Positions 1 to 64,000 of a stretch of 64,000 bases of DNA are shown here, piece after piece (position 1 is the first letter of the stretch; every line of letters starts with the position of its first letter). The stretch is taken from NCBI GenBank assembly GCA_014360825.1, contig JACIWT010000005.1, positions 16,248 to 80,247 of the forward strand, in the 5' to 3' direction. The position numbers were made by a program, and so were the translations under genes. Below the pieces are notes generated by a model. It had not been told where the DNA came from. It was given only the letters and a program-made list of their open reading frames with translations, and did not search any database. Source of the stretch: Chloroflexota bacterium (GTDB lineage Bacteria > Chloroflexota > Anaerolineae > UBA2200 > JACIWT01).

Positions 1-323
1 ACGAGAGGATGGCCGAAGCACTGCAGCAGACAGTGGGCACCCATGACTTCGCTACGTTCGGCTGGTCAGCGCTGGAGGCAAACACCGAGCGCACCATTCT
101 GGCGGCTCGCTGTGTCCGCCAGGCGGATTTCATCCGGGTAGAAGTGGAGGCCAATGGTTTCCTTCGGCAGATGATGAGGAAGATGGTGGGCACGCTGATT
201 GCAGTGGGAACGGGAGAATTGTCTGTCCAGCAATTCAGGGATATTTTGGAGGCCCGAGATCGGAGGTTATCTGCCCCGGCAGTGCCACCCTGTGGGCTCT
301 GTCTGGAGCGGGTGAATTATTGA
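1..323 (+). CDS. truA: tRNA pseudouridine(38-40) synthase TruA, C-terminal part (5' end lies outside the window)
   Basis: The frame is open to the window edge. The C-terminal sequence [30 protein letters not shown] is typical of TruA. Confidence 0.75.
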
Positions 324-345
324 GGTTTGGGGCCGAGGAGTAATC

Positions 346-786
346 ATGACGAAAACGTACGCAGTCAAAGCAAGCGAGATCCAACGTGAATGGTATATTG
401 TGGATGCGGAGGGGAAAACGCTGGGTCGCCTGGCCAGTGAGGTGGCGAAGATCTTACGTGGCAAGCACAAGCCGATCTTCTCGCCACACCTGGACACCGG
501 TGATTTCGTGATCGTGGTCAATGCAGACAAAATCCGAGTCACAGGTCGCAAACTCAGCCAGAAGATCTATTACCGCCACTCCGGCTATCCGGGGGGTTTC
601 AAAACGATGACGCTGGGGCGTTTGTTGCAACTGCACCCTGCGCGGGCCGTTCGTTTCGCCGTGCGCGGGATGCTGCCGGATAACAAGTTGGGTAGAGCGC
701 TGATCAAGAAACTGAAGGTGTATGCTGGCAGCGAGCATCCTCACGCTGCCCAGAAACCGAAGGCGCTTGAGATAGGAAATCGCTAA
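346..786 (+). CDS. rplM: 50S ribosomal protein L13
   Basis: 146 aa with clear L13 similarity ([31 protein letters not shown]...). A GAGGAG RBS sits 6 nt upstream. rplM-rpsI is the conserved gene order. Confidence 0.95.
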
Positions 787-798
787 GAAGGAACGGTT

Positions 799-1191
799 AT
801 GTCTGCCAGATATTTCTATGGAACCGGACGGCGAAAGACATCAGTGGCCCGGGTGCGTCTTTATCCAGGCACAGGCGAAATCATGGTCAACGGTAAGCCG
901 TTGGAGGAGTACTTTCCGCGCCAGCGTGACCGAGACACCATCCTTGCTCCTCTGCGCGCTGTGTCTATGGGCGACCGCTACAACGTGATGGCCCTCGTAG
1001 AAGGGGGCGGCATCAGCGGGCAGGCAGGTGCCATCCGTCATGGCATTGCCCGAGCCCTGTTGGCTGTGGATCCCCAGTTACGCCCAACACTGCGCCAGGG
1101 TGGCTTTCTCACCCGTGACCCGCGCGTCAAGGAACGCAAGAAGCCCGGACTCAAGCGCGCCCGCAAGGCTCCCCAGTACACCAAGCGCTAA
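799..1191 (+). CDS. rpsI: 30S ribosomal protein S9
   Basis: 130 aa. The protein begins MSARYFYGTGRRKTSVARVRL and ends KKPGLKRARKAPQYTKR, which is the S9 C-terminal signature. Confidence 0.95.
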   Translation: MSARYFYGTGRRKTSVARVRLYPGTGEIMVNGKPLEEYFPRQRDRDTILAPLRAVSMGDRYNVMALVEGGGISGQAGAIRHGIARALLAVDPQLRPTLRQGGFLTRDPRVKERKKPGLKRARKAPQYTKR

Positions 1192-1352
1192 TCGTCGGCT
1201 TCACGGCCAAGCCCTGCTACACCTTTGCGCATCTCGCCGAGGAATCTGTTTTGCGCTCTTGCGGAGCAGGGCTTGGGACAGAAGGGCGAAAACCATGTGG
1301 TATGTACAAGAGCCCCTTCCTGTTCCAAGGAAGGGGCTTTTGTTGCCCGGCG

Positions 1353-2222
1353 TTACCGAATGTACATCACAGCGACGACTACCAATCCCCACAGAATCAC
1401 ATCGAGCAAGAGCGGCTTGTCCTTGAAGATCAATTCCTCAGGCGCGCCGCCCTCTTGTTTGACGTGAATCAAATATAGGTAGCGGAAAAGTCCGTATACG
1501 ACGAAGGGGATCGTCAGCATCATGGAGTGGTTGGCCGGCAGATTGGGTGCTGAGAAGGTGTAGAATGACCACGATACCGCGGCAGCAGTGGTGACCAAGC
1601 CAAGCATGTCTTCCAGCAAGCGCAGGTTATATTCATCAAATGTCTTGCGGTGTTCGTTGGCGTTTTCTTGAAGTAGGATCAGTTCCTCGCGGCGCTTGCC
1701 GACGGAAATGAGCAGCGCCAGAAAGCCCATGCAGAGATACATCCAGGGTGAAAAGCGTTCCGCTTTCACGATCACCACGCCTGCTGCCACCCGCAGCACA
1801 AATCCTGCGGCCACGGTCATCACATCCAAGATCACGATGTTTTTGAACCAGAATGAATAGAGCACGAGGCTGATGAAATAAGCGAGCACGATGATCCCGA
1901 AATGTCTGTCCAGCACGAAACTGGTTGGAATGCAGGCCAGGGCCAGAACGAGAGCCGCAGCGAGAGCCACCCTGGGGTCCAATTGCCCGGAGGCCAGTGG
2001 ACGAAGCCTCTTCGCGGGATGTTGCCGGTCTTTTTCGACGTCCGCAAGGTCGTTGATGATATAAACGGCACTGCTGACCCCGCAGAATAGGATCATGCCG
2101 CCAATGGTCTTCAGAAGCAAAGACGGAATAAACATCTTCTGATCAAAAACCAGGGCAGCGGCAATGAAGATGTTCTTCGGCCACTGAGTGGGCCGCATGG
2201 TCTTAAGCAATGCTTTCAACAT
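1353..2222 (-). CDS. UbiA-family prenyltransferase (decaprenyl-phosphate phosphoribosyltransferase-like)
   Basis: Multi-TM protein with the UbiA motif YIINDLADVEKDRQHPAKRLRPLASGQL and an N-terminal RPTQWPKN. The ORF extends to 2279, but a GAGGAG RBS favours the ATG at 2222. Confidence 0.7.
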   Translation of the reverse strand: MLKALLKTMRPTQWPKNIFIAAALVFDQKMFIPSLLLKTIGGMILFCGVSSAVYIINDLADVEKDRQHPAKRLRPLASGQLDPRVALAAALVLALACIPTSFVLDRHFGIIVLAYFISLVLYSFWFKNIVILDVMTVAAGFVLRVAAGVVIVKAERFSPWMYLCMGFLALLISVGKRREELILLQENANEHRKTFDEYNLRLLEDMLGLVTTAAAVSWSFYTFSAPNLPANHSMMLTIPFVVYGLFRYLYLIHVKQEGGAPEELIFKDKPLLLDVILWGLVVVAVMYIR

Positions 2223-2334
2223 TCCGTGGTTCTCCTCGTAGATAGTGAGATGATTCCAATCATACCTGATGGAGGGCATTCCGTCAACCTTGACTTTCGC
2301 TGCAAAAGAGGCTATTCTTAGTTATCGGGTGAGA

Positions 2335-3138
2335 ATGACGAAGCGACGTCTGGATGTGCTGACCTTCGAGCGAGGATTGGCGGAGAGCCGCGAACAAGCC
2401 CATCGCCTGGTGCTGGCCGGGGCGGTACTCGTGGACGGCAAGGTGGTGGATAAACCTGGGACCCGCGTGCCCGAGGCAGCAGAGATCACCCTCGTGGAGT
2501 CTTTGCCCTATGTCAGCCGGGGTGGGCTTAAATTAGCGGCTGCCCTGGACAAATTTGACATAAATGTCACAGGCTTGGTGGCTGCCGATATCGGTGCATC
2601 CACCGGCGGCTTCACCGATTGCCTTCTGCAGCGGGGCGCGGCCAAAGTCTACGCCATTGACGTTGGGTACGGGCAACTCGCCTGGAAATTGCGGCGTGAC
2701 CCCCGCGTCGTGGTGATGGAGCGTGTTAATGCCCGCTATCTCGAAGCCCTGCCGGAGCCGGTGGACTTAGTGACCATAGATGTATCTTTCATCTCGCTGC
2801 GGCTCATCCTGCCAGTAGCCATGTGTCTGCTCGGGCCCGCGGGACAAGTCATCGCCCTGATCAAGCCCCAATTTGAAGCCGGGCGCCGGCAGGTGGGCAA
2901 GGGGGGCGTAGTGCGTGATCCAGCAGTGCACCGGGCAGTGCTCGAAGGACTACTTTCGTGGGCCATAGAGCAGGGGTTTGTTTTGCAAGGGCTCATCCCT
3001 TCGCCTGTCCTGGGCCCGGCGGGGAACCAGGAGTTCTTAGTTCACCTCGCGCGGGTGGGGGAGAGCCGTGACCCGAGGGCGCTTGTGGCGGGCTGTCTGG
3101 GTGGTGAGGAAAAACAGCCGACCACTTCACCTTGCTGA
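2335..3138 (+). CDS. tlyA: TlyA-family rRNA (cytidine-2'-O)-methyltransferase / hemolysin A
   Basis: N-terminal S4 domain ([38 protein letters not shown]) followed by an FtsJ-like MTase with GASTGGFTD. The ORF extends upstream to 2269, but the first ATG at 2335 is taken as the start. Confidence 0.8.
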
Positions 3139-3177
3139 GGCATAGGAACGCCGACAAAGGGAATACAAACTACATTC

Positions 3178-3468
3178 ATGCATCGGAGGTTGCTCTTGGA
3201 TTGGAAAGTACTGCTCTCGACGTTCACAGTGCTTTTTTTAGCCGAGTTGGGAGATAAGACCCAACTGGCGGTCATCTCCCTCACTTGTCAACACCAGAAG
3301 CCGCTGGCTGTGTTTTTGGGGGCTACACTAGCCCTGGCGACAGTAACTCTCGTCGGTGTGGTGGGCGGTCAAGCGGTGGCCCAAATCGTGCCAGAGGAGA
3401 GTATGAGGCGCATCGCTGCGGCGGCGTTCGTAATACTCGGATTGCTTATGTGGTTCAAGATACTCTGA
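3178..3468 (+). CDS. UPF0016/GDT1-family (TMEM165-like) single-domain membrane protein
   Basis: Carries the signature FLAELGDKTQ motif and 3 TM helices. An alternative TTG start at 3196 has a GGAGG RBS. Confidence 0.55.
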   Translation: MHRRLLLDWKVLLSTFTVLFLAELGDKTQLAVISLTCQHQKPLAVFLGATLALATVTLVGVVGGQAVAQIVPEESMRRIAAAAFVILGLLMWFKIL

Positions 3469-3500
3469 CCCATTCCGCTGAGTGGCGCGTGAAGGGAGTG

Positions 3501-3884
3501 ATGATGAAAAAAGAATGGCAGGCTGCCGGCTGGGGTCTGGTACTATTTCTGACCGGAGTGGTTTTGCTCTGTCTCGTGACTTTTCTTGGTCATTCCCGTT
3601 GGTGGGCACCGGCGATAGTGTTGGGCACACCAGTGGTGATTGGGTCACTCACTCGGGTTCACTTGAGGGGCTTCGCACCGGAGGACCGCCTGGTTACAGC
3701 ATTGATTTTCGGCATCGTGGTTGTGACGGTGAACCTGATTTTGGACAGCCTGATGTGGGTGAGTATCTGCTGGTGGAACTTTCCATCCGTGCCGGGTGCA
3801 GAGTGGCCTCTGATATGGATTTCCGCACTCATTGCCTATGCAGAGATGCTGCTGGTGTCATGGATGGTGGGAGCAAGGCAGTGA
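3501..3884 (+). CDS. hypothetical 4-TM membrane protein
   Basis: Reads MMKKEWQAAGWGLVLFLTGVVLLCLV..., with a GAAGGGAG RBS at 3491-3498. The upstream part of the 3285 ORF overlaps the GDT1 gene and was discarded. Confidence 0.5.
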   Translation: MMKKEWQAAGWGLVLFLTGVVLLCLVTFLGHSRWWAPAIVLGTPVVIGSLTRVHLRGFAPEDRLVTALIFGIVVVTVNLILDSLMWVSICWWNFPSVPGAEWPLIWISALIAYAEMLLVSWMVGARQ

Positions 3885-3959
3885 GTGTTTGACTATGGGG
3901 AGAGCGGAAGTTATAATAATCGTGTAGACTTCTTTAGATTGAGTCTCAGCGAAAGCCGT

Positions 3960-4033
3960 GCGCCTGTAGCTCAGTGGATAGAGCCGCAGACTTCGAATCT
4001 GTGTGGTCGGGGGTTCGAGTCCCTCCAGGCGCA
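3960..4033 (+). tRNA. tRNA-Arg (anticodon TCG)
   Basis: The sequence GCGCCTGTAGCTCAGTGGATAGAGC...CTTCGAA...GGTTCGAGTCCCTCCAGGCGCA folds as a cloverleaf with a 7-bp acceptor stem, a TPsiC arm and an anticodon loop CU-UCG-AA. CCA is not encoded. Confidence 0.85.
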
Positions 4034-4229
4034 TTGAGCACAATAATTGGTGGTCGGAGGATATCTGCCCGCTACAAACAGGTGTGAAACATGGGGAGCC
4101 AACAAGGCATAGACACAATGTGTAGTGGATACCGGAGCAATCACATTCTAACACGGCAGCCCGTTCATTGCAAGTCGGTGGATGGGCTTTCTGGTTCTTC
4201 GACTTCTGTCTTTTCGGTAGGAGGGTCAA

Positions 4230-4937
4230 ATGCAAGTAAAGACTTTAGGGCTATTGACTTGTATGCTGGCTGTAGTTTTGCTACTACCGAGCGCGTGCGC
4301 CTCCCAATCGACGCCGACTCCAACTCCTGAGCCGCAAATACAGCTGGTGCGGGTAGTCGACGGTGATACGATAATAGTGAACATTGATGGTCGCGAGTAT
4401 ACCGTGCGCTACCTGGGCATCGATGCGCCAGCGCTGGATGCGCCATTTGGTGAAGAGGCCAGGCGCATTAATGCCGAGTTACTTGGACAGAGAACTATTC
4501 GCCTCGAAAGCGACGTCAGCGATACGGACAAGGAAGGACGACTGCTGCGCTATGTTTGGGCGGGTGGACTCATGGTCAATGCTGAACTGGTACAGCGAGG
4601 CTATGCACGAGTAAACCCACGTCCGCCGGATATTAAATACGAGAAGGAACTGTTTCAACGGCAAACCTGGGCGAACTCTGCGAAGCGCGGTATCTGGAAG
4701 ATCCCCGGAAGTGGGTCGGTCAGCGAATGGCGGGGGGTATATATTGGCATGCCTGCTGACGATGTGCTAGCAATTCATCCCAAGAGTGAGGCAATAGGCG
4801 AACCGGAGGTGTTAGGCACTGACGCAGAGGGGTTTATTGTAAAATGGACTTACCCAGGTGCTTTTCTAATCCTCACTAGATGGAAAAAAGATGGGGTGGA
4901 GTGCTATCGTGTAAAAGAAATTCATTTGGTGCCATAG
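4230..4937 (+). CDS. secreted thermonuclease (staphylococcal nuclease/SNase-like) lipoprotein
   Basis: Signal peptide plus lipobox (LLLPSAC). The SNase core reads VRVVDGDTIIV...YTVRYLGIDAPA...EGRLLRYVW...AELVQRGYARV. A GGAGGG RBS is present. Confidence 0.8.
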   Translation: MQVKTLGLLTCMLAVVLLLPSACASQSTPTPTPEPQIQLVRVVDGDTIIVNIDGREYTVRYLGIDAPALDAPFGEEARRINAELLGQRTIRLESDVSDTDKEGRLLRYVWAGGLMVNAELVQRGYARVNPRPPDIKYEKELFQRQTWANSAKRGIWKIPGSGSVSEWRGVYIGMPADDVLAIHPKSEAIGEPEVLGTDAEGFIVKWTYPGAFLILTRWKKDGVECYRVKEIHLVP

Positions 4938-5076
4938 GAACCGTGCGGTGAATACACCGAAATATGTACGCAACCGACGTGAGCGGCATGCGCCGCATGG
5001 AATATAGATGCTCGCAGGGTCCAGTGAAGTCATCACCAGCTGGTAATTGCCACTTTGCGCAATAAGGAGGCAACAC

Positions 5077-5595
5077 ATGAATGGGCCAGAGCCCGTTATC
5101 GGTTTCAACGTGAAGCCGGAAATGTTAGAAGAAATAAAGACGAAAATACTTGATGAGCACGAGCAGCTGCTCGGAGTGTTCACGGCCCAGCCGCGCGCTG
5201 ACCGAGGGGGCTACAAAAGCCTTCTCCGGGGTCGCCTGGTAATTACTGACAAGCGCGTGATTGTGTGGGCACGCGGTCTCGGCGGAGGCACAGAAGCCTT
5301 TTTGTACAATGACATTCTCAGCGTAGAGGGAAGCAAGGGGCTTGTGCTGGGCAAGGTCACCCTTAACCTTGGAGGAGCGAAGGAAATAATTGACAGTATG
5401 CCGAATCCGGAGGTTGATATTGCGGTCAAGATGATACGAGAGCAGATTCAGCTTGCTAGAACGCAAAGCCAATTGGAACAAGTCAGTGATGATATTCCAG
5501 CCCAAATTGAAAAACTGGCCAAATTGCGTGACGCTGGAATTCTCACAGAGGAAGAATTCAGTGCAAAGAAGGCTGAGCTGCTGGCCAGAATGTAG
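5077..5595 (+). CDS. bacterial PH-domain (bPH) protein with a C-terminal SHOCT domain
   Basis: An AAGGAGG RBS lies 6 nt before the ATG at 5077. The C-terminus KLAKLRDAGILTEEEFSAKKAELLA is a SHOCT motif. The middle GRLVITDKRVIVW... region is bPH-like. Confidence 0.6.
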   Translation: MNGPEPVIGFNVKPEMLEEIKTKILDEHEQLLGVFTAQPRADRGGYKSLLRGRLVITDKRVIVWARGLGGGTEAFLYNDILSVEGSKGLVLGKVTLNLGGAKEIIDSMPNPEVDIAVKMIREQIQLARTQSQLEQVSDDIPAQIEKLAKLRDAGILTEEEFSAKKAELLARM

Positions 5596-5680
5596 TCGGA
5601 CTTCGGGCAGTGAGACTTCATTACGGGCCGCGCGTTGAAATCATCGCTTTCGGCTTGAATAATGCGGCAGGTTTATTCAA

Positions 5681-7459
5681 ATGAAGCACACGAGGACCCT
5701 CGTCGCCTTGCCTCTATTGGTCAGCGCTGTTGCGACCGCCCTCATGCTGGCTCCCCTGTTCGCAGATTTTGCCCACCGCGCCGCCAACCTGGCCGGCGAT
5801 GCCTCGGAGTACATCTTCCGCATCTGGTGGTTCAACCAAGCCTTATTCCGCGAAGGCGTCTCGCCCTTCTACCACCCGCGCATTTTCTACCCCTACGGCT
5901 ATGCCCTGGGCCGTTCGGAGACCACCCTCGCTAATCTGACGCTGGCAACTCCACTAGCGCTCTTGGCAGGCGAAATCATAGCATACAATTCGTTGTTGGT
6001 GGCCTCCTGCGTTCTGAGCGGGTTTGGTATGTACCTGCTGGTGTACAGACTGACACGGGAACCAGTCGCCGGGCTGCTGGCGGGGCTGGCCTTCGCTTTC
6101 GCACCGACGCATCTGGCACACTTGGCCATGGGTATGATAGGCATTGCCAGCGTGCAGTGGCTCCCGTTCGCCTTTTTGGGCGTAGAGAGTATGCTGGAGC
6201 GCCGTGATGTGCGATCGGCGATCCTGACGGGGGTTTTCTACGCTTTCGCTGCCTTATCAGCCTGGTATATGGCTTTCATTGTCGGGATAGGACTGGTGTC
6301 CTATTTTCTGTTCCGATTGTGGGCACAGAGGAGGCGGTGGGATCGCACGCTGGTGATCCTGGTAGGATTGTTCGCCATCGTGGTCATCGTTTTGGTGAGC
6401 CCTGCCCTGGTGATGGCTTGGCGCACCCACTCGGAGATGACTCGTTCGATCTCCGTTGCCGATCACTGGGGCACTACTTTCCTCGATTTCGTCTATCCTA
6501 ACCCTCGCCATCCGCTCTGGGGATCATTTTTCCTGGCCCGGTACGATGCATTGACCCGTCGCGGCGACGCTTACCTGGGATTGCCGGTGTTACTGCTGGC
6601 CATTGCGGGATGGTGCTTGGGCAGGCGGCGAGAAATGTGGCCCTATCTGGCAGTGGCATTCTTGGGAGGCATCTTGTCGCTGGGCTTGACGTTGCACATG
6701 GCCAACGGTCGGTTGTATATCCCGGTGCCCCAGGCCATAGAGAGAGTGTTCACCGCGGGGATGGGTATCTTATCCCGAGACCTAGCGCTCAATGCCACGG
6801 CTACCTACTGGACGTTGCGCGTACCCGGGCAGATCTATATCCCGCTGCCGGCAATGCTGGTGTATCTGTTTTTCCCCGGCGGAAATGGGATGCGTTTCTG
6901 GCATCGGTTTGCCTTATTGACGGTGTTTGGGGTTTGCGTCCTCGCGGCGGTGGGGTTGGTTTATGTCTTGCGACGGGTGGAGAGCAGACGATGGCGCTTA
7001 TTGATAACGGTTCTCTGCCTGGGGATAGTGTTGTTCGACTTCGCCTGGGCACCAGGGATGTGGGGGGTGCAGTCACTGGCTCCACATCCGGCTGTGGTTT
7101 GGCTTGCTGAGCAACCGGGTGATTTCGCGATAATGAAAATGCCAGTAGAGGTGGCGCTCTGTGGGCCATCGCTCTATGAACTGGTGACCCACGGGAAGAA
7201 CATGGCCTATGGCTACGGGGCATTCTTCCCGCCGGAGTGGGAGATGCGCCGTTGGGCATTGGAGCGTTTCCCAGAAGAAGTATGTCTGGAGGTGCTGCGC
7301 GCCTGGGGTGTGCGCTACATACTCTTCTACCCAGGAGAGTATCCTGCGCTGGGGCTGGGGCCAACCCCAGACTTATCGGCGGTGGCGGGATTGCGACTGG
7401 TCAGGTCTTTCGGCGACGTGGAGGTTTGGGAACTCGTCGCCCAGCAGGTGGATAGTTAG
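5681..7459 (+). CDS. polytopic membrane protein, GT-C-type glycosyltransferase-like (YfhO/ArnT-like)
   Basis: 592 aa with more than 10 TM helices. The N-terminal periplasmic-loop region is rich in aromatic residues (IFRIWWFNQALFREG...FYHPRIFYPYGY). I could not match a specific motif, so the call rests on architecture. Confidence 0.45.
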   Translation: MKHTRTLVALPLLVSAVATALMLAPLFADFAHRAANLAGDASEYIFRIWWFNQALFREGVSPFYHPRIFYPYGYALGRSETTLANLTLATPLALLAGEIIAYNSLLVASCVLSGFGMYLLVYRLTREPVAGLLAGLAFAFAPTHLAHLAMGMIGIASVQWLPFAFLGVESMLERRDVRSAILTGVFYAFAALSAWYMAFIVGIGLVSYFLFRLWAQRRRWDRTLVILVGLFAIVVIVLVSPALVMAWRTHSEMTRSISVADHWGTTFLDFVYPNPRHPLWGSFFLARYDALTRRGDAYLGLPVLLLAIAGWCLGRRREMWPYLAVAFLGGILSLGLTLHMANGRLYIPVPQAIERVFTAGMGILSRDLALNATATYWTLRVPGQIYIPLPAMLVYLFFPGGNGMRFWHRFALLTVFGVCVLAAVGLVYVLRRVESRRWRLLITVLCLGIVLFDFAWAPGMWGVQSLAPHPAVVWLAEQPGDFAIMKMPVEVALCGPSLYELVTHGKNMAYGYGAFFPPEWEMRRWALERFPEEVCLEVLRAWGVRYILFYPGEYPALGLGPTPDLSAVAGLRLVRSFGDVEVWELVAQQVDS

Positions 7460-7501
7460 TTTTCAAATAACTGGTATTTCCTTAAAATTCTCGAAGCGCT
7501 A

Positions 7502-7530
7502 TTGACAAGTCTGCTGGGTTGTGATAAAAT
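7502..7530 (+). promoter_or_regulatory. sigma70-type promoter: TTGACA, 17-nt spacer, TGaTAAAAT (extended -10)
   Basis: Read directly from the sequence. It drives the short structured transcript listed next. Confidence 0.55.
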
Positions 7531-7536
7531 ATGAGC

Positions 7537-7612
7537 AGGCGGTTGGGAAAAAGCGAGACTTTCCAGATAGTCCGCCCACCGCAAGGCCTGAGATCGGCTC
7601 AGGCCTTTTTGT
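7537..7612 (+). ncRNA. candidate small RNA (about 75 nt) between a consensus promoter and an intrinsic terminator
   Basis: Begins about 7 nt after the -10 element. It ends at a 10-bp perfect hairpin AAGGCCTGAG/CTCAGGCCTT (7583-7607) followed by TTTTTGTGT. An internal GGCGG...CCGCC stem is present. No family was recognised. Confidence 0.35.
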
Positions 7613-7706
7613 GTCTGCCGAAATGAGAATAGCACCCAATAACCAGCGTCTGTAGGAGAATTGCCCCCAGATTTCGCAACAGTTCTGAACAAGCCTTCCA
7701 CTGTCC

Positions 7707-7735
7707 TTGACGTCTGCTCTGATCTGCGATAATAT
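7707..7735 (+). promoter_or_regulatory. sigma70-type promoter TTGACG-17-TAATAT for the YVTN gene
   Basis: It shares the TCTGCT...GATAA(A)AT spacer and -10 pattern with the promoter at 7502. Confidence 0.45.
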
Positions 7736-7864
7736 GATAACCAGAATATATTTCTCCTGAATAAGGGCAATAGTTCCACTACTGCATCCCCAGGCAACGA
7801 CCAGGGAGAGTAGGGTTTATTGTGTGCCACAGGAGCACCGCATAAACGCGGGCAGGAGGAAAAG

Positions 7865-8812
7865 ATGCAGCGCCTGTGGTTTGTTGGGGGCCTGATCATC
7901 GTTGCCCTCGTCGCTGCCTCCCTTGCTCCCTTAACTCCTTCGACCATCGCCCAATCGCTCATCGGGACTGTGAACGTGGGCGACAATCCCGGTGCGACGG
8001 TCGCCGATCCGCTTCGCAACCTCGTCTATGTCGTCTGTGAGTATGACGACACCATCTACGTGTTGGACGGCAATTCCAATACCGTCGTCCGCACCATTCC
8101 TCTGCCCTACAACATTTCTGGAGCGGCTCTGGACCCCATTGCCAACCGCCTATATGTGGCGTCGTGCAGCCCAATTCACGTGCTCGATGCGGCCACTGGC
8201 AATGAGGTGGGAGCGATCAACGAGTGCGTGTTCCACCCGGAGGAGTTGGCAATTGATCCAGGTCGGCATCGACTGTTGGTCAGTGACGAGAGCGGGCTTA
8301 TTGGTGTGTCAGACTACGTTAACATCTACGATACGAGGACCCTCCAGAGAGTGGCTCGAGTCGAAATCGGTTACAGTACCGTTTTTCGCGACGTGGCCGT
8401 AGCAGTGAATGCGGTAAGCGGCATGGGCTACGCGTCATACGACGCTCAGCCCAACTTGGTTTTCTTTGATGTGATGACCGGTGAGATTAGACACCAGGTG
8501 CGCGACATCTCGGCCACGCACGGTGTCGCTGCTGATCCGGTGCTCAACCGCGTGTACGTCCGTTGCCTGAATGAGATCGCCGTGTTCGATGGCACCACAG
8601 CGGCTCGCGTGGGCTCGATCCCTGTAGCGGGCATCATCGGACTGAACTGTGGTGCGAGGCGGGTTTACAGTTGGAAGTCACAGGACATGCGAGTTTTCGA
8701 TGCCAACACACTCACTGCAGTGGGCACTGTGCGGGTGCCAGGGACGGGTTATGCGGGAACTATGCCAGCATTGGCGTGTTGGAGGCGCTGGGGCGGGTCT
8801 ATTGCCCGATGA
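7865..8812 (+). CDS. YVTN-family beta-propeller repeat secreted protein (N-terminal reading frame)
   Basis: GGAGGA RBS, a signal peptide, and repeated YVTN units (NLVYVVCEYDDTIYVLD, NRLYVASCSPIHVLD, HRLLVSDESG...). The frame ends in nonsense after GTGYAG near 8760. The homology continues in the -1 frame. Confidence 0.6.
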   Translation: MQRLWFVGGLIIVALVAASLAPLTPSTIAQSLIGTVNVGDNPGATVADPLRNLVYVVCEYDDTIYVLDGNSNTVVRTIPLPYNISGAALDPIANRLYVASCSPIHVLDAATGNEVGAINECVFHPEELAIDPGRHRLLVSDESGLIGVSDYVNIYDTRTLQRVARVEIGYSTVFRDVAVAVNAVSGMGYASYDAQPNLVFFDVMTGEIRHQVRDISATHGVAADPVLNRVYVRCLNEIAVFDGTTAARVGSIPVAGIIGLNCGARRVYSWKSQDMRVFDANTLTAVGTVRVPGTGYAGTMPALACWRRWGGSIAR

Positions 8813-9489
8813 CGTACGACGATAAGGTGGCGGTGATACAAGACGTCGCCGCCGTGACCACACCTACTACAGGCCCGCCTGGCACGGCTACTCCAACCTG
8901 CACACCCACCCGTACCGCTACCCCAGGCCCCTCGCCCACGCCCACTCGCACCCGTCCGCCAGGCGCAGCCGAGATGTTCTTGCCCATCATCCGCAAGGGA
9001 TTTCCGCTGCCTACTCCCACCCCCACTCGCACTATCACGCCCGAGTGGCACGGGCGACCCAACGATGGCCTGTGGCGCGGCCAGACCACTACCACCGGCC
9101 ACCCCGACCACCCTCAAACCATCGCTTTCGAGACCGCCAGCGGCGGCTCGAAGATCCGCGCCGGGATGGACTTGGTGACGTACGTCTATGAGTCCAATTC
9201 CTGGATTTGCTACGGCACAGCCACTTGGGAGATCGCCAATGCCGTTCCGATTGGCACGGATGGGACGTTCACTTTCTCCCGCACCTACCTGGATGGCAAC
9301 ATCTCGGGCACAGGGCGCTTCGTCTCGCCCACTCGAGCGGAAGGGACCTATGCCACGAACATACTCTACGGTGTCTGCGGCAACATTTACAACACGGGCA
9401 CATGGTGGGCGACGTGGCAGGGTGCAGCCGGGGAGGATACGGATGTGGTAAGTGGGGGAGAATTAGGTCTGGAGATGCGCGTGGAGTAA
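8743..9489 (+). pseudogene. continuation of the YVTN protein in the -1 frame: last YVTN repeat, PT-rich linker, FLPIIRK motif, and an unknown 150-aa C-terminal domain (frameshifted gene or sequencing error)
   Basis: The second frame reads NYASIGVLEALGRVYCPMTYDDKVAVIQD (a YVTN unit), then TTPTTGPPGTATPTCTPTRTATPGPSPTPTRT, then AEMFLPIIRKGF. Confidence 0.45.
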
Positions 9490-9558
9490 GAAAAACAGGT
9501 GCAAAAGCCCCCACAGGTTCCCAAAACCTGCGGGAGGGTGCTGCAGCAGTGGACAGAA

Positions 9559-9591
9559 AAGGGGCCTAGCGACCGCATCGCCAGGCCCCTT
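9559..9591. terminator. bidirectional stem-loop between convergent secreted-protein genes
   Basis: AAGGGGCCT-N15-AGGCCCCTT forms a 9-bp stem, with a short A-run and T-run on the two sides. Confidence 0.4.
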
Positions 9592-9604
9592 GCTCATTGC
9601 TCCA

Positions 9605-11326
9605 CTACCGGATCTGCACCCAGGGCTGCATCATCTGCGCCAGCCAGTTGCAGTATGGCACCGAGCGAAGGATTTCGTTCCCGCCTACTACCAGGCCATC
9701 GAGCATCTGTTCGAGCTGTAGCCTCAAGCGTGCCCCCGCAGGTGCACGCAGATGGATCACGAGGGTGGCCCGCTCGTTGGGCAACATAGGTACGCCCACG
9801 ATGCTGGCGGGCAGGGCTATGACTCGCAACGTCCCATCGGCCTGCAATTCCATGTTCTCCAGGCTCGTCCACCGCCCAGCCAACTCCCCTGGCTCGATAA
9901 TGACTGCTACGCTGTCGAGGACCTCACCGATGAAGTTCAGGTTCATAGCGCGTTCCACGCCCCCGTTCACCACGGAGAGAGAGAATGCCTCTTCGTAGAA
10001 GCCGGTCGCCACCTGACCGCATTCGATGGGTATCTCGCCGGCCACGACGATGACGTTGTGGATGGCTGCGTTGTTGGAACATGGCACCAGGCGCTGGCCA
10101 TAACCTCCAGGCAGCGGGTCATATTCTGCATCTATCAGGCCCATGATGCAGAAGTGCCCTGTCACCTGCGGCACATCCCACGGGATCACTACAATCCGCG
10201 TTTCTCCGACGCGGAAGAGAGGGATGATCTGCTCGCCGACGTAGGTCGTGTCCTCCGGGTAGCGTAGGCCCATCGCCGCCAATGCCATCTCCGCCCAGAC
10301 GCGCACGTTAGTAGCGTCGTGGGGCCCAAGATTGCGCACTCGCAAGTAGATGTAATTCCGCTGCCCTGGCTGTGGATACTGGTATTCCGTCCCATTGTCC
10401 TGGATGCGGCGCACCCACACATCCGGGCTCGACCACCAGGGTTCAGGTTGACATACACTGCCGTCATCGTCTTCCCGGTCTCGGATCATGAGGTCGTATC
10501 CTGGCGGCAGAGGTGGTGAGTAGTCCTTGTGAATAATGGGCAGGAACACGAAGAAAGGACCTGGCGTACGGGTGACGGAGGGCGTTACGCTGGGGGTCGG
10601 TGTGAGAAGCGCTGTCTCCGTGGGTGTGGGCGAATGGCTTGGCGACGGAGTAGCAGTTGGCGTCAGCGTTTCACTGAGCGTGGGCGTTGGTGTTGCGGTC
10701 TCGGTTGGTGTTGGAGTGTCCGTCGGCACTGGGGTCCATGCGATACATTCTTCTGGCCAGTTGTACCCAGAGAACCACAGACCGCCCGGCAACTCGACAT
10801 AATCCCATCCGGCACCATAGCGGTCTATGGCCCACAGATCTATCTGCAGGCTCCCGCATTCCCACCAGTTGATGTCGGTCCAATCGGTAAGGCGGCGCAG
10901 GTCAAAGACGAGTTCGACGGCGAACTGCCCAGGTCCCAAGTACAGGGAAGGTCGCGCTTCCCAGGCCCACTGTTCTGTGCTGCGGTAATTGGTGCGGATG
11001 CTGAGACATGGCGGATCGTTATCGAGATCACCGTAGCCGTAAGGGGAGACGGCAGACTGGACAACGAGGGGGATGTTGACGGGGCCGGTGTCGGACGACC
11101 GCTCGCCGCGGAAGGTGAGGAACCAGGGCTCCGTATTGGAGAACTGGACGCTGATGCGTACGCCCCGAATTGTGGGCGGGGGTAACTGACCCTCATACCA
11201 GCGCCCTGTCTCCACCCAGTAACAACCTGGCGGCGGTGGCTCAGCGATCGCGACCTGAGGCCCCAGGAGGGCCATCCAAAAAGCCGTCAGGACCACGCCG
11301 ATTATGCGCGATCCTCGCATTCCCAT
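9605..11326 (-). CDS. secreted hypothetical protein with a PT-rich linker (573 aa)
   Basis: Signal peptide ([28 protein letters not shown]), an N-terminal domain, a linker [15 protein letters not shown]...TPSVT, the motif [12 protein letters not shown], and a roughly 300-aa C-terminal domain of unknown family. Confidence 0.65.
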
Positions 11327-11459
11327 TTGTCCTTCCTCCTCCCTGGGCGCCCAGGTGGTACCTCTCTAATGTGAATACCGTAATCGGGAGCTTCGTAGAT
11401 ATTATACCATATATTCTATCGGATGTCCACTCTCTTTCCGCTCCAGAAAAGGGAAATTT

Positions 11460-11488
11460 TTGACGGCGACCGAGGGCCAACGTATAAT
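11460..11488 (+). promoter_or_regulatory. consensus sigma70 promoter TTGACG-17-TATAAT
   Basis: Perfect -10 element and 17-nt spacer. The 5'UTR carries a hairpin AAGCGTT-CAA-AACGCTT at about 11534-11552. Confidence 0.55.
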
Positions 11489-11565
11489 CTGGGTCGCCAG
11501 CAAAATTCTTTGCTCTCAGACCACTTGGCCGGGATAAGCGTTCAAACGCTTACTACGAGGGGAGA

Positions 11566-12090
11566 ATGAATATGGAAATTCAGGTCCTGGTGGCCTACGC
11601 GACCAAGTATGGTGCCACGGCGGAGATTGCCGAGAAGATCGGTCAGGTGCTTCGTCAAGCGGGTTTTCACACCGATGTGTTGTCTGCAGATCGCGTCGGC
11701 GACCTGGCCGCCTACCGGGCAGTTGTGCTGGGAAGTGCAGTGTACATGGGCCAATGGCGCAAGGAAGCGGCTAACTTTCTGGAAAACAATGAGAAGATGC
11801 TATCCGAGCGGCCGGTGTGGCTTTTTTCCAGTGGGCCCACCGGCAAGGGAGACCCGGTACAGTTGGTGAAGGGCTGGCGTTTCCCTGAGGCGCTGCAACC
11901 CGTTGCTGACCGCATCCGACCCCGCGACGTTGCCCTCTTCCATGGCAGGCTGGATATGAACAAACTCAGTCTGGCTGAGAAACTGATCGTTAAGGGTATC
12001 AAGGCACCGGTGGGCGACTTTCGGGATTGGGATGCCATCATTTCTTGGGCTGCGGGCATCGCGGATGCGCTTAGGGGGGCGTTCTCGTAA
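11566..12090 (+). CDS. flavodoxin-like protein (HemG / NAD(P)H-dependent FMN reductase-like)
   Basis: MEIQVLVAYATKYGATAEIAEKIGQVL has a flavodoxin-like fold. The ATG at 11572 has better RBS spacing (GAGGGGAG). Confidence 0.65.
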   Translation: MNMEIQVLVAYATKYGATAEIAEKIGQVLRQAGFHTDVLSADRVGDLAAYRAVVLGSAVYMGQWRKEAANFLENNEKMLSERPVWLFSSGPTGKGDPVQLVKGWRFPEALQPVADRIRPRDVALFHGRLDMNKLSLAEKLIVKGIKAPVGDFRDWDAIISWAAGIADALRGAFS

Positions 12091-12118
12091 CCCTTGGCGA
12101 TGCGAAAGCACGCAGAAC

Positions 12119-15100
12119 CTATATTTCTTCCCACACCATTGCCAGTGCCTCGCGGCGGAAACCGAGTGATTCGAGGAGGGTTGCGGCACTACTATCCAGC
12201 ACTGGCTGACCATCCCACATCGTCAGAGTAATGCGTCGTGGCCGTGAGGCCAGGCCGCCGGGTGCGGTCAGATGTTCGATGCACAGTCTCATCGCCCGAC
12301 CTATCACCGCCTCTTCGATGCCCGGCATTGTAGTCACTCTCTCTGCATTCTCTAGCAGCAGGATAGGCTGGCCGCGCCGCAACACGAGGTAGGTGGAAGG
12401 CAGGCGGGCGAAGCGCATCGGGTTGCGCTCCGGTGGCAGGGCAGCACCTGTCTCTGCCAGCGCCGGGCCGAACGGATTCGCTGGATCGGTCGCGTTCAGT
12501 AACACTAACTCTTCTGACCCTCCAGCCTCCGGCGCGTTCCACTGCCGTAGTCGCTCTACTGCCTCGGGCAAAGCGAATTGCACCCCTGGCAACCCGCGCA
12601 CGAAATAGCCTCGTCGCACCTCCCCGCGCATCTCCATGAGCAAGAATTGCGGGTACAGCGCTGTCCAATCCCATGAGCCCTCTTCGTTCGCCAGGCTCTC
12701 GCGGGTAACGATGCCATAGCGGGCCAATAATTGCCTGGCCTGGCGCCACACCCGCTCTTCGGGCGACGCGTCTTTCCCCCACACGCCGAGGCGATGCACC
12801 AGCGACCAACGGCCGCTCCAGCGGGGTACCACTTGGGTGCGCCGGGCAGCGGCGCGCTTAGCAGCGTAGTAGCGTTCTCGCGTCAGTGGGCGGGGCTCGC
12901 GACGGGCGCGCCACTCGGCCAGTTCTTCTTCCAACGAACTCAGCGGGCGACGCTCACCCGCCTCCCCAGCGGAGCCGTGAGCCAAAACCTCGCGCATGGC
13001 CGTCAGCGTGTCGTTGGTGACGATGCCAGCCATCACCAGTTCCACCAACGCCTTGCTCAGGGTCTCGGCTTTCAGCCCGAGGCCCGCCTGCAAATCGGTG
13101 GTGAAGCACGCTCCCTCCGCCTTGAGGAAATCCCAGACGGCGCGGGCGTGATCACTCAGTTCGGCAATGGCCTCGGGGTCTGGTTCCGGCTGCAGGAAAT
13201 AGGCCCCCTCGCCGCGGAAAAGGAAGCGAATGCGACTCCGGCGGGGGTCCTTGCCGCCCGAACCCACCCACACTACCTCTCCGCGTTGGCAGAGTTCTTC
13301 TAAATCGGCGGGATTGAAGTCCCATAAACGGTAGCGCAGTAGGTCCCGTTCCCACACCAGGCCGGGAGCAGGTGCGCCGCGGAGTTGTTGCAATATGCTG
13401 GTGAGGCCCCCCATCCCAGACAAGCGTTCTGCGGGGTGACATTTCTGCCAGCGAGTTAAGAAATCGGCGTAGGCGAAGAGGGAAACCGGCTGGATCTCTT
13501 TTCGCAGTAAGGTCAGCGTCTGGCGATGAATGCGCTCCAGGTTGCGCCGGTCGCACCATTGGACCTCCGTCGCTCCTGGCGTCAATCGCCCGGAGACCAC
13601 ATCGCCCGCCTCCACCATCGCTTTCAAGGCTTCATCCAGCCATTCGCCGGGGAAGCCGTAGCGCCCCTGGATCTCAGCGCGGGTCAGTGGGCCGTGGTTC
13701 TGGAGATAACGGCGCAGAATAGTCCAACAGGCCTCTTCGAGCGGGTGCTGCGGCCGGAGCAAATCAGCGGGCAGGGGGACGGGTGGGATCGGCGGTAGCC
13801 CGAAGGCGTCGCGATAGAGGGCGTAGCGCTCCGATGCAATCCATCGCCGACAAGGGCCATCGGGGGTGGCTATTTCCACTTGGAGAGCGCGATGGCTGTC
13901 GGCGAGCCCCTCGAGCCAGGTTCGGGCATCCTCGGAGCAGCGGGCTGCGATTTCCTCCGTCGTCAGGTCGCCTGCTTCGTAGAGAAGGATCGCCAGTTCA
14001 TCGGGTGTGCGGGCGCGATAACCTTCCTCGATGCGCTGGAGTTGGCGGTCCACAATCTGGACGGCCTCTGGTTTGAGCAAATCGGGCAAGGCTGCCTCAT
14101 CGAGCAGTTGCGCCAACATCTCGCGGCTGAGGGATAGGGTTGCCATCTGCCGCTCCGCCTTGGGCATATCCCACTCATACATATAAACAGCTGTGAAGTC
14201 GAAGAGCAGCCCTTGGGCCACGGGCGATGGCACTATGGTCTCGGCGGTTACCACCCGGATATCGCCCGACTGGATTTTGCCCAGCACCTCCTCCAGATGT
14301 GCCAGATCAAGCACATCGCGCAGGACATCGCGATAGGTTTCGGCGATGATGGGAAAGTCCGGGAAGCCCTTGGTCACGGCGAGCAGGTCCTTCGCCCGCA
14401 GCCGTTGCAGCCAGAAAGGTGTGCGTTTGCGTCTGCCCCCAGCGGTGGGGAGGAGCAAGGCCCGGGCGGCATTCATGCGAAATTGCGCCCCGAACAACGC
14501 TGAGTTGGGCAACTCGGCCAACAAACGTTCGCGGACCTCCTTGGGCCCCATCTCGCGCACCAGATTGACGGGTGGTTCGCCGTCAGCGTCCAGGAAACGG
14601 AATAGGATACCATCGTCGTTGACTTGTACTTCCACATCGCGACCAGTGCGCTCGCGCAGGGCGTGGGCCAGGGACAGCGCCCAAGGGCTGTTCACTCGTG
14701 CCCCGAAGCAGGAGTGGATGACCATGCGCAAATCGCCCAGGGCATCGGTGAAGGTCTCCACAATGATGGTCTGATCCGATGAGATTGCGCCCAGCACATC
14801 CAATTGGTGTTTTACATAACGTAGGAGAGTGTAGCCCGAGTTCTCGTCGAGTTTGTACTGTTGTTGGAGAAAGTCCAGGATGGCTTGGGCTTCCTCTGGC
14901 CAGGGGGCTTCGGGGTCATCGGGCAAAGGCGGCAGGTCGCGCACTCGCTCGGCCAGTTCTCGCCGGAAACGACCCACGAGCATCCCCAGATGATAGTCGC
15001 GGCGGGGGAGATCGCCCCTCCAGAAGGGCATGCGGGGCATAGCGCCGGTCGCGTCGGCCACAATCACCCGATCCTGCGTGATCTCGATCACCCGCCAGGT

Positions 15101-16837
15101 GTTCGCTCCCAGGGTGAATACATCGCCCGGGCGAGTTTCGTAGACGAATTCTTCGTCCAGTTCGCCGATCTTGGTCTTGCCATCGGGCAGGTAAGCGCCG
15201 AACGCGCCTCGGTCTGGGATGGTGCCGCCGTTGCGGATGGCCAATAGCCGGCTGCCAGGCAGGGCGGCCAGCCGGTTATACACTCGATCCCAAGCGATGC
15301 GGGGTCTCAGTTCGCGGGCCACGGTGCTCGGGTATTTGCCCGAGAGCATATCCAGCACCGAGTGATAGAGGTCTGGGGTGAGTTTCTGGTAGGCGTAAGA
15401 CTGGCGCACGACTTCGTAGAGTTCGTTCGCCTCCCAGTCCTGCACAGAGACAGCAGCCACGATCTGCTGGGCCAGCACATCCAGGCAGTTTTGCGGAGTG
15501 TACGTCGGTTCGACGTCGCCATCCAGTATAGCGCGGGTTACTGCCGCCGCTTCCACCAAATCCTCGCGGTGCGTGGCGAAAATGCGGCCCACGCTGGTCT
15601 GGCCTACCAAGTGCCCAGATCGCCCGATGCGCTGCAAGCCCCGGGCAACTCCCTTGGGCGATTGCAGTTGCACCACCAAATCCACCGAGCCGATGTCTAT
15701 TCCCAGTTCCAGGCTGCTTGTGCCCACCAGTGCAGGCAGCCTGCCTTCCTTCAGCGCGTGTTCCATTTCCAGGCGCGCCGTCTTGGAGATGCTGCCATGA
15801 TGTGCGCGGAATGGCCCGCCCACTGCCCCCGTGCCGAAGAACCCTGCCCCTTTGGGCACACCGCCGGGAGCCAGTGCCTCGGTTGTGCCTGGGGGCAGTT
15901 CCTCTCGTTCCTCGACGGCATACTGCTCATTCAGTCGGTCGGCGGTGCGTTCGGCTTGGCGACGGCTATTGGCGAAGATCAGTGTGGTGCGGTGGCGACG
16001 TATTAGATCCAGCACTCGGGGGATGGCGGCTGCCCACAGCGACCCACCGGGCAGGTCGCGGAAATCGCGGGCCACGGTGATCACCTGCAAGTCGAGTGGT
16101 TTAATCAGCCCGGCGTCCACGATCGTGACGGGGCGCGGCTCCAGCCGCCGTTCACCATCCGCGGATGTAACCCATTCCTGACCGCCTAAGAACCGCGCTA
16201 CCTCTTCCAGCGGTCGTTGCGTGGCCGAGAGGCCGATGCGTTGGATGGGATGGCTCGCCAGGTGGGCCAACAACTCGACGCTCAGAGAAAGGTGCACTCC
16301 GCGCTTGTTGCCGCAAAGGGTGTGGATCTCGTCCACGATGAGGGTGCGCACCTGACGCAGCATCCCCCGCGCTTGGGGGCTGGTGAGGATGAGGTACAGT
16401 GACTCGGGTGTGGTGATGAGGATATGGGGTGGCTGCCGGACCATACGCATCCGCGCCGAGGCTGGCGTGTCGCCGGTGCGTACTGCCACCCGCAGCGGGT
16501 GGAGGGGCGTGCCCATCTCCTTCGCCACTCGGCGGATGCCCGCCAATGGTGCACGCAGGTTGCGCTCGATGTCATTGTTCAGCGCCTTGAGTGGCGAGAC
16601 GTAGAGCAGTTCGACCCCCTCTGGCTCCTCTCCGGCAGCCATCTTCTCGTAGAGAGCATTGATACCCCACAGGAAAGCGGCCAGGGTCTTGCCGGAGCCG
16701 GTGGGCGAGAGGATCAAGGTGTGCTCACCACGCTGGATGGGCGGCCAGCCCAGCGCTTGGGGTGGCGTGGGCTGGCGGAAGGTCTCCGCGAACCATGCCC
16801 GGACAGCGGGCATGAAAGCGCTTAGTGGGTCAGACAT
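12119..16837 (-). CDS. lhr: Lhr-family large ATP-dependent DEAD/DEAH-box helicase (1572 aa)
   Basis: Walker A LILSPTGSGKT, DEIH box, helicase C, and the long Lhr-specific C-terminal region. The ATG at 16837 is preceded by a GGGGAG RBS. The ORF upstream of it is artefactual. Confidence 0.9.
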   Translation of the reverse strand: MSDPLSAFMPAVRAWFAETFRQPTPPQALGWPPIQRGEHTLILSPTGSGKTLAAFLWGINALYEKMAAGEEPEGVELLYVSPLKALNNDIERNLRAPLAGIRRVAKEMGTPLHPLRVAVRTGDTPASARMRMVRQPPHILITTPESLYLILTSPQARGMLRQVRTLIVDEIHTLCGNKRGVHLSLSVELLAHLASHPIQRIGLSATQRPLEEVARFLGGQEWVTSADGERRLEPRPVTIVDAGLIKPLDLQVITVARDFRDLPGGSLWAAAIPRVLDLIRRHRTTLIFANSRRQAERTADRLNEQYAVEEREELPPGTTEALAPGGVPKGAGFFGTGAVGGPFRAHHGSISKTARLEMEHALKEGRLPALVGTSSLELGIDIGSVDLVVQLQSPKGVARGLQRIGRSGHLVGQTSVGRIFATHREDLVEAAAVTRAILDGDVEPTYTPQNCLDVLAQQIVAAVSVQDWEANELYEVVRQSYAYQKLTPDLYHSVLDMLSGKYPSTVARELRPRIAWDRVYNRLAALPGSRLLAIRNGGTIPDRGAFGAYLPDGKTKIGELDEEFVYETRPGDVFTLGANTWRVIEITQDRVIVADATGAMPRMPFWRGDLPRRDYHLGMLVGRFRRELAERVRDLPPLPDDPEAPWPEEAQAILDFLQQQYKLDENSGYTLLRYVKHQLDVLGAISSDQTIIVETFTDALGDLRMVIHSCFGARVNSPWALSLAHALRERTGRDVEVQVNDDGILFRFLDADGEPPVNLVREMGPKEVRERLLAELPNSALFGAQFRMNAARALLLPTAGGRRKRTPFWLQRLRAKDLLAVTKGFPDFPIIAETYRDVLRDVLDLAHLEEVLGKIQSGDIRVVTAETIVPSPVAQGLLFDFTAVYMYEWDMPKAERQMATLSLSREMLAQLLDEAALPDLLKPEAVQIVDRQLQRIEEGYRARTPDELAILLYEAGDLTTEEIAARCSEDARTWLEGLADSHRALQVEIATPDGPCRRWIASERYALYRDAFGLPPIPPVPLPADLLRPQHPLEEACWTILRRYLQNHGPLTRAEIQGRYGFPGEWLDEALKAMVEAGDVVSGRLTPGATEVQWCDRRNLERIHRQTLTLLRKEIQPVSLFAYADFLTRWQKCHPAERLSGMGGLTSILQQLRGAPAPGLVWERDLLRYRLWDFNPADLEELCQRGEVVWVGSGGKDPRRSRIRFLFRGEGAYFLQPEPDPEAIAELSDHARAVWDFLKAEGACFTTDLQAGLGLKAETLSKALVELVMAGIVTNDTLTAMREVLAHGSAGEAGERRPLSSLEEELAEWRARREPRPLTRERYYAAKRAAARRTQVVPRWSGRWSLVHRLGVWGKDASPEERVWRQARQLLARYGIVTRESLANEEGSWDWTALYPQFLLMEMRGEVRRGYFVRGLPGVQFALPEAVERLRQWNAPEAGGSEELVLLNATDPANPFGPALAETGAALPPERNPMRFARLPSTYLVLRRGQPILLLENAERVTTMPGIEEAVIGRAMRLCIEHLTAPGGLASRPRRITLTMWDGQPVLDSSAATLLESLGFRREALAMVWEEI

Positions 16838-16870
16838 TGTCTCCCCTGTTAGCACACATGTTCGGATGCT

Positions 16871-16899
16871 ATTATAGCACACCTTTGCGCAGGCGCAAA
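16871..16899 (-). promoter_or_regulatory. lhr promoter (minus strand: TTGCGC-16-TATAAT) overlapped by a perfect 16-bp palindrome TTTGCGC-AG-GCGCAAA (16884-16899), a candidate operator
   Basis: Read directly. The -10 element is ATTATA on the plus strand at 16871-16876. Confidence 0.45.
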
Positions 16900-16957
16900 A
16901 GGGCACCGTAGCCAAGGCGCTGACGGACTCGGTTTTGAACTCGCGAACGACCGGCTG

Positions 16958-17031
16958 TTATTATTAGTATTAATATGCTGCTGCTGTTGCGGTGTGAACT
17001 TAGATCTGTGCACCAGCAGCAGCAATAATAA
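16958..17031. repeat. AT-rich imperfect inverted repeat with triplet repeats: TTATTATT..(GCTGCTGCTG)..27 nt..(CAGCAGCAGC)AATAATAA
   Basis: Two 10-bp arms and two 8-bp arms, plus a palindromic TATTAATA. This is an isolated AT-rich element in GC-rich DNA between the lhr promoter and the stop of the upstream gene. Confidence 0.5.
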
Positions 17032-17316
17032 TCAATATTCGGACACCGGCGTCGTCATCCGTGTCGTCACGGATGTCCGCGAACCCCGGTCACTCGTGTC
17101 CGGTCTGTGGAATACCGGTCTGAAAGGTCCCCGACTGGGGCTGTGACTGCGATTCCCTTCCCCATAGGTTGGGAATTGGCCCAATGAGATGAAGAGTCGG
17201 GGTTCACAAAATATCCCTTGCGAGTCCTCGACCGGAGTGCGTCCGGGGTCGCAAATGGTGCCCTTCGGGGCGTGCTCGGGTGAGCCGAGGGCTATATAGT
17301 CCGCCTGATGCGGAGA

Positions 17317-18639
17317 TCAAGGGAGCAGGATGGGTGCGATGTCCTCTGTGCTGTAGACGGCGAAATCCCGTTCCGGGCCCCACAGGTAGAGAGCCGGGCC
17401 GACGATGGCTATCTGGTCTCCGTGGTTAGAGTCGAGGGGCACTTCATCTGCTTTTGTGCCATCACGCGCATCCACTGCCACCAGCATTGCCCCCTCGTCT
17501 GTCTCGGCAATCGTGAAGACAAGGCCATTGGCCACGGCCAGACACGGACGGGAAGTGGGCAGCGGCCATTGCACCTCCCAACGCAGCGTCCCATCGGCTG
17601 CATCAAACGCCTGGAGGCGATCGGTGATGCGCACGAAGACCATCCCATAGGCAACAGCCATACCTGAATTGGCAGGGGATGCCAGCGGCGGATATTTGTA
17701 CGCCTCCTGTGTCCAGATGACCTCGCCTGTCACCTTGTCCAATGCCATCAGACCATTCGCCATCGCCAAGTAAAGCCGCTCTGCATCCTGCGCGGCGAAG
17801 GTGAGCGCCCACTCGGTAGACTCACCGGCGGGCGGGAGGTCGCGCTCCCATTGCAGCATGCCCATCACCGGGTCTACCACCTTGACCTGCGTGCCACCAG
17901 AAGGCTGGCAGTTAAGCAGGTAGATGCGCATCTCGTCTTGTAGGACGTAGAAGGGATACTCGTCCTTGCCGGTGTCCCACATCCAATAGGATCTGCCGGA
18001 GCGTATCTCCAGGCTGGCGGTCAGGTTGCGGTCCAACAATATCATGGTCCCGTGGGCCAATGAGGTGAAGTAACTGCGGTCGTCGAGGCTGGGCAGGAGC
18101 CAGAGTACTGCACCATTCACCGCATCGTACACCCGCAACTGCGAGGTCGTTGTGCCAGGTGCACCGTGAGCATACGTGAAATTGATGGCCAGCATATCCT
18201 TTGAGAGGGCTAAAGATCCGGTTACCGGCCCTAAATTCGGTACTTCCAGATCGAACACGCTTTGTTCCCAGAGGATGTCCCCTGTGTTCTGATCTGCACA
18301 GTACACTTTGCCCTGGTCGGTCAGGAGGTATAACTTCCCGTTTGCGCCGGCGAGGGCTACAACCAGCGCTTTCCCCTCTTCACGCGGCCAAGCCCAGACC
18401 TGGCGCAGCGGGGCGCGGATAAGCGACCCCGGATTCAAGTGGTTCGTCTGTCCCAGGCCGTCGCTGTTGGGCCAGGCATCGGCGTTGGGATCCGGTGGGG
18501 CTATGGTTGGGGCCGGCGTAAGAGTGAGCGTGGGAAGCGGGGTGGGCGTAGATGGCGGGGCCGGGGAGCACCCCCAGGCCAGCGCGGCTATCGCCAGGAG
18601 CGCGAGCAAGGTCACGATGAGTGATGGATACTTGGGCAT
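17317..18639 (-). CDS. PQQ-like (BamB-type) beta-propeller repeat lipoprotein
   Basis: Lipoprotein signal ALAWGC, a PT linker, and repeated VYCADQNTGDILWE / LRVYDAVNGAVLW / LDKVTGEVIWTQ / AFDAADGTLRWE units. The ORF extends upstream to 18729. Confidence 0.7.
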   Translation of the reverse strand: MPKYPSLIVTLLALLAIAALAWGCSPAPPSTPTPLPTLTLTPAPTIAPPDPNADAWPNSDGLGQTNHLNPGSLIRAPLRQVWAWPREEGKALVVALAGANGKLYLLTDQGKVYCADQNTGDILWEQSVFDLEVPNLGPVTGSLALSKDMLAINFTYAHGAPGTTTSQLRVYDAVNGAVLWLLPSLDDRSYFTSLAHGTMILLDRNLTASLEIRSGRSYWMWDTGKDEYPFYVLQDEMRIYLLNCQPSGGTQVKVVDPVMGMLQWERDLPPAGESTEWALTFAAQDAERLYLAMANGLMALDKVTGEVIWTQEAYKYPPLASPANSGMAVAYGMVFVRITDRLQAFDAADGTLRWEVQWPLPTSRPCLAVANGLVFTIAETDEGAMLVAVDARDGTKADEVPLDSNHGDQIAIVGPALYLWGPERDFAVYSTEDIAPILLP

Positions 18640-18844
18640 TGTATGGGTGAAACCTCCAGCGCAAAGTGAGTTTATTTTATCCGCGAGGCGGGTTTTCGGC
18701 AAGCAGGATAGGAGCGAGGATAGATGCAAGTACTCAGTGATTGGGGGGCTGGGGCGGACTGTCGCCTGCCCCAGCCCGAGTCCGACTACGGATAGTTGCG
18801 CAGCACCAGCGGCAGGCGGACTTGGAATGGCATGCTTGGCACAC

Positions 18845-20086
18845 CTACCTCATATCCAAACCAATAGCCCAAGCCGACCCCATGATGGGCGCTGGTCGAG
18901 GCTCCGATGGCCGATAATGCCCCTGTTCCCATCGAGTATACTCGTCGTACATCTCTGGAAGTGTTCTCCATTGTACCTGGCCGGATTGCACGTAAGGCTG
19001 AATACTCTGTAACCATCTCTCCAAGAGCATTATGTCCAAAGGCGAGCCCAGACTCCAGGAGACGTAGTAGATGTTGACCTGATCTGGTTCAGCGTACGAT
19101 AACGCCTCTTCCAACTGCCGGATGAAAGTATCAATATCCTCCTGCGTGAACTCACATTTGGTCACAGAGCGTTGAGGGGAAGAGGCCTCCTCTTGCATAC
19201 AGGCAAGCCCTCCACTGGACGGCAGGAGGGCTAGCCTTCCATTGGGATCGTGGGTCAACCAGTCGCTGCCGCTGTTCATCCGCCAGGGGTGGATGCGGTC
19301 TCTGAGATCAGTTGGGAAGGGTTGGTGACAGGCGGCCGGATTGAGGCAATTGCGGAATTGCGGAGGACGCTTTTCCGGTGGCAGGGACATCACAGCATAG
19401 GCTACCTGGCCGCTGGTGAAGAGATAGCCCGCGTCGGCGGCCGCGGTCACCCAGTCGCAATGGGAGACTATGCCAGAGACGTGCCGCACGGTCACGCCCA
19501 GCGATTCCAGTTGCTCTTTCCGCGCCCGCAGGTCGGCGGCAAAGCGGCTGCAGTCATAATTCCTCTCCCCGCCGATATCGGCATGGACACCAATGCCATG
19601 CCCGCGTTGTTCCATCTCCTTGAGGACGTTATCATTCCAACGCAGACAGCCGTCGGTGAACTCTTTGCTCTCCAGTGTCAGGCGCGCCCCGTAACGTTCA
19701 AAAAGGTCAGCGTATTCCCGCACATGCGTTGCATGGGCATTGAATCGAGCCTGATTCTCACCATCCGGCCAGCCCTCCAGATGCACCATGATTCCCAAGT
19801 ACAGAACTGCTTGACCCTCGGAGGGCGCAGAAACCGTCGCAGTCGGCGCCTGTACCGGCGTGGTAGCCTGTGCGGCACAGTCTGCCGGGCAGTTGCGGGG
19901 ATTCTCCGGCCCATTGCAAACCCCATCCCCACAGCGAGCACGAGGTGAAAATGTTTGCGTCTCTGAAATGGTTGGGAGTGGGGTGGGGGGTGATGTGGTT
20001 GGAGATATGGCCGGTAGCGCACAAGCGGTTATTAGCATAATGAGGATGAAGAGGGGCAATGTGCACTTCCACGGCTTGGCAAACAT
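18845..20086 (-). CDS. hypothetical lipoprotein, Cys-rich N-terminal region and a possible carbohydrate-deacetylase-like/TIM-barrel domain
   Basis: Lipobox LITAC and a PT linker. The domain assignment is weak (the HVSGIVSHCDW region). Confidence 0.45.
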   Translation of the reverse strand: MFAKPWKCTLPLFILIMLITACALPAISPTTSPPTPLPTISETQTFSPRARCGDGVCNGPENPRNCPADCAAQATTPVQAPTATVSAPSEGQAVLYLGIMVHLEGWPDGENQARFNAHATHVREYADLFERYGARLTLESKEFTDGCLRWNDNVLKEMEQRGHGIGVHADIGGERNYDCSRFAADLRARKEQLESLGVTVRHVSGIVSHCDWVTAAADAGYLFTSGQVAYAVMSLPPEKRPPQFRNCLNPAACHQPFPTDLRDRIHPWRMNSGSDWLTHDPNGRLALLPSSGGLACMQEEASSPQRSVTKCEFTQEDIDTFIRQLEEALSYAEPDQVNIYYVSWSLGSPLDIMLLERWLQSIQPYVQSGQVQWRTLPEMYDEYTRWEQGHYRPSEPRPAPIMGSAWAIGLDMR

Positions 20087-20146
20087 AGGGTTGGACCTCT
20101 TTGAGACGTTGGGCTGAGACGTCGCTTGTTTGCTTGAGTACTGCCG

Positions 20147-20189
<43 letters not shown>

Positions 20190-20240
20190 GCGGGCAGCTG
20201 CAGCGGGTGTTAGGCGGCTCTTTGAGGATGTATCCAAACT

Positions 20241-20477
20241 TCATGCTGGCGCAGGAGCCCTCTCCGTCAGGACCAAATTAACGACAGGAAGAGCTCTCAA
20301 CTCCAATTTTGATAGATCAATAAATTTGCTGGCATCCTCAATCTCAATCCCAATAACACGATTGTGCTCATCAAAGTCCAGCACAACCCCTGGTGCGATC
20401 TCCTCTGACTCGGTACTTACTCCTTCAATCAATTTGATATACAACATGTCGGTTTCAGGATAGTATTCGAAAATCAT
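20241..20477 (-). CDS. DUF2283-family protein (YuzE-like), antitoxin-like partner of DUF4258
   Basis: MIFEYYPETDMLYIKLIEG... is the DUF2283 fold. A GGAGAGGGGA RBS is present. The region is low-GC. Confidence 0.6.
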   Translation of the reverse strand: MIFEYYPETDMLYIKLIEGVSTESEEIAPGVVLDFDEHNRVIGIEIEDASKFIDLSKLELRALPVVNLVLTERAPAPA

Positions 20478-20490
20478 CGTCCCCTCTCCA

Positions 20491-20688
20491 TCAAGGCTTG
20501 AAGCGACGGTCGAAAAAAGCGTTATGCACGGTCTCTCCATCTGGTTCCGTCACGACCCGTAGATACTTGTCCATCTGGGCAACATATCCCCAATAACGGA
20601 TGCGTCCGTTGGCCTGCACTTCGGTGCGCATGGGATTCTTTAGAACGTGTTCAATCCACTCCATCTTGAGATAGGGTCGACGAGCCAT
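20491..20688 (-). CDS. DUF4258-family protein (toxin-like partner of DUF2283)
   Basis: MARRPYLKMEWIEHVLKNPMRTEVQANGRIRYWGYV... The ATG lies 13 nt after the rnhA stop. The ORF upstream overlaps rnhA. Confidence 0.55.
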   Translation of the reverse strand: MARRPYLKMEWIEHVLKNPMRTEVQANGRIRYWGYVAQMDKYLRVVTEPDGETVHNAFFDRRFKP

Positions 20689-20701
20689 AACGCTTCTGCT
20701 G

Positions 20702-21187
20702 TTAGGTGCGCTCATGTTCATAACCCATATCTGGCGGCAGGTTCTCCTGCGCAGCAGCTTGCATAGACAACTTGTCACAGCGCTCGTTTTCAGGATTCCC
20801 ATTATGACCACGTATCCAAACAAATTCAACATCATGTTGCTCACATAAATTTAGAAGCTTATCCCACAGGTCCGCATTCAAGGCCTTTTCTCTCTTATTC
20901 CTACGCCAACCATTCGATTTCCAGCGTTTTGCCCACCCCTCCATCATGGCATCAGCCAAATACTGCGAGTCTGTGTATAGGGTTACCTTACACCTTTCTT
21001 TGAGCGCACTTAACCCGACTATAGCTGCCATTATTTCCATGCGATTATTAGTTGTCAATCGAAAGCCGCCCGACAGCTCTTTCCGATGTTTGCCATATAG
21101 CAATACAACCCCATATCCACCAGGGCCAGGATTACCCAAGCAAGCACCGTCTGTGTAAATCACTACTCGTTTTAGTTCCTTGTTCAT
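20702..21187 (-). CDS. rnhA: ribonuclease HI
   Basis: All catalytic motifs are present ([44 protein letters not shown]). It is about 50% identical to E. coli RnhA by eye. The region is low-GC. Confidence 0.9.
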
Positions 21188-21206
21188 TTTGACTGGTAAA
21201 ACATCT

Positions 21207-21965
21207 TCAGACAACAACACCGTTTTCCTTAAAGTGATTTATCAGCTGGTATATCCGCTCAATATATTTTACGAATTGCCCAAGATTTGCAAGTATAACG
21301 CCCTTGTCCAAATCGGGCACGATTTGAGGATGACCAATCTCGTTTCTCGTAATTCTACAGAATTGAAACATTCCCCCAATAATAACATCCAGGTCTTGGG
21401 ACAGGATGCCGCTTGGTTTGCTCCTGCAACTTTGGTATGACCTTATGAACTCGTCATATTTTCTGGATATAAAGCGCCCATTCACTCTTGACAGAAACTG
21501 CTGTCTACTAGAATCATCCTGGATGGCGTCCCCGTATGTATGTATGAGTAGATTAATCGCACGCTCAGAGGCTGCACCTAGCATGAATGCTGCTGCTAGC
21601 AAAGCATCAGAACGCACACATCTAATGGACTCATCGATAAACCGTACAATCACGGGGTCGCAATCGGGCACGCGCTCTTGTATTGTCTGGGGGAACTTAT
21701 CTATTTCGAATGGTAACGCTTGGCCAGGAATTGCTCCCCCTGTCTCGATTGCGCTCTTCATCTCAGCAAGGAGAGTCTTCAGGGGGGAGTCTCTTCCCCC
21801 AAGAACGATTTTGCCGCTATTGTAAACACTCACATAGGCGGTTGTTGCCCCGCTTCTGACGGTTATTTTGTCACAGTATTGCTCTTCTTCGACAGAGAAT
21901 TCGAGTTTTTGTCTTTCAAGAAACGATACCACACTTTGAAATATGCTTGGTTCACCGACAGGCAT
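21207..21965 (-). CDS. hypothetical protein: N-terminal RNase HIII-N-like (DUF3378/TBP-like) domain plus a C-terminal HEPN-like domain (Rx4H); candidate abortive-infection/toxin nuclease
   Basis: The N-terminal [17 protein letters not shown] resembles the ITAYQSGKVLFQGK motif of the RnhC N-domain. The C-terminal [11 protein letters not shown] contains R-x4-H. The gene sits 19 nt upstream of rnhA and is co-directional in a low-GC island. A GGAG RBS is present. Confidence 0.55.
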
Positions 21966-22011
21966 TGTATCTCATCTCCATAGGAGAACTGACGAGCGCG
22001 CCTAACGGGAT

Positions 22012-22051
22012 GCCGCTCAGCCGCGCCGCCGAAGGCGGCGTCGGCTGGAGC
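22012..22051. repeat. GC-rich extended hairpin (core CGCCGCC-GAAG-GGCGGCG) within a GC-rich 160-bp patch inside the low-GC island
   Basis: GCTCAGCCGCGCCGCCGAAGGCGGCGTCGGCTGGAGC. It resembles the 23-bp palindrome at 23335 and may be REP-like. Confidence 0.35.
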
Positions 22052-22123
22052 GAGGGGTTGGGCGGCCCCACATTGGCCTTAGGCAACCGGTGATGCTATA
22101 TCGTTGGGGTTTGCCAGGACCTC

Positions 22124-22759
22124 TCAGCGCGATTTGATGTATTGCCCTGTCGTAGCATCATAAACATCGAAGTGGCCAAAGGATGTCTCAGCCAGCCAGA
22201 GCAATGAATAGCGCCCCAATTCAGCGTCTACATCTTCAAATAGATCGCTCGTTCTGAGTTCCAGACCTACCGATTGCAACTTGCGAAATTGTATCTCCGT
22301 TGAATCAACCCACCCTTCCAAAGCAAATAACTCGTCCGGTCGGATCGTCGCTATGTCGGATTTCACCAGTCTTGCCTTCCCCCCTTCCACATAGTATACG
22401 TTGGCTGTCGAGGACGTCTCATCTTTGGCGAAAATGACGACCCAGTGTGCCTGGTGCCCATCCGACCCAATACCGGGATCTTCCTCAACATCAAAAGGGG
22501 AACATCCCACATTGCAGAATTGCGACCAGCGGCCAACGAATGCCAGCCTCGCCGTAGCTTTCCACTCAGCCGGTAGGGCAGCATAAGCCAATGCAACCGC
22601 TTCTTTGGCACTCAACCGTTGCCCGGAAACAGATTGCACAGAGGATGTTAGCGTGGCCGGAGGAGGAGTTCCTCTGGATGGTAGATTAGAAGGCCGACCA
22701 GCACAGGCCGTCGCAATGAAGACCAACGCCAATAAGGTAAAGAAAGTTTGGGAACGCAT
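22124..22759 (-). CDS. hypothetical lipoprotein
   Basis: Signal and lipobox VFIATAC. No recognisable domain. Low-GC. Confidence 0.55.
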   Translation of the reverse strand: MRSQTFFTLLALVFIATACAGRPSNLPSRGTPPPATLTSSVQSVSGQRLSAKEAVALAYAALPAEWKATARLAFVGRWSQFCNVGCSPFDVEEDPGIGSDGHQAHWVVIFAKDETSSTANVYYVEGGKARLVKSDIATIRPDELFALEGWVDSTEIQFRKLQSVGLELRTSDLFEDVDAELGRYSLLWLAETSFGHFDVYDATTGQYIKSR

Positions 22760-22825
22760 TCAGTCCTCCTTAAAGGTACTACCCGTGATTTTTCCAGCAG
22801 ATAAGCCGCCCAACTATATTTTCAA

Positions 22826-22900
22826 CCGAAACGGCTTAAAATACATTTAGGGCGCGACGGTTTAACTATCCGAAAGCCGTTGTTAAACCGTCGGCTTAAC
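22826..22900. promoter_or_regulatory. cluster of inverted repeats in a divergent intergenic region: perfect 12-bp IR CGACGGTTTAAC-N15-GTTAAACCGTCG (22855-22893), plus an AACGGCTT/AAGCCGTT IR and GGCTTAA repeats
   Basis: Read directly. This is a candidate operator array or recombination site next to the integrase remnant. Confidence 0.45.
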
Positions 22901-23009
22901 CGCATCAAAAGCCGCAAATCGACATCTATACTATAAAATAAGTCATGGTGTTTGTCAAACCGAGGTCATCGCTGATGCGCTAATGCCAAGAGTTGAAAAG
23001 GAGTCAAGT

Positions 23010-23445
23010 ATGGCCTCCTCGCCGTTTCTCAATCGGGTTCGTCAGGTGATGCGGCTCAAGCACATGAGCCTCAGCACAGAAGACTCGTATCTCTACTATA
23101 TCAAACAGTTCATCCTCTTTCACAACAAACGTCATCCCAAAGACATGGGCGCTGACGGAATCCGCTTTCCGGCGGTCATCGTTCTGCCGAGCTGCGCACA
23201 GGCGTCATTCGCTGACACCGCCTTCACGGAGACGACATCCAACACGCGGTCAAACAAGCCATTCGCAAGGCAGGCATCGCCAAACACGGCCGTAGTTACA
23301 CCTTCCGCCACGGTTTCGCCCTCCACCTTCTGTAGGGGCGAAGCGGCGCTTCGCCCCTACGATATCCGCATCGTGCAGGAATGGGACCGCAAGGATGTGC
23401 ACACCATCATGATACACTCGCGTGCTGAATCGCGATGGCCTGGCG
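23010..23445 (+). pseudogene. degraded tyrosine recombinase (integron-integrase/XerD-like) remnant: N-terminal SAM-like domain fused to a C-terminal box II fragment, with a frameshift and loss of the catalytic Tyr
   Basis: The N-terminus VRQVMRLKHMSLSTEDSYLYYIKQFILFHNKRHPKDMGADGIRF matches the IntI/XerD N-domain. In another frame, IRKAGIAKHGRSYTFRHGFALHLL reaches a stop. Frame 0 then reads ALRPYDIRIVQEW..DVHTIMIHS (compare [23 protein letters not shown]). The middle roughly 200 aa are absent. Confidence 0.6.
23335..23357. repeat. perfect 23-nt palindrome GGGGCGAAGCG-G-CGCTTCGCCCC inside the integrase remnant at the frameshift point
   Basis: Read directly. It may be an inserted REP-like element. 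Confidence 0.45.
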
Positions 23446-23519
23446 CTGCGCAGCCCGCTGGATTAGAACTTTTGTTTTTCAGCGTGCTCTGTGGTATATT
23501 TCGCGTCAGGAGGATGAAG

Positions 23520-24089
23520 ATGCGAGAAGTACTCTTCGTTCACCAGTTGCCGAGTGGTCAGGTCATCCGCGTGGTCAAGGGCGACCTGACGGAAGAGCGG
23601 GTGGATGCCATCGTCAACGCCGCCAACGAGCATCTGGCTCACGGTGGCGGGGTGGCCGGGGCGATCGTGCGCAAGGGCGGGCCCGAGATCCAAGAGGAGA
23701 GCAACCGCTGGGTGGCCCAACATGGTCCGGTGCGCACCGGCACGGCGGCCATCACCGGGGCCGGGCGACTGCCGGCCCGATACATCATCCACGCCGTCGG
23801 GCCGGTGTGGGGGACGGGGGATGAGAAGGCCAAACTGGCCAGCGCGGTGCGCAGCGCTCTGCAAATGGCGGAGGATCACCGCCTTGCCAGCATCTCTATG
23901 CCGGGCATCTCCTCTGGCATCTTCGGCTTCCCGAAGGACCTTTGCGCCGAAGTGATGTTCGACGCCGTCCTCGAGTTCCTCGCTGAGCACCCCCAGACCA
24001 TACGCGAGATCAACTTCTGCAATATAGACGAACAGACGGCCAAGGTCTTCGCCGCCGAAGCGCGGAAAAGGTTTAAGGGCGTGGAATAG
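23520..24089 (+). CDS. macro-domain protein (ADP-ribose / O-acetyl-ADP-ribose deacetylase, YmdB/Af1521-like)
   Basis: VDAIVNAANEHLAHGGGVAGAIVRKGG...IIHAVGPVW...SISMPGISSGIFGFP. A GGAGGA RBS lies 6 nt upstream. The upstream part of the 22983 ORF is the integrase remnant. Confidence 0.8.
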   Translation: MREVLFVHQLPSGQVIRVVKGDLTEERVDAIVNAANEHLAHGGGVAGAIVRKGGPEIQEESNRWVAQHGPVRTGTAAITGAGRLPARYIIHAVGPVWGTGDEKAKLASAVRSALQMAEDHRLASISMPGISSGIFGFPKDLCAEVMFDAVLEFLAEHPQTIREINFCNIDEQTAKVFAAEARKRFKGVE

Positions 24090-24101
24090 CCGGGCTGGCG
24101 C

Positions 24102-27100
24102 TCAATACGTCGGCTCGCGGGATAAGACCATCAGCGCCAGGGCCAGGGCGCGCCCGGCCTGTCCGAGTTTCTGGGGGTCTATGTTCTCGGGGGTGTCCTC
24201 GGGGGTGTGAGAGAGATACACACTGCCATCCCAGGTGAGCCTTACCCAGGGGAGGTTCTTGTCCGCCCTGGGCGGTGTGAACCCAGTGCCCAGGGTGCTG
24301 ATATTCACTCCCGCCCGCTTGCCCACGGTGCGGAAAAAGCCGGTCAGGCGGTCGCTGGTGCTCTCTTGCAAGTGGATCCCGTTGCCTGTGCCACTGCCAA
24401 TCCCAACTAGGTCCAGCACGGCGATGATGCCATACGACTCGATGAACCCGGGACGCGCTCTCAAGAAATGGTCCACCCTGGGCTCCAAATGTCGCTCTGA
24501 ACCGCCCCAGGCGACGAAGATCACCGTGCGCTTGGGACGGAAGTCCAGGTCTTTCCACAGCCGTGCGATCTCTAACATCACCGCCACACTGCTGGCGCTA
24601 TCGTTCGCCCCAGGATAGAGGACGCCATCTATTCTGCGGCCCAGTCCATCGTAGGGGGCCAGCACGATGATCGCTTCGTCGTCCAGGGCTGTGTCTGTGC
24701 CGGGGATGAATCCTAACACGTTTATCACCGGGACGCTTCGCTTCTCACTCTCGATAGAAACGCGGGCTCGCGCCCCGGTGTGCATAGAAAATCCCTGACC
24801 GGCGCTCAATTGCTGCCAGGTTTGTTGCAGCTCTCGGAATGTGTAGCCGCTGTCCTTCAGGATCGCATCCGCCACTTCGGGAGTGATGTAGAGATAGGGC
24901 ACGTCGGCATTTGTGCCGGACTGTGGGTAGAGTAGGTTGCGCCGGGCCCATGCCTGTGGAGATTCCACAACGATCAGCAGTGCTCCTGGGCTGTAAGCAG
25001 TATAGTAGCGGAACAGCGAATAGATCGGCTGCAGAGACTGGGCGTCCACCATCGCCACGAAATTCCCGAGCTCCACTGAGCTAATCATACCCTGTTCGGG
25101 ATAGGTTACCGTACCAGGCCCGAAGCCGATGCATATTACCTCGCCCTCGAAAGAACCCACTTGTGAGGGCGAACCGTACGTCTCTGAAAAGTCCTGCCCG
25201 TACGTCCAGGGGCCGAGTTCCTGCCCTGCCCGGTCCCACACTTGGAGCGACGGCACAGCGGTCAGATCACGGACATCCCAGGGGATGGTCTGGAAATAGG
25301 TCCATTGGCCGTTCACTTCCTCTCCGGCGGATTGCACGCCGGCGGCTTCCATTTGTTTGGCAATATACTCAGCCGCCAACTGCGCGCCCCTGGTGCCGGT
25401 CAACCGGCCATCCAACTCTGGGCTGGCCAGATAGGAGATATCCTGCATCGCTCGCTCGACATTGAACTGTTGGGCCTGTGGGCCGTACACCCTCCAGGGC
25501 CCTGTGCCCTCTGCAGTGAAGAACACGAGCGCTACGACCGCAGCCGCGGCGGCCAGGGTATAGCGGCTGAAGAGGCGATTCAGGCTCACGGTGAGGCGCT
25601 CCGTCAGGCGGCGCAAGCCCTCTCCGAAGAGGTTGAACCCCAGGATGGCGATTGTGAAGGCCAGGGCGGGGTAGAAGGTGGTCCACGGGGCGCTGCGGAA
25701 GTACCGCCAGGTGTTGGAGAGCATCACTCCCCACTCAGGGATATCGAAATAGGTCAGCCCAGTGTCACTCATAGAAGAGGTGGTGAAACCACCACCGATG
25801 AAGACGCCCATGAAGCCCAGTTCGCCTAATAGCATGAGCACGCCGCCCATCTCCAGACAGGCCAGTACTACCAGCGACGGCAGCAGGTTGGGCAACACGT
25901 GGCGCAATAAGATAGCCACATCGCCCAAGCCAACCGCCAATGCACCTTCCACATAGTCGCGTTCGCGGATGCTCATCACCTGACTGCGAACGTATTGGGC
26001 TGTCTCGCCCCAGCCCACCACGCACAGCGCCACCACAAAGACCATCAACCCCTGGCGGATGCCCAGAGCATAGATGATCACGACTGCCAGGAGCAGGGTG
26101 GGAAAGGCAGCCATCACCTCGGTCACGCTCATCAGCGCCCGGTCCAAAAGGCTGTCGGAAAACCAACCCGCCAGACAGCCAACGACTGCCCCAAGCAGGA
26201 CACGAGCGAGCACAGCGAAGAAGGCGATGGTCATGGTGCGCCGTGCCCCCACTAACAGTAGGCTCAGGATGTCGCGGCCCTGTTGGTCTGTCCCCAAGGG
26301 GTAGCCGTGACCTGGGGAGAGTGGCGGCACGATCCATTTTCCGTCAATGTCGAAGTAAGAGTGAGTCTGAGAGGGATCGTGGGGCGCTAATTGGGGGCCG
26401 AGGACGACAACCACTACCAACCCGACGACTACAATTGCCCCCAGCATAAAGGAAAGGCTACCCAGAGTGCTCTGCACCCAAGCCCTTCTGCGCTCGGCGG
26501 CGATGACCTGGGCCCGGCGGAGTTCTTCGGCAGTTGGTGGGCGATGTTTCTCGTGATTCCCTTTGAGCAGTTGTGCGAGTCGGAACTCGGGGGCTTTTCT
26601 GCCACCGGGTAGGCGTTCGGAAAGGCGCTCGAAGGCATCGCGGATGCTGAAGACAACGTTGGCTAAGATATCCAATCCACTGCGCTTGGTCCGCAGTTGG
26701 ACATGCTCCTCGCGCAACCGGGGATCAATGCGCCGATACAAGATGTCCAAGGTCTGGTTGATGAGGATGAAGAACACGCCCAGGAAAAGGATCAACGTCG
26801 TTGCCAGTTCGATTTGCCCTTGCCGTATCGCGCCCCAGAGGGTCTCGCCCATGCCCGGCCAGTTGAAGAGTATCTCGACCACAGGAAGGCTGGATAGAGA
26901 AAAGCGCAGTGAGGTACCCAATGCTGTCAGAATGGGCACACCCGCGTTGCGCAAGGCATGGTCGAAGAGAACAGCGCGCCCGTTGAGTCCCTTAGCCCGT
27001 GCGGTGCGGATGTAATCGGTTTCCAGCACTTCGGCAAGGGCGACGAAGGAAACCCGCGCCACCTGGGCGATGGGTCGGGCTGCCAGGGTCAGTGCCGGCA

Positions 27101-28430
27101 GGATGATGTGGGCATCCCACCCGAAGCCACCAATCGGTGCTAATCGGATACCCGTGCTCTTGTAGAAGGTGATGACGACGATCTGGAGCAGGAGGCCGAG
27201 GAAGAAACTGGGCGCCGATACGCCAACTATGGCCAGCACGAGGAAAGCGAGCGACAGCCGCCCATGACGAGTCAGGGCAGCGCCTATCCCGAGTGGCACG
27301 CCAATCACTGCCCCCAGCAGCATGGAAAGGAACAATAGGGCCAGGCTCTTGCTCACAGTCGGGCGCACTAAATCGAGGATGGGGCGGGCGCTACTCTCAC
27401 GCCAGTAGTAGATGCTGCCAAAACCAGTGTTATACAAGCCGAAATCGCCTTTGGTGACCACGTTGGTCAGATACTGGCCGGTGTGGATCGCTGCCCGGAC
27501 TGCTGTATCCAGCACGTCCACCGATGCTCCGTAGCGCCCGTACTCTGCGACGCGCAGGCCGAAAAAGCAGAAATAGACAATGAACACCGAGGCGATAAGC
27601 GCAAAGACGATGGGTCGCACAATCAAGTTGATCAAGGGCATGAACGGCTTGAAGATGGCAGCCAGTTCGGATTCGTAGATTTGGGAGAGGAGTTCGCCGT
27701 CGCTGAGGGCGCGTTGCGGCGAGGCTAACTCCGATGGTAACCAAGCCACGGCATAGCCCTGTTCAGGCCGGGCGATGTCTTCCATGCGCACCACCCGGTC
27801 CGCCACTCGGCTGATTCGCGCGTCGCTCTCGGCGATGAGGAAGGCTACGCCCTCCTCATCGCACAGCGCACGCATCAAATCCGCCAGCGCACGGGCTTCC
27901 TCATCCGAGAGGTCACCCGCTGGCTCGTCGGCAAGCACCACAGCAGGCCCGTTCACCAGCGCCCGCGCCAGAGCGAGGCGCTGCTTCTCGGCCAGAGACA
28001 AAGATTTCGCTGGCAAGTTCGCCTTATCTGCCAAGCCCACCCGGGCCAGCAACCTCTCGGCCCGCGCCCGGCCCTCCGCGCGAGGGATATTGCTGTAGCG
28101 CAGGGGCAGCATGACGTTTTGCAGAACGCTCTGCTCTTCCAGCAGGAGTGGTTGGCGGAAGAGGAAACCGAGCCGGTTCGCACGCACTTTGGCGCGCGCC
28201 CAGGGCGAGAGTTGGGTGAGATCCTGATCCTCGATGTGCACTGTGCCGGCGGTCGGTTTCTCCAAGCCGCCCAAGATGCGCAGCAATGTGCTCTTGCCGC
28301 TGCCCTGGCCGCCGGTCACGACCACGAACTCGCCGTGCTCTACGGTCAGGTCCAGGCCGCGCATCAGGACGTACTGCTGGTCGCCTTCCCTATAGATTTT
28401 CGTGAGCGTAATCGCAGAGAGCGCAGGCAT
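24102..28430 (-). CDS. 1442-aa fusion: ABC ATPase domain (MacB/LolD-like, degenerate signature) + DppB-like permease + DppC-like permease + extracytoplasmic M28 (PA-domain) aminopeptidase
   Basis: A single uninterrupted ORF. The N-terminus has Walker A GGQGSGKST and Walker B LADEPAG, but the signature reads LSLAEKQR and the H-loop His is replaced (IAESD). The next domain has the DppB EAA motif TDYIRTARAKGL. The next has the DppC-type motif RDYVEGALAVGL. The C-terminal M28 peptidase domain has VINVLGFIPGTD...IIVLAPYDGLG...AWGGSERHLEP. Confidence 0.75.
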   Translation of the reverse strand: MPALSAITLTKIYREGDQQYVLMRGLDLTVEHGEFVVVTGGQGSGKSTLLRILGGLEKPTAGTVHIEDQDLTQLSPWARAKVRANRLGFLFRQPLLLEEQSVLQNVMLPLRYSNIPRAEGRARAERLLARVGLADKANLPAKSLSLAEKQRLALARALVNGPAVVLADEPAGDLSDEEARALADLMRALCDEEGVAFLIAESDARISRVADRVVRMEDIARPEQGYAVAWLPSELASPQRALSDGELLSQIYESELAAIFKPFMPLINLIVRPIVFALIASVFIVYFCFFGLRVAEYGRYGASVDVLDTAVRAAIHTGQYLTNVVTKGDFGLYNTGFGSIYYWRESSARPILDLVRPTVSKSLALLFLSMLLGAVIGVPLGIGAALTRHGRLSLAFLVLAIVGVSAPSFFLGLLLQIVVITFYKSTGIRLAPIGGFGWDAHIILPALTLAARPIAQVARVSFVALAEVLETDYIRTARAKGLNGRAVLFDHALRNAGVPILTALGTSLRFSLSSLPVVEILFNWPGMGETLWGAIRQGQIELATTLILFLGVFFILINQTLDILYRRIDPRLREEHVQLRTKRSGLDILANVVFSIRDAFERLSERLPGGRKAPEFRLAQLLKGNHEKHRPPTAEELRRAQVIAAERRRAWVQSTLGSLSFMLGAIVVVGLVVVVVLGPQLAPHDPSQTHSYFDIDGKWIVPPLSPGHGYPLGTDQQGRDILSLLLVGARRTMTIAFFAVLARVLLGAVVGCLAGWFSDSLLDRALMSVTEVMAAFPTLLLAVVIIYALGIRQGLMVFVVALCVVGWGETAQYVRSQVMSIRERDYVEGALAVGLGDVAILLRHVLPNLLPSLVVLACLEMGGVLMLLGELGFMGVFIGGGFTTSSMSDTGLTYFDIPEWGVMLSNTWRYFRSAPWTTFYPALAFTIAILGFNLFGEGLRRLTERLTVSLNRLFSRYTLAAAAAVVALVFFTAEGTGPWRVYGPQAQQFNVERAMQDISYLASPELDGRLTGTRGAQLAAEYIAKQMEAAGVQSAGEEVNGQWTYFQTIPWDVRDLTAVPSLQVWDRAGQELGPWTYGQDFSETYGSPSQVGSFEGEVICIGFGPGTVTYPEQGMISSVELGNFVAMVDAQSLQPIYSLFRYYTAYSPGALLIVVESPQAWARRNLLYPQSGTNADVPYLYITPEVADAILKDSGYTFRELQQTWQQLSAGQGFSMHTGARARVSIESEKRSVPVINVLGFIPGTDTALDDEAIIVLAPYDGLGRRIDGVLYPGANDSASSVAVMLEIARLWKDLDFRPKRTVIFVAWGGSERHLEPRVDHFLRARPGFIESYGIIAVLDLVGIGSGTGNGIHLQESTSDRLTGFFRTVGKRAGVNISTLGTGFTPPRADKNLPWVRLTWDGSVYLSHTPEDTPENIDPQKLGQAGRALALALMVLSREPTY

Positions 28431-28434
28431 TATC

Positions 28435-29598
28435 TCATTTCAATCCCGTCACGATAAACTCGATCCGCGCACTCATACCCCAGCGCAGGCCCTGCTCTTG
28501 CCGGTCCAGGGCGATACGGGCCTTGAAGACCACGTCGCCTGAGGGCAGGGTGGACCCCGCTGGGGCAATGTACACCAACCGACCGCGCAAAAGTCGGTTG
28601 CCCAAGCCCGGCAGGGTGAGCGTTACCCCCTGATCCAGGTGAATCTGACTCAGGTCCCATTCGTCCAGGTCGGTGGTCTCCACCTCGAATTCGGTCAGGT
28701 CCGCCAGGGTCATCGCTGCCTGGCCGGGGCTGATCATTTGGCCGGGGCGGAGGTGCAGGGCGGTGATCGTCCCGTCGAAGGGAGCCACGAGTTCCGCGGC
28801 GGCCAATGCTGCTTTTGCCGCCTCCAGGCGCTGGCGGGCCTGGCGCAATTGGGCCTCGGCGATGGTTTTCTCCTCGGCGGTTGGGCCTTGCTTCAGGCGA
28901 TCCAAAGCCGCCTGTGCCTGGGCCACGGCGGCGCGCGCCGAAGCCAATGCTGCCGGGGATGGACCTTCCAGTGCTTCTTGATACGCCAACTCGGCCAGCC
29001 GCACGCTGATTTCCGCGGAGGCGACCCGCGCGTTTGCTCCCTGCACTACATAGTCTGGGGATTCCGAGCCGGCGATACCGTCGCGCTCGGCCTGAGCCGC
29101 CCACAGGCTGTTCTTGGCCTGATCCCATTGCAATTTGTAGCGCTCGACATCGCGAGGGCTCGGGCCTGCCTCCAACTCCGCGAGGTTGGCCTTGGCACTA
29201 TCGAGTGTGGCCTGAGCCACGGTGAGATCCAGCGGGGTAGGTGTGGCCATGGCCTGGGCATATTGGGCTTCCTGGATCGCCAGAGCATCCGCGGCTGCGT
29301 CCACCTCACGTTGCAGATCATCGGTCACGAGGCGAGCCAGCACTTGTCCGGCTTGTACTGTATCGCCCTCTTTCACCAGCACTTCGCCTACCACGCCCCC
29401 GGTGCGGAAACTCAGATCCATCCATCTCACCGGCACCACAACCCCAGAAGCGCGGACCGAGGGACTCGTGGGAAGACCCTGCTCCCAGGTGCCCGGCGTT
29501 GGCTCTGACACTTGCTTTGCGACAAACGATTGTCCGACCATGTAGAGGACAATGGCTACTGCCACGACCACTGCCAAGATCAAAAGCAACCTTCTCAT
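28435..29598 (-). CDS. HlyD/MacA-family periplasmic adaptor (membrane fusion protein)
   Basis: An N-terminal TM helix, a lipoyl-like domain VLVKEGDTVQAGQVLARL, and a long coiled coil. The start forms an ATGA overlap with the upstream permease stop, and a GGAGG RBS is present. Confidence 0.85.
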   Translation of the reverse strand: MRRLLLILAVVVAVAIVLYMVGQSFVAKQVSEPTPGTWEQGLPTSPSVRASGVVVPVRWMDLSFRTGGVVGEVLVKEGDTVQAGQVLARLVTDDLQREVDAAADALAIQEAQYAQAMATPTPLDLTVAQATLDSAKANLAELEAGPSPRDVERYKLQWDQAKNSLWAAQAERDGIAGSESPDYVVQGANARVASAEISVRLAELAYQEALEGPSPAALASARAAVAQAQAALDRLKQGPTAEEKTIAEAQLRQARQRLEAAKAALAAAELVAPFDGTITALHLRPGQMISPGQAAMTLADLTEFEVETTDLDEWDLSQIHLDQGVTLTLPGLGNRLLRGRLVYIAPAGSTLPSGDVVFKARIALDRQEQGLRWGMSARIEFIVTGLK

Positions 29599-31865
29599 GG
29601 ACTCGCCTCCCATCCTGTCAAAGTAGATGGTTCAGACGCAGAAATCGGCGCTGTGTACTCACCTGGAAACTCCCGTGCAGCATGAAGGGCGGGGTAGAAA
29701 CCTCCCGCCAGACCCGTGAACAGGCCCAACAACACGCTGGTGATGAAGAGCCGTGGTGTAGACACCAGCACTGGTATATCCTGCTGCACCAAAATATAAC
29801 TGCTGTTCACCCACGAGGCTGCCCCCCAGCCGAGAAACGCACCGCACAGTCCCGCTATCCCGCCCAGGAGCGCTGCCCAGCCCAGGTACTCGGCGAAAAT
29901 ATCCGCTTCGGTGGCCCCGACGAGTTTCTTCAGTCGTATCCCCTCTCGTTGCGAAGCGACGGTCAGCGCGAGGGCAGCAGCGAGGCCTAAGCCAGATAAC
30001 GCCAGCCCCAGAAACCCAATGCCCCAGCGGACAGTATTATACACGACGCGGAGACGCAGGATGGCAACATCCAGGGTTTCTCTGACCACACTCTGCGCCG
30101 CCGGGAAGCCTGCCACAGCCTCCAGTAGCAGCGAGTCAACGGGTTGGACGGTGGCTTCCGTCACCAAAGCAGCCACTCGATTCAAGTACTCTGCTCTATC
30201 TTCTGCCCTCGTCACGGGGGGCACGAATAGAGTTATCTTGTCCACGGCGTAAGGGTCGCCCATGATCTGGCGGAAAGTTGTCAGTGGGATGTCCACGCGG
30301 AAATTGGCATCGTGGGGGAAGCCATACGGTACACGCGCCCAGATGCCAACCACCACGAAATCCCGCTCCCGGATGGTCAGCGTCTCGCCGATCCTCAATC
30401 CCCGCTGCTGTGCCAGATCGTAGCCGACCACCGCCTCCCATTCTGCCCCTGGCGATAGAGTCCGCCCCTCGGCCAGGTGAACCGGGTATAGCACCGAGAG
30501 GCCGGGGTATCCGGTGGAGGTTTGTAGCCCGTAGAGGACGCCTGATGCCGGCCGTAGAGACTGCCAGCCCAGTTCATCTTCGTTGACAGGGCCGCTATAG
30601 GCTTCGAGCACTATTCCGCTCACCGCGGGCAATCGTCCCAACTCGTGCGTCAGGCGGCGCGAACCACGCAGGGCTTGCAGCAACACTCGGTCTCGCCCCA
30701 GATTCTGCGCTATGGACAAGGTCGCCTGCAACGATTCCCCCCAAGATCCGGCCACAAACTGTGCCGCCACCACCAAAACTACGCTTGCCACAACTGCAAC
30801 CAGTGCCACGGGCCAGCCCGCGCGCTCCCAGCGCCATTTGGCCCAAGCCAGCCCTATGGTCAATGCGAGTGCCGTAACAGCCAGGGAGCCGATAACCAGC
30901 CGGGGCGTTACCACGCACGGTGTAAGCGCATAGTTGTTGCGCACCCAATTGTTTATGGCGAACGTGGCCATCCAGCCCAGCACCAGTCCCGCCACTGCCC
31001 CGATCGAGCCGAATAGCACCAAAGTTTCAGACAGCCCATCGCCTTGCGCTGCGGTAGCGTGCGCCACGGCAAACGTCACCGGCGTCGCCACAAGCAAAAT
31101 GAGTACGGCCACCAAGGCGGTCAGTGCCGAGGTAACGAGGACCGCGCGGCGCACTCCCGACCACTCTGTATCAGGGGAGACCACGTTCAACCCGTCTATT
31201 TCACTCCAAATGCGTTTGGCGACAGCCTCGGGCGAATATCCGGGGGCCGTCCAGGCGGTGATAGTGTCGTAGCGATTGGGAGACGCGCCGAGGATGTAGA
31301 CGGCGGCGTCATAACTCACCTGGGCGAAATTGCCACGCCGGATAGCCGATGGCCCCCAGATGCCGACCACGGTGAAGGGATGGCCTTGTATTTCGATGGA
31401 ATTGCCAACCCGGAGTCCGACCTGTTGCGCCAACTCGAAGCCTAGGACGCACTCGTCCATGCTATCGGGCTCCGGGAGGCGGCCCTGCACCAGACCTACG
31501 CCAGGGCTAGGGGGCGGATAACAGCGGGCAGGCCACTCGGAATCCGTGCCGGAGAAAGTCACCGTGGTCCAGTTCAGGCCACGGAGGTCCGTGCTGGCAA
31601 ACTGACCCGATATGGTAGCGGCCACTGCTGCCACGCCCTCAACACGCCGCACTTCTCGCATCACATAATCTTTGTCAGTGGCCGAGGATGAACGCGCACT
31701 TATGGTGATCGGATAGCCCTCCGCGCGGGATCGAGATTCTACGGCCGGGTATCGTTCAGCGACTGACCCCGTTAGGAGGAGGGAACACGCGCTGAGGAAC
31801 AAAACGATTGTCAGCAGGTCGGGGGCCAGGGCAGAGTGGCGGGAACGGTTTGGGAGAAAAGGCAT
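29595..31865 (-). CDS. ABC transporter permease with duplicated MacB-PCD/FtsX domains (756 aa)
   Basis: Two repeats of a periplasmic domain followed by a 4-TM FtsX-like module. It is the first gene of a three-gene operon on the minus strand. Confidence 0.8.
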   Translation of the reverse strand: MPFLPNRSRHSALAPDLLTIVLFLSACSLLLTGSVAERYPAVESRSRAEGYPITISARSSSATDKDYVMREVRRVEGVAAVAATISGQFASTDLRGLNWTTVTFSGTDSEWPARCYPPPSPGVGLVQGRLPEPDSMDECVLGFELAQQVGLRVGNSIEIQGHPFTVVGIWGPSAIRRGNFAQVSYDAAVYILGASPNRYDTITAWTAPGYSPEAVAKRIWSEIDGLNVVSPDTEWSGVRRAVLVTSALTALVAVLILLVATPVTFAVAHATAAQGDGLSETLVLFGSIGAVAGLVLGWMATFAINNWVRNNYALTPCVVTPRLVIGSLAVTALALTIGLAWAKWRWERAGWPVALVAVVASVVLVVAAQFVAGSWGESLQATLSIAQNLGRDRVLLQALRGSRRLTHELGRLPAVSGIVLEAYSGPVNEDELGWQSLRPASGVLYGLQTSTGYPGLSVLYPVHLAEGRTLSPGAEWEAVVGYDLAQQRGLRIGETLTIRERDFVVVGIWARVPYGFPHDANFRVDIPLTTFRQIMGDPYAVDKITLFVPPVTRAEDRAEYLNRVAALVTEATVQPVDSLLLEAVAGFPAAQSVVRETLDVAILRLRVVYNTVRWGIGFLGLALSGLGLAAALALTVASQREGIRLKKLVGATEADIFAEYLGWAALLGGIAGLCGAFLGWGAASWVNSSYILVQQDIPVLVSTPRLFITSVLLGLFTGLAGGFYPALHAAREFPGEYTAPISASEPSTLTGWEASP

Positions 31866-31939
31866 GTTTTTATTCTCTTCTGGATTTCGCTCCTATATTA
31901 ACACAAGTACAAAGCCCGTTTGGTTCATTTGGCTGCGCC

Positions 31940-31957
31940 ATAGGCATTTATGCCTAT
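31940..31957. promoter_or_regulatory. perfect palindrome ATAGGCAT-TT-ATGCCTAT followed by three ATTTAG repeats, upstream of the ABC operon
   Basis: Read directly. Candidate operator. Confidence 0.4.
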
Positions 31958-32285
31958 TTAGATACCAAATAGTTACGTCATTTAGCCACATGAAATTTAG
32001 TAATCCGACTGATGTCAGAGCAAGCAAAATATTATACAATGAAGGCGAGATAACGGCAAGTGCTTTGGGCCGAGAAGCACTGCCCTTCCAATCTCTCTCC
32101 TCCTTTTTAACCGACAGCGGGCCCTGGTGGGCGGGGTTGAGATGCCCTGCCCACTCCGCTGGCGGCGTTTTTGTTTCCTGCCATCGGATTTTTCCCGACT
32201 AAGAACGTGTCGTGTGAAACCAGGGCGGACTATCGCACGTCTTCTTATATAAAGCGCGATTATCTTAGTGCCAAGGAGGTAGATT

Positions 32286-32723
32286 TTGTCGACAGGGTTT
32301 TTGGGAACTAAGGCCGGCTTGGTAGCCGACGTCAATTTGGTGGCGCAAGGGATCATGGTGCTCGCCATTCTCTATGGTCTCATTCGTGTCAAACAGAGGG
32401 CTGTGTCTCTGCACTGCAACATCATGACGACCCTCGCGATAGTCAATGGCATTTTGATCATCGGGATTATGAATCCCTCGTTCTTTCGCGCACTGCCGGC
32501 AGCACGACATAATCTCGCAGGTGTCAATCTGCTCCTATTGGGGCACGCTGGGTTGGGTGCGCTGGCCGAAATACTCGCCATCTACGTGGTGATCAAGACG
32601 CGGAGCAATCTGCTCGCGCCCCCATCGCTGCGAAACACCCGCACGGTGATGCGCGTGACTTGGGTGCTCTGGCTGTTGAACGCACTGTGCGGCGGCCTTT
32701 TGTATGCCCTCTGGTATCTATGA
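32286..32723 (+). CDS. DUF420-family membrane protein (associated with caa3 oxidase)
   Basis: TTG start 6 nt after an AAGGAGG RBS. It is a 4-TM protein with a DUF420-like LAIVNGILIIGIMNP / LLLLGHAGLGALAEILAIYVV pattern. Confidence 0.65.
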   Translation: MSTGFLGTKAGLVADVNLVAQGIMVLAILYGLIRVKQRAVSLHCNIMTTLAIVNGILIIGIMNPSFFRALPAARHNLAGVNLLLLGHAGLGALAEILAIYVVIKTRSNLLAPPSLRNTRTVMRVTWVLWLLNALCGGLLYALWYL

Positions 32724-32767
32724 GTTCGAAGTTGTCTTCTGTCAGAACTCCCTCTGACTCTCTGTTA

Positions 32768-32810
32768 CATCCAGCCGGTGCCAGACACCGGCTGGATGTA
32801 CGTTTATGGG
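32768..32810 (+). terminator. 13-bp perfect stem CATCCAGCCGGTG-CCAGA-CACCGGCTGGATG followed by a T-rich tract
   Basis: Lies downstream of the DUF420 stop. Confidence 0.5.
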
Positions 32811-32844
32811 TCGGCAATGTGCGTACCTCGCGACCGTTATCTGC

Positions 32845-32873
32845 TTGCCCAAAGCCCGAGATGCCAGTATAAT
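32845..32873 (+). promoter_or_regulatory. promoter TTGCCC-17-TATAAT whose -10 element is flanked by the direct repeat CGAGATGCCAG / CGAGATGGCAG
   Basis: Read directly. It lies upstream of the rubrerythrin-like gene. Confidence 0.45.
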
Positions 32874-32906
32874 CGAGATGGCAGTTTACATTGAGGAGGA
32901 AGGGAA

Positions 32907-33416
32907 ATGCCTATCGCCACAGACCTGACCGCATCCGAAGTCTTGGGAATTGCCATCAAGTCCGAGATAGATGCGGCCACCGTGTACGACCACTTGGCCA
33001 AGAGGATACGCAATCGCGCTCTATCTGAGAAAATCACCTTCCTGCGCAAAGAGGAGGAGCAGCATCGCCGCCTGCTCGAGGAGATGTTTGCCCGGAATTT
33101 CCCCGGCGTGAAATTGCTTCTGCCGGAGAAGGGGCTGCACCCCGAGATGAGCATAGAAGTGACAAGAAGCATGACGGTGCCAGAACTTTTCGAACTGGCG
33201 ATGGAAGCCGAGGAGACCTCGCGGGATTTCTATGCCGACCTGGCCGAAAGGTCGGAGGATGAGAGCGGCAGGGCTACCCTTCGCTATCTGAGCAATATGG
33301 AAAGCGACCATTATTACCTGCTCAGGACTGAATACGAGATGGTCACCCGGTTTCCCGGCTACTACGACGCCGATGATTTTCACGTGGGTATGGACCTGAT
33401 CCACGTCGGTCCTTAG
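32907..33416 (+). CDS. rubrerythrin/ferritin-like diiron domain protein
   Basis: ExxH motifs (EEQHRRLLEE, ESDHYYLL) and a GAGGAGGAAGGGAA RBS. Confidence 0.7.
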   Translation: MPIATDLTASEVLGIAIKSEIDAATVYDHLAKRIRNRALSEKITFLRKEEEQHRRLLEEMFARNFPGVKLLLPEKGLHPEMSIEVTRSMTVPELFELAMEAEETSRDFYADLAERSEDESGRATLRYLSNMESDHYYLLRTEYEMVTRFPGYYDADDFHVGMDLIHVGP

Positions 33417-33434
33417 CACAAGGGGGATAAGACA

Positions 33435-34643
33435 ATGAAATTCGTGATCGTGGGCAATGGCGTGGCCGGCATCACGGTGGCCCGCTTCCTATCTGAGAAT
33501 AGCCCGGAGAACCAGGTGATTATCTACACGGCGGAACAGTTCCCCTACTATCCTCGCCCTCGCCTCCCGGAGTTCTTGGCAGGAGAGATCGCACAGGAGG
33601 AACTGTACTTTTATCCGCCCGAGTGGTATGAGCAAAGGCGGATCATAGTGCATCTGGGAACTCCGATAGAGGGTTTGGATCGGGCGGCAAAGCAGGTGCT
33701 CCCTAAGGGCAAACCCGCTGAGGCATACGATCGGCTTTTGTTGGCCAGCGGGGGCTATGCCTTCGTCCCGCCCATTGAGGGGAAAGATCAGCAAGGGGTC
33801 TTTGTCCTGCGCACGCTGCAAGATGCACTGAACATCCGGGCCTACGCTCAGAACGTGCACCGGGCCATCGTCATCGGCGGGGGACTATTAGGAATGGAGG
33901 CCGCACGGGGCCTGCGCAAACTGGGGTTGGAGGTCACGGTCCTCGAGTCGGCCCCTTATTGTCTGCCCCGCCAACTGGATGCGAAGGGCGCTTCGGTCTT
34001 CGAGAAGTATGCCACGGGACTGGGGCTGAAGATACTCACGCACGCATCATGTGAGGCCATCCTCGGCAATGGCTCGGTCAGCGGCATCCGTCTCACCGAT
34101 GGACGCACGCTCGACGGCGAGATCGTGCTCATCTCTACCGGCGTGCGCTCGAATGTGGCGCTGGCCAAGGAGGCCGGGCTGGTGGTGAACAAGGGCGTGG
34201 TGGTGGACGAGCATCTCACCACCTCGGACCCAGCGATCTTCGCGGCGGGTGACGTGGCCGAATTCAAGGGCCAGGTGTGGGGCATCATCCCGGCGGCCAT
34301 TGACCAAGCGCGAGTGGCCTGGCAGAATATGATCTCACCCAACTCTGCATCCTATCAGGGCACAGTGCCCTCCAACACGCTGAAAATCGTGGGCATTGAC
34401 CTGACCACCATCGGTAAATTTGATCCCGAGGGCGAGCCTTATCAGGTTTATCGGAGGGTAGGGGAAGAGAAGGGCATCTACAAGAAATTGGTGCTCCAAG
34501 ATGGTGTGATCGTGGGCACCATTCTCTTGGGCGATAAGAGACCGGTTGGCCCTATCAGTCGGCTGATCCAAGAGGGGAGAAATGTCTCAGCCTACGCCGA
34601 GCATTTATTGGATGACGATTTTGATTTCAACACCATTGCGTGA
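33435..34643 (+). CDS. FAD/NAD(P)-dependent pyridine nucleotide-disulfide oxidoreductase (NirB-N / rubredoxin reductase / NADH oxidase-like)
   Basis: MKFVIVGNGVAGITVA (FAD GxGxxG), a second Rossmann motif AIVIGGGLLGME, and AAGDVAE. Confidence 0.8.
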   Translation: MKFVIVGNGVAGITVARFLSENSPENQVIIYTAEQFPYYPRPRLPEFLAGEIAQEELYFYPPEWYEQRRIIVHLGTPIEGLDRAAKQVLPKGKPAEAYDRLLLASGGYAFVPPIEGKDQQGVFVLRTLQDALNIRAYAQNVHRAIVIGGGLLGMEAARGLRKLGLEVTVLESAPYCLPRQLDAKGASVFEKYATGLGLKILTHASCEAILGNGSVSGIRLTDGRTLDGEIVLISTGVRSNVALAKEAGLVVNKGVVVDEHLTTSDPAIFAAGDVAEFKGQVWGIIPAAIDQARVAWQNMISPNSASYQGTVPSNTLKIVGIDLTTIGKFDPEGEPYQVYRRVGEEKGIYKKLVLQDGVIVGTILLGDKRPVGPISRLIQEGRNVSAYAEHLLDDDFDFNTIA

Positions 34644-34660
34644 AGGAGGCAAGTGTGGCA

Positions 34661-35440
34661 ATGAATTTGATGGGCAAACGAGTGGCAGTTCTGGCGGAGG
34701 ATTTGTACGAGGACCAGGAGTTGTGGTATCCGGTGCTGCGGCTGCGTGCTGCGGGTGCCCAGGTGCAGATCATCGGTTCGGGGAGTGCCTCGCGCTATCA
34801 TGGCAAGTATGGTTGCCCCGTTGACGTAGATGCAGCCGTCGCCGATGTGGCCGACGTGGATTTCGACGCCGTGGTGATCCCTGGCGGCTACGCGCCGGAC
34901 AAAATGCGTCGCTACCCAGAGGTCCTCTCATTTGTCAGAAGGGCGCACGAGCGGGGCAAGGTGGTGGCTGCCATCTGCCATGCTCCGTGGGTGCTCATCT
35001 CGGCGGGCATCCTCAAGGGGCGCACCGTCACGGGCTTCAGCGCGATCAAGGACGATTTGGTGAACGCCGGCGCGACGTTTGTGGATCGAGAGGTAGTGCG
35101 CGATGGCAATATCATTACTTCGCGGCGGCCTGATGATCTGCCTGCCTTTGGCGAGGCGATCATCGCAGCTCTGGGTGAGGCGGAGACGGGCGATCTATCC
35201 GCGGTCACTGAGCAGACGTCGGCAATAGATGCGTTGCGCATCGCCATCCGGGCTGAGGAGTCGGCCAAGGCTTTCTACACCCAGGCAATGAGGCGGACGA
35301 AGGACCCGGCGGCCAAAAATATGTTCAAGCAACTGGCTGCCGAGGAGGAGCGCCACCGCGAGATCATTTTCAAGGAATACCAACACCTGACTGCAGATCC
35401 AGATTGGGATCGCTACGGTATCTGGCGCGAAGTAGTGTAG
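34661..35440 (+). CDS. DJ-1/PfpI-family protein fused to a C-terminal rubrerythrin-like helical domain
   Basis: AICHAPWVL (nucleophile-elbow Cys) and a C-terminal EESAKAFY...AAEEERHREI. A GTG start at 34640 or 34655 is possible, and a GAAGGAGG RBS is present. Confidence 0.7.
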   Translation: MNLMGKRVAVLAEDLYEDQELWYPVLRLRAAGAQVQIIGSGSASRYHGKYGCPVDVDAAVADVADVDFDAVVIPGGYAPDKMRRYPEVLSFVRRAHERGKVVAAICHAPWVLISAGILKGRTVTGFSAIKDDLVNAGATFVDREVVRDGNIITSRRPDDLPAFGEAIIAALGEAETGDLSAVTEQTSAIDALRIAIRAEESAKAFYTQAMRRTKDPAAKNMFKQLAAEEERHREIIFKEYQHLTADPDWDRYGIWREVV

Positions 35441-35526
35441 TTTGCCCTGGTGAGAGTTAACCGTGAAGACACAGAGGAAATCAAAAGGGGGTCTTTGTGT
35501 CTTCTTGCGGAATGAGGAGGGAGCCA

Positions 35527-35718
35527 ATGAAACGGAGGAGGGAAGAGAAAGCCCGATGTGCCAACTGTGGGGAGGTATTAGGCCCCAAGCCGATCCAGAG
35601 GGGCAATCAGCTCTATTGCTGCCAGGCCTGCGCATTCGAGGCTCAGCGGGCCAAGGATTGCGGCGGGCGCGCCGATAGCGTGATCACCAAAGGTATCGTC
35701 GAACCGAGAGAGAAGTGA
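35527..35718 (+). CDS. small Cys-rich zinc-ribbon-like protein
   Basis: CANCGEVL..YCCQAC and a GAGGAGGGAG RBS. Confidence 0.4.
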   Translation: MKRRREEKARCANCGEVLGPKPIQRGNQLYCCQACAFEAQRAKDCGGRADSVITKGIVEPREK

Positions 35719-36332
35719 ACATCCGTATCTTGGCCGTAGCGGGCAGTCCCAGGCGCGGCGGTAACTCCGAGACCCTCCTGGACCAAGCCATTGCCGGCGC
35801 GGAGTCGCAGGGCGCTCTGGTCGAGAAGGTTGTGCTCCAGGGCTTGAAGATCGCACCGTGTATCGAGTGTGACCGCTGTTTCCAGACTGGGCGCTGCGCT
35901 GTGCAGGATGACTATCAGGTCTTATACGACAAACTCCTGGCCTATGAAGGGGTGATATTGGCCGCGCCCATCTTCTTTATGAATGTGAGCGCCCAAGCCA
36001 AAGCGTTCATTGACCGCTGCCAATGCCTCTGGGCGATGAAATACGTCCTCCGCCAACCGTTGCCCCCCACGTCCTCGGGACTGTCTCGTCGGGCGGCATT
36101 TATCGCCACGGCAGGGTCACCCCGAACCAAATTCGATTGTGCCCTTTCCACCGTGCGGGCTTTCACCAATACCCTGGATGCGACCTACAACGGTGATGTG
36201 CTCATCAATGGAATAGATGAAAAGGGCGCAGTCTCGGCATACCCCGATGTGCTACGAAGGGCCTTCGCGTTAGGTGAGAAGTTAGCACTCGCAGGGCTTA
36301 ACCCAGATGAAGTGCCCTTGAAGCCAAGGTAG
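35715..36332 (+). CDS. iron-sulfur flavoprotein (Isf) / NADPH-dependent FMN reductase family
   Basis: Flavodoxin-like N-terminus ILAVAGSPRRGGNSE plus the compact Cys cluster CIECDRCFQTGRC. Confidence 0.75.
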   Translation: MNIRILAVAGSPRRGGNSETLLDQAIAGAESQGALVEKVVLQGLKIAPCIECDRCFQTGRCAVQDDYQVLYDKLLAYEGVILAAPIFFMNVSAQAKAFIDRCQCLWAMKYVLRQPLPPTSSGLSRRAAFIATAGSPRTKFDCALSTVRAFTNTLDATYNGDVLINGIDEKGAVSAYPDVLRRAFALGEKLALAGLNPDEVPLKPR

Positions 36333-36436
36333 TAACGCGCATCCCCTTCATTTCCCCGATAAATTAGAATGAGCGCTGCGATAGTCTATTCGCGCCTTCG
36401 GCCCTCGTATCCTGTTGCTGAGCGAACCGCTGGGAT

Positions 36437-36465
36437 TTGACAATTCGCTCGACCTGTGGTATAAT
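36437..36465 (+). promoter_or_regulatory. perfect consensus sigma70 promoter TTGACA-17-TATAAT for the cbi operon
   Basis: Read directly. Confidence 0.6.
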
Positions 36466-36510
36466 TGCAAATAATTGCATAAACAAAGATATGCAATAAA
36501 TTCCACGAGT
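36466..36510 (+). promoter_or_regulatory. candidate operator: TGCAA-ATAA-TTGCA palindrome with a third ATGCAA half-site, spanning the +1 position to the start codon
   Basis: AATTGCAAATAATTGCATAAACAAAGATATGCAATAAATT. No B12 riboswitch is present. Confidence 0.4.
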
Positions 36511-36531
36511 CGGGTAGAAAGGAGCGAGGGT

Positions 36532-37182
36532 ATGCACATTCCAGATGGTTTCATCAATGTGGCCACGGCCGCCGTTACCTACGCGGGCTCGGGGGCGGCG
36601 GTTGCCTACGCGGTGAAGAGGACGAACAAGGAACTGGGGGAGAAAGAGGTGCCATTCCTGGGGGTGATGGCAGCCTTTATCTTCGCCGCGCAGATGCTCA
36701 ACTTCCCAGTGGCGGGTGGTACATCTGGACATCTGCTGGGAGGTGCGCTGGCTGCCATTCTCTTGGGCCCGTGGTCGGCGATGCTGGCCCTTACTGCTGT
36801 CTTGGTGGTACAGGCGCTGGCGTTTCAAGATGGTGGCATCATTGCCCTTGGAGCCAACGTGTTTAACATGGCGGTCGTGGGCGTCTTGGTAGGCTATTTC
36901 ACCTACGTTGGGGTGCGTCGGCTGTTTCGCGAGAGCAATACGGCCACGTTCGCCGGCGCTATTGTGGCCTCATGGCTATCGGTGGTGGTGGCTTCCGGGT
37001 TCGCTGCCCTGGAATTAGCCATTTCCGGCACATCGCCTCTCGGTGTGGCGCTTCCGGCGATGCTCTCGGTGCACGCCCTGATCGGCATCGGAGAGGCGAT
37101 CATCACCGTGGCTGTGCTCTCTTTCCTCATGGCCACCCGTCCCGATCTATTACAACTCCACGCCAGGAAATCGGAGGTGTAA
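36532..37182 (+). CDS. cbiM: ECF transporter substrate-specific component CbiM/NikM (cobalt/nickel)
   Basis: The N-terminal MHIPDGF is the hallmark of CbiM. It is a 6-TM protein with an AAAGGAG RBS. Confidence 0.85.
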   Translation: MHIPDGFINVATAAVTYAGSGAAVAYAVKRTNKELGEKEVPFLGVMAAFIFAAQMLNFPVAGGTSGHLLGGALAAILLGPWSAMLALTAVLVVQALAFQDGGIIALGANVFNMAVVGVLVGYFTYVGVRRLFRESNTATFAGAIVASWLSVVVASGFAALELAISGTSPLGVALPAMLSVHALIGIGEAIITVAVLSFLMATRPDLLQLHARKSEV

Positions 37183-37184
37183 CT

Positions 37185-37466
37185 ATGAAAAGCAGATGGT
37201 GGGTGGTGGGGTTGATCTTGGCGCTGGCCGTGGTGCTGCTTTCACCATTGGCCTCACCCGAGCCGGACGGTTTGGAGCGCGTGGCCGAAGATCAGGGGTT
37301 CATTGACCGGGCGCTGGAGCCATTTTATGAGATCCTGCCGGACTACACCGTCCCTCTGCTGGGTGAGTCGCCACTCTCCACGATTGTCGCCGGGCTGATC
37401 GGCACCGTGCTCGTGTTCGTGGTCACCTTCGGTGCGGCAAATATGCTGAAGAAACGCAGCGGATAA
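37185..37466 (+). CDS. PDGLE-domain / CbiN-like small membrane component
   Basis: N-terminal TM helix, SPEPDGLERV (PDGLE motif) and a C-terminal TM helix. It sits immediately after cbiM with a GGAGGTG RBS. Confidence 0.65.
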   Translation: MKSRWWVVGLILALAVVLLSPLASPEPDGLERVAEDQGFIDRALEPFYEILPDYTVPLLGESPLSTIVAGLIGTVLVFVVTFGAANMLKKRSG

Positions 37467-37520
37467 TCGGCACTCGTGTGGGGCAGGCTGGGCTATGCCT
37501 GCCCCCTGCCAGGAGCCAGG

Positions 37521-38312
37521 ATGTTGGTGGAGCCACTGAATTACTGCCACGATACAGATAGCCTCGTCCACCTTCTGGATGCGCGCATCAAGTTCATCGG
37601 CACATTGGCGTTCGTGCTGGCTGTGACGGCCACGCCAAACGGAGAGTGGGGGGCATTCGCGGTACTTTTCGGCATCTTTCTGGGATTGACATTGTTGGCT
37701 CGTATCGGGCCAGTGGCTATCCTTCGCCGCTCTGTGATCGCGCTGCCCTTCCTGCTCATCGTTCTCGTTTCCATTCCCTTCACTCAGGGCGGCAAAGCCC
37801 TCTTTTCTGTCTCGATCCTGCGCTGGACGCTCCCGATTACCAGTGAGGGAATAGAGATGTTTATCAGCGTGGCGCTGAAGTCATGGCTTTCGGTGCTCAT
37901 AGTTGGTTTGCTCTTGTACACGACGCCTTTCACCGAGTTGGTGCGCGGCATGCAGCATTTGGGTCTGCCTGCAGTGCTCATCAACATCGTTTCGTCTATG
38001 TATCGCTATCTTTTCGTATTGCTGGATGAAGCAGAACGGCTGGAGCGGGCGCGGGCGAGTCGCAGCGCGGACCCCGGAGGCAAGGGCGGCGGTGCGCTCA
38101 TCTGGCAGGCGAAGGTGCTCGGTGGCATGATCGGCAGTCTGTTCATGCGCAGTTACGAGCGAAGCGAGCGCATTTACCAGGCGATGCTGTCCCGCAACTT
38201 CGCTGGTGAGATCCGAAGCCTCCAAGAGAGTGCCTTGGGACGCAAGGACCTCCTTTTGATGACTGTCTTCCTATCACTCCTCTTCGTTGTGGAAATATGG
38301 GCGAATTTGTAA
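37521..38312 (+). CDS. cbiQ: ECF transporter T component CbiQ
   Basis: Multi-TM protein with a CbiQ-like conserved ...RASR...ERIYQAMLSRNF region near the C-terminus. Confidence 0.8.
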   Translation: MLVEPLNYCHDTDSLVHLLDARIKFIGTLAFVLAVTATPNGEWGAFAVLFGIFLGLTLLARIGPVAILRRSVIALPFLLIVLVSIPFTQGGKALFSVSILRWTLPITSEGIEMFISVALKSWLSVLIVGLLLYTTPFTELVRGMQHLGLPAVLINIVSSMYRYLFVLLDEAERLERARASRSADPGGKGGGALIWQAKVLGGMIGSLFMRSYERSERIYQAMLSRNFAGEIRSLQESALGRKDLLLMTVFLSLLFVVEIWANL

Positions 38313-38334
38313 GCAAACAATTTTTAGTGGAGCC

Positions 38335-39048
38335 ATGAACCGCGTGATCGAAATCATGAATTTACACTACACCTATCCGGATGGGCATGTTGCTCTCAGA
38401 GGAGTGAATCTCACCGTTAGCGAGGGCGAGCGGGTCGCAGTGACCGGTCCTAATGGGGCGGGGAAGTCCACCCTGTGTTTGCACCTGAACGGCGTACTGC
38501 GCGGGCAGGGCACGGTGCGCATCCTGGGCATGGATGTGAGCGACGGACACCTGGGAGTGATCCGCGCCCGCGTGGGCTTGGTTTTCCAAGATCCCAACGA
38601 CCAACTTTTCTCGCCCACCGTCTTCGATGATGTGGCCTTCGGGCCGCTGCACATGGGCTTGCCAGAGCACGAGGTGCGAGAGCGGGTGCGCTGGGCGCTG
38701 GCCCAAGTGGGGATGTCGGGTTTCGAGGGACGGATGCCCCATCGCCTGAGCCTGGGCGAGCGCAAACGGGTGGCCATCGCCACCGTGCTATCTATGCAAC
38801 CCACCTTGCTGGTGCTCGATGAACCTTCACTGGGGCTTGACCCTCGCGCCCGCCGCGAACTCATTGACCTCCTCGCCGCTTTGCCCCAGACTATGCTCGT
38901 CGCCAGCCACGATATGCTTTTGGTGCGCGACCTGTGTGAGCGCACGGTGATTCTGGACCAGGGCAAGATCGTGGCCGACGGGAGAACAGCCGACATCCTA
39001 CAAGATACTACATTGCTGAAAGAGCACGGCCTGGAATTGCCACTCTGA
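38335..39048 (+). CDS. cbiO: ECF transporter ATPase CbiO
   Basis: Walker A GPNGAGKST, LSLGERKRVAIA, Walker B LLVLDEPSLGLD, and H-loop ASHD. Confidence 0.85.
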   Translation: MNRVIEIMNLHYTYPDGHVALRGVNLTVSEGERVAVTGPNGAGKSTLCLHLNGVLRGQGTVRILGMDVSDGHLGVIRARVGLVFQDPNDQLFSPTVFDDVAFGPLHMGLPEHEVRERVRWALAQVGMSGFEGRMPHRLSLGERKRVAIATVLSMQPTLLVLDEPSLGLDPRARRELIDLLAALPQTMLVASHDMLLVRDLCERTVILDQGKIVADGRTADILQDTTLLKEHGLELPL

Positions 39049-39144
39049 TGATGGAGAAGAGGCTGCCATATAGCCTGCCATTGGATGCAATGGCGGGCTT
39101 TTCCTTTTCCCCGAGATGCGGTATAATATGCACAGAGGTAGGCG

Positions 39145-39825
39145 ATGTCCGAAGATACAATGCACTTGCCGCTTTTTGCGCTCGACACGGTGCTTTTCCC
39201 GGGCATGGTGTTGCCTCTCCATGTGTTCGAAGAGCGCTACAAGCAGATGATGCGCCGCTGTATGGATGCCAAAGAGCCCTTCGGCGTGGTGCTCGTCAAG
39301 GGGAGGAGGGAGATGGGAGGGACTTCCGTCCTTCACCTGGTAGGGACCAGCGCGCGTGTGGCTCGGGTGGAACTCCTCGAAGAAGGGGACATGAGCGTCG
39401 TGGCCATCGGGCTGGAGCGATTCCGCATCCGGCGCATCCACCACGAGATGCCCTACCTGGTAGCAGAAGTGGAACCTTTCCCCGCAGAGAAAGGCAATTC
39501 AGAGGCCTCTCGCACCCTGATGAAGGAGATCAAGCCCTACTTTGTACGCTACATCCGTCTTCTCTCCGAGGCGTTGGGCAATCTCATCCAGATCGAAAAC
39601 GTCCCCACCGATATCACCACTACCGCCTACCTGATCGCCATGGCCTTGCAAGTTTCAGTGGAGGAGAAACAGGATATCCTGAGTATGGCCACCGTCCCAG
39701 AGATGCTGGTCCGCGAGGCTTATCTCCTGGACCGCGAGGAGCAGTTGTTGAAGCAGATCATCGCCAACCAGGACAACAAGTTGCTCTACCAGGGCGGCAT
39801 AACCCTTTTCTTCTCGATGAATTGA
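39145..39825 (+). CDS. Lon N-terminal (LON substrate-binding, PUA-like) domain protein
   Basis: LPLFALDTVLFPGMVLPLHVFEERYKQMM is the canonical Lon-N start. No ATPase or protease domain is present. The overlapping 421-aa ORF at 39048 is spurious. Confidence 0.7.
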   Translation: MSEDTMHLPLFALDTVLFPGMVLPLHVFEERYKQMMRRCMDAKEPFGVVLVKGRREMGGTSVLHLVGTSARVARVELLEEGDMSVVAIGLERFRIRRIHHEMPYLVAEVEPFPAEKGNSEASRTLMKEIKPYFVRYIRLLSEALGNLIQIENVPTDITTTAYLIAMALQVSVEEKQDILSMATVPEMLVREAYLLDREEQLLKQIIANQDNKLLYQGGITLFFSMN

Positions 39826-39848
39826 GCGCTGCTCGGAGATACGCCCAT

Positions 39849-40793
39849 TTACCGGGCGATGGAAGCGGCCATGCGGCGATAGGTGTGACGCCGACCCCGC
39901 ACGGCGATGGAAAAGGCGATGATGTTCTCCGGGTTGGCTACCCCAGCGTAACCCGCGTCGCCAATGTGGTGGATATCAGCACCGGTCATCTTGCTGAGCA
40001 AAGCGATGTGACGCACCGTCGCTACCTCTGCTCCCTCCTGGGAAGTGCCGATGGCGCTCAGGGCCAGTTTCCCCAACTGATGTGCCAGGTCCACCAGGGA
40101 TTTGATGGTTTCCAAAGTGGCCCCTGGAGTCGTGCCCGGGGCGGGCACCAGGACGATGTCCGCTCCCGCAGCGGCGAAACGGCTCACTGCCTCGGGGAAG
40201 GCGATATCCGCTGCCCCCAGACCCGCGCCGTGCATCTTCCCGGCCACCAGGATCACCCGATCCCCTACCGCCGCGGCGATCTCTCCAAGGGCCCGCTCGA
40301 TGGCCTCGACTGAGACGCCGGACCCCGGGTTGCCGGTGAGCACCAAGTAGTCGGCGCCCAGTTCTACGGCCCGCCGAGCGTTGTCCACAGTAGCCACCCG
40401 ACCCCGGTAGGCTTCGGTAACCCTCTCCGGGGGCACGGGCTCCAGGTTGATGCCCACTGGCCTGCCCACCAGAGCCTTGACCTCATTCAGAGTCACACCA
40501 AACCCGATGGGCAATGCTCCTAATAGGGGGAACTCCGGGAGGGCGGGGAGATTTCCCTTGCGGTAGCCCATCACAATGGGGTGCTGCACATCGTAGAGGT
40601 TGAGAGTGATAAGGTCGGCACCACAGGCAGCGGCTAACTCGGCGTTGGTCACGCCGTCTATCAGAGGCAGCGTGGTGCAGACCACCTCCGCGTTGATCGT
40701 CCGTCCCTCGGCCAAGCGAATGCTCTCCAGCAGGTCCGCCTTGCTCATGGCGCGGAAATCACTGGCAGTGGCGTCGAGAATTCGCTTTGTCAT
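39849..40793 (-). CDS. hypothetical TIM-barrel-like protein (possibly BtpA/PEP-hydrolase-like)
   Basis: 314 aa with an alternating beta/alpha pattern and Gly-rich loops (GNPGSGVS, AGKMHGAGLG). The family was not identified with confidence. Confidence 0.35.
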   Translation of the reverse strand: MTKRILDATASDFRAMSKADLLESIRLAEGRTINAEVVCTTLPLIDGVTNAELAAACGADLITLNLYDVQHPIVMGYRKGNLPALPEFPLLGALPIGFGVTLNEVKALVGRPVGINLEPVPPERVTEAYRGRVATVDNARRAVELGADYLVLTGNPGSGVSVEAIERALGEIAAAVGDRVILVAGKMHGAGLGAADIAFPEAVSRFAAAGADIVLVPAPGTTPGATLETIKSLVDLAHQLGKLALSAIGTSQEGAEVATVRHIALLSKMTGADIHHIGDAGYAGVANPENIIAFSIAVRGRRHTYRRMAASIAR

Positions 40794-40920
40794 ATCATGA
40801 CCTTTTACATATCTGGTACGTCTGCGGCAGATTTCACACTCAACGGCGCACCGGGCGTCTACGGCATCACTGTTCGAAGGTTTTTGATGCGCTCCATTCG
40901 TTATGCAGGGTGGTCGTTAT

Positions 40921-41862
40921 TCATTCCTCCCATTTCTGATAAGCCGTCCACATCACGTATCGGCGGCAAATTTCGCTTATAGGACACTCTCCGCAGTTTG
41001 GATGTATGTCGGTGCAGTAGCCGTCCTCAAAAAGATAAAACGCTCCGTTGTCAACGTAGAATGGAGTTAGTCCAGATTCGGCTACGATGCTCTCTACCCA
41101 AGGCCTCATTTTGCTTGCTTGGATGATATATGGTCGCCCCTTGTCGTATAGCACCTCTCCTAACAAACCAGTTCTACAGAATACCTTGCCCACATGCCCG
41201 TCAACTATCATCAGGGTCTCTTCCATTTTTGTCACTTTGCGTTTCCATACTTCATTAAGGAGAAAGACAACCCAATTAACGAACATTCTACATGCCTTTG
41301 GATCGTTTCCCACCCATCCCGCTTCAAGGACAGGATGCATATTGAGGAATCGGAAAAGACCAATCGGGTTTCCTTTCTTTAGGTGTTCCACAATAAGACT
41401 GGTGAGGTCTGAACTGTACTCATTCAGCCATCTGATAAATCCCTCATATGCTTTAAATCGATAAGCAAAAAGTGATATTGGCTTTATTCCTCCCAAAGCA
41501 CCCACTCTATACAGCGCAGCCCCCTTTTCACCAGCAACATCTTTGAAAACTTTGAACAGTTCGGATTCTGAAATCTTGAAGGGTTCAGATAATAGGGTGT
41601 CTGTAAATTCATATGATATTCTGATAGACATCTCTCTTACCTTTTCAAACTTTGCCTGTTGGTTAATCAGCACCCTCAAAAGTAAATACCTTAATACTTT
41701 TTCTTGCTCTTCTTTCTCAGTAGATAGCGGATTTAAGCCACTTGGAATAGCCATATGCTCTTTCCATCTCTCAAACCATTTCGATTTCCCTTGATTCTCA
41801 AATATGCTTAAGAGCTTCCCTGCTTGTTCATCTCGCAACTTTTCCTGTTTTTGTTTTGGCAT
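40921..41862 (-). CDS. hypothetical protein downstream of and overlapping the MTase gene; candidate cognate restriction endonuclease
   Basis: Low-GC, co-directional with the MTase, and overlaps it by 35 nt (or starts at 41754). A C-terminal C-x5-C-x2-C-x5-C Zn-ribbon-like cluster is present, but no known nuclease motif was recognised. Confidence 0.35.
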   Translation of the reverse strand: MPKQKQEKLRDEQAGKLLSIFENQGKSKWFERWKEHMAIPSGLNPLSTEKEEQEKVLRYLLLRVLINQQAKFEKVREMSIRISYEFTDTLLSEPFKISESELFKVFKDVAGEKGAALYRVGALGGIKPISLFAYRFKAYEGFIRWLNEYSSDLTSLIVEHLKKGNPIGLFRFLNMHPVLEAGWVGNDPKACRMFVNWVVFLLNEVWKRKVTKMEETLMIVDGHVGKVFCRTGLLGEVLYDKGRPYIIQASKMRPWVESIVAESGLTPFYVDNGAFYLFEDGYCTDIHPNCGECPISEICRRYVMWTAYQKWEE

Positions 41863-42763
41863 TTTGCACCACCGACCTTTGGTTTTTAATCTTTTTCTGT
41901 AAATGTGTTCTGAGATGTTTCGCATCATCTCTGATTATTATTTCCACTTCGTAATCATTCCCAAATAGTGAACTCTGTTTCAACCCCATTTTTTCCTTCA
42001 CGGTTTCGTATAACTCCAAATCAATTTCATAGCCAATGCTATTTCTTCCTAACATCGCTGCTACTTTGTTTGTTGTTCCAGAACCCATAAATGGATCTAG
42101 AACCGTTTCACCTGTGTATGAGAAAAGTTTAACAAGCCTGTAAGGGATTTCCTCAGGAAATGCTGCAATGCCCTCCTCAATACGATTTTTCAACGGTAGA
42201 ACATTGGTTATATTCCACATTGTCAGATACCACTTGTTTTTCTGGTACTCTTTGATATCAATTCTCGAATTTTCTTTGATTCCCTCGGAGACGCTTTTGT
42301 AATCGAACTTGCCATTCTGGAAAATAAGTATGGTTTCCTGGATATTGTCTGGGTAAAAATACATTGGATAGGGATGCTGTAGAACGACCCCGCTTCTTCT
42401 ACTTATGCGAATGTAGCCCTCTGGCTTCACCCATATAATTTTGTCACGATATGTAAATCCTTCCTCAATGTAGATCTTTGTAAGGTCTGCTACAACTGGA
42501 AACTTTTCGCCATGTATCAGAGTATCGTCGCACACGATACATACAATGCCTCCTTGTGCCATTACTCTTTTCAATTCACTCGCAACTTTTCGCATTTTGC
42601 TCAAATACGCATCGTAACTTTCAAAAAGATCGGGGTAATCAAAAGGAGCGTTGAAGTAGGGGGGACTTGTAACCACAAGGCGGACGCTACCATCTTGTAG
42701 TTCTTTCATATTCTCGCTGTCCCCAAATATCAGTTTATGTGATGTCTTTGCTTTCTCGCTCAT
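41828..42763 (-). CDS. type II DNA methyltransferase, beta-class (N4-cytosine or N6-adenine; DNA methylase N-4/N-6 family)
   Basis: Motif IV SPPY precedes motif I VLDPFMGSGTT. Low-GC. Confidence 0.8.
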   Translation of the reverse strand: MSEKAKTSHKLIFGDSENMKELQDGSVRLVVTSPPYFNAPFDYPDLFESYDAYLSKMRKVASELKRVMAQGGIVCIVCDDTLIHGEKFPVVADLTKIYIEEGFTYRDKIIWVKPEGYIRISRRSGVVLQHPYPMYFYPDNIQETILIFQNGKFDYKSVSEGIKENSRIDIKEYQKNKWYLTMWNITNVLPLKNRIEEGIAAFPEEIPYRLVKLFSYTGETVLDPFMGSGTTNKVAAMLGRNSIGYEIDLELYETVKEKMGLKQSSLFGNDYEVEIIIRDDAKHLRTHLQKKIKNQRSVVQNAKTKTGKVAR

Positions 42764-42881
42764 TACAATTCACCATTATCTTTCTTTAACCACCATTTCA
42801 TAAAACGTCCAGTTCCCGCTTTCCACGCAAACAAAACGAATGTGACAAGCTGAATGGAAGAAAGGGATTTCACGCGTGATT

Positions 42882-42910
42882 ATTATAATCCGAAGGTGCT
42901 TCGTTCACAA
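42882..42910 (-). promoter_or_regulatory. promoter on the minus strand (TTGTGA-17-TATAAT) for the R-M operon, with the palindrome CGAAG-GTG-CTTCG in the spacer
   Basis: Read directly. Confidence 0.4.
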
Positions 42911-42967
42911 GTTGCTAAGACTCATAACTTCTATAGATAACCTCTGATCATAGTTGTCCCCGTTTGA

Positions 42968-44236
42968 CTAGATAAACTGCGGCAGGTAATCTTTGTTCGC
43001 TTCCAGCATCTCCTCCAGCATGGCTTTGGCCACCGGGTACGAGGGCACGAGCGGGTGGGTGAGCAAAGCCTTGAGGGCAGTCTCGCGCGAACCACTCATC
43101 CCCGCTTCCACCGCGTATTCTTCGTAGGCTTTCACCGCTTGCACCAGGGGCCGGATGATCCGTGGGAGGCGTCCGACGCGCAAGGGAGTGACGCCATGGG
43201 CACCGACTACACAAGGCGCCTCGATGGAAACATCGTCCGGCAGGTCGGCGATGCTACCTCCATTGCGGGTATTGACGATCTGCACATCGCGGCGATCGGT
43301 GAGCAGCGAGACAATAAGTCGCACAGCCATTTCGGAGTAGAGTGCACCGCCCCGCATACTGAGTTCCGGTGGCTTGACCGTTAGGCTGGGGTCCGCGTAT
43401 TTTCTCAGCAAATCCTCTTCCACTTCCCGAACCACTTCGCCTCGGGTCCTGCCTGCATCTCTGACCTTCTGCACAGCCAGGTCGTGGTAGTAATAATAGG
43501 CCAGGTAGCCGATGGGCAGCATGCCCAACAATCGTACCAGATCTGGTTCGAAGGGAAAATGCTCGCTGTTCGCCAACTGCACCAGTTCCTCGATATCCAG
43601 GGGGCGACCCTTAACGTAGGCGGTGCGTATCCAGGCCAGATGGTTCAGGCCCACCCAGTCGAGAAACACATCGTCATCTGTCACGTTGAACGATTGGGCG
43701 ACGGCGCGAATGGCATTGATCGGGTTGTTACAAAGCCCGACCACCTTCAGCGTCGTGTGCTTCAGCAAACACTCGGTAATGATGCCGGAGGGGTTGGTGA
43801 AGTTAAGGTACCAGGCCTGCGGGGCGTATCGCGCTATATCCTGCGCGATTTCCAGTGTGACGGGGATGGTGCGCATGGCGTTCATGAAACCACCGGGGCC
43901 CGTGGTCTCCTGGCCGATGACGCCGTATCGCAAGGGGATTCTCTCATCGCGGATGCGTGCTTCCATGCCGCCGACGCGGATCTGGGAGATGACGAAATCT
44001 GCCCCCTCGACGGCGGCAGGGCGGTTGGTGCTCAGGGTGATGCGCGTCTCCAGCCCGGCATGGGCTATCATACGCTTGATGAGCCCGCCGACCAATTCCA
44101 GGCGCTGGGGGTTGATGTCATACAGGCTGATTTCTCCGACGGATAAGACATCTCTGCGTTGGATGAAGCCATCCACGAACTCGGGTGTATAGGTGCTCCC
44201 TCCGCCGATGACAGTGACTTTCGCGATGCGAATCAT
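42968..44236 (-). CDS. glycoside hydrolase family 4 (NAD+/Mn2+-dependent 6-phospho-beta-glucosidase, ChbF/CelF-like)
   Basis: MIRIAKVTVIGGGSTYTPEF (GH4 NAD-binding N-terminus) and NPSG...CNNP. Confidence 0.85.
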   Translation of the reverse strand: MIRIAKVTVIGGGSTYTPEFVDGFIQRRDVLSVGEISLYDINPQRLELVGGLIKRMIAHAGLETRITLSTNRPAAVEGADFVISQIRVGGMEARIRDERIPLRYGVIGQETTGPGGFMNAMRTIPVTLEIAQDIARYAPQAWYLNFTNPSGIITECLLKHTTLKVVGLCNNPINAIRAVAQSFNVTDDDVFLDWVGLNHLAWIRTAYVKGRPLDIEELVQLANSEHFPFEPDLVRLLGMLPIGYLAYYYYHDLAVQKVRDAGRTRGEVVREVEEDLLRKYADPSLTVKPPELSMRGGALYSEMAVRLIVSLLTDRRDVQIVNTRNGGSIADLPDDVSIEAPCVVGAHGVTPLRVGRLPRIIRPLVQAVKAYEEYAVEAGMSGSRETALKALLTHPLVPSYPVAKAMLEEMLEANKDYLPQFI

Positions 44237-44592
44237 TTCCGAGCCTCGTTTTCTAGGGCGTATAAGCGCTGGTATAGGGTGAGAAATTGCCGTGCGTAAT
44301 CGATCTCCGCCCACGCCAATAGGAGGAGATCAAGCGCGTGGACAAGGAGAATAGAAAAAGGAACCTTTTCCCCTCGGGCCTCTTTGTGCAGGATTTCTGC
44401 TTGCATCTTATGGGCCGCCAATTGCTCTTCCTCGGCTTTCTGGAGCGCACCTTCGGCCTCTTCCCAGTGACCTGCGGCAGCGAGTTCGCCTGCCTCTTTG
44501 GCGGCACTGCGGGCATTACCCGCATGGAGGATGATGGTGCACAGGGTTTGTTCCCAATCGGGTGGGCAGATTTCTGGCGCGGTCGCCCTCAA
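44233..44592 (-). CDS. PTS lactose/cellobiose-family IIA component
   Basis: TIILHAGNARSAAKEA...LLVHALDLL is the PTS_IIA helical-bundle signature. The inferred TTG start follows a GGAGG RBS. The long upstream ORF is artefactual. Confidence 0.65.
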   Translation of the reverse strand: MRATAPEICPPDWEQTLCTIILHAGNARSAAKEAGELAAAGHWEEAEGALQKAEEEQLAAHKMQAEILHKEARGEKVPFSILLVHALDLLLLAWAEIDYARQFLTLYQRLYALENEARK

Positions 44593-45260
44593 GGTGCACC
44601 TCCGGCCTCCGTTTGCTTCGAGGCACTGAGCGCACAGCGAAACCCCACGTATGGGTTGCGACGACGGGGTGTGTATTGCAGACGGGAGGTGCAGCGGGCA
44701 TCCTCGCGGGTGTTCAGCCAGGTCCCACCGCGCATGATTTGGTAGACCCGGCTGACGCCACTGGCAGTCCATTCCCAGACGTTGCCCGCCATATCTGCCA
44801 CACCGTAGGGGCTATCGCCCTGGGGAGAATATTTGCCTACAGGAGTGGTATCCAAAATGCCAGACTCTGAGGTATTGGCGCGGTTCGCCTCCCACGTGTC
44901 TCCCCAGGGGTAGGTGCGGCCATCTGTCCCCCGGGCCGCTTTTTCCCATTCTTCCTCGGTGGGCAGCCGCTTGCCAGCCCATTCGGCGTAGGCCGCGGCA
45001 TCCTCCCAGTTGACCTGCACCACCGGGTGGTCGGCTTTATCGGGGGGATAGGTGCCTTTACGCCAGTGGTCTGGCTGACGATAGCCTGTGGCATCCACAA
45101 AAGCCTTGTACTCGGCATTCGTCACCGGGTACTTGTCAATGTAGAAGGCATCCACATAGATGGATTTCTTCTCCTCACCCATCAGGAATTCCCCGGCCGG
45201 GATATAGATCATTTCCTTGCCATCTTTGCCGATAATGACTGCAGGTGGTTCAGTGCTCAT
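44589..45260 (-). CDS. formylglycine-generating-enzyme (FGE/SUMF1)-like domain protein
   Basis: MIYIPAGEFLMGE...HPVVQVNWEDAAAYAEWAGKRLPTEEEWEKAARG...GNVWEWT...RGGSW-like. Confidence 0.75.
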   Translation of the reverse strand: MSTEPPAVIIGKDGKEMIYIPAGEFLMGEEKKSIYVDAFYIDKYPVTNAEYKAFVDATGYRQPDHWRKGTYPPDKADHPVVQVNWEDAAAYAEWAGKRLPTEEEWEKAARGTDGRTYPWGDTWEANRANTSESGILDTTPVGKYSPQGDSPYGVADMAGNVWEWTASGVSRVYQIMRGGTWLNTREDARCTSRLQYTPRRRNPYVGFRCALSASKQTEAGGAP

Positions 45261-45304
45261 CGCAATAGTCCTCTCTTTGATTCAAGTATCGCTCCGGATG
45301 CGGA

Positions 45305-46084
45305 TCACCGCGACGTCATCCGTTTTCTCTTGGTCTGCACTGATGCTGAAGATAACTGTTTGTTTAGATACTGCCAAACAATGAGGATGAGTGCGCCCTC
45401 GAAAATAAGGGCCAGGATGGTGGGCAGCAGCCCTTGACCATCCAGGCCGACCATGATGAGATTGTAAGTCAGTTCGATGCCGGCATGTATCAACATGGCA
45501 TAGCCCAGGAAGATCCACTTCCTTCTCTGGAGAGAGAGACCCACCAATGCTCCCAAGCCGGCGTTGAAAAGCAAAAGGGCCAGTCGGTCCACCAGCGAGG
45601 CCACTGCGGCCAGGCTCAATTCCGCGAGGGGAGTAGCCGCCATCTGGGCCAGCAAGGGGGTAGAGATGTCACCCAAAATCAATCTCATCCCCGCTCCTAT
45701 CATGGCGAAGCCGAGGAAGATCTTGGTGATCAATCCCACGCCCAATCCCACCGCTATACCAGAGGGTACAAGCGCAGCGCCCTCTAAACGCTTGTATCTC
45801 AGAACAAGATATTTCATCCCCTCTACGAATATCCCGGCCCATAATGCGGGGATGACAAATTGCAATGCTCTGCTATACGCTCCGGGAGAGGAGGCCAGTA
45901 TCTGGCGCGCCAGACTGGATACGAAATTCATCGGCAGAAGGGCGACCAATAGTCCCCCCGTTCCCCACCAGACCAGAGTCCTGTCGGTCGCTGGTGAACG
46001 GCGCAGGATGAGGAACATCACATACCCCGGTAGGAGAATGAAGAGAAAGCCCTGTGAACTTAGGAGTAATCCCCTGGCGAACAA
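45305..46084 (-). CDS. hypothetical polytopic membrane protein (YhfC-like?)
   Basis: Seven or eight TM helices. TTG start with an AAAGGAG RBS. Confidence 0.45.
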   Translation of the reverse strand: MFARGLLLSSQGFLFILLPGYVMFLILRRSPATDRTLVWWGTGGLLVALLPMNFVSSLARQILASSPGAYSRALQFVIPALWAGIFVEGMKYLVLRYKRLEGAALVPSGIAVGLGVGLITKIFLGFAMIGAGMRLILGDISTPLLAQMAATPLAELSLAAVASLVDRLALLLFNAGLGALVGLSLQRRKWIFLGYAMLIHAGIELTYNLIMVGLDGQGLLPTILALIFEGALILIVWQYLNKQLSSASVQTKRKRMTSR

Positions 46085-46097
46085 GAATGTCTCCTTT

Positions 46098-47546
46098 CTA
46101 CCACCCGTATTTCTCAGGGCCCCAGTCTTTGCGGATCACTTCCTGTTTGAGGAGGAGCAGGCTTCGTTCCGGCACATCCCCGTTCACCACGACGCCTGGG
46201 CCAATCGCAGAGTAAGCCCCCACCTTGGATCCGGGCATAAAGATCACATTGACCCCTGTGCGACAGAAATCACCAATGAAAGTGGCGTCAGAAGCGAAGC
46301 GAGGGGTCTCCCAGCGTCCCTTGATTCTGTGGGAAGCAGGGCGATCATCGAAACGCAGGGTGCCATACACAGTAGCGGCCCCCACGTCCACCGCCTCGCC
46401 CAACACCCCCCACAATTCACAATAGTGAACGATGGAACTGCGTCCGAAGACTACTCCATGTACTTCGGCGCAGTGCCCGACCTTGCAGCGCGGCCCGATG
46501 CTGGTATGGTCGCCCAGATAGGCGTAGTCTCGAACCGATGTCCGTGGGCCAATGTAAGTATTGGCGCCCACAATAGCGCCGCTGGTGACTTCGGCGTTCC
46601 TCTCCACCCACGCATTGCCCCGGAGAACCACGCCCGGCCCGATGGTTGCACCCTCGCCCACTACCAGATGGCCATTCACGTCCGCCCGTTCAGAGACGTG
46701 GGCCGTGGGATGGATGTGGTCCTGCGTGAGGGCCTTGCCCAAGAACTCCAGCCAGACATAGTTGGCGATGAGAATATCCCAGGGCCTATCTATGTCGAGG
46801 GCGAAAGCAGCCGGCTCCACCGTCCGCACCGTCAGACCATCCTCCACCATCATCTGCAAAGTCTGCGCTAGGTCGGCTTCGTCCTGTGGAGGCATGCCAC
46901 CGGAGGGAATGGAGGGCACGTAACCGGGATGAGCCTGCAGGTAAGGGAGCACTTGTTGGCGGTCGAAGGCGAAAGCGCCCGCCAGCCGGTGTGTGACACT
47001 GTGTCGGGGGTGGGCGATCACCTCTTCTACCTGGCTATCTTTCACTCTCACTGCCAGGTGGATGGTCAGGTCTTCCAATTGGTCCAACGGAACCACGAGA
47101 GCGAGGGATGTCTCTGGTGACTCCCGGTGCGCGGCCAGCAAATTGGGCAGGGTGGCCGGATCGAGAAGCACGTCACCGTACAGGGCGAGGATGTACCTGT
47201 CTTCCAGGCTCTCCAGGGCGCGTTGCAGGGCAGGTGCGGTGCCCCGTGGGGGGTCAAGGACCAGCACATCTATCTTGGCCTCAGCAACAGGCGGGATGTC
47301 CGCCTCCCGTATACCCACTGCGCCGAGGGGCTGTGACCCCACACCCGAAGCCAGATGGCGCAGGCGGGGCGCAAAACGGCTGTTGGCGACGATCAGGATG
47401 CGAGAGACACCCGCTCTCCGCAGGCTCTCAATCTGGTGTCGCAAGAGTTCTTTACCGCCGATAGGTATGGCAGCCTTGGGTCGGGTGCTGTTAAAAGGCC
47501 AGATCTTAGTGCCCTCGCCTTGGGCCAGAATAACCGCCGTCTCCAA
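46098..47546 (-). CDS. sugar-nucleotidyltransferase N-domain + left-handed beta-helix (hexapeptide) acyltransferase domain (GlmU/GCD1-like)
   Basis: N-terminal AVILAQGEGTKIW (a degenerate GxGxR NTase motif) and C-terminal hexapeptide repeats VGEGATIGPGVVLRGNAWVERNAEV. TTG start with an AAGGGGG RBS. Confidence 0.6.
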   Translation of the reverse strand: METAVILAQGEGTKIWPFNSTRPKAAIPIGGKELLRHQIESLRRAGVSRILIVANSRFAPRLRHLASGVGSQPLGAVGIREADIPPVAEAKIDVLVLDPPRGTAPALQRALESLEDRYILALYGDVLLDPATLPNLLAAHRESPETSLALVVPLDQLEDLTIHLAVRVKDSQVEEVIAHPRHSVTHRLAGAFAFDRQQVLPYLQAHPGYVPSIPSGGMPPQDEADLAQTLQMMVEDGLTVRTVEPAAFALDIDRPWDILIANYVWLEFLGKALTQDHIHPTAHVSERADVNGHLVVGEGATIGPGVVLRGNAWVERNAEVTSGAIVGANTYIGPRTSVRDYAYLGDHTSIGPRCKVGHCAEVHGVVFGRSSIVHYCELWGVLGEAVDVGAATVYGTLRFDDRPASHRIKGRWETPRFASDATFIGDFCRTGVNVIFMPGSKVGAYSAIGPGVVVNGDVPERSLLLLKQEVIRKDWGPEKYGW

Positions 47547-47616
47547 GGTATAAATCCCCCTTTCCGGCTCAGGGAGCGTGGGTTAGGGCAGCCCTTAGGG
47601 CTTTTGGGCTCAAACC

Positions 47617-47964
47617 CTAAACCCCGGCCCCTTTGGGCTTCACTGCGCGCCTGATCTGCTCGAAGAGTGCCTGCCCATCCACCATCCCATAGGTGACTGG
47701 TTCAATGTCTTCCACAGGGATGCCGTGGGGGGCAGCGGCCTGGGTGATGGAGCGCTTCTTGAACCGCACCTGGGGGGCGATGAGCACCATATCCACGGGG
47801 TTGGCTGCGAAATCATAGATGGCCACCTCTGCAGCAGACAAGAGCACCATCTCTAGTTCGATTCCTGCGGCTTTGGCAGCGTCGGTGGCTCTTGCTGCCA
47901 ACAGGCTGGAGGACATCCCCAAGGCGCAGAACATTAGAACCTTGATTTTCTCCTGATCTTCCAT
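47617..47964 (-). CDS. PTS lactose/cellobiose-family IIB component (copy 1)
   Basis: KVLMFCALGMSSSLL has the phospho-Cys. Confidence 0.85.
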   Translation of the reverse strand: MEDQEKIKVLMFCALGMSSSLLAARATDAAKAAGIELEMVLLSAAEVAIYDFAANPVDMVLIAPQVRFKKRSITQAAAPHGIPVEDIEPVTYGMVDGQALFEQIRRAVKPKGAGV

Positions 47965-47986
47965 ATGATTCTCTCACCCGTCTACA

Positions 47987-48310
47987 CTATTTTTTCACTG
48001 CTTGTCTGATTTGCTCGAACAGTTTTTCCCCATCCACCATGCCGTAGGTAACCGGCTCGATGCCCTGGACAATGATGCCCAGCGGTTCCGCCATCTGGGT
48101 GATGGCACGCTTCTTGTAGATGACCTGCGGGGCCACCAGCACCATGTCCACGGGATTGGCTTTGAAGTTGTAGGTGGTCACCTGTGGCACTGGGATGGCG
48201 TGGATCTCCAATTCGTGTCCACACCGGCGAGCAGCCTCAATGGTCTTGGCTTCCAGCAGGCTGGAAGACATCCCCGCTGCGCAAACCAGCAATACTTTGT
48301 AAGTGGCCAC
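47987..48310 (-). CDS. PTS lactose/cellobiose-family IIB component (copy 2)
   Basis: KVLLVCAAGMSSSLL. A GTG start follows a GAGGAGG RBS. The ORF extends to 48352. Confidence 0.8.
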   Translation of the reverse strand: MATYKVLLVCAAGMSSSLLEAKTIEAARRCGHELEIHAIPVPQVTTYNFKANPVDMVLVAPQVIYKKRAITQMAEPLGIIVQGIEPVTYGMVDGEKLFEQIRQAVKK

Positions 48311-48342
48311 CTTTTCCTCCTCAAGGCACTTGAGCGAGATAT

Positions 48343-49194
48343 TCACTCGCACAGTATCCGAAAGGTCACCAATTCGATATCCAAGTCCTCTATCAAGGCC
48401 CGCACCTGGGGGTCACAGAGCAAAGTTAACTCGCGCTCTCGCTCCTGGGCATAACTGCTGTGAGCCAACAGTTCTTCGTCGGCCAGGCCGGGGTGGGTCA
48501 TCAGTTCGCTAACTCCAGGGGCCAATTGCGGCAAAGCAGTCAGTAGCCACTCCAGTGTGAGTTGTTTCTCTCCATAGAAGTCGCCCACGAAGTGATCGGG
48601 GTAAGTCAGTTTGCGCGCGCGCACCAATTGCCAATTCTGGGCCACTACCTGGCGTATTATGTCCAGGGGGATCTGGTTCCCCAGCACTGCTGGGGGCTGG
48701 GCGCTCTCTATAGACTCTTCAGGGGGCAAAGGCATGCGCAATGGCAGATGGTATTTCTCGGCCAGTTCCAGGTAAACGCCGAAGAAGAGGGGGTGAATGT
48801 GGGCCGGGTGGTGGCAATCCAGGTGGTCTGGTTCTCGTCCGCAGGCGCGGAAGGCCTCGATCTGAGCCACCCACTCGGCACGCAATTGGCTCAAGTCCAC
48901 CTGCGCTGCGCGCATCAATTGCACTTCAGGTCTGTAGAATTGGCCATTCGCATCCACGAGCGTGGAAACCTCTTTTGCCGGTTGCAGTGGCGACCCGAAT
49001 GTAAAATTCAGGTGCACCCCCACTCCTAACCTCGGATACTGTGCTGCCAATCGCAGTGCTTCCCGTGCGTAGGGCAAATTCATCATCGCGGTAGTGCTGG
49101 TAACGATGCCCTCCCGATGGGCGCGCAGGATCCCCTCGGTCACACCAGGCGTGCGGCCAAAATCATCGGCATTGACAATCAGTTGCCGCTTCAT
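48343..49194 (-). CDS. chbG: ChbG/YdjC-family carbohydrate (chitooligosaccharide) deacetylase
   Basis: MKRQLIVNADDFG...HLDCHH are the YdjC motifs. Confidence 0.85.
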   Translation of the reverse strand: MKRQLIVNADDFGRTPGVTEGILRAHREGIVTSTTAMMNLPYAREALRLAAQYPRLGVGVHLNFTFGSPLQPAKEVSTLVDANGQFYRPEVQLMRAAQVDLSQLRAEWVAQIEAFRACGREPDHLDCHHPAHIHPLFFGVYLELAEKYHLPLRMPLPPEESIESAQPPAVLGNQIPLDIIRQVVAQNWQLVRARKLTYPDHFVGDFYGEKQLTLEWLLTALPQLAPGVSELMTHPGLADEELLAHSSYAQERERELTLLCDPQVRALIEDLDIELVTFRILCE

Positions 49195-50438
49195 TCCTCC
49201 CCTCCGGCTGGCACCTCCACCCTGATCATCTGTGCCTCATAGACCCGATAGAATGGATACCAGATGGCAGTATTGATAATCAGATTCATCGCTGCCAAGA
49301 GGATCGCTTTCCAATCGCCCGTAGCCATATAGGCCCCGATGGGGAAGGGGAGAACGAAAGGAATGGCGGCATAGACCCGCCCCACCAGGTTCAGAGCCAT
49401 AGCCGCATAGGCGATGGTAGTGGTCACAAGCGAACCGAGGATGAAGGGAATGAAGAGAACGGGGTTCAGGACAATGGGCACGCCAAAGACCACCGGCTCG
49501 TTAATATTGAAGATGGCTGGCAGCAGTGCTAAACGTCCGACCTGGCGCAGACGGGCGGACTTGGAACGCAGCATTAGGATGACTAACCCCAAGGTTCCAC
49601 CTACGCCGCCGATGGCGACGAACCAGTAGACCAGCCCCTCGGTGACAATATGGGGCAACACTGCTTCCCCGCGCGCCGCAGCATCGGCGTTCGCGGCCAG
49701 CAGGGGCAAGATAAGGGGCAACAGGATGGAACCGACCACCGCTGCCCCGTGGATGCCGACGCTCCATAGGAGGTTGATCAGTAGCACGGCCAACAGAAGA
49801 GCCGGCAACGTGTCGGCAGCGCTCAGCAGTGGGCGCACAACGGCAAGTACTACGTCATGGATGCTGATTCCCAAGAGGACTCGTATGACCCAGATAATCA
49901 GGATCGTTACCGCCGCTGGGACAATAGCCTGGAAAGGAGCGGCGATGCCTGGAGGTACTCCCGGCGGCATGCGGATGGTCAGACGACGCTGCGTGAAAAA
50001 GCGGGTCACTTCGACAGTGAGCAGGCCCACCAAAATGCCGACGATCAATCCTTCGCCGCCCAGGAAACGGGAAGCGATGGTGTACTCCGTCACCGGGCCC
50101 TCGGCTGGGTTACCCAGGAGGGTCACCGGAATGGAGAGTAAGAAAGCGGAGACTGAGACAAGGGCGGTGGTTAATGTGTCTAAGCCATACTCATTGGCCA
50201 GAGCATGAGCGACCGAAAAGGCGGCGGCCAGTCCCATAATACCCATAGTCAAGTTGAAAATCTCGAAGAATTGTTGGCCGAAGCCAATGAAACCACTGAA
50301 GATGCCGAAGATGAGGGCGAAACTACCGACCATGATGATGGGCATTACTCCCATCATCCCATCACGGATGGCACGCATGTGGCGTTGTTCCGCGATGGCC
50401 ACTAACGATGGTATGAGGCGAATGCGAATCCAGTCCAT
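49191..50438 (-). CDS. PTS lactose/cellobiose-family IIC permease (copy 1)
   Basis: Ten TM helices with PTS EIIC type-3 motifs (GGVGGTLGLVILMLRSKSARLRQVGRLALLPAIFNINEPVVFG). Confidence 0.85.
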   Translation of the reverse strand: MDWIRIRLIPSLVAIAEQRHMRAIRDGMMGVMPIIMVGSFALIFGIFSGFIGFGQQFFEIFNLTMGIMGLAAAFSVAHALANEYGLDTLTTALVSVSAFLLSIPVTLLGNPAEGPVTEYTIASRFLGGEGLIVGILVGLLTVEVTRFFTQRRLTIRMPPGVPPGIAAPFQAIVPAAVTILIIWVIRVLLGISIHDVVLAVVRPLLSAADTLPALLLAVLLINLLWSVGIHGAAVVGSILLPLILPLLAANADAAARGEAVLPHIVTEGLVYWFVAIGGVGGTLGLVILMLRSKSARLRQVGRLALLPAIFNINEPVVFGVPIVLNPVLFIPFILGSLVTTTIAYAAMALNLVGRVYAAIPFVLPFPIGAYMATGDWKAILLAAMNLIINTAIWYPFYRVYEAQMIRVEVPAGGEE

Positions 50439-50455
50439 TGAGTTCTCCTCCCCAT

Positions 50456-51820
50456 TCAGTGCAATGGCGGGAAAAGATCGCCATGTGCTTCTATGTAATC
50501 GTCCAGGATGCGTTTGGCGATCTCATAGGTAGGCACCAGCGGGTGTAGGGCCAGGGCTTTGAGCGCGAGTTGGTATGAGCCCGAGAGTGCGGCCTCGATG
50601 GTCAGGCGCTCGAATTCCTTCACTTGCTTCATCAGCCCCAGGGCATGGTCGGGAACAGAGCCGATGGCAATGGGCCGCACGATAGACTTGCCCAGGTAGC
50701 AGGTGACCTCTACCACGTCTCGTTCATTCATGCCGGCGATGGCCCCCCGGTTGGGCACATTTAGGATGGAGATGCCCCGACGTACTCCCGAGAGGCACTC
50801 TATCACCCCAAGGGCCACACCCTCGTATCCCTCTTCCTCCAGGGCCGTTTCCAGCCCTTCGATTTCCGGCTTGTGTCCGGTCTCCACGGTCATATAGGTC
50901 TCGCCGCGTTTCATCAGGTAGGCCATATAGGTCTGCAGAATCTGCTCTTCGCTTGCCCCGTCATCACGCAGGCGCTTCAGTTCGGCGAAGAGCCACTCGT
51001 TCAGCTCTTGGATCTGCTCTCCCCGGCTTTTCCCGGCAGCAAGGATGTGTTGTACAGCCTGGGCATTATGATAGTAGAAATACAGGTATTCGTTGGGGAT
51101 CAGACCCAGCGCAGCGATGAACTTGTGGTCAAAGGGAAGTCCTGGGATGGGTTTACCTACCTTGACTAGGCTGGCGATGACATCTGGCAGGACATCTCGG
51201 CCATTGAGGTATGCTGCTCGCACCCAACCCAGGTGGTTCAGCCCGAAGTATTCTAAGAAAAGGTCCTCCGCCGCCACGCCCAAGGCGTGAGCCAAGGCCC
51301 GATGCATAGCCGCCGGATTGTCGCAGATGCCGACCACGCGTTGGAAATCGCTGTGGTTGGACAGGGCTTCGGTGATCAGCCCGGACGGGTTGGTGAAATT
51401 GATCAGCCAGGCTTGCGGCGCCAATTGGGCGATCAGTTTGGCGTAATGAAAGATCACCGGGATAGTACGCAAGGCCATGGCAAAACCGCCCGGTCCGGTC
51501 GTCTCCTGGCCCAACACACCGTAGCGCAAGGGCACGCGCTCGTCGGTTACTCGGGAGCGAATGCCGCCCACGCGGAAGGTGGTCAACACGTAGTCGGCGC
51601 CCTCGATAGCCTGGCGGGCATCGGTCGTCCAGATCGTGCGGAAAGTGGCTTTCCCCTCACGCAACACGGGCTGGCTCACCATCTGGATGAGGGCTAGATT
51701 CTCAGCGTTGATATCCATCAGGTAGAGGTCTGTGAGGCCCAACTTTTGCTGATGGCGTATTACCCCTCGCAACATGAGCGGGGTGCGGACTCCGGCGGTG
51801 CCGATAATAGTTAGTTTCAA
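50456..51820 (-). CDS. glycoside hydrolase family 4 paralog with a divergent N-terminal dinucleotide-binding motif
   Basis: Homologous throughout to the GH4 gene at 42968, but the N-terminus reads MKLTIIGTAGVRTP instead of VIGGGSTYTP. Confidence 0.8.
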   Translation of the reverse strand: MKLTIIGTAGVRTPLMLRGVIRHQQKLGLTDLYLMDINAENLALIQMVSQPVLREGKATFRTIWTTDARQAIEGADYVLTTFRVGGIRSRVTDERVPLRYGVLGQETTGPGGFAMALRTIPVIFHYAKLIAQLAPQAWLINFTNPSGLITEALSNHSDFQRVVGICDNPAAMHRALAHALGVAAEDLFLEYFGLNHLGWVRAAYLNGRDVLPDVIASLVKVGKPIPGLPFDHKFIAALGLIPNEYLYFYYHNAQAVQHILAAGKSRGEQIQELNEWLFAELKRLRDDGASEEQILQTYMAYLMKRGETYMTVETGHKPEIEGLETALEEEGYEGVALGVIECLSGVRRGISILNVPNRGAIAGMNERDVVEVTCYLGKSIVRPIAIGSVPDHALGLMKQVKEFERLTIEAALSGSYQLALKALALHPLVPTYEIAKRILDDYIEAHGDLFPPLH

Positions 51821-51922
51821 GGCATTACCCCACGGTGATGTATTCGCTTTGTCTCAGGGAGAGGGGAGGGTGCCACCTGGTACCCTCCCCTCGGGTGGTC
51901 GAAGTTGTAGGCTGGGATATCC

Positions 51923-53194
51923 TTACGCTCCCTCTTTCTCCAGCACCTGACGCTCCCAGGCACGGAAGAACGGGTACCAGATGATACCCGGGATGACGAA
52001 CTCGGTGATGATCCCCAGGATACTTGCTTTCCAGTCGTAGCCGGTGGCCAGGTACATCAGGATGGGCGTGGGCAGCGTCCAGGGAGCAGCAACAGCGGTC
52101 GGGCGCACAAAGCCGATCACGTGGGCGATCCAGGCCACAGTGGTGTTGAGGAAGGTGATGACAATGAAGGGGATAGCCATCACTGGGTTGAAGATGACCG
52201 GCGTGCCAAAGGTGATGGGCTCATTGATGTTGAAGATGCCGGGCCAGATTCCCAGCCAGCCCACCCGGCGCAGCCGAGCGGACTTGGAGCGGATGAGATA
52301 GATAGCCAGCGGCAGGGTAGCACCGGAGCCGCCAGGCACGACATAACTGCGGAAGAGGTCAGTGTAGATCCAGGGCAGTGGCTTGCCCGCGGCCAAAGCC
52401 GCAGCGTTGTCTGCTAGGTTGCTGGTCCAAATGGGCGAGAGCACGATGCCGATGGTCAGGTCGCCGTGGATACCGAGGGTCCACAGGAAAGCATGGATGC
52501 TTTCGGCGATGGCCGCCGCCACATAAGAGGAAGCGGCAGGCACGATGTGGGAGAGAGCCACGACCACCCCATGGGCTACATCAATCCCTAGTACGACGCG
52601 CACGAGCCAGGCTAGCAGGAAAGTCACGATGGCGGGGATCAGGGCCACGAAGGCGGCTGTGATGGAGGGCGGCACTCCTTCCGGCATTCGGATAACCAGG
52701 TTGCGCTTGACGAACCAGTTGTAGATCTCCACCGAAAGTAGGGCGACGATGATGGCGGTAAAGAGGCCCTGGTTATCGAAATAGGTGCCGGGCAGACCCT
52801 GCTCACCCCACGCGCCCAGAATTGGACTGGCAATAGTGATGAAAGCCAAGAGTGACAGGGCGGCAGGCATCAGGGGGTCGAGTCCTTTACGTCGTGCCAG
52901 GTGGTAGGAAATAGTTACGGAGGCGAACAGGGCCAACAAGCCATAAGCCATGTTGAAGGGCACCCACAGTTTGCTGGATAGTTCGGGGTTCGCATCGAGG
53001 AACTCCAGCCAACTGGGGACGGGGAACTGCAGGATGAGCAGGCTGAAGGCTCCAGTGATCAAGAGGGGCATCAAACCGGCTAAGCCATCCCGGACGGAGG
53101 CCAGATGCGGCTGGTCAAACAACGGGGCCAGCGCTTCCATTGCATCGGACAGCCTGTCAGCCCAACTTTTCTTCTCCCCAGATACAGCAGCCAT
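51923..53194 (-). CDS. PTS lactose/cellobiose-family IIC permease (copy 2)
   Basis: IYLIRSKSARLRRVGWLGIWPGIFNINEPITFG is paralogous to the IIC gene at 49191. Confidence 0.85.
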   Translation of the reverse strand: MAAVSGEKKSWADRLSDAMEALAPLFDQPHLASVRDGLAGLMPLLITGAFSLLILQFPVPSWLEFLDANPELSSKLWVPFNMAYGLLALFASVTISYHLARRKGLDPLMPAALSLLAFITIASPILGAWGEQGLPGTYFDNQGLFTAIIVALLSVEIYNWFVKRNLVIRMPEGVPPSITAAFVALIPAIVTFLLAWLVRVVLGIDVAHGVVVALSHIVPAASSYVAAAIAESIHAFLWTLGIHGDLTIGIVLSPIWTSNLADNAAALAAGKPLPWIYTDLFRSYVVPGGSGATLPLAIYLIRSKSARLRRVGWLGIWPGIFNINEPITFGTPVIFNPVMAIPFIVITFLNTTVAWIAHVIGFVRPTAVAAPWTLPTPILMYLATGYDWKASILGIITEFVIPGIIWYPFFRAWERQVLEKEGA

Positions 53195-53343
53195 TGCGGA
53201 TACTCCTTTCTTGATTTAATTAGGAAAATGGTCCACTGCAGAACAAATTGTTGGTTTCTTTCTCACCTCCTTTATGCCCAATTTTAGCGCTTGATGCCAC
53301 CGTGGCTCATCGCCGTGTCTTCCGCGCTACTTGAGGCAGTGTG

Positions 53344-53361
53344 GTTCACCATTTTGTGAAC
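53344..53361. promoter_or_regulatory. inverted repeat GTTCAC-N6-GTGAAC (within the near-palindrome TGGTTCACCA) upstream of the PTS locus
   Basis: Read directly. It resembles GntR/HutC-type dre half-sites (TGGT..ACCA). Confidence 0.3.
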
Positions 53362-53555
53362 TCATCACCATGAGCAGGCAATTGAGGAGAAGATTGGAGC
53401 CAGACCCGCCTGCAACTTTGCCACCCTAACCCTTGCAATTGATATTTTACCACTGAAGAGGGTCTCTGTCAAGGGTTTTGTGCATTTCTCATGTTCTCAG
53501 GCGACTAGTGTAAAGTTAGATTGCTGTTGACACCTTCGAAAAATCACTTATTTTC

Positions 53556-53584
53556 TTGACTTTCGTCTTAATCTGTGCTATCTT
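53556..53584 (+). promoter_or_regulatory. promoter TTGACT-17-TATCTT
   Basis: Upstream of the MBL hydrolase gene. Confidence 0.35.
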
Positions 53585-53630
53585 TGCCCGTGAACCGTAG
53601 TTGGGGACGGCAAGATCGGACGAGGGGAGT

Positions 53631-54485
53631 ATGAGACGGGAGAGAATCGCGGAGGACATCTTTGTCTTCACCAGCGACTTGTACGCCCAAGTCAACGCCG
53701 GGGTGATTCTCACCTCGGAGGGTACGATCATCATTGATACCCTGCCCTTCCCTCAGGAGACGCGGGAGTTGCTGACTTTCGCCCGTCAGTATGGCAGTGG
53801 TGGCATTCGCTACGTCATCAACACCCATTATCACTCCGACCACACATACGGCACTTATCTTTTCAGCGGTGCGGAGGTCATATCCCACCGCCTTTGTCGG
53901 GAGAAACTCCTGCGCTTGGGTGAGCAGAGCCTGACCGAAGCCAAACGCGAGACCCCTGCCCTGGCCGAGGTAGAATTGCGCATTCCCAACATGATATTTG
54001 ACAATGAGATGTATCTGCATCTGGGGGCGCGATCGCTACGCCTCATTCATTTGCCCGGCCACACCCCAGATTCCATCGGCGTCTTTGTCGAAGGCGACAA
54101 AATCCTCTTCGCTGCCGACGCGCTCCTGCCCGTGCCCTACATTGTCTGGGGCGACCGAGAACAAATGGCCGAGTCGCTCAGAACCATCAAGAACCTGAGA
54201 CCCGACAGCGTTATCCAAGGTCACGGGCAAATCATCCTGCGGGGCGAATTGGGCGAGGAGGTGGATTCCAGCATCGCCTATCTGACCAACATCTACCAAG
54301 CGGTCAAGAGGGTTCTGGACAAGGGTCAACCTGAAGAGGCGCTGGGAAGCATTGATATCGAGGAGTGTGGCAAATCGCGCATCCCGCTGGATGGCCTCGT
54401 GCGCCAACTTCACCGGGGGAATTTGATCGCTCTGTACCGCCAACTGAAGGAGGGGAAGGAGAAAGGTAAGGCTCGATCCCAGTGA
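53631..54485 (+). CDS. MBL-fold metallo-hydrolase
   Basis: HYHSDH metal-binding motif and a GAGGGGAG RBS. Confidence 0.75.
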   Translation: MRRERIAEDIFVFTSDLYAQVNAGVILTSEGTIIIDTLPFPQETRELLTFARQYGSGGIRYVINTHYHSDHTYGTYLFSGAEVISHRLCREKLLRLGEQSLTEAKRETPALAEVELRIPNMIFDNEMYLHLGARSLRLIHLPGHTPDSIGVFVEGDKILFAADALLPVPYIVWGDREQMAESLRTIKNLRPDSVIQGHGQIILRGELGEEVDSSIAYLTNIYQAVKRVLDKGQPEEALGSIDIEECGKSRIPLDGLVRQLHRGNLIALYRQLKEGKEKGKARSQ

Positions 54486-54584
54486 TGAGGGTGCATTGCT
54501 CTGATAAAGGGATTTTCTCGTGATAAGCGCCACGTCCTCCATGGGGAGGACGTTTCTATATGCGGGCATCACTCGGGTTCAGGC

Positions 54585-55013
54585 TTACTCGCCGATCACT
54601 TTGTCAATGGGATGGGCCAGCATCACCCGGGTGGTCTGGCGGAAAGACATTTTCTTCCAGAACTCGAGGTTATCGCCCGGCACGGTGACCATGAGGCTGG
54701 TGGCTCCCCGCTCCTTGAAACGGCGGGCTGTCTCGCGCACTAAGGCGGTGCCGATGCCGCGCCGCTGGTAGTCGGGATGTACGGAAACGATGTGGATGAG
54801 AGCCTTCGAGCCGTCGTAAACGCCGCGGCTCATGCCGACGGGTTTGCCATCCTCCTCTGCTACCAGGAACACGGCAGCCTGGCACTCCTGCACGCGGCGC
54901 ATAGCCTCAGGGCCCTCGCTCTCAGGGTCACCGTACTGGAGATTGGCCTTGAGGATCTCCACAATGGCTTCGCAATCCTCAAGTCGAAAGTCGCGTATGC
55001 GCATGGGGACCAT
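54585..55013 (-). CDS. GNAT-family N-acetyltransferase
   Basis: QRRGIGTALV is the acetyl-CoA-binding motif. Confidence 0.8.
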   Translation of the reverse strand: MVPMRIRDFRLEDCEAIVEILKANLQYGDPESEGPEAMRRVQECQAAVFLVAEEDGKPVGMSRGVYDGSKALIHIVSVHPDYQRRGIGTALVRETARRFKERGATSLMVTVPGDNLEFWKKMSFRQTTRVMLAHPIDKVIGE

Positions 55014-55078
55014 CCTCTTCTACCGTTTGCTAACATTGTACAACCAAGCAGGTTGGTTGTCAATGACAGCCCGATCCC

Positions 55079-55951
55079 TCAGATATCAACGCCCAGGAAG
55101 GTGCGCATAAGGAAGCCAAGCAAGAAACTGAATGCCGCAACTCCCAGGCTCACCCCTGCCATCTCAAAAAACCGCCTAGTAAATGGTTCGTCTTTGGCTA
55201 CAGAGACATAGTAGTTGAACAGGGCAATGATCAAGATGGCCCCGACCAGCGTGCAACTCAAACACAGGTAGTAGTTCGTGAGCAGCAGGTAAGGAAGGAT
55301 GAGGAGCAGAACGGTGGCCAGATATGTCACTCCCGTGTAAATAGAGGCTCGCACCGGATTCTTGACCGTCTTCTCTGCCTTCGTGGACAGGTACTCGGAG
55401 GCCGCCATAGATAAGGCAGCGGCGATGCCAGTGATCGAACCAGTCAGGGCAATCAGCCTTGTGTCTTGTAGCGCCAAGGTCAAACCAGCCAGCGCACCGG
55501 TCAATTCCACCAACGCATCGTTTAGACCCAACACGATGGAGCCGGTATAGCGAAGTCTTTCTTCGTCCAGCAATTGGAGCAACGCCGCCTCATGATGATT
55601 CTCATCCAGAAAGATCTCATGTGCTTCGGGGATCACTTCCTCTAACTGCTCGTAGTGTTCTTGGGCATCTTCCTCTCCCCGCTCCATCAGTTTGACGGCG
55701 AAGGTGAAGCCGAAAACCCGGCTGATCCAATAGTACTGCCAGATCTTCCACTGGCTCGGGGTTACATCCTGCTGGGTGTAGTTGCGCCACTGGCGATAGT
55801 GGCGCAACTCATCATCGGCAATGTCCTCTAATATCCGTCGGTTTTCAGATAGTTGGACTCGCCCAGCCAACTTTTTGTAAATGTGATGCTCGGTGATCTC
55901 ATTTTTCTGATAAATCAGCAGTCTTTCACGCAGGTCGTCGCTGATGTTCAT
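55079..55951 (-). CDS. VIT1/CCC1-family iron transporter with an N-terminal ferritin-like (erythrin) domain (MbfA-like)
   Basis: N-terminal ExxH-type helices (EDIADDELRHY...EEDAQEHYE) and a C-terminal 5-TM VIT domain. The ORF extends to 55972. Confidence 0.7.
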   Translation of the reverse strand: MNISDDLRERLLIYQKNEITEHHIYKKLAGRVQLSENRRILEDIADDELRHYRQWRNYTQQDVTPSQWKIWQYYWISRVFGFTFAVKLMERGEEDAQEHYEQLEEVIPEAHEIFLDENHHEAALLQLLDEERLRYTGSIVLGLNDALVELTGALAGLTLALQDTRLIALTGSITGIAAALSMAASEYLSTKAEKTVKNPVRASIYTGVTYLATVLLLILPYLLLTNYYLCLSCTLVGAILIIALFNYYVSVAKDEPFTRRFFEMAGVSLGVAAFSFLLGFLMRTFLGVDI

Positions 55952-57693
55952 TGTGCAGTGTCCTTTGGGCAATATTCGTTGTTGGGTGCTCTGAGCATTG
56001 CGTCGAGTTCTGCAAAGAGATCATCCCGTTTCACTAAGCGTCCTCTCGCTTCATCCCGGCGCTTGATTTCAATGCCGTCTTGGGCCAGTGTGCGCCGGCT
56101 GATGGTCAGACGCCAAGGGATGCCAATCAGATCTGCGTCGTTGAACTTGACCCCTGCCGTCTCGTCCCGGTCGTCGTAGAGGACTTCGTACCCCCGTTCC
56201 TCCAGTTCCCGGTACAGTTTCTCTGCCTGCTCGACCACTTCTGGTTCATTGGTGCTCAGAGCGACCAAGTGAATCTGGAAGGGTGCAACAGACGCTGGCC
56301 ATACGATGCCTTTCTCGTCGTGATGCTGCTCCACGATCGCAGCCATGAGCCGCCCGGTGCCTATACCATAGGAGCCCATGACAATGGGTCGGGCTTGTCC
56401 GTTCGGGTCCAGATAAGTTGCCCCCACCGCCTCGCTGTACTTGGTCCCCAACTTGAACAGGTGTCCGAGTTCGATGCCCCGTACCGCGGTGAGTGCCCTC
56501 CCGCATTTGGCACAGGCATCGCCGGCTCGCGCCAAGGCGATGTCCACCACCATATCCGCTGTGAAGTCGCGGGGATAGTTGACGTTTTTGAGGTGGTAGC
56601 CCTCTCTGTTTGCCCCGACCACAAAGTTGCTGCCGGCGGTGATGGATTGGTCGGCGATCACCCGTGCGCTGCCTGTGTAGCCCACCGGCGAGGCATATCC
56701 GGCTACGATCTCGGCCTCTCGGAGGGCCTCATCGCTGGCCGGCTCTAGTCCCGTCCCGCCCAGCACGTTGGACAACTTGACCTCATTCACGTCCAGATCG
56801 CCACGGATCACGACAAAGATGACCTGGCCCTCGCTCGTGGTGTAGAAGACGGCTTTCAAGGTCTGTCGAGTGGGCACCCCCACGTATTCGGCCACACTCT
56901 GAATCGTCTCGCACCCTGGCGTGGCCACCTCCTCGATTGGCTGTTCAGGCTGTCTCTCCTGCGGTGGCAGGGCGAAGATGGCTTTCTCTGCGTTGGCTGC
57001 GTAGCCACAGCCTGGGCAGAGGATGAGGGTGTCCTCGCCCTCCTCGTTCACGATCATGAACTCGTGGGAGATTGCGCCGCCCATAATACCGGTATCCGCC
57101 TCCACTGCGATCGTCTCTACGGCGCAGCGTCGGAAAATGTTCGTGTAAGCCTGGTACATGCGCGGATAGTATTCGTCCAGACTGGCCGAGTCGGCATGGC
57201 AACTGTAGGCGTCTTTCATGGTAAACTCTCGGGCTCGCAACAGGCCGCCCCTGGGCCGCGGCTCGTCGCGGAATTTGGTCTGAATGTGATACACCATCAG
57301 CGGGAGTTGGCGGTAGGAGTGTATCTCGCGGCGTAGGAGGTCGGCAACGACTTCCTCGTGAGTCATAGCCAGGACCATTGGCCGACCTGCACGGTCCTTG
57401 AACCGCACCAGCGCCGGGCCTGGAGCGTGCGCATCGTAGCGGCCAGTGGCTATCCAGACTTCGGCAGGATTGACCACGGGCAGGCTCACTTCTTGTCCTC
57501 CGATGGCGTCCATCTCTTCGCGCATGATAGTCTCGATCTTGCGCAGCACGCGCCACCCCAGAGGCAAGTAACTGTAGATGCCCGCGGCAAGCGGACGGAT
57601 CATCCCGGCCCGCAACATCAGTTGATGGCTGATGAGATCAGCCTCCGCTGGCGTCTCACGGAGTGTACGGCCCAGAAGTCTGGAGAATCGCAT
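55948..57693 (-). CDS. proS: proline--tRNA ligase (bacterial type, with editing domain)
   Basis: Class II aaRS motifs and a ProRS-specific insertion domain. 581 aa. Confidence 0.95.
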   Translation of the reverse strand: MRFSRLLGRTLRETPAEADLISHQLMLRAGMIRPLAAGIYSYLPLGWRVLRKIETIMREEMDAIGGQEVSLPVVNPAEVWIATGRYDAHAPGPALVRFKDRAGRPMVLAMTHEEVVADLLRREIHSYRQLPLMVYHIQTKFRDEPRPRGGLLRAREFTMKDAYSCHADSASLDEYYPRMYQAYTNIFRRCAVETIAVEADTGIMGGAISHEFMIVNEEGEDTLILCPGCGYAANAEKAIFALPPQERQPEQPIEEVATPGCETIQSVAEYVGVPTRQTLKAVFYTTSEGQVIFVVIRGDLDVNEVKLSNVLGGTGLEPASDEALREAEIVAGYASPVGYTGSARVIADQSITAGSNFVVGANREGYHLKNVNYPRDFTADMVVDIALARAGDACAKCGRALTAVRGIELGHLFKLGTKYSEAVGATYLDPNGQARPIVMGSYGIGTGRLMAAIVEQHHDEKGIVWPASVAPFQIHLVALSTNEPEVVEQAEKLYRELEERGYEVLYDDRDETAGVKFNDADLIGIPWRLTISRRTLAQDGIEIKRRDEARGRLVKRDDLFAELDAMLRAPNNEYCPKDTAQ

Positions 57694-57772
57694 AGTTGCC
57701 CTCCCATGATTGCTTCGCGGTTGAGTGAAGTTTACTCATTTCCTGACCCTGTGCAAAAAGAGAACCATGGAT

Positions 57773-57802
57773 TTGGCTTCTCCTGCCCCTTTCAGATATA
57801 AT
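57773..57802 (+). promoter_or_regulatory. promoter TTGGCT-18-TATAAT
   Basis: Upstream of the GloB-like gene. Confidence 0.4.
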
Positions 57803-57835
57803 GGCGGACAACTTTCCCTTCGTTGGAGGCTAACG

Positions 57836-58462
57836 TTGTTCATCGAAACACTCGTCGTAGGTCCATTGCAGGCCAACTGCTACATCGTGGGAGATAAGGC
57901 CACCTCAGAAGCGTTGGTGATTGACCCTGGCGGTGATGCCGATAAGATACTCGATGTCATTGCCGAATTGGGCGCGACTGTCAAAATGATCGTGAATACC
58001 CACGGGCACGTGGATCACATCCTGGCCAACGGGCGGATCAAAGAGGCCACCAATGCCCCCATTGCCATTCACGCCGCCGACGCGGGGATGTTGACCAACC
58101 CCCTGGCCGCTTTTTCATTCTTGCTCGGCGTGCTGAAGCCAAGCCCGCCTGCCGATGTGATGCTCTCCGAGGGCGACGTGCTGGATGTGGGGGGTGTTCA
58201 TCTCCGCGTGATCCACACCCCAGGCCACTCTCGGGGAGGCATCTGCTTGTACGAAGAGAAAGAGGGCGTGGTATTCACTGGCGACACGCTATTTCAAGGG
58301 GGCATCGGGCGCTTTGACTTCCTCGGCGGCAGCCGTCAGACGCTTCTGGATAGTATCCGCACCAAGTTGCTCACCCTGCCGGATGAAACTGTCGTCTACC
58401 CGGGTCATGGCCCGGCCACGACCATCGGCCAGGAGCGACGATACAATCCCTTCTTGATTTGA
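57836..58462 (+). CDS. MBL-fold hydrolase (hydroxyacylglutathione hydrolase GloB-like)
   Basis: TTG start after a GGAGG RBS. N-terminal FIETLVVGPLQANCYIV and THGHVDH. Confidence 0.75.
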   Translation: MFIETLVVGPLQANCYIVGDKATSEALVIDPGGDADKILDVIAELGATVKMIVNTHGHVDHILANGRIKEATNAPIAIHAADAGMLTNPLAAFSFLLGVLKPSPPADVMLSEGDVLDVGGVHLRVIHTPGHSRGGICLYEEKEGVVFTGDTLFQGGIGRFDFLGGSRQTLLDSIRTKLLTLPDETVVYPGHGPATTIGQERRYNPFLI

Positions 58463-58531
58463 GAACAGTCTGAACCACCCTCGCGCCCACTCCCATATCT
58501 CCCTGGATTTGGAGGATGGTGAGGACCAACG

Positions 58532-59704
58532 CTATTCGCCGTCCTCCGGTGTCTGGAGCAGCGAGGCGCGAGTGATGGCGTCCTCGCCGTATTTGCGGCG
58601 GATCTCGTCCACCGCCCGGCTCAGCCGGTCCAGGCGGCTTTCCGATGTCTCGAACAGGCTCAGTTGCCGCATCTTCGTCTCCAGGTTGCTGGTAGCGACG
58701 CCGAGGAGACGTACTTTCGTGCCCTGCTGCCAGACTTTCTCTAACAGGGCACGTGCCTGCTCGTAGATGGTGTCGCCCAGGTTAGTTGGCTGGGACAGCG
58801 TGGTACTGCGGGTGATGGTAGTGAAGTCCGGATAGCGCAACTTGAGGGTGATAGTTCGGGCGCGCAACTTGTCGGCGCGGAGGCGGGCCGCTATCTTATC
58901 GCTGAGGGCCAACAGGGTGCGCCGCAACTCGTCGGGATCGCCGACATCGCGGGCGAAGGTGTACTCGTGGCTGACAGACTTGGGTTCGTGAGTTGTCTCC
59001 ACTGGCCGGGGGTCAATACCTTGCGCCCGGAGACGGATGTCACGCCCGTGTTCGCCAAACAGGGCCTTCAGTTGTTCATCCGGTAGTGCTGCCAATTGGC
59101 CGATGGTCTCAATGCCCTGTTCCCTCAGGCGACGACTCATCACCTGGCCCAGGCCCCAGAGCATCTCAATCGGCAGAGGGGCGAGAAATGCCGCCTCTTG
59201 GCCGGGCGGTACTACTACCAATCCACCCGGTTTCCGCAGACCTGAGGCGATCTTGGCCACGAGTTTATTGCTCGCTACGCCTACCGATGCGGAGAGCCCC
59301 AGTTCTCGCTGAATGCGCTCTTGGATGGTGCGCGCCAGGGCTTCTGGTGGACCCCAGCGCAGTTCTGTCCCCGTTAAATCCAAGAATGCCTCATCAATGG
59401 AGATGGGTTCCACCAGGGGTGTGTATTCGCGCAGGATTCTCATTACCCGGCGTGAATAGTGGCTGTACTCTGACCGGTGTCCAGGGAGGAGGATAGCCTG
59501 AGGACAGAGGCGCAGTGCCTGAGAGGTGGGCATTGCCGAGCGCACCCCATAGGCTCGCGCCGCATACGATGCCGAGGAAACGACCCCGCGGGCCTTTGGG
59601 CTGCCGCCGACAATAATGGGCTTGCCCGCGATGCTGGGGTCGAGCAGTTCTTCCACCGAGGCGAAGAACGCATCCAAATCCAAGTGAATGATCGTCCGTT
59701 GCAC
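58532..59704 (-). CDS. dinB: DNA polymerase IV (Y-family)
   Basis: IIHLDLDAFFASVE (catalytic Asp residues) followed by little-finger and HhH regions. A GTG start follows an AGGGTGG RBS. The ORF extends to 59773. Confidence 0.85.
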   Translation of the reverse strand: MQRTIIHLDLDAFFASVEELLDPSIAGKPIIVGGSPKARGVVSSASYAARAYGVRSAMPTSQALRLCPQAILLPGHRSEYSHYSRRVMRILREYTPLVEPISIDEAFLDLTGTELRWGPPEALARTIQERIQRELGLSASVGVASNKLVAKIASGLRKPGGLVVVPPGQEAAFLAPLPIEMLWGLGQVMSRRLREQGIETIGQLAALPDEQLKALFGEHGRDIRLRAQGIDPRPVETTHEPKSVSHEYTFARDVGDPDELRRTLLALSDKIAARLRADKLRARTITLKLRYPDFTTITRSTTLSQPTNLGDTIYEQARALLEKVWQQGTKVRLLGVATSNLETKMRQLSLFETSESRLDRLSRAVDEIRRKYGEDAITRASLLQTPEDGE

Positions 59705-59733
59705 TTGCACCACCCTGTCCGAAATGGTAGAAT
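59705..59733 (+). promoter_or_regulatory. promoter TTGCAC-17-TAGAAT for dgt
   Basis: Read directly. Confidence 0.4.
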
Positions 59734-59775
59734 AGAACTGAACCTGAGTCAAGCCGGCAGGAGGACGAAACAATT

Positions 59776-60957
59776 ATGTATGTGGACCGACGGATGCTCG
59801 AAGAGGAAGAAGAGCGGCGGTTAGCACCCTACGCGGTGAAGAGCAGGGAATCGCGGGGGCGGGAGTACCCCGAAAGCGAACACGATTACCGCACCGCTTT
59901 TCAACGCGACCGCGACCGCATCATTCATACCACCGCTTTCCGACGTCTGCGCAACAAAACCCAGGTGTTCATCCCGCTCCTGGCAATGGGTGATCCCATC
60001 CACTACGAAGGGGACTACTACCGCACTCGTCTCAGCCATACTTTGGAGGCAGCCCAGATCGGGCGCACCATGGCCCGGGCACTGGGGCTCAACGAGGACT
60101 TGGTGGAGACCATTGCCCTGGCCCACGACTTGGGCCACACCCCCTTCGGACACGCTGGTGAGGTGGCGCTTAATGAACTGATGGCAGATCAGGGCGGCTT
60201 CAACCACAATATGCAGAGCCTGCGCATCGTTACGGTGCTGGAGGAACGCTATCCGGATTTCCCTGGCCTGAACCTCACTTGGGAAGTGCGCGAGGGCATT
60301 GTCAAACACGTCACTGAGTACGACACGACCGACGCGGCTGGCTATGAGCCGGAACTTCACCCCACGCTGGAGGCGCAGTTGGTCAGCCTGGCCGATGAGA
60401 TCGCCTATAATACGCACGACTTGGACGATGGCCTGCGCTCTGGACTGATCACCCCGCAGCAACTGATGGGACTGTCTCTCTGGGAACGGGCGGTGCGAGC
60501 AACGGAAATTGATATGACCCACGGGCTCTCCGAGTTCGACCGCCGGCGCGTAGTCCGCTACCTGGTGAACGCAGAGGTAACCGACGTGATCCAAGCCACT
60601 GCGGCGCGATTAGACGCGCGGGGGATCCGATCGGTGGAAGATGTCCGGACCGCAGAGGCGATGCTGGCCGGGCATTCTGATGAGATGACCGCGGAGAACC
60701 GCGAACTGAAGGATTTCCTATTGCGGAATCTCTACCGCCACTACCGGGTGATGCGAATGCAGGTGAAGGGGCAGCGCATTGTAACCGACTTGTTCCGCGC
60801 CTATCAGAGGGAGCCGACGCAATTGCCGCCGGGCATCCAGGCGCGCCTCGGTACGGCGTCACTGGAGCAGGTCATCTGCGATTACATCGCCGGGATGACC
60901 GACCGCTTCGCTGTCGAGGAGTATCGCAGCCTGTTCGAGGCCGGCGCCCGGGCGTGA
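59776..60957 (+). CDS. dgt: dGTPase-family HD-domain triphosphohydrolase
   Basis: RTAFQRDRDRIIHTTAFRRLRNKTQVF and the HD motif IALAHDLGHTPFGH. Confidence 0.9.
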   Translation: MYVDRRMLEEEEERRLAPYAVKSRESRGREYPESEHDYRTAFQRDRDRIIHTTAFRRLRNKTQVFIPLLAMGDPIHYEGDYYRTRLSHTLEAAQIGRTMARALGLNEDLVETIALAHDLGHTPFGHAGEVALNELMADQGGFNHNMQSLRIVTVLEERYPDFPGLNLTWEVREGIVKHVTEYDTTDAAGYEPELHPTLEAQLVSLADEIAYNTHDLDDGLRSGLITPQQLMGLSLWERAVRATEIDMTHGLSEFDRRRVVRYLVNAEVTDVIQATAARLDARGIRSVEDVRTAEAMLAGHSDEMTAENRELKDFLLRNLYRHYRVMRMQVKGQRIVTDLFRAYQREPTQLPPGIQARLGTASLEQVICDYIAGMTDRFAVEEYRSLFEAGARA

Positions 60958-60991
60958 AGTAGTGGGAGACTTTAAGATAAATAAGGGAAAC

Positions 60992-61405
60992 TTATTTTGA
61001 AAACCAGCCCTCCCTTTGCATCACCTCTGCCACAATCCTGTTGCTTGGGCTATCTCCTCTGGCTACGAAAACACCCACATTCTGTCCGACCGCTTCGGCT
61101 AACTCCGCAATATCCTTGTGTGTAAATCCCGGGCAAAGGAGAATGGCGTGAACCCCTTCTTCTTTGACAAGATTTTGGCACACTTCGACCGCTTGAGCCT
61201 GATTTTGAACTACCCTCACAAAGAGTTTGTACTTGGGAGTCTCAATAAGGCCCTTGTGTTTCTCCGGCTCTGCGTCAGGAGCATGGGCAAGGAAGACCAC
61301 TTTGAATGCCGTATTGATCACCTCCTTGTGACAAAATTCGGCCTTGCTCGTGGGCTGCTCTGAGCAGAACTGAATTGCTTGCCCGCGAGAGGCCGATTTT
61401 CGCAT
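60992..61405 (-). CDS. DUF6506-like small protein (start uncertain)
   Basis: The core VVFLAHAPDAEPEKHKGLIETPKYKLFVRVV...AILLCPGFTH. A perfect internal SD (AAGGAGGTGATC) at about 61318-61329 suggests a shorter product of about 105 aa. Confidence 0.4.
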   Translation of the reverse strand: MRKSASRGQAIQFCSEQPTSKAEFCHKEVINTAFKVVFLAHAPDAEPEKHKGLIETPKYKLFVRVVQNQAQAVEVCQNLVKEEGVHAILLCPGFTHKDIAELAEAVGQNVGVFVARGDSPSNRIVAEVMQREGWFSK

Positions 61406-61478
61406 GTGCAACCGCCAATACCAGGGAGTCGCGTGTGTGGCATTATCGGTGGGCGCGTGTTTGGCAGGGCTCAATTCG

Positions 61479-61724
61479 TTACGCCTTGACTGCTCGCTTC
61501 TTACCCTCTGGAATCTTGGTCAACTGAAGTACCAGACGCAACGCTTCATTCACTGCTTGTTCGGTCGGAAACGCTTTTGCCACATCGGGGTCTAGTAACA
61601 CTAGATTCGTGCCAGCGTGATATCGCTCCGCGTATTTTCCTCGGACAGCACCTTTGAGTAGTTCTCGCAAATCATATTCCGAACGAAGTTCATCATCCAT
61701 TTCACTTTGAAGTTTCTTGTTCAT
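61479..61724 (-). CDS. brnA: BrnA-family antitoxin
   Basis: 81 aa, overlapping the end of brnT by 23 nt. Typical BrnA length and charge pattern. Confidence 0.65.
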   Translation of the reverse strand: MNKKLQSEMDDELRSEYDLRELLKGAVRGKYAERYHAGTNLVLLDPDVAKAFPTEQAVNEALRLVLQLTKIPEGKKRAVKA

Positions 61725-61983
61725 AGGCTTTCCTTTCGGCGCGTGTTAATTCACGCGCACTGATAATTCTAATGCGATCGCCGCGCTCTGCAAAAGCCAC
61801 TATTAAAAGTCGAAAGCGATACGACATACCAACAATGATGTATCGGTCTTCTTCGTCTGAATGGTCGGGATCAGAGACAGTCGCACTGAGCGGATCACCG
61901 AACACCGTCGCTGCCTCAGCGAAGGAAACCTTATGCTTGCGTAGGTTCTTTGCTGCTTTCTGTGGGTCCCATTCAAATTCCAT
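61702..61983 (-). CDS. brnT: BrnT-family toxin (DUF497 ribonuclease)
   Basis: MEFEWDPQKAAKNLRKHKVSFAEAATVFGDP...RIISARELTRAERKAYE is the canonical DUF497. Confidence 0.75.
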   Translation of the reverse strand: MEFEWDPQKAAKNLRKHKVSFAEAATVFGDPLSATVSDPDHSDEEDRYIIVGMSYRFRLLIVAFAERGDRIRIISARELTRAERKAYEQETSK

Positions 61984-62322
61984 ACGTGGTCAACCAGTGA
62001 TTCCCGAACTGTAGTGGAATGTCGCCTAACACTGGAACCTTGCGCCGTGCGAGGCATAGGCACAAAGCATGTGTATAGAGGCGCATCGCGTATTAATTCT
62101 TCTCAAAGTTCCTGAACCTGTGCCTCCCTGCTTCAACAACGACGAAGGCTCGCATCAGTTCGACTTCAGAATGTTCCTCCAGAACGTTTAGCAGTTGTTC
62201 ATCAGTGATCGCTTGCGCGCCAGCGCTCCAGTTGTCACATGTAGATTTCGGCAAACGCTGGAGCCTTGCGCCGAGCGTTAAGCATGGCCATAAGACATGT
62301 GTTTACGGTGGCACACTCTTCC

Positions 62323-62637
62323 TCAGGATTTTTTGCCTTGAGCCGCACGTTGCTCCAGCCATTGCTTTAGCGAACGCTGGCTCTCTCCCGACGGTTTTCC
62401 TAAAAGTAGATTTTCTACACTTATATCTTCGTCAAGATCAGGCCAATGAATGCCCTCTCCATCGCCAATCAGGCGCCAGTTATTGCGTTCCCTTGGTGTG
62501 CCATGTAAAAGTCGAGGATACCATGCCAAAGGCACTGAAACTGCGCGCCCGTCACTAAGGTCAACCATCAGAGCGTCTTCGGTCACAGTAACATGTCGCG
62601 CGGTGGCCAACCGTATTTCAATCGCTGAAGAATTCAT
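62323..62637 (-). CDS. DUF2442-family protein (partner of DUF4160)
   Basis: WYPRLLHGTPRERNNWRLIGDGEGIHWPDLDEDIS. Confidence 0.7.
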   Translation of the reverse strand: MNSSAIEIRLATARHVTVTEDALMVDLSDGRAVSVPLAWYPRLLHGTPRERNNWRLIGDGEGIHWPDLDEDISVENLLLGKPSGESQRSLKQWLEQRAAQGKKS

Positions 62638-62854
62638 CCCATCTCCCCAAGAAATATTCTCTATTTTCCTCTACAAGCCTTTGTATCTGGTTGATCTCAC
62701 TTTGGCTAAACCCTTTGCTATACTGAAGTCTAACGGGGTCAAGCCAAAATTTACCTTTGTTCCTTTCGCGCTCAACGTGGATGTGAGGCGGTTCATCTCG
62801 GTCGCCAGAATAAAAGAAGAATCGGTAAGGGCCAGAAATCAAGACAGTTGGCAT
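62618..62854 (-). CDS. DUF4160-family protein (TA-like pair with DUF2442)
   Basis: MPTVLISGPYRFFFYSGDRDEPPHIHVE. Confidence 0.7.
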   Translation of the reverse strand: MPTVLISGPYRFFFYSGDRDEPPHIHVERERNKGKFWLDPVRLQYSKGFSQSEINQIQRLVEENREYFLGRWDEFFSD

Positions 62855-63110
62855 GTTTCTCCGTTATTGTGCGGGGCGGCACATTTTCGTTGCGCTTCCC
62901 GCAACAATTGCGTCAGGAATCCAACTGGGAAGAGATTCTCCCGCGACCCGATATTCCTGGCTATAGCGGGTATCTACCCCGCCCCCAAGTAGATGGGTGG
63001 CTAAAGAGTTAACATAAAGTGTAGGAGGACGCCGACCCAGAAATAGTGACCCTTTCCCCCGGCGGCGGGATATTTCGGCTCCTCGTGGTCCCGAATTATC
63101 ACGTTGGGCG

Positions 63111-64000
63111 CTATGACTCCGCGCCTTCCTCTGCCCTGGTCACGGTGAGTTGCAGTTGGAGGCGATCGAAGACGCTGTTGGGCTCAGGGGTGCCCGTCCT
63201 GTATTCCATGTCGAGCACTTCTGCCTCCAGGCGCAGGGCCGGCGCTTCCAGGACGATGACCTTCCCCTTGCTCACGGGCACCATCTCGCCCCTGGTCCCC
63301 AGGCGAGCGCGGATGTTCTCATCGCGAAAGGCGTATTCGCTCACCAGGAACTTCTGCAGGGTGGTGCTCTCCTCGGGCTTTCTGCCGTGCTTGTCGAACA
63401 GGAGCATTTTGAATGCGGTCACATTGCGCGGGGTGCCCGTGCCGATGGTCTCGGCGATGGCAATGCCGCAGTCGCCCAGGAATTCGCCGTTCCACTCGAT
63501 GTCGAAGGAGTCATCGTAGTTGTCGTCACCGTACCGATAGAAGGCGACAAAGGTGCCGAGAGCCTCCCTTGCTCGAACGGGCATCTCCGCCCCCAGCGGC
63601 TCCAGTTCCTCTGCTTCCTCGATTTCCTCCATGGGCCGAACCGCGCGCATCCGTGTTCGACGCTCGCCTTCCCGTCGCTGCAGGATGGTGAACAGGATGG
63701 CCAGCCCCAACAGAATGAGGACCACCATCACCAATATACCCAGTGTCCTCCCCAGGCTGCCGGGTACTGGCCCCCCAGGTGTCGCCGTCGGTTGAGGTGC
63801 TGAGACCGCTGTTAGATTGAGGGCCCCGGACAATTTCTGAACTCGCGCCCCGGCCGCCGCGTTTCCGGCTACCAGATGGGCCTGCGCGAGTTGGTTCAGC
63901 AGCGCCAAAATCTCAGCATCGGTGCCCGTTGGACCCTTCAAGTCTGCGATGCGAGCCCGGGCGGCATCCAGGTCACCTGTTATATCGTACGAGTCTGCTA
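63111..64000 (-). CDS. hypothetical single-pass membrane protein (5' end extends beyond the window)
   Basis: The frame is open to the window edge (...DITGDLDAARARIADLKGPTG...). One TM helix (LGILVMVVLILLGLAILFTIL) and an acidic C-terminal domain. Confidence 0.5.
   Translation of the reverse strand, partial: ADSYDITGDLDAARARIADLKGPTGTDAEILALLNQLAQAHLVAGNAAAGARVQKLSGALNLTAVSAPQPTATPGGPVPGSLGRTLGILVMVVLILLGLAILFTILQRREGERRTRMRAVRPMEEIEEAEELEPLGAEMPVRAREALGTFVAFYRYGDDNYDDSFDIEWNGEFLGDCGIAIAETIGTGTPRNVTAFKMLLFDKHGRKPEESTTLQKFLVSEYAFRDENIRARLGTRGEMVPVSKGKVIVLEAPALRLEAEVLDMEYRTGTPEPNSVFDRLQLQLTVTRAEEGAES

Follow-up and report, generated by a model that had tools for sequence, protein, structure and literature searches.

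The closest described systems come from two fields. Among ribonucleases of the RNase LS family, RNase H-HEPN and TBP-HEPN fusions are known, and an action on RNA in RNA:DNA duplexes has been proposed for family fusions (PMC3710099). RnlA of E. coli requires RNase HI in vivo and is stimulated by it (PMC5308261). In vitro, RnlA needs no cofactors for its activity, and doubts have been raised over part of the pull-down data (PMC8266594); the biochemical basis of this link is unsettled, which counts against a partnership. In integrons, some single-gene HEPN cassettes, those of V. cholerae among them (10.1101/2024.07.02.601686), have been found experimentally to protect against phage (10.1101/2024.07.02.601686; PMC3710099), and integrons of Chloroflexi are on record (PMC4889954).

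The window analysed here is a stretch of 64,000 nucleotides (64 kb) from a Chloroflexota bacterium. It contains a low-GC block that is read here as a degenerate chromosomal integron, the second cassette of which would encode an RnlA-like RNase effector together with its own RNase HI partner. We regard this reading, taken as a whole, as evenly poised.

Composition and integron features of the low-GC block

The GC content of the block is 44-52%, compared with ~58% across the window. In 400-nt windows, GC was 0.42-0.50 from ~20200 to 23200 and ~0.60 in the flanks. For positions 20241-23009, a value of 0.484 was obtained against a mean of 0.576 (sd 0.035) for windows of the same size, only 2.4% of which reach a GC as low. 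GC3 is 0.46-0.58 in the cassette genes versus 0.63-0.81 in flanking genes. The drop in GC described in the sequence-only reading is present, and horizontal acquisition of the block is supported.

An integron-integrase (intI) pseudogene lies on the plus strand at 23010-23466. The remnant from 23010 matched Phage_int_SAM_4 (E 7.9e-11), and its residues 15-60 matched the NCBIfam integron integrase model TIGR02249 (E 1.9e-9) and the IntI equivalog PRK15417 (E 9e-8). Its N-terminal 55 residues survive intact, the middle has been lost by deletion, and three frames share what is left of the C-terminal box II region; the fragments read HGRSYTFRHGFALHLL, YDIRIVQEW..DVHTIMI and YTRVLNRDGLALRSPLD, the last ending in a stop codon, and an ALRSPLD-type sequence is retained at the C terminus. 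A perfect palindrome of 29 nt is inserted in the pseudogene at 23332-23360.

The pseudogene is oriented away from a promoter, an attI-type core and two minus-strand cassettes. The Pc-like sigma-70 promoter (TTGACA-17-TATAGT; 22930-22958, minus strand) points into the cassette array and matches the consensus at 11 of 12 positions, the joint-best score within the region scanned. Conservation of attI sites is too low for modelling; by direct reading, an attI-type recombination core, GTTGGGC, was located at the start of cassette 1 (22808-22814, minus strand), and it shares a common GTTRRRY core with the R' boxes of both attC sites described below.

The two attC sites have the same orientation. attC-A (22000-22063, minus strand; R'' GCCCAAC ... 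R' GTTAGGC) divides cassette 1 from cassette 2 and is a canonical attC site. An independent covariance model, trained only on attC sites of other loci and without window sequences, gave it 52.4 bits (E 9e-11), compared with 10.6 bits on the plus strand, and its DNA hairpin (z -3.7) has, on the bottom strand, T and G bulges of one base each. The distal site, attC-B (20146-20215, minus strand; R'' GCCTAAC ... R' GTTGGGC), closes cassette 2. It scored 21.5 bits (E 0.0035) in the minus orientation with the independent model and 43.7 bits with a model whose training included attC-B itself, and its DNA folded no better than shuffled sequences (z about 0); it is a weaker site than attC-A, probably in the course of decay. 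No further attC sites were found in the 64 kb by the independent model. The weakness of attC-B counts against an integron-based explanation.

The integron reading is drawn from the intI-model matches, the two attC sites, the attI-type core with its promoter and the low GC and GC3. What had been called an IR-rich junction is made up specifically of attC and attI sites, and the decayed recombinase and inverted-repeat cluster, proposed as the bounds of a generic island, are better described as parts of a degenerate integron. Every component listed for the low-GC island was recovered (GC drop, minus-strand genes, lipoprotein-like ORF, integrase remnant and macro domain gene), but the macro domain gene (23514-24089; Pfam E 8e-41) lies outside the low-GC block. 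Its composition is host-like (GC 0.64, GC3 0.81) and its position is beyond the integrase remnant, and it was therefore rejected as part of the element. No DarT partner was found for this gene; given that it lacks such a partner and is external to the element, it adds no evidence for defence, contrary to the hint originally taken from it.

Contents of the two cassettes

Cassette 1 consists of an orphan gene for a 211-aa lipoprotein-like protein (22124-22759, minus strand) and is terminated by attC-A. The gene has a strong AAGGAGG ribosome-binding site, and the N terminus of its product is lipobox-like and bears a signal peptide; no Pfam, NCBIfam or PADLOC family was assigned to it.

In cassette 2, two modules of two genes each have fused, and the join falls precisely on the stop codon of the RNase HI gene. 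The 252-aa gene and the RNase HI gene are separated by 19 nt, and the small ORF and the DUF2283 gene by 13 nt; the junction between modules is a 20-nt overlap or a 13-nt gap, depending on whether a length of 76 or 65 aa is taken for the small ORF. The tight packing behind the proposal of a four-gene minus-strand operon is real, but the array is a mosaic of independent modules.

The first gene of this cassette (21207-21965, minus strand) encodes a 252-aa protein predicted to be an RnlA-like ribonuclease. An N-terminal TBP-like domain (~residues 1-75) is followed by a HEPN domain (~85-250), which bears out the suggested combination of an RNase-HIII-N-like domain with HEPN. The Rx4H site is intact within the motif R207-N-E-x-G-H212 (RNExGH), and R207, N208, E209, G211 and H212, together with a GAASE motif, are invariant across 26 diverse homologues. 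The AF2 model is confident, and its top full-length Foldseek matches in two libraries were RnlA (PDB) and a phage "RNaseLS-like" protein. By sequence, homology to RnlA was not detected (hhalign probability 0.3%), and a Pfam search gave no RnlA, LsoA, RnlB or Abi_C match. The protein had been described as without obvious family; the family is indeed unannotated, yet it is found across many phyla and is RnlA-like by structure. On the structural model, it is predicted to be a compact RnlA-like RNase effector. To our knowledge, RnlA of E. coli is the only protein with a TBP-HEPN architecture to have been studied.

The downstream gene, rnhA (20702-21187, minus strand), encodes a type-1 RNase HI of 161 aa that matches Pfam RNase_H (E 1.6e-44) and the NCBIfam ribonuclease HI equivalog (206 bits, cutoff 160). 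It is 52% identical to E. coli RnhA, and when the two are aligned, D10, E48, D70, H124 and D134 are unchanged. It is a canonical RNase HI and, judged from these residues and the equivalog score, catalytically intact, as first supposed. The cassette enzyme, 77-78% identical to a copy located between pheST and a glycosylase gene, is not distinguishable from an ordinary housekeeping RNase HI.

The second module pairs the small ORF (76 aa, or 65 aa from the second ATG; 20491-20721, minus strand) with the 78-aa DUF2283 gene (20241-20477, minus strand). The latter assignment was confirmed by Pfam (E about 3e-18 to 5e-18; 66 bits, cutoff 23). By contrast, the DUF4258 label first given to the small ORF was not reproduced: no Pfam DUF4258 match was obtained even at E<=10, nor any NCBIfam or PADLOC match, and the name "DUF4258 domain-containing protein" occurs only as one UniRef name, on an 83%-identical homologue. 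The small ORF has >3000 homologue clusters at 74-94% identity. The two genes are also adjacent on the Rhodothermus marinus plasmid pRMAR01, where the second is annotated as DUF2283 and which shares 84% nucleotide identity with window positions 20256-20700. They form a conserved two-gene module, a putative toxin-antitoxin pair that would act as an independent addiction-type unit.

Family distribution and linkage to rnhA

When 185,579 species genomes were scanned with a pattern for the 252-aa family, only 31 loci emerged, from many phyla and at 45-73% identity. attC sites flank the family gene in at least 17 of ~108 loci, which come from Gamma- and Betaproteobacteria, Planctomycetota and metagenomes; many are single-gene cassettes with an attC site at either end (L008, L016, L072, L090, L091 and L106 among others). 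No relatives were found in phage and plasmid collections. Other neighbours include type I HsdR with a YgjP-like gene, AbiL-like ATPases, SieB, ThsB and BREX- or DISARM-type genes, and rnhA is the only gene family whose adjacency is repeated beyond a single clade. PADLOC models, one of the checks that had been suggested, detected no known defence system, and the defence-type character ascribed to the block is drawn from context.

An rnhA gene lies directly downstream of the HEPN gene on the same strand in at least seven loci (the window, L001, L003, L005, L055, L061 and L088). The order is constant, the spacing is 19-86 nt, and the linked members occupy at least three places in the family tree. 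In an independent lineage (L055/L061), the two genes form one cassette bracketed by two intact attC sites, with no attC remnant between them. In L114-117, a 90%-identical rnhA is preceded by the last 13 codons of a HEPN gene and followed closely by an attC site; in L114, the HEPN gene has been deleted and rnhA retained. More than 90% of family members (~80 of the 86 loci with enough downstream sequence) have no rnhA neighbour, and RNase HI is thus not an obligatory encoded partner. The functional link proposed between the two proteins is nonetheless backed by the recurrent linkage and by the published dependence of RnlA on RNase HI (PMC5308261).

Proposed role, alternatives and comparison with known systems

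The HEPN protein may be a dormant RNase that, once triggered by an event such as phage infection, would form a canonical HEPN dimer and degrade RNA, so that either the cell or the phage is arrested. The TBP-like domain could serve, like those of RnlA and RNase H3, to bind the substrate or else RNA:DNA hybrids, and the co-encoded RNase HI would be a dedicated partner in the role reported for the host enzyme with E. coli RnlA. Because RNase HI is co-encoded, the cassette might work in hosts whose RNase H is absent or incompatible, and the single-gene cassettes that form the majority would either depend on factors of the host or function by themselves. The HEPN-RNase HI cassette is likely a portable anti-phage or toxin module, from an unannotated RnlA-like family that carries its own RNase HI in a subset of members.

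The scarcity of rnhA neighbours, the single-gene cassettes, the ordinary housekeeping type of the RNase HI and the fusion evident here where rnhA meets the 76-aa-DUF2283 module would all suit a self-sufficient HEPN abortive-infection or toxin cassette in which RNase HI is a passenger without functional partnership, derived from a separate cassette by loss of attC or from repeated landing of the HEPN gene beside rnhA. We consider this unlikely, although deserving of attention: out of thousands of genes, it is rnhA that adjoins the HEPN gene on at least three branches and shares with it an undivided attC-bracketed cassette in L055/L061, no other family recurs in this way, and RnlA, which has the same architecture, is dependent on RNase HI in vivo (PMC5308261).

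Three Chloroflexota genomes (L001, L003 and L005, from Chloroflexia, Anaerolineales and Dehalococcoidia) hold the pair amid ordinary genes with no attC nearby, in L001 directly upstream of a gene for a 5'-3' exonuclease, another primer-removal enzyme. This could point to a housekeeping operon of the phylum in which the TBP-HEPN protein helps the resident RNase HI, for instance in the turnover of R-loops, primers or RNA, and the copies in integrons were captured secondarily. Such an origin is improbable in view of the few and divergent loci in the genome scan, wholly different flanks of the pair among these three genomes, the predominance of cassette and defence-island contexts elsewhere, the foreign composition of the pair in the window and the retention of rnhA alone in L114. 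A toxin-antidote pair of opposite logic, in which RNase HI restrains the HEPN RNase until lost or overloaded during infection, appears slightly more improbable still. RNase HI would then act either by direct binding or by clearing away an activating RNA:DNA hybrid that the TBP-like domain senses. Most family members evidently tolerate the lack of an encoded RNase HI, hybrid sensing by this domain is hypothetical, and we know of no case of RNase HI acting alone as an antitoxin. The gene order and tight spacing do resemble rnlA-rnlB, toxin first and controller second; the persistence of rnhA without the HEPN gene in L114, with the reverse also common, suits an antidote harmless alone; RNase HI was reported to be necessary for repression of RnlA by RnlB besides its activation (PMC5308261); and TBP-like domains of RNase H3 bind RNA:DNA hybrids (PMC3710099, PMC8266594).

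With the integron reading of the block retained, the locus resembles CALIN and degenerate integrons (Cury et al. 2016) in that attC sites, at least two of them, cluster near an inactivated intI, but the block is very short, one of its two attC sites is probably decaying and one cassette holds four genes in two fused modules. Small HEPN proteins are likewise carried in single-gene defence cassettes of sedentary chromosomal integrons, as V. cholerae Taranis and Esos and the "Integron cassette HEPN" family (PDB 3jrt). Here, however, the N-terminal domain is TBP-like rather than AbiJ_NTD, Abi_C is not matched in Pfam, the hosts are environmental and from many phyla, and some cassettes add RNase HI. 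In contrast to RNase H3, the TBP-like domain is joined to HEPN and not to an RNase H catalytic domain, and hybrid binding is hypothetical. The RNase LS fusions (Anantharaman et al. 2013) combine the same RNase H, TBP-like and HEPN modules, whereas the RNase H here is a separate rnhA-type gene instead of a fused caulimovirus-like domain, and the HEPN domain has no sequence match to that family. The greatest likeness is to RnlA/LsoA (RNase LS; RnlAB and LsoAB, anti-T4), in which TBP-like domain(s) likewise precede a HEPN RNase domain that contains an Rx4-6H site; among full-length structural matches RnlA ranks first, a functional connection with RNase HI has been reported for it (PMC5308261), and its context is one of defence and mobile elements. 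The 252-aa protein differs in having one TBP-like domain rather than two, in its length (252 versus 357 aa), in showing no detectable sequence homology and in lacking an RnlB-type antitoxin gene and in its carriage in an integron cassette, and, in a subset of the family, RNase HI is encoded beside the toxin instead of being supplied by the host.

The low-GC block and its decayed integron

In 400-nt windows, GC content drops to 0.42-0.50 over ~20200-23200, with both flanks at ~0.60. The block at 20241-23009 has a GC content of 0.484 compared with a mean of 0.576 (S.D. 0.035) for equal-size windows across the 64 kb, only 2.4% of which are as low, and third-position GC (GC3) is 0.46-0.58 for the genes of the block versus 0.63-0.81 for flanking genes. 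The low-GC block proposed by the sequence-only reading is therefore real, and each of the genes listed for it is present. On the minus strand, a lipoprotein-like ORF of 211 aa (22124-22759) is followed by the gene for the 252-aa protein (21207-21965), an intact RNase HI gene (rnhA; 20702-21187) that starts 19 nt after it, a small ORF and, 13 nt further on, a DUF2283 gene (20241-20477). The small ORF can be read in a 76-aa form (20491-20721), which overlaps the RNase HI stop codon, or in a 65-aa form, which starts 13 nt past that stop. An integrase N-terminal fragment begins at 23010 on the plus strand, and a macro-domain gene occupies 23514-24089.

The macro-domain gene had also been counted as part of the block; its host-like composition (GC 0.64, GC3 0.81) places it outside. 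A DarTG-like or other defence module at this gene was considered and rejected on composition, position and the absence of a partner. The PADLOC DarG match to the macro-domain gene reached only E 0.0035, and no DarT gene lies beside it, the next gene being a convergent ABC-transporter/peptidase gene. A 38-nt direct repeat (20032/23500), considered as a pair of element ends, is 71% identical, lies within coding sequence and was treated as a chance similarity. Elsewhere in the window, a second and deeper low-GC island (0.38-0.41, ~40750-42750) carries two overlapping minus-strand genes at 40921-42763, which encode a 311-aa N6/N4 DNA methyltransferase (Pfam N6_N4_Mtase, E 6e-46) and a 335-aa protein of no family with a Cys-rich C terminus; the two probably constitute a type II restriction-modification pair of acquired origin.

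The block at 20241-23009 is a decayed integron. Models of integron integrases match the integrase fragment specifically (TIGR02249, E 1.9e-9; IntI equivalog PRK15417, E 9e-8, residues 15-60), the TIGR02249 match lying far under the family cutoff because it is partial. In a three-frame translation of 22980-23540, the first ~55 residues of this intI remnant (23010-23466) are intact, the central two-thirds are gone, and box II and the C-terminal region are spread over three frames ('HGRSYTFRHGFALHLL', 'YDIRIVQEW..DVHTIMI' and 'YTRVLNRDGLALRSPLD*', the last of which resembles the GVRSPLD end of IntI1). The region for the IntI-specific additional domain near patch III is deleted. Given the loss of the center and the splitting of the C terminus over three frames, intI is a pseudogene, and no functional integron-integrase gene was found at the locus. 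Between the box II fragments lies a 29-nt perfect palindrome (23332-23360; GTAGGGGCGAAGCG-C-CGCTTCGCCCCTAC), possibly the insertion of a small repeat element, which would have contributed to inactivating intI.

The five cassette ORFs are all minus-strand and the intI remnant is plus-strand, a divergent arrangement as in the canonical integron layout. A sigma-70 promoter (TTGACA-17-TATAGT, 11 of 12 consensus matches) reads from 22958 to 22930 into the array, so that the integron scaffold carries a promoter aimed at the cassettes. A putative attI-type GTTGGGC core is located at 22808-22814 between the intI remnant and the first ORF. Imperfect palindromes of the form RYYYAAC...GTTRRRY follow the lipoprotein-like gene (attC-A, 22000-22063) and the DUF2283 gene (attC-B, 20146-20215). 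An attC covariance model (R2) built solely on sites of other loci, with the window sequences left out, recognized both on the minus strand (52.4 bits, E 9e-11 for attC-A; 21.5 bits, E 0.0035 for attC-B) and gave no other match in the 64-kb window. The two sites share one orientation and lie less than 4 kb apart, as an integron or CALIN requires. When folded as DNA, attC-A forms a hairpin well beyond shuffled sequences (z -3.7), and its bottom strand has T and G bulges of one base each. The fold of attC-B is no better than its shuffles, and this site is probably decaying. A relaxed scan (NNNNAAC...GTTNNNN with pairing and folding energy) was abandoned as non-specific, with 90 hits versus 87 in reversed-sequence controls.

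In the terms of IntegronFinder, the locus is a two-attC cluster (CALIN) adjoining an intI pseudogene, a situation that has been described as a minority one; integrons are known in Chloroflexi (PMC4889954), and the proteins encoded in the window are on record from a Chloroflexi/Chloroflexota MAG. The decayed recombinase that had been proposed to bound the block thus stands, specifically as an intI remnant, and the inverted repeats proposed with it are attC sites and not generic ones. What had been a vague island is now a decayed integron with precise limits, carried by a Chloroflexota metagenome-assembled genome (MAG). No further attC sites or third cassette were found past attC-B, around the gene for a 413-aa lipoprotein-like protein of no family (18845-20086). 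This ORF, the first past attC-B, has a host-like GC content of 0.576, is followed by a GC-rich hairpin at ~18760-18800, and may be either chromosomal flank or a third cassette without its attC.

The 252-aa protein and its family

The 252-aa protein had been described as having no obvious family, and scans against Pfam, NCBIfam and PADLOC bore this out, the best matches being DUF4443 (E 0.014) and Csx1 (E 0.035, PADLOC). The same scans assigned no family to ten of its distant relatives. PADLOC-DB 2.0 gave no significant match for the 252-aa protein and none at all for RNase HI and the two small genes. Homologues of the 252-aa protein fall into 381 clusters at E<=1e-3. The best 120 of these are mostly ~253 aa long, 58-87% identical, and annotated as hypothetical proteins of Chloroflexota, Planctomycetota, Gemmatimonadales and Dehalococcoidia MAGs. 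Residues Arg-207, Asn-208, Glu-209, Gly-211, His-212 and Pro-213 are invariant in 26 diverse members, as is an FM.GAASE motif; Arg-207 to His-212 constitute the Rx4H signature of HEPN proteins, with the usual polar residue after the arginine. An exhaustive profile search extended the set to 1108 representative clusters, many sharing only residues ~80-253 behind other N termini, and ten sampled clusters of this kind yielded no Pfam domain. In hundreds of representative clusters (homologous proteins P0123-P0270), the HEPN half stands behind unrelated N-terminal domains of ~100 residues. They make up a wider, unannotated clade of HEPN proteins whose N-terminal "sensor" domains are swappable.

The AlphaFold2 model of the 252-aa protein is confident (pLDDT 86.8) and comprises an alpha/beta domain at residues ~1-75 (helix, four strands, helix) and a helical domain at ~85-250. 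The protein thus combines the all-alpha fold and conserved Rx4-6H motif of the HEPN superfamily with a TBP-like domain ahead of the HEPN domain, as in RnlA (the RNase LS toxin of Escherichia coli) and LsoA. Structural searches led to HEPN proteins and to RnlA, with modest similarity scores. The matches comprised RnlA (7.4), LsoA (7.2), RNase H3 through its TBP-like N-domain (4py5, 7.3) and phosphoglucomutases (6.9 and 6.6), for which the aligned domain is not visible; the C-terminal domain of phosphoglucomutase has a TBP-like fold. With Foldseek, the only high-probability full-length match in the PDB was RnlA in the RnlA-RnlB complex (6y2p_B, E 4.6e-3, probability 0.99, 278 columns), and the top match in a viral library was an "RNaseLS-like protein" (probability 1.00). 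Searching PDB sequences with the family profile returned only sub-threshold TBP matches (E 0.4). Membership of RnlA/LsoA by sequence was rejected, with no Pfam match at E<=0.1 and a probability of 0.3% in hhalign against E. coli RnlA. RnlA itself has the order TBP1-TBP2-HEPN, with TBP domains most like the N-domain of RNase H3 and catalytic residues Arg-255, Glu-258, Arg-318 and His-323 (PMC8266594). On the predicted structure, the 252-aa protein is a one-TBP version of this architecture. Its HEPN catalytic motif is intact and invariant, and the order of its domains is RnlA-like.

A pattern scan of 185,579 species genomes located the HEPN gene at at least 31 loci in Chloroflexota, Verrucomicrobiota, Acidobacteriota, Gemmatimonadota, Nitrospirota, Planctomycetota, Myxococcota and Desulfobacterota as well as Alpha-, Beta- and Gammaproteobacteria and two archaeal MAGs, and a metagenome scan added at least 80 more; the searches being pattern-based, these counts are lower bounds. 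Genes of the related loci were called by a crude longest-ORF procedure. Searches of plasmid and phage collections (tblastn) gave one distant plasmid match and no phage match. The attC model placed a co-oriented attC within ~150 nt of the HEPN gene at at least 17 loci (L008, L015, L016, L017, L039, L045, L055, L060, L061, L067, L072, L090, L091, L093, L103, L104 and L106), often with sites on both sides and in longer arrays. The training of the model had left out several of these sites. Given these flanks, the family recurs as an integron cassette, in at least five clades of the family tree.

Other members have neighbors of defence type. In a clade of 11 loci, the HEPN gene lies beside genes for type I HsdR and a YgjP-like protein. 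Elsewhere the neighbors include AbiL-like AAA ATPases, SieB, a ThsB-like TIR protein, mads, AriA and PglX- or BrxH-type genes, and in a few cases housekeeping or phage-tail genes. Synteny is fixed in the clade of L009, L025 and L065-L081 (e.g. L068, 1448-7969), where the HEPN gene is preceded by a gene for type I HsdR and a fragment of a YgjP-like metallopeptidase, and genes for a 387-aa protein of no family and a 304-aa HTH protein follow it. This arrangement may be a larger composite defence locus.

Linkage to RNase HI and the make-up of cassette 2

Across 108 loci, no partner gene is conserved outside single clades, with the exception of rnhA. The window RNase HI matches the ribonuclease HI equivalog NF001236 of NCBIfam (206 bits versus a cutoff of 160) and Pfam RNase_H (152 bits, E 1.6e-44), has the DEDD(H) catalytic residues (Asp-10, Glu-48, Asp-70, His-124 and Asp-134, all invariant), and is 52% identical to E. 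coli RnhA and 77-78% identical to the product of an rnhA located between pheST and a glycosylase gene. As judged from its sequence, it is an RNase HI of the ordinary, housekeeping type.

An rnhA is the immediate same-strand downstream gene of the HEPN gene in L001 (Chloroflexia), L003 (Anaerolineales), L005 (Dehalococcoidia), L055, L061 and, cut by the contig end, L088. The window aside, this amounts to five complete pairs and one partial pair among the 86 loci with enough downstream sequence, and three further pairs are suggested, by contigs of equal length, among the closest matches (P0002/P0273, P0004/P0278 and P0005/P0280). More than 90% of family members have no rnhA neighbor, and the rnhA-linked members occupy at least three places in the family tree. 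In L055 and L061, where identity to the window proteins is 61-62% for the HEPN protein and 59% for RNase HI, one attC lies upstream of the HEPN gene and a second overlaps the end of rnhA. The two genes, flanked by two attC sites, therefore form one cassette. The RNase HI ORF of L061 (1107-1649) reads into the attC and gains a C-terminal extension of ~20 residues from the recombination site.

In L001, L003 and L005, the pair stands among housekeeping genes without attC sites, the neighbors being a 5'-3' exonuclease gene directly downstream (L001), ABC transport and isochorismatase genes (L003), and MoaA and metallo-beta-lactamase genes (L005). In L114-L117, a defence island that comprises an MmeI/Eco57I-type enzyme, DUF4268, an SNF2 helicase, HigBA and two integrases also carries, at ~5976-6578, an rnhA 90% identical to that of the window. 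This rnhA is preceded by the final 13 codons of the HEPN gene and immediately followed by an attC, which identifies a former pair that has lost its HEPN gene. It is a cassette relic outside any visible integron. The window RNase HI is intact and tightly linked to the HEPN gene, the pair recurs as a unit, including as one cassette, and mobility extends across phyla.

The four genes of cassette 2 had been read as one array. They are tightly packed, and cassette 2 is a mosaic, two of its stretches matching unrelated elements. Window positions 20698-21247 have 86.7% nucleotide identity to the metagenomic and MAG loci L114-L117, and positions 20256-20700 have 83.8% identity to the Rhodothermus marinus plasmid pRMAR01 (L113, 75298-75778), where the 76-aa ORF and the DUF2283 gene likewise stand side by side amid other toxin-antitoxin genes. 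The two blocks of similarity join exactly at the RNase HI stop codon, and in L114 an attC (6517-6578, E 4.5e-5) starts right at the point matching this stop. Most likely, the four-gene cassette arose from a cassette of the 252-aa gene, rnhA and an attC and another of the 76-aa ORF, the DUF2283 gene and an attC, with loss of the intervening attC.

Of the two small genes named as a DUF4258/DUF2283 pair, the second matches its family (Pfam DUF2283, 66 bits versus a cutoff of 23). For the first, no Pfam DUF4258 match was obtained even at E<=10, and DUF4258 appears in one UniRef name, that of an 83%-identical homologue. The 76-aa family comprises more than 3000 clusters and has no Pfam model. Nucleotide identity of 84% to a plasmid of a different phylum implies recent cross-phylum transfer of the two genes, which would be an independent and probably addictive module. 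Addiction-type modules stabilize cassette arrays.

Proposed working and relation to known systems

HEPN RNases, common among toxins and Abi effectors, function as dimers whose Rx4-6H site is composite, and in the RNase LS family the HEPN domain is often fused to an RNase H-fold or TBP-like domain (PMC3710099). The TBP1 domain of RnlA is needed for substrate binding (PMC8266594). After T4 infection, activation of RnlA in vivo requires RNase HI, a protein that also associates with the second TBP-like domain of RnlA and has a stimulating effect on it (PMC5308261). The biochemistry of this interaction is disputed, RnlA being active alone in vitro and some pull-downs having been criticized (PMC8266594). 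Single-gene HEPN cassettes of the Vibrio cholerae integron protect against phage (10.1101/2024.07.02.601686).

Against this background, the 252-aa protein is most plausibly a dormant RNase effector of the abortive-infection or toxin type, and the co-encoded RNase HI its dedicated partner, which would make the module independent of the host RNase H. RNase HI might control the HEPN protein as an activator or as a restraint, and solo HEPN cassettes would either rely on host factors or act alone. The evidence that bears on RNase HI-dependence of the window protein is gene linkage at at least seven loci, including the attC-bounded two-gene cassettes. A tentative reading, which we consider possible yet rather unlikely, is that the TBP-HEPN protein acts with RNase HI as a self-contained anti-phage (abortive infection) system of two components, carried on one integron cassette, with RNase HI as the dedicated activator or licensing factor. 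Were this so, the dependence of E. coli RnlA on RNase HI would be one case of an ancient and widespread HEPN-RNase H partnership through the TBP-like domain, and the several hundred solo family members would be unrecognized defence genes exploiting host RNase H.

The earlier basis for a tie between RnlA-like HEPN RNases and RNase HI was one E. coli system of unsettled mechanism. The pairs provide independent genomic evidence for this tie and a minimal two-gene unit (~1.3 kb) in which it can be tested. The 381 clusters define a widespread HEPN family across many phyla, and more than 1100 representative clusters share the HEPN domain. As a recurrent integron cassette, the family adds to a picture in which integrons store compact defence genes.

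Three aspects appear to be undescribed: the family of the 252-aa protein, for which Pfam, NCBIfam and PADLOC 2.0 have no model; its role as a recurrent cassette across phyla; and the two-gene form, with a canonical rnhA in the same package as the HEPN gene. The components are all of known kinds, namely a degenerate integron or CALIN, a HEPN cassette, an RnlA-like TBP-HEPN layout and an association of RNase H with HEPN. Compared with RnlA/LsoA, no RnlB-type antitoxin gene follows the 252-aa gene, RNase HI instead standing directly downstream of it and the next small genes being DUF2283 or without a match, but the 252-aa protein shares with these toxins the order of a TBP-like domain followed by a HEPN domain.

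Follow-up and report, generated by a model that had tools for sequence, protein, structure and literature searches.

A MacB-like operon of Anaerolineae encodes a single-chain fusion of a degenerate ABC ATPase, a Dpp-type permease and an M28-like ectodomain with a degenerate catalytic site

The 64-kb stretch of DNA that was analysed (hereafter the window) contains three translationally coupled genes on the minus strand, on which all features described below are located. They encode, in order, a duplicated FtsX/MacB-type permease (FtsX-dup; 29595..31865, an uninterrupted ORF of 756 aa), a HlyD/YknX-like membrane-fusion adaptor with N-terminal TM anchor (28435..29598, 387 aa), and a fusion protein of 1442 aa (24102..28430 including the stop codon, uninterrupted). 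The longest uninterrupted ORF of the adaptor gene extends to 29613 (28435..29613, 392 aa), and the start at 29598 is the likely one because its ATG overlaps the FtsX-dup stop codon as ATGA. The HlyD stop codon TGA is separated from the ATG of the fusion gene by 4 nt (gata), so that both spacings described in an earlier note on this DNA were found as claimed. Pfam recognizes two MacB_PCD and one FtsX domain in the permease, HlyD_D23/HlyD_3 in the adaptor, and ABC_tran (24-171), two BPD_transp_1, OppC_N, and Peptidase_M28 (1237-1430) in the fusion, which is composed of a LolD/MacB-type nucleotide-binding domain (NBD), DppB, DppC, an extra TM helix, and a PA-type M28 ectodomain. None of the neighbouring genes scanned with Pfam was recognized as encoding an outer-membrane factor, and no cognate SBP or DppD/F genes are present in the operon or the 64-kb window.

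The NBD (aa 1-220; 27771..28430) is of the LolD/MacB type (type VII), as its best PDB matches are LolD, MacB, YbbA, BceA, and FtsE, and NCBIfam concurs. Alignment to E. coli LolD bore out each of the motif assignments made earlier, with intact Walker A (GGQGSGKST; 28287..28313) and Walker B (VVLADEP; 27921..27941), a degenerate signature (LSLAEKQR instead of canonical LSGGExQR, i.e., LSGGE to LSLAE; 27978..28001), and an H-loop region (AFLIAESD; 27822..27845) where Ser202 takes the place of the His. The same alignment revealed that the Q-loop Gln is replaced by Arg92, which had gone unremarked. The domain is even less canonical than the earlier note had claimed, since the defect is family-wide: none of 33 family members has a canonical signature or an H-loop His, and Walker A is preserved in only 6 of the 33 (the window protein and 5 relatives, all of which have Walker B intact as well). 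By comparison, Walker A is canonical in all 120 of the nearest stand-alone NBDs, the signature in 119, and the H-loop His in 117. The P-loop Lys and Ser/Thr are gone in 27/33 family members that keep architecture and operon whole, which argues that ATP binding is dispensable for the conserved function, and Walker A was lost in at least two events on the family tree.

Judged by its sequence conservation, the degenerate NBD is still under constraint (mean pairwise identity 0.45), with the best-conserved patches at residues 83-109 (Q-loop and helical subdomain) and 154-170. The Q-loop/helical-subdomain region forms the groove that contacts the transmembrane domains in ABC proteins generally. With Walker A and Walker B intact, the window protein may still bind ATP and perhaps hydrolyse it slowly. 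An AF2 model of residues 1-975 (pTM 0.66) does not position the domains confidently relative to one another (pLDDT below 50 in the linker), and its lowest-confidence part is the P-loop sheet (residues 1-65).

A linker with a clade-specific motif around D246 and Y252 (aa 221-270; 27621..27770; low pLDDT at 219-247) leads from the NBD to TM1 of the DppB/OppB-type membrane domain (aa 271-575; 26706..27620). This domain is connected by a basic cytoplasmic linker (aa 576-655; 26466..26705; 21 Lys+Arg in loop 558-658) to the DppC/OppC-type domain (aa 656-950; 25581..26465), with both membrane domains assigned by Pfam and NCBIfam. The EAA motifs previously noted in them lie in loops at residues 470-497 (DppB; 26940-27023) and 823-851 (DppC; 25878-25964) that are invariant across fused and NBD-less subfamilies. 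Together with these loops the Dpp membrane domains are the best-conserved region of the fusion, and the DppC domain is its most conserved part (mean pairwise identity 0.72). The 6+6 Dpp helices are followed by a 13th TM helix (25506..25580; ~953-973 by topology prediction and 953-974 in the AF2 model), so that topology and homology both place the C-terminal domain outside the cytoplasm as the earlier note had proposed.

Pfam, AF2, Foldseek, and motif alignment characterize this ectodomain (aa 976-1442; 24105..25505) as an M28 fold with a PA-like insert. The PA domain asserted earlier is supported at the level of fold, given that the best Foldseek matches of the AF2 model (pLDDT 93) are PA-containing M28 proteins over nearly full length (E ~1e-24), but not by Pfam, which finds a PA domain in 0/33 family members. 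Canonical close M28 relatives carry HYDHxG, GANDNASG, AEExGLxGS, and SDH motifs. In the fusion, the first zinc-ligand His97 is replaced by Pro (Pro1259), the catalytic base Glu151 by Ser (Ser1311), and the loop with the last zinc-ligand His256 is deleted at 1384-1385, while the equivalents of Asp117, Glu152, and Asp179 are kept. Loss of the general base, usually along with the first-ligand His, extends across the DppBC-linked family. By these motifs, the M28 domain of the fusion is predicted to be catalytically dead, and the protein has no second M28 domain.

FtsX-dup spans the membrane with 8 TM helices (4+4) and has a pair of extracytoplasmic MacB_PCD domains, the first between TM1 and TM2 (aa 36-240; 31146..31760; MacB_PCD match) and the second defined by Pfam and TM topology (aa 372-615; 30021..30752). 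In its N-terminal half, the loop after TM2 (aa 260-281; 31023..31088) lacks the canonical NBD-coupling helix motif, whereas unfused FtsX-dup homologues have RRREIGLKKALG at the matching position. By motif comparison, the sole retained coupling-helix motif lies at aa 636-660 (QREGIRLKKLVGATE; 29886..29960). All 14 FtsX-dup proteins from fused operons show this motif once, in the C-terminal half, compared to twice in those of unfused operons. Asymmetric duplicated FtsX proteins like BceB still bind two NBDs, so that the loss of one motif is an indirect guide to stoichiometry.

The four-domain architecture is common to at least 52 protein clusters (45-53% identity) from JGI, ENA, NCBI, and Logan assemblies and is encoded at ~10 loci among the species genomes of GTDB, being conserved in Anaerolineae; the search for such fusions in related genomes that had been suggested earlier therefore finds them. 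In all 9 fused loci that have flanking sequence, FtsX-dup and HlyD immediately precede the fusion gene, whereas none of the 63 true NBD-less loci has them there. The NBD-less DppBC-pseudo-M28 core is widespread in Anaerolineae, where its gene stands alone as an orphan or downstream of canonical dpp operons, and 13 of these 63 genes follow a canonical DppD-DppF-SBP-DppB-DppC operon. Other lineages have CoaE-like or TPR domains at the N-terminal position held here by the NBD, in keeping with this position serving as an accessory or adaptor. Two unfused Anaerolineae operons (L088 and L092) encode FtsX-dup, HlyD, and a canonical NBD of 226-227 aa in the same gene order. The window's FtsX-dup is 26% identical to that of the unfused operons (E 1e-52) and its HlyD 36% identical to that of L088 (E 1e-52), so judging from sequence such operons look like the parent of the fused form.

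A search of a literature library turned up no description of such an arrangement, and the closest known systems share some parts with it. The tripartite type VII ABC systems MacAB(-TolC), YknXYZ, and DevBCA likewise encode a HlyD-family adaptor, an FtsX/MacB_PCD permease, and a LolD/MacB-type NBD together in an operon with translational coupling, and L088/L092 show clear homology in all three parts. Compared to all of these, the fusion NBD has a defective signature and neither the H-loop His nor the Q-loop Gln, and it is covalently joined to importer-type membrane domains; in addition, the fused-operon permease lacks one of the two coupling helices of L088/L092, and the Pfam scan of neighbouring genes showed no outer-membrane factor. 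DppBCDF/OppBCDF (PepT, type I importers) share two BPD_transp_1 domains, the OppC_N helix, and canonical EAA loops, and NBD-less relatives of the fusion often sit in dppDF-SBP-dppBC operons. However, the fusion has DppB and DppC in one chain with a 13th TM helix and an ectodomain, and it scores far under every NCBIfam equivalog cutoff. The ectodomain shares its fold with a PA/apical-like insert with transferrin receptor and PA-containing M28 aminopeptidases (BSAP/YwaD, PaAP, Aneurinibacillus AP, GCPII). Like transferrin receptor it is membrane-anchored and has lost catalytic residues, but it comes from a bacterium and is attached to an ABC permease, not to a single TM anchor. CFTR, SUR, and TM287/288 tolerate non-canonical signature, H-loop, or Walker motifs at one degenerate ATP site but keep one consensus site, whereas a single NBD species with defective signature and H-loop or P-loop would, from ABC mechanism, leave neither composite dimer site canonical. 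FtsEX with EnvC, PcsB, CwlO, or RipC also pairs an FtsX-type permease and its ectodomain with an extracytoplasmic hydrolase-fold protein. These type VII ABC systems act by mechanotransmission on hydrolases or dead LytM activators outside the cytoplasm, and the ATPase activity of FtsE is essential in them. Here, by contrast, the NBD is degenerate, the hydrolase fold is M28 with a PA-like insert and not LytM/CHAP, and the ectodomain is predicted to be tethered to the NBD via the 13-TM Dpp module and not bound to the FtsX ectodomain. EnvC-type partners of FtsEX are also catalytically dead (PMC10268282, PMC11627006).

The possibility that the fusion is an artefact of assembly or sequencing or a pseudogene in decay, with separate genes joined via a lost stop or frameshift, is effectively refuted. 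The L006 contig does have the NBD apart from the rest, but it is the exception, as its NBD is frameshifted internally and the sequence carries on in another frame. The single ORF is kept throughout the 52 clusters from independent assemblies, conservation is 0.45-0.72 over all domains, and an independent MAG (L016) matches with 93% identity across the NBD-DppB junction. Conservation over many independent assemblies also answers the concern that resequencing or error correction might reveal stop codons or canonical motifs. Very improbable as well is an active M28 aminopeptidase that trims peptides imported by the Dpp permease or exported by the MacB-like pump, powered by the fused ATPase. The domain composition invites this reading, and some NBD-less relatives (P0130) have an additional, distally placed M28 domain whose catalytic motifs are canonical, so that peptidase coupling may exist elsewhere in the wider family. 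In the window fusion, however, the loss of M28 catalytic residues contradicts the earlier suggestion of peptide cleavage linked to transport, no second M28 domain is present, and the NBD lacks three hydrolysis motifs.

Two further readings concern the NBD itself. One is a regulatory role for the NBD of the window's subclade, which would gate FtsX-dup/HlyD or the Dpp permease as a non-hydrolytic switch, driven by the binding of ATP and its release or by hydrolysis at a very low rate; this seems rather unlikely. The intact Walker motifs in six proteins agree with a switch, as do the window NBD's ABC_tran score, the best in the family, and its 44-48% identity to canonical LolD-like ATPases, but the P-loop Lys and Ser/Thr are lost in the other 27, signature and H-loop are missing in every member, and the P-loop sheet is the least confidently modelled part. 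Quite unlikely, in our view, is cis docking of the dead NBD on an EAA loop of its own DppB or DppC, where it would be a plug or DppD/F-subunit substitute, with FtsX-dup/HlyD merely co-expressed. The EAA loops are indeed invariant, the ~50-residue linker tethers the NBD beside DppB TM1, and the same core carries different cytoplasmic N-terminal domains in other lineages. Yet the NBD is of LolD/MacB and not Dpp type and therefore part of the FtsX/HlyD module, the co-occurrence with FtsX-dup and HlyD is perfect, the parent-type operon shows the NBD as the FtsX partner, and AF2 found no confident cis docking.

With moderate confidence, we favour a reading in which the dead NBD serves structurally, plugging a Dpp-type permease that bears a receptor-like ectodomain into an FtsX/HlyD scaffold. 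The locus would be a derived Anaerolineae MacB/YknXYZ-like operon (duplicated FtsX permease, HlyD adaptor, LolD-type ATPase) in which the ATPase gene at the 3' end was joined to that of a lineage-specific DppB-DppC membrane protein with an extracytoplasmic dead M28 domain and PA-like insert. After or around this fusion, the ATPase would have lost signature, H-loop, and Q-loop Gln as motifs of sandwich-dimer ATP hydrolysis and in most lineages Walker A too, and the FtsX permease would have kept only one of two NBD-coupling helices. The NBD would then be no motor but a folded docking module that places one DppBC-pseudo-M28 unit on the remaining coupling helix of FtsX-dup, a stoichiometry suggested by the loss of the second motif, in a docking geometry that is likewise conjectural. 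Such docking would bring the permease and its receptor-like ectodomain into one complex with the FtsX ectodomains and the assembled HlyD. By analogy to transferrin receptor, the M28-like ectodomain would bind rather than cleave its ligand, and the transported substrate may be a peptide or another Opp-family solute. Any ATP energy would come from DppD/F-type ATPases encoded elsewhere and docking on the invariant EAA loops, though energisation in trans is conjecture as the 64-kb window holds no DppD/F genes. Overall, the fusion resembles an envelope complex that derives from a transporter and is built on two pseudoenzymes, and not a peptide-cutting pump.

The three genes of the operon lie on the minus strand and encode, from 5' to 3', a duplicated FtsX/MacB-type permease (FtsX-dup; 31865-29595, 756 aa), a HlyD adaptor (29613/29598-28435, 392/387 aa) and a fusion protein of 1442 aa (28430-24102) whose reading frame contains no internal stops. 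The FtsX-dup stop and the HlyD ATG overlap as ATGA, and the HlyD stop is followed after 4 nt by the ATG of the fusion; ORF calls and junction sequence thus show these spacings exactly as the earlier note had described them. Pfam matches along the fusion comprise ABC_tran (residues 24-171), two BPD_transp_1, OppC_N and Peptidase_M28 (1237-1430), while FtsX-dup matches two MacB_PCD models and one FtsX model (the latter in its C-terminal half only) and the adaptor matches HlyD_D23, HlyD_3 and Biotin_lipoyl_2 as well as, above its cutoff, the NCBIfam model RND_mfp. A promoter and terminator scan gave counts not above shuffled expectation, with one promoter-like site located ~166 nt upstream of the FtsX-dup start.

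Downstream of the operon, a convergent plus-strand gene (22983-24089) that ends 12 nt from the fusion stop codon encodes a 368-aa protein with a phage-integrase N-terminal SAM-like domain and a Macro domain. Nearby, the stretch at 20001-22000 is low in GC (0.478 versus about 0.60 on both sides), features an RNase H gene (20702-21220) and ORFs without Pfam match (21207-21965 and 22124-22759), and may be foreign DNA. Another stretch of lower GC (40001-44000; 0.50-0.51) harbours a gene for a family 4 glycoside hydrolase (42968-44314), and the minus strand at 12119-16915 encodes a large helicase of the Lhr type (1598 aa), in which DEAD_assoc and several Lhr winged-helix domains are accompanied by an AlkZ-like region. 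Adjoining the operon on the plus strand (32907-36332) are oxidative-stress-type genes for a rubrerythrin, a rubredoxin-reductase-like flavoprotein, a DJ-1/PfpI-rubrerythrin fusion and an FMN reductase; apart from the flavoprotein, all of these are also found near the operon of a 49%-identical relative (L001:17077-19101), a case of conserved synteny.

Besides the identical sequence, a protein search recovered the same four-domain architecture (NBD-DppB-DppC-M28) in 52 further 90%-identity clusters from JGI, ENA, NCBI and Logan assemblies, at 45-53% identity over ~100% of the query. In addition, when GTDB genomes were scanned at one per species, ~10 loci proved to encode it, and one independent MAG matches residues 1-573 at 93% identity, spanning the NBD-DppB junction. 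These are the orthologous fusions that the earlier note had proposed searching for in related genomes, and together they indicate that the fusion gene is genuine and old; an assembly artefact in place of a real fusion is contradicted by this conservation of the architecture. Locus L006 was considered as an unfused intermediate with a separate NBD gene, and its translation revealed a frameshifted copy of the fusion. The protein search also returned ~45 clusters of roughly 1180 aa that differ by the absence of the NBD alone, and the GTDB scan yielded 360 relatives of the DppBC-M28 core. All but two of the 80 loci listed among these 360 carry Chloroflexota titles, chiefly Anaerolineae, and the relatives include NBD-less forms from the cultured Ornatilinea apprima and Thermanaerothrix daxensis.

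Residue-by-residue alignment of the NBD to LolD bore out how its motifs had been described in the earlier note: Walker A (GGQGSGKST, aa 40-48) and Walker B (VVLADEP, aa 164-170) are intact, the signature is degenerate (LSLAE at aa 144-148 versus LSGGE in LolD) and the H-loop His is absent, with Ser202 in its place. The alignment also places Arg92 at the position of the Q-loop Gln, with Gln as the following residue. The domain is of the LolD/MacB/FtsE type (type VII) and not of the DppD/F type, with PDB matches to LolD at 1.3e-41 and MacB at 1e-39; its top NCBIfam models are LolD, DevA and MacB, all below their equivalog cutoffs. When motif survival was compared between 33 fused-family members and the 120 stand-alone NBDs nearest in sequence (44-48% identity with the window NBD), a canonical signature was found in 0/33 versus 119/120, the H-loop His in 0/33 versus 117/120 and a canonical Walker A in 6/33 versus 120/120, while the Walker B Asp is present in 32/33 of the fused family. 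By this comparison, motif decay in the NBD is specific to the fused family, and, according to a neighbour-joining tree, Walker A was lost independently at least twice. Because a single NBD species combines a bad signature with a bad H-loop or P-loop, the established ABC mechanism predicts that no composite site of any NBD dimer could be canonical; with regard to ATP-driven mechanotransmission, the motif evidence points away from hydrolysis. Constraint on the NBD persists (mean pairwise identity 0.45) and its best-conserved stretches are residues 83-109, covering the Q-loop and helical subdomain, and 154-170. In ABC proteins, Q-loop and helical subdomain form the groove in which the coupling helices of the transmembrane domains dock.

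The most conserved parts of the fusion are DppC and DppB (mean pairwise identity 0.72 and 0.61), and the residues of the EAA loops are invariant in fused and NBD-less subfamilies alike, as seen in sets of 36 and 45 sequences. The earlier assignment of two Dpp/Opp-type permease domains with EAA motifs is confirmed as two BPD_transp_1 domains with EAA coupling loops. The 64-kb window encodes no DppD/F ATPases (oligo_HPY-tailed) and no SBP (family 5). The only other ABC ATPase of the window (38287-39048, plus strand) is encoded on the opposite strand to the operon and ~6.4 kb away from it; directly after it comes a 421-aa ORF without Pfam match (39048-40313, plus strand), and both are apparently unrelated to the operon. 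Many NBD-less DppBC-M28 genes are orphans. Among the 63 with flanking sequence, 13 come after a same-strand dppD-dppF-SBP5-dppB-dppC cluster of canonical type, which suggests that NBD-less DppBC-M28 proteins may be served by shared DppD/F ATPases.

Other domains occupy the N-terminal position in other Anaerolineae lineages, so that the cytoplasmic N-terminus of the DppBC-M28 core is, as read from domain content, a variable accessory position. A CoaE-like (dephospho-CoA-kinase-like) P-loop domain stands there at loci L036, L050, L056 and L069, with a degenerate P-loop in L056, and TPR repeats apparently do so in L077, L028, L086 and the proteins P0070, P0098 and P0089 (Pfam-confirmed for L077 only). 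At 14 loci, the NBD-less gene is adjoined on either strand by a gene for a conserved membrane protein of ~590-600 aa (L062:6271-8076; L082:5117-6877; also at L032, L040, L042, L051, L054, L055, L065, L074, L076, L077, L081 and L083) that is absent from the window. In this protein, a repeat-rich ectodomain lies between an anchor at the N-terminus and a C-terminus with several TM helices; it gives only a weak GH43 match in Pfam, and may be another partner of the DppBC-M28 core. Some Anaerolineae genomes carry two copies of the DppBC-pseudo-M28 family; NBD-less genes occur as tandem duplicates at L048, L053, L054 and L074, and the MAG of the closest relative, Tumba.bins.16, encodes a four-domain copy plus an NBD-less paralogue (L016 and L020).

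Hydropathy analysis and homology to DppB and DppC place the NBD (residues 1-220) and the linker that follows it (221-270) in the cytoplasm, DppB with six helices (271-575; EAA loop at 470-497) in the membrane, a basic linker (576-655) in the cytoplasm, DppC with six helices (656-950; EAA loop at 823-851) and a 13th helix (residues about 953-973) in the membrane, and the M28-type ectodomain (976-1442) outside. Because of this helix layout, the M28 domain is predicted to be extracytoplasmic. FtsX-dup has 4+4 helices with ectodomains at residues 36-240 and 372-615, MacB_PCD being located between TM1 and TM2, and HlyD carries its anchor at the N-terminus.

The ectodomain had been described as an M28 peptidase with a PA domain, and the M28 fold stands: Pfam Peptidase_M28 matches at 2.4e-17, an AF2 model reaches pLDDT 93.2 and pTM 0.92, and the best PDB matches of this model in Foldseek (E ~1e-24) are Aneurinibacillus aminopeptidase, PaAP, BSAP/YwaD, transferrin receptor and GCPII, all of them PA-containing M28 proteins aligned over ~480-540 columns. 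The Pfam PA model matched in 0/33 family members. What did not stand is the active site. In an alignment with the M28 aminopeptidase references AAP and YwaD and five close relatives with canonical motifs (AAP numbering), the bridging zinc ligand Asp117 and the zinc ligands Glu152 and Asp179 are kept as Asp1277, Glu1312 and Asp1340, but the zinc ligand His97 is Pro1259, the general base Glu151 is Ser1311, and the SDH loop with the zinc ligand His256 is deleted (Phe1384-Thr1385), which amounts to 2/5 zinc ligands lost. His97 is Tyr, Gln, Asn or Pro in NBD-less relatives and Glu151 is Gly (31/31 aligned); both positions vary in the fused clade, with His97 kept in about half and the Glu-Glu pair in a few. 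Canonical relatives from a profile-free search of 1.8 billion representatives read HYDHxG, GANDNASG and AEExGLxGS, and they occur stand-alone and within DUF418-M28-M28 giants. Compared to these, the catalytic-site losses indicate that the DppBC-attached M28 domain is a pseudo-peptidase and contradict a model of an active peptidase plus pump; peptide cleavage linked to transport had been one of two suggestions of the earlier note. P0130 is a DppBC protein with two M28 domains, the proximal one degenerate and the distal one with canonical catalytic motifs; a second, distal M28 domain is also present in the DppBC-M28 proteins of L046 and L070. A few relatives may thus have genuine peptidase coupling; judging from its active-site residues, the window protein does not.

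FtsX-dup and HlyD are encoded directly upstream at 9/9 four-domain loci with flanking sequence versus 0/63 true NBD-less loci. Searching with the NBD alone uncovered two unfused Anaerolineae operons that look like the parent form and have the same order as in the window, composed of FtsX-dup, a HlyD/YknX-like adaptor and a canonical NBD (763, 385 and 227 aa at L088; 761, 390 and 226 aa at L092), and window and L088 proteins share 26% identity for FtsX-dup and 36% for HlyD (E 1e-52 each). An extra 115-aa ORF is inserted between FtsX-dup and HlyD at L088 (L088:4396-4743), L089 and L090, and is absent from L092 and the window. The unfused FtsX-dup proteins match Pfam FtsX in both halves and contain the coupling-helix motif REIGLKKALGA twice (L088, L092), whereas all 14 FtsX-dup proteins of fused operons have a single copy, at aa 640-655 in the window protein and always in the C-terminal half, and the loop after TM2 is short, variable and without the motif in each of them. 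Type VII ABC systems (MacB/LolCDE/FtsEX) resemble the window operon in their LolD/MacB/FtsE-type NBD and 4-TM FtsX-fold permease with MacB_PCD, but they have two coupling helices per functional unit where the window FtsX-dup has one motif. The HlyD-family membrane-fusion adaptor is shared with MacAB-TolC-type efflux pumps. No outer-membrane factor was found among the Pfam-scanned ORFs flanking the operon or the called genes of L001, and Chloroflexota are generally regarded as monoderm.

The simplest history would be that, in a YknXYZ/MacAB-like operon, the NBD gene at the end fused by read-through to an adjacent DppBC-pseudo-M28 gene. Two losses would then have gone together: the NBD motifs for dimer-dependent catalysis decayed, and so did one of the two helices of FtsX-dup on which NBDs dock. 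The NBD was most likely kept as a docking module through which one DppBC-pseudo-M28 unit would be attached to FtsX-dup and HlyD, with docking and stoichiometry both read from motif loss. By analogy with the transferrin receptor, the ectodomain could act as a binding or receptor module. Any energy used would be supplied by DppD/F in trans, and our guess at the function is capture of a peptide or other Opp-family solute across the cell wall. A bolder and less probable reading would be a natural hybrid of two ABC classes, in which the NBD, turned into a purely structural adaptor, would join an importer-type (type I) Dpp permease to an FtsX/HlyD envelope scaffold; the permease would bear a receptor-like dead-peptidase ectodomain, and shared DppD/F ATPases would provide its energy in trans. 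That this type VII scaffold gave up one NBD-docking site is, as part of the same proposal, an equally speculative step.

For the window protein, it is plausible that the NBD works as a non-hydrolytic ATP switch given that Walker A and B are retained, yet no such switch is required across the family. The NBD could also dock in cis on the EAA loops of its own Dpp domains, for which an AF2 model of residues 1-975 gave a pTM of 0.66 with a disordered linker. We consider this arrangement improbable, since it suits both the type of the NBD and the perfect association with FtsX-dup/HlyD less well than docking on FtsX.

In the literature outside subscription journals, we found no account of the four-domain fusion, nor of a type VII NBD that is dead by nature. 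The architecture combines known kinds (type VII tripartite ABC, PepT permease and M28 with PA-like insert) and is not a new category. It offers a clean natural example of pseudoenzyme evolution affecting an ABC ATPase and a metallopeptidase domain in one protein, where both domains stay folded and conserved after loss of catalytic residues; in the partner permease, the loss of one NBD-coupling helix matches this. Automated annotation would wrongly assign both peptidase and ATPase activity to the fusion. A role of the NBD as structural adaptor, if correct, would challenge the view that a type VII ABC system cannot do without an ATPase of its own, and would mean that modules for import and for mechanotransmission can be physically linked. 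Should the hybrid be real, it would represent an envelope-spanning machine of a new kind, serving uptake or sensing, in filamentous monoderm Chloroflexota. Since the DppBC-pseudo-M28 family has ~360 matches among GTDB species genomes and database labels are limited to "ABC transporter permease subunit" or equally generic names of ABC permease or ATPase components, it is a large envelope component, so far uncharacterised, in a lineage that is abundant but little studied.
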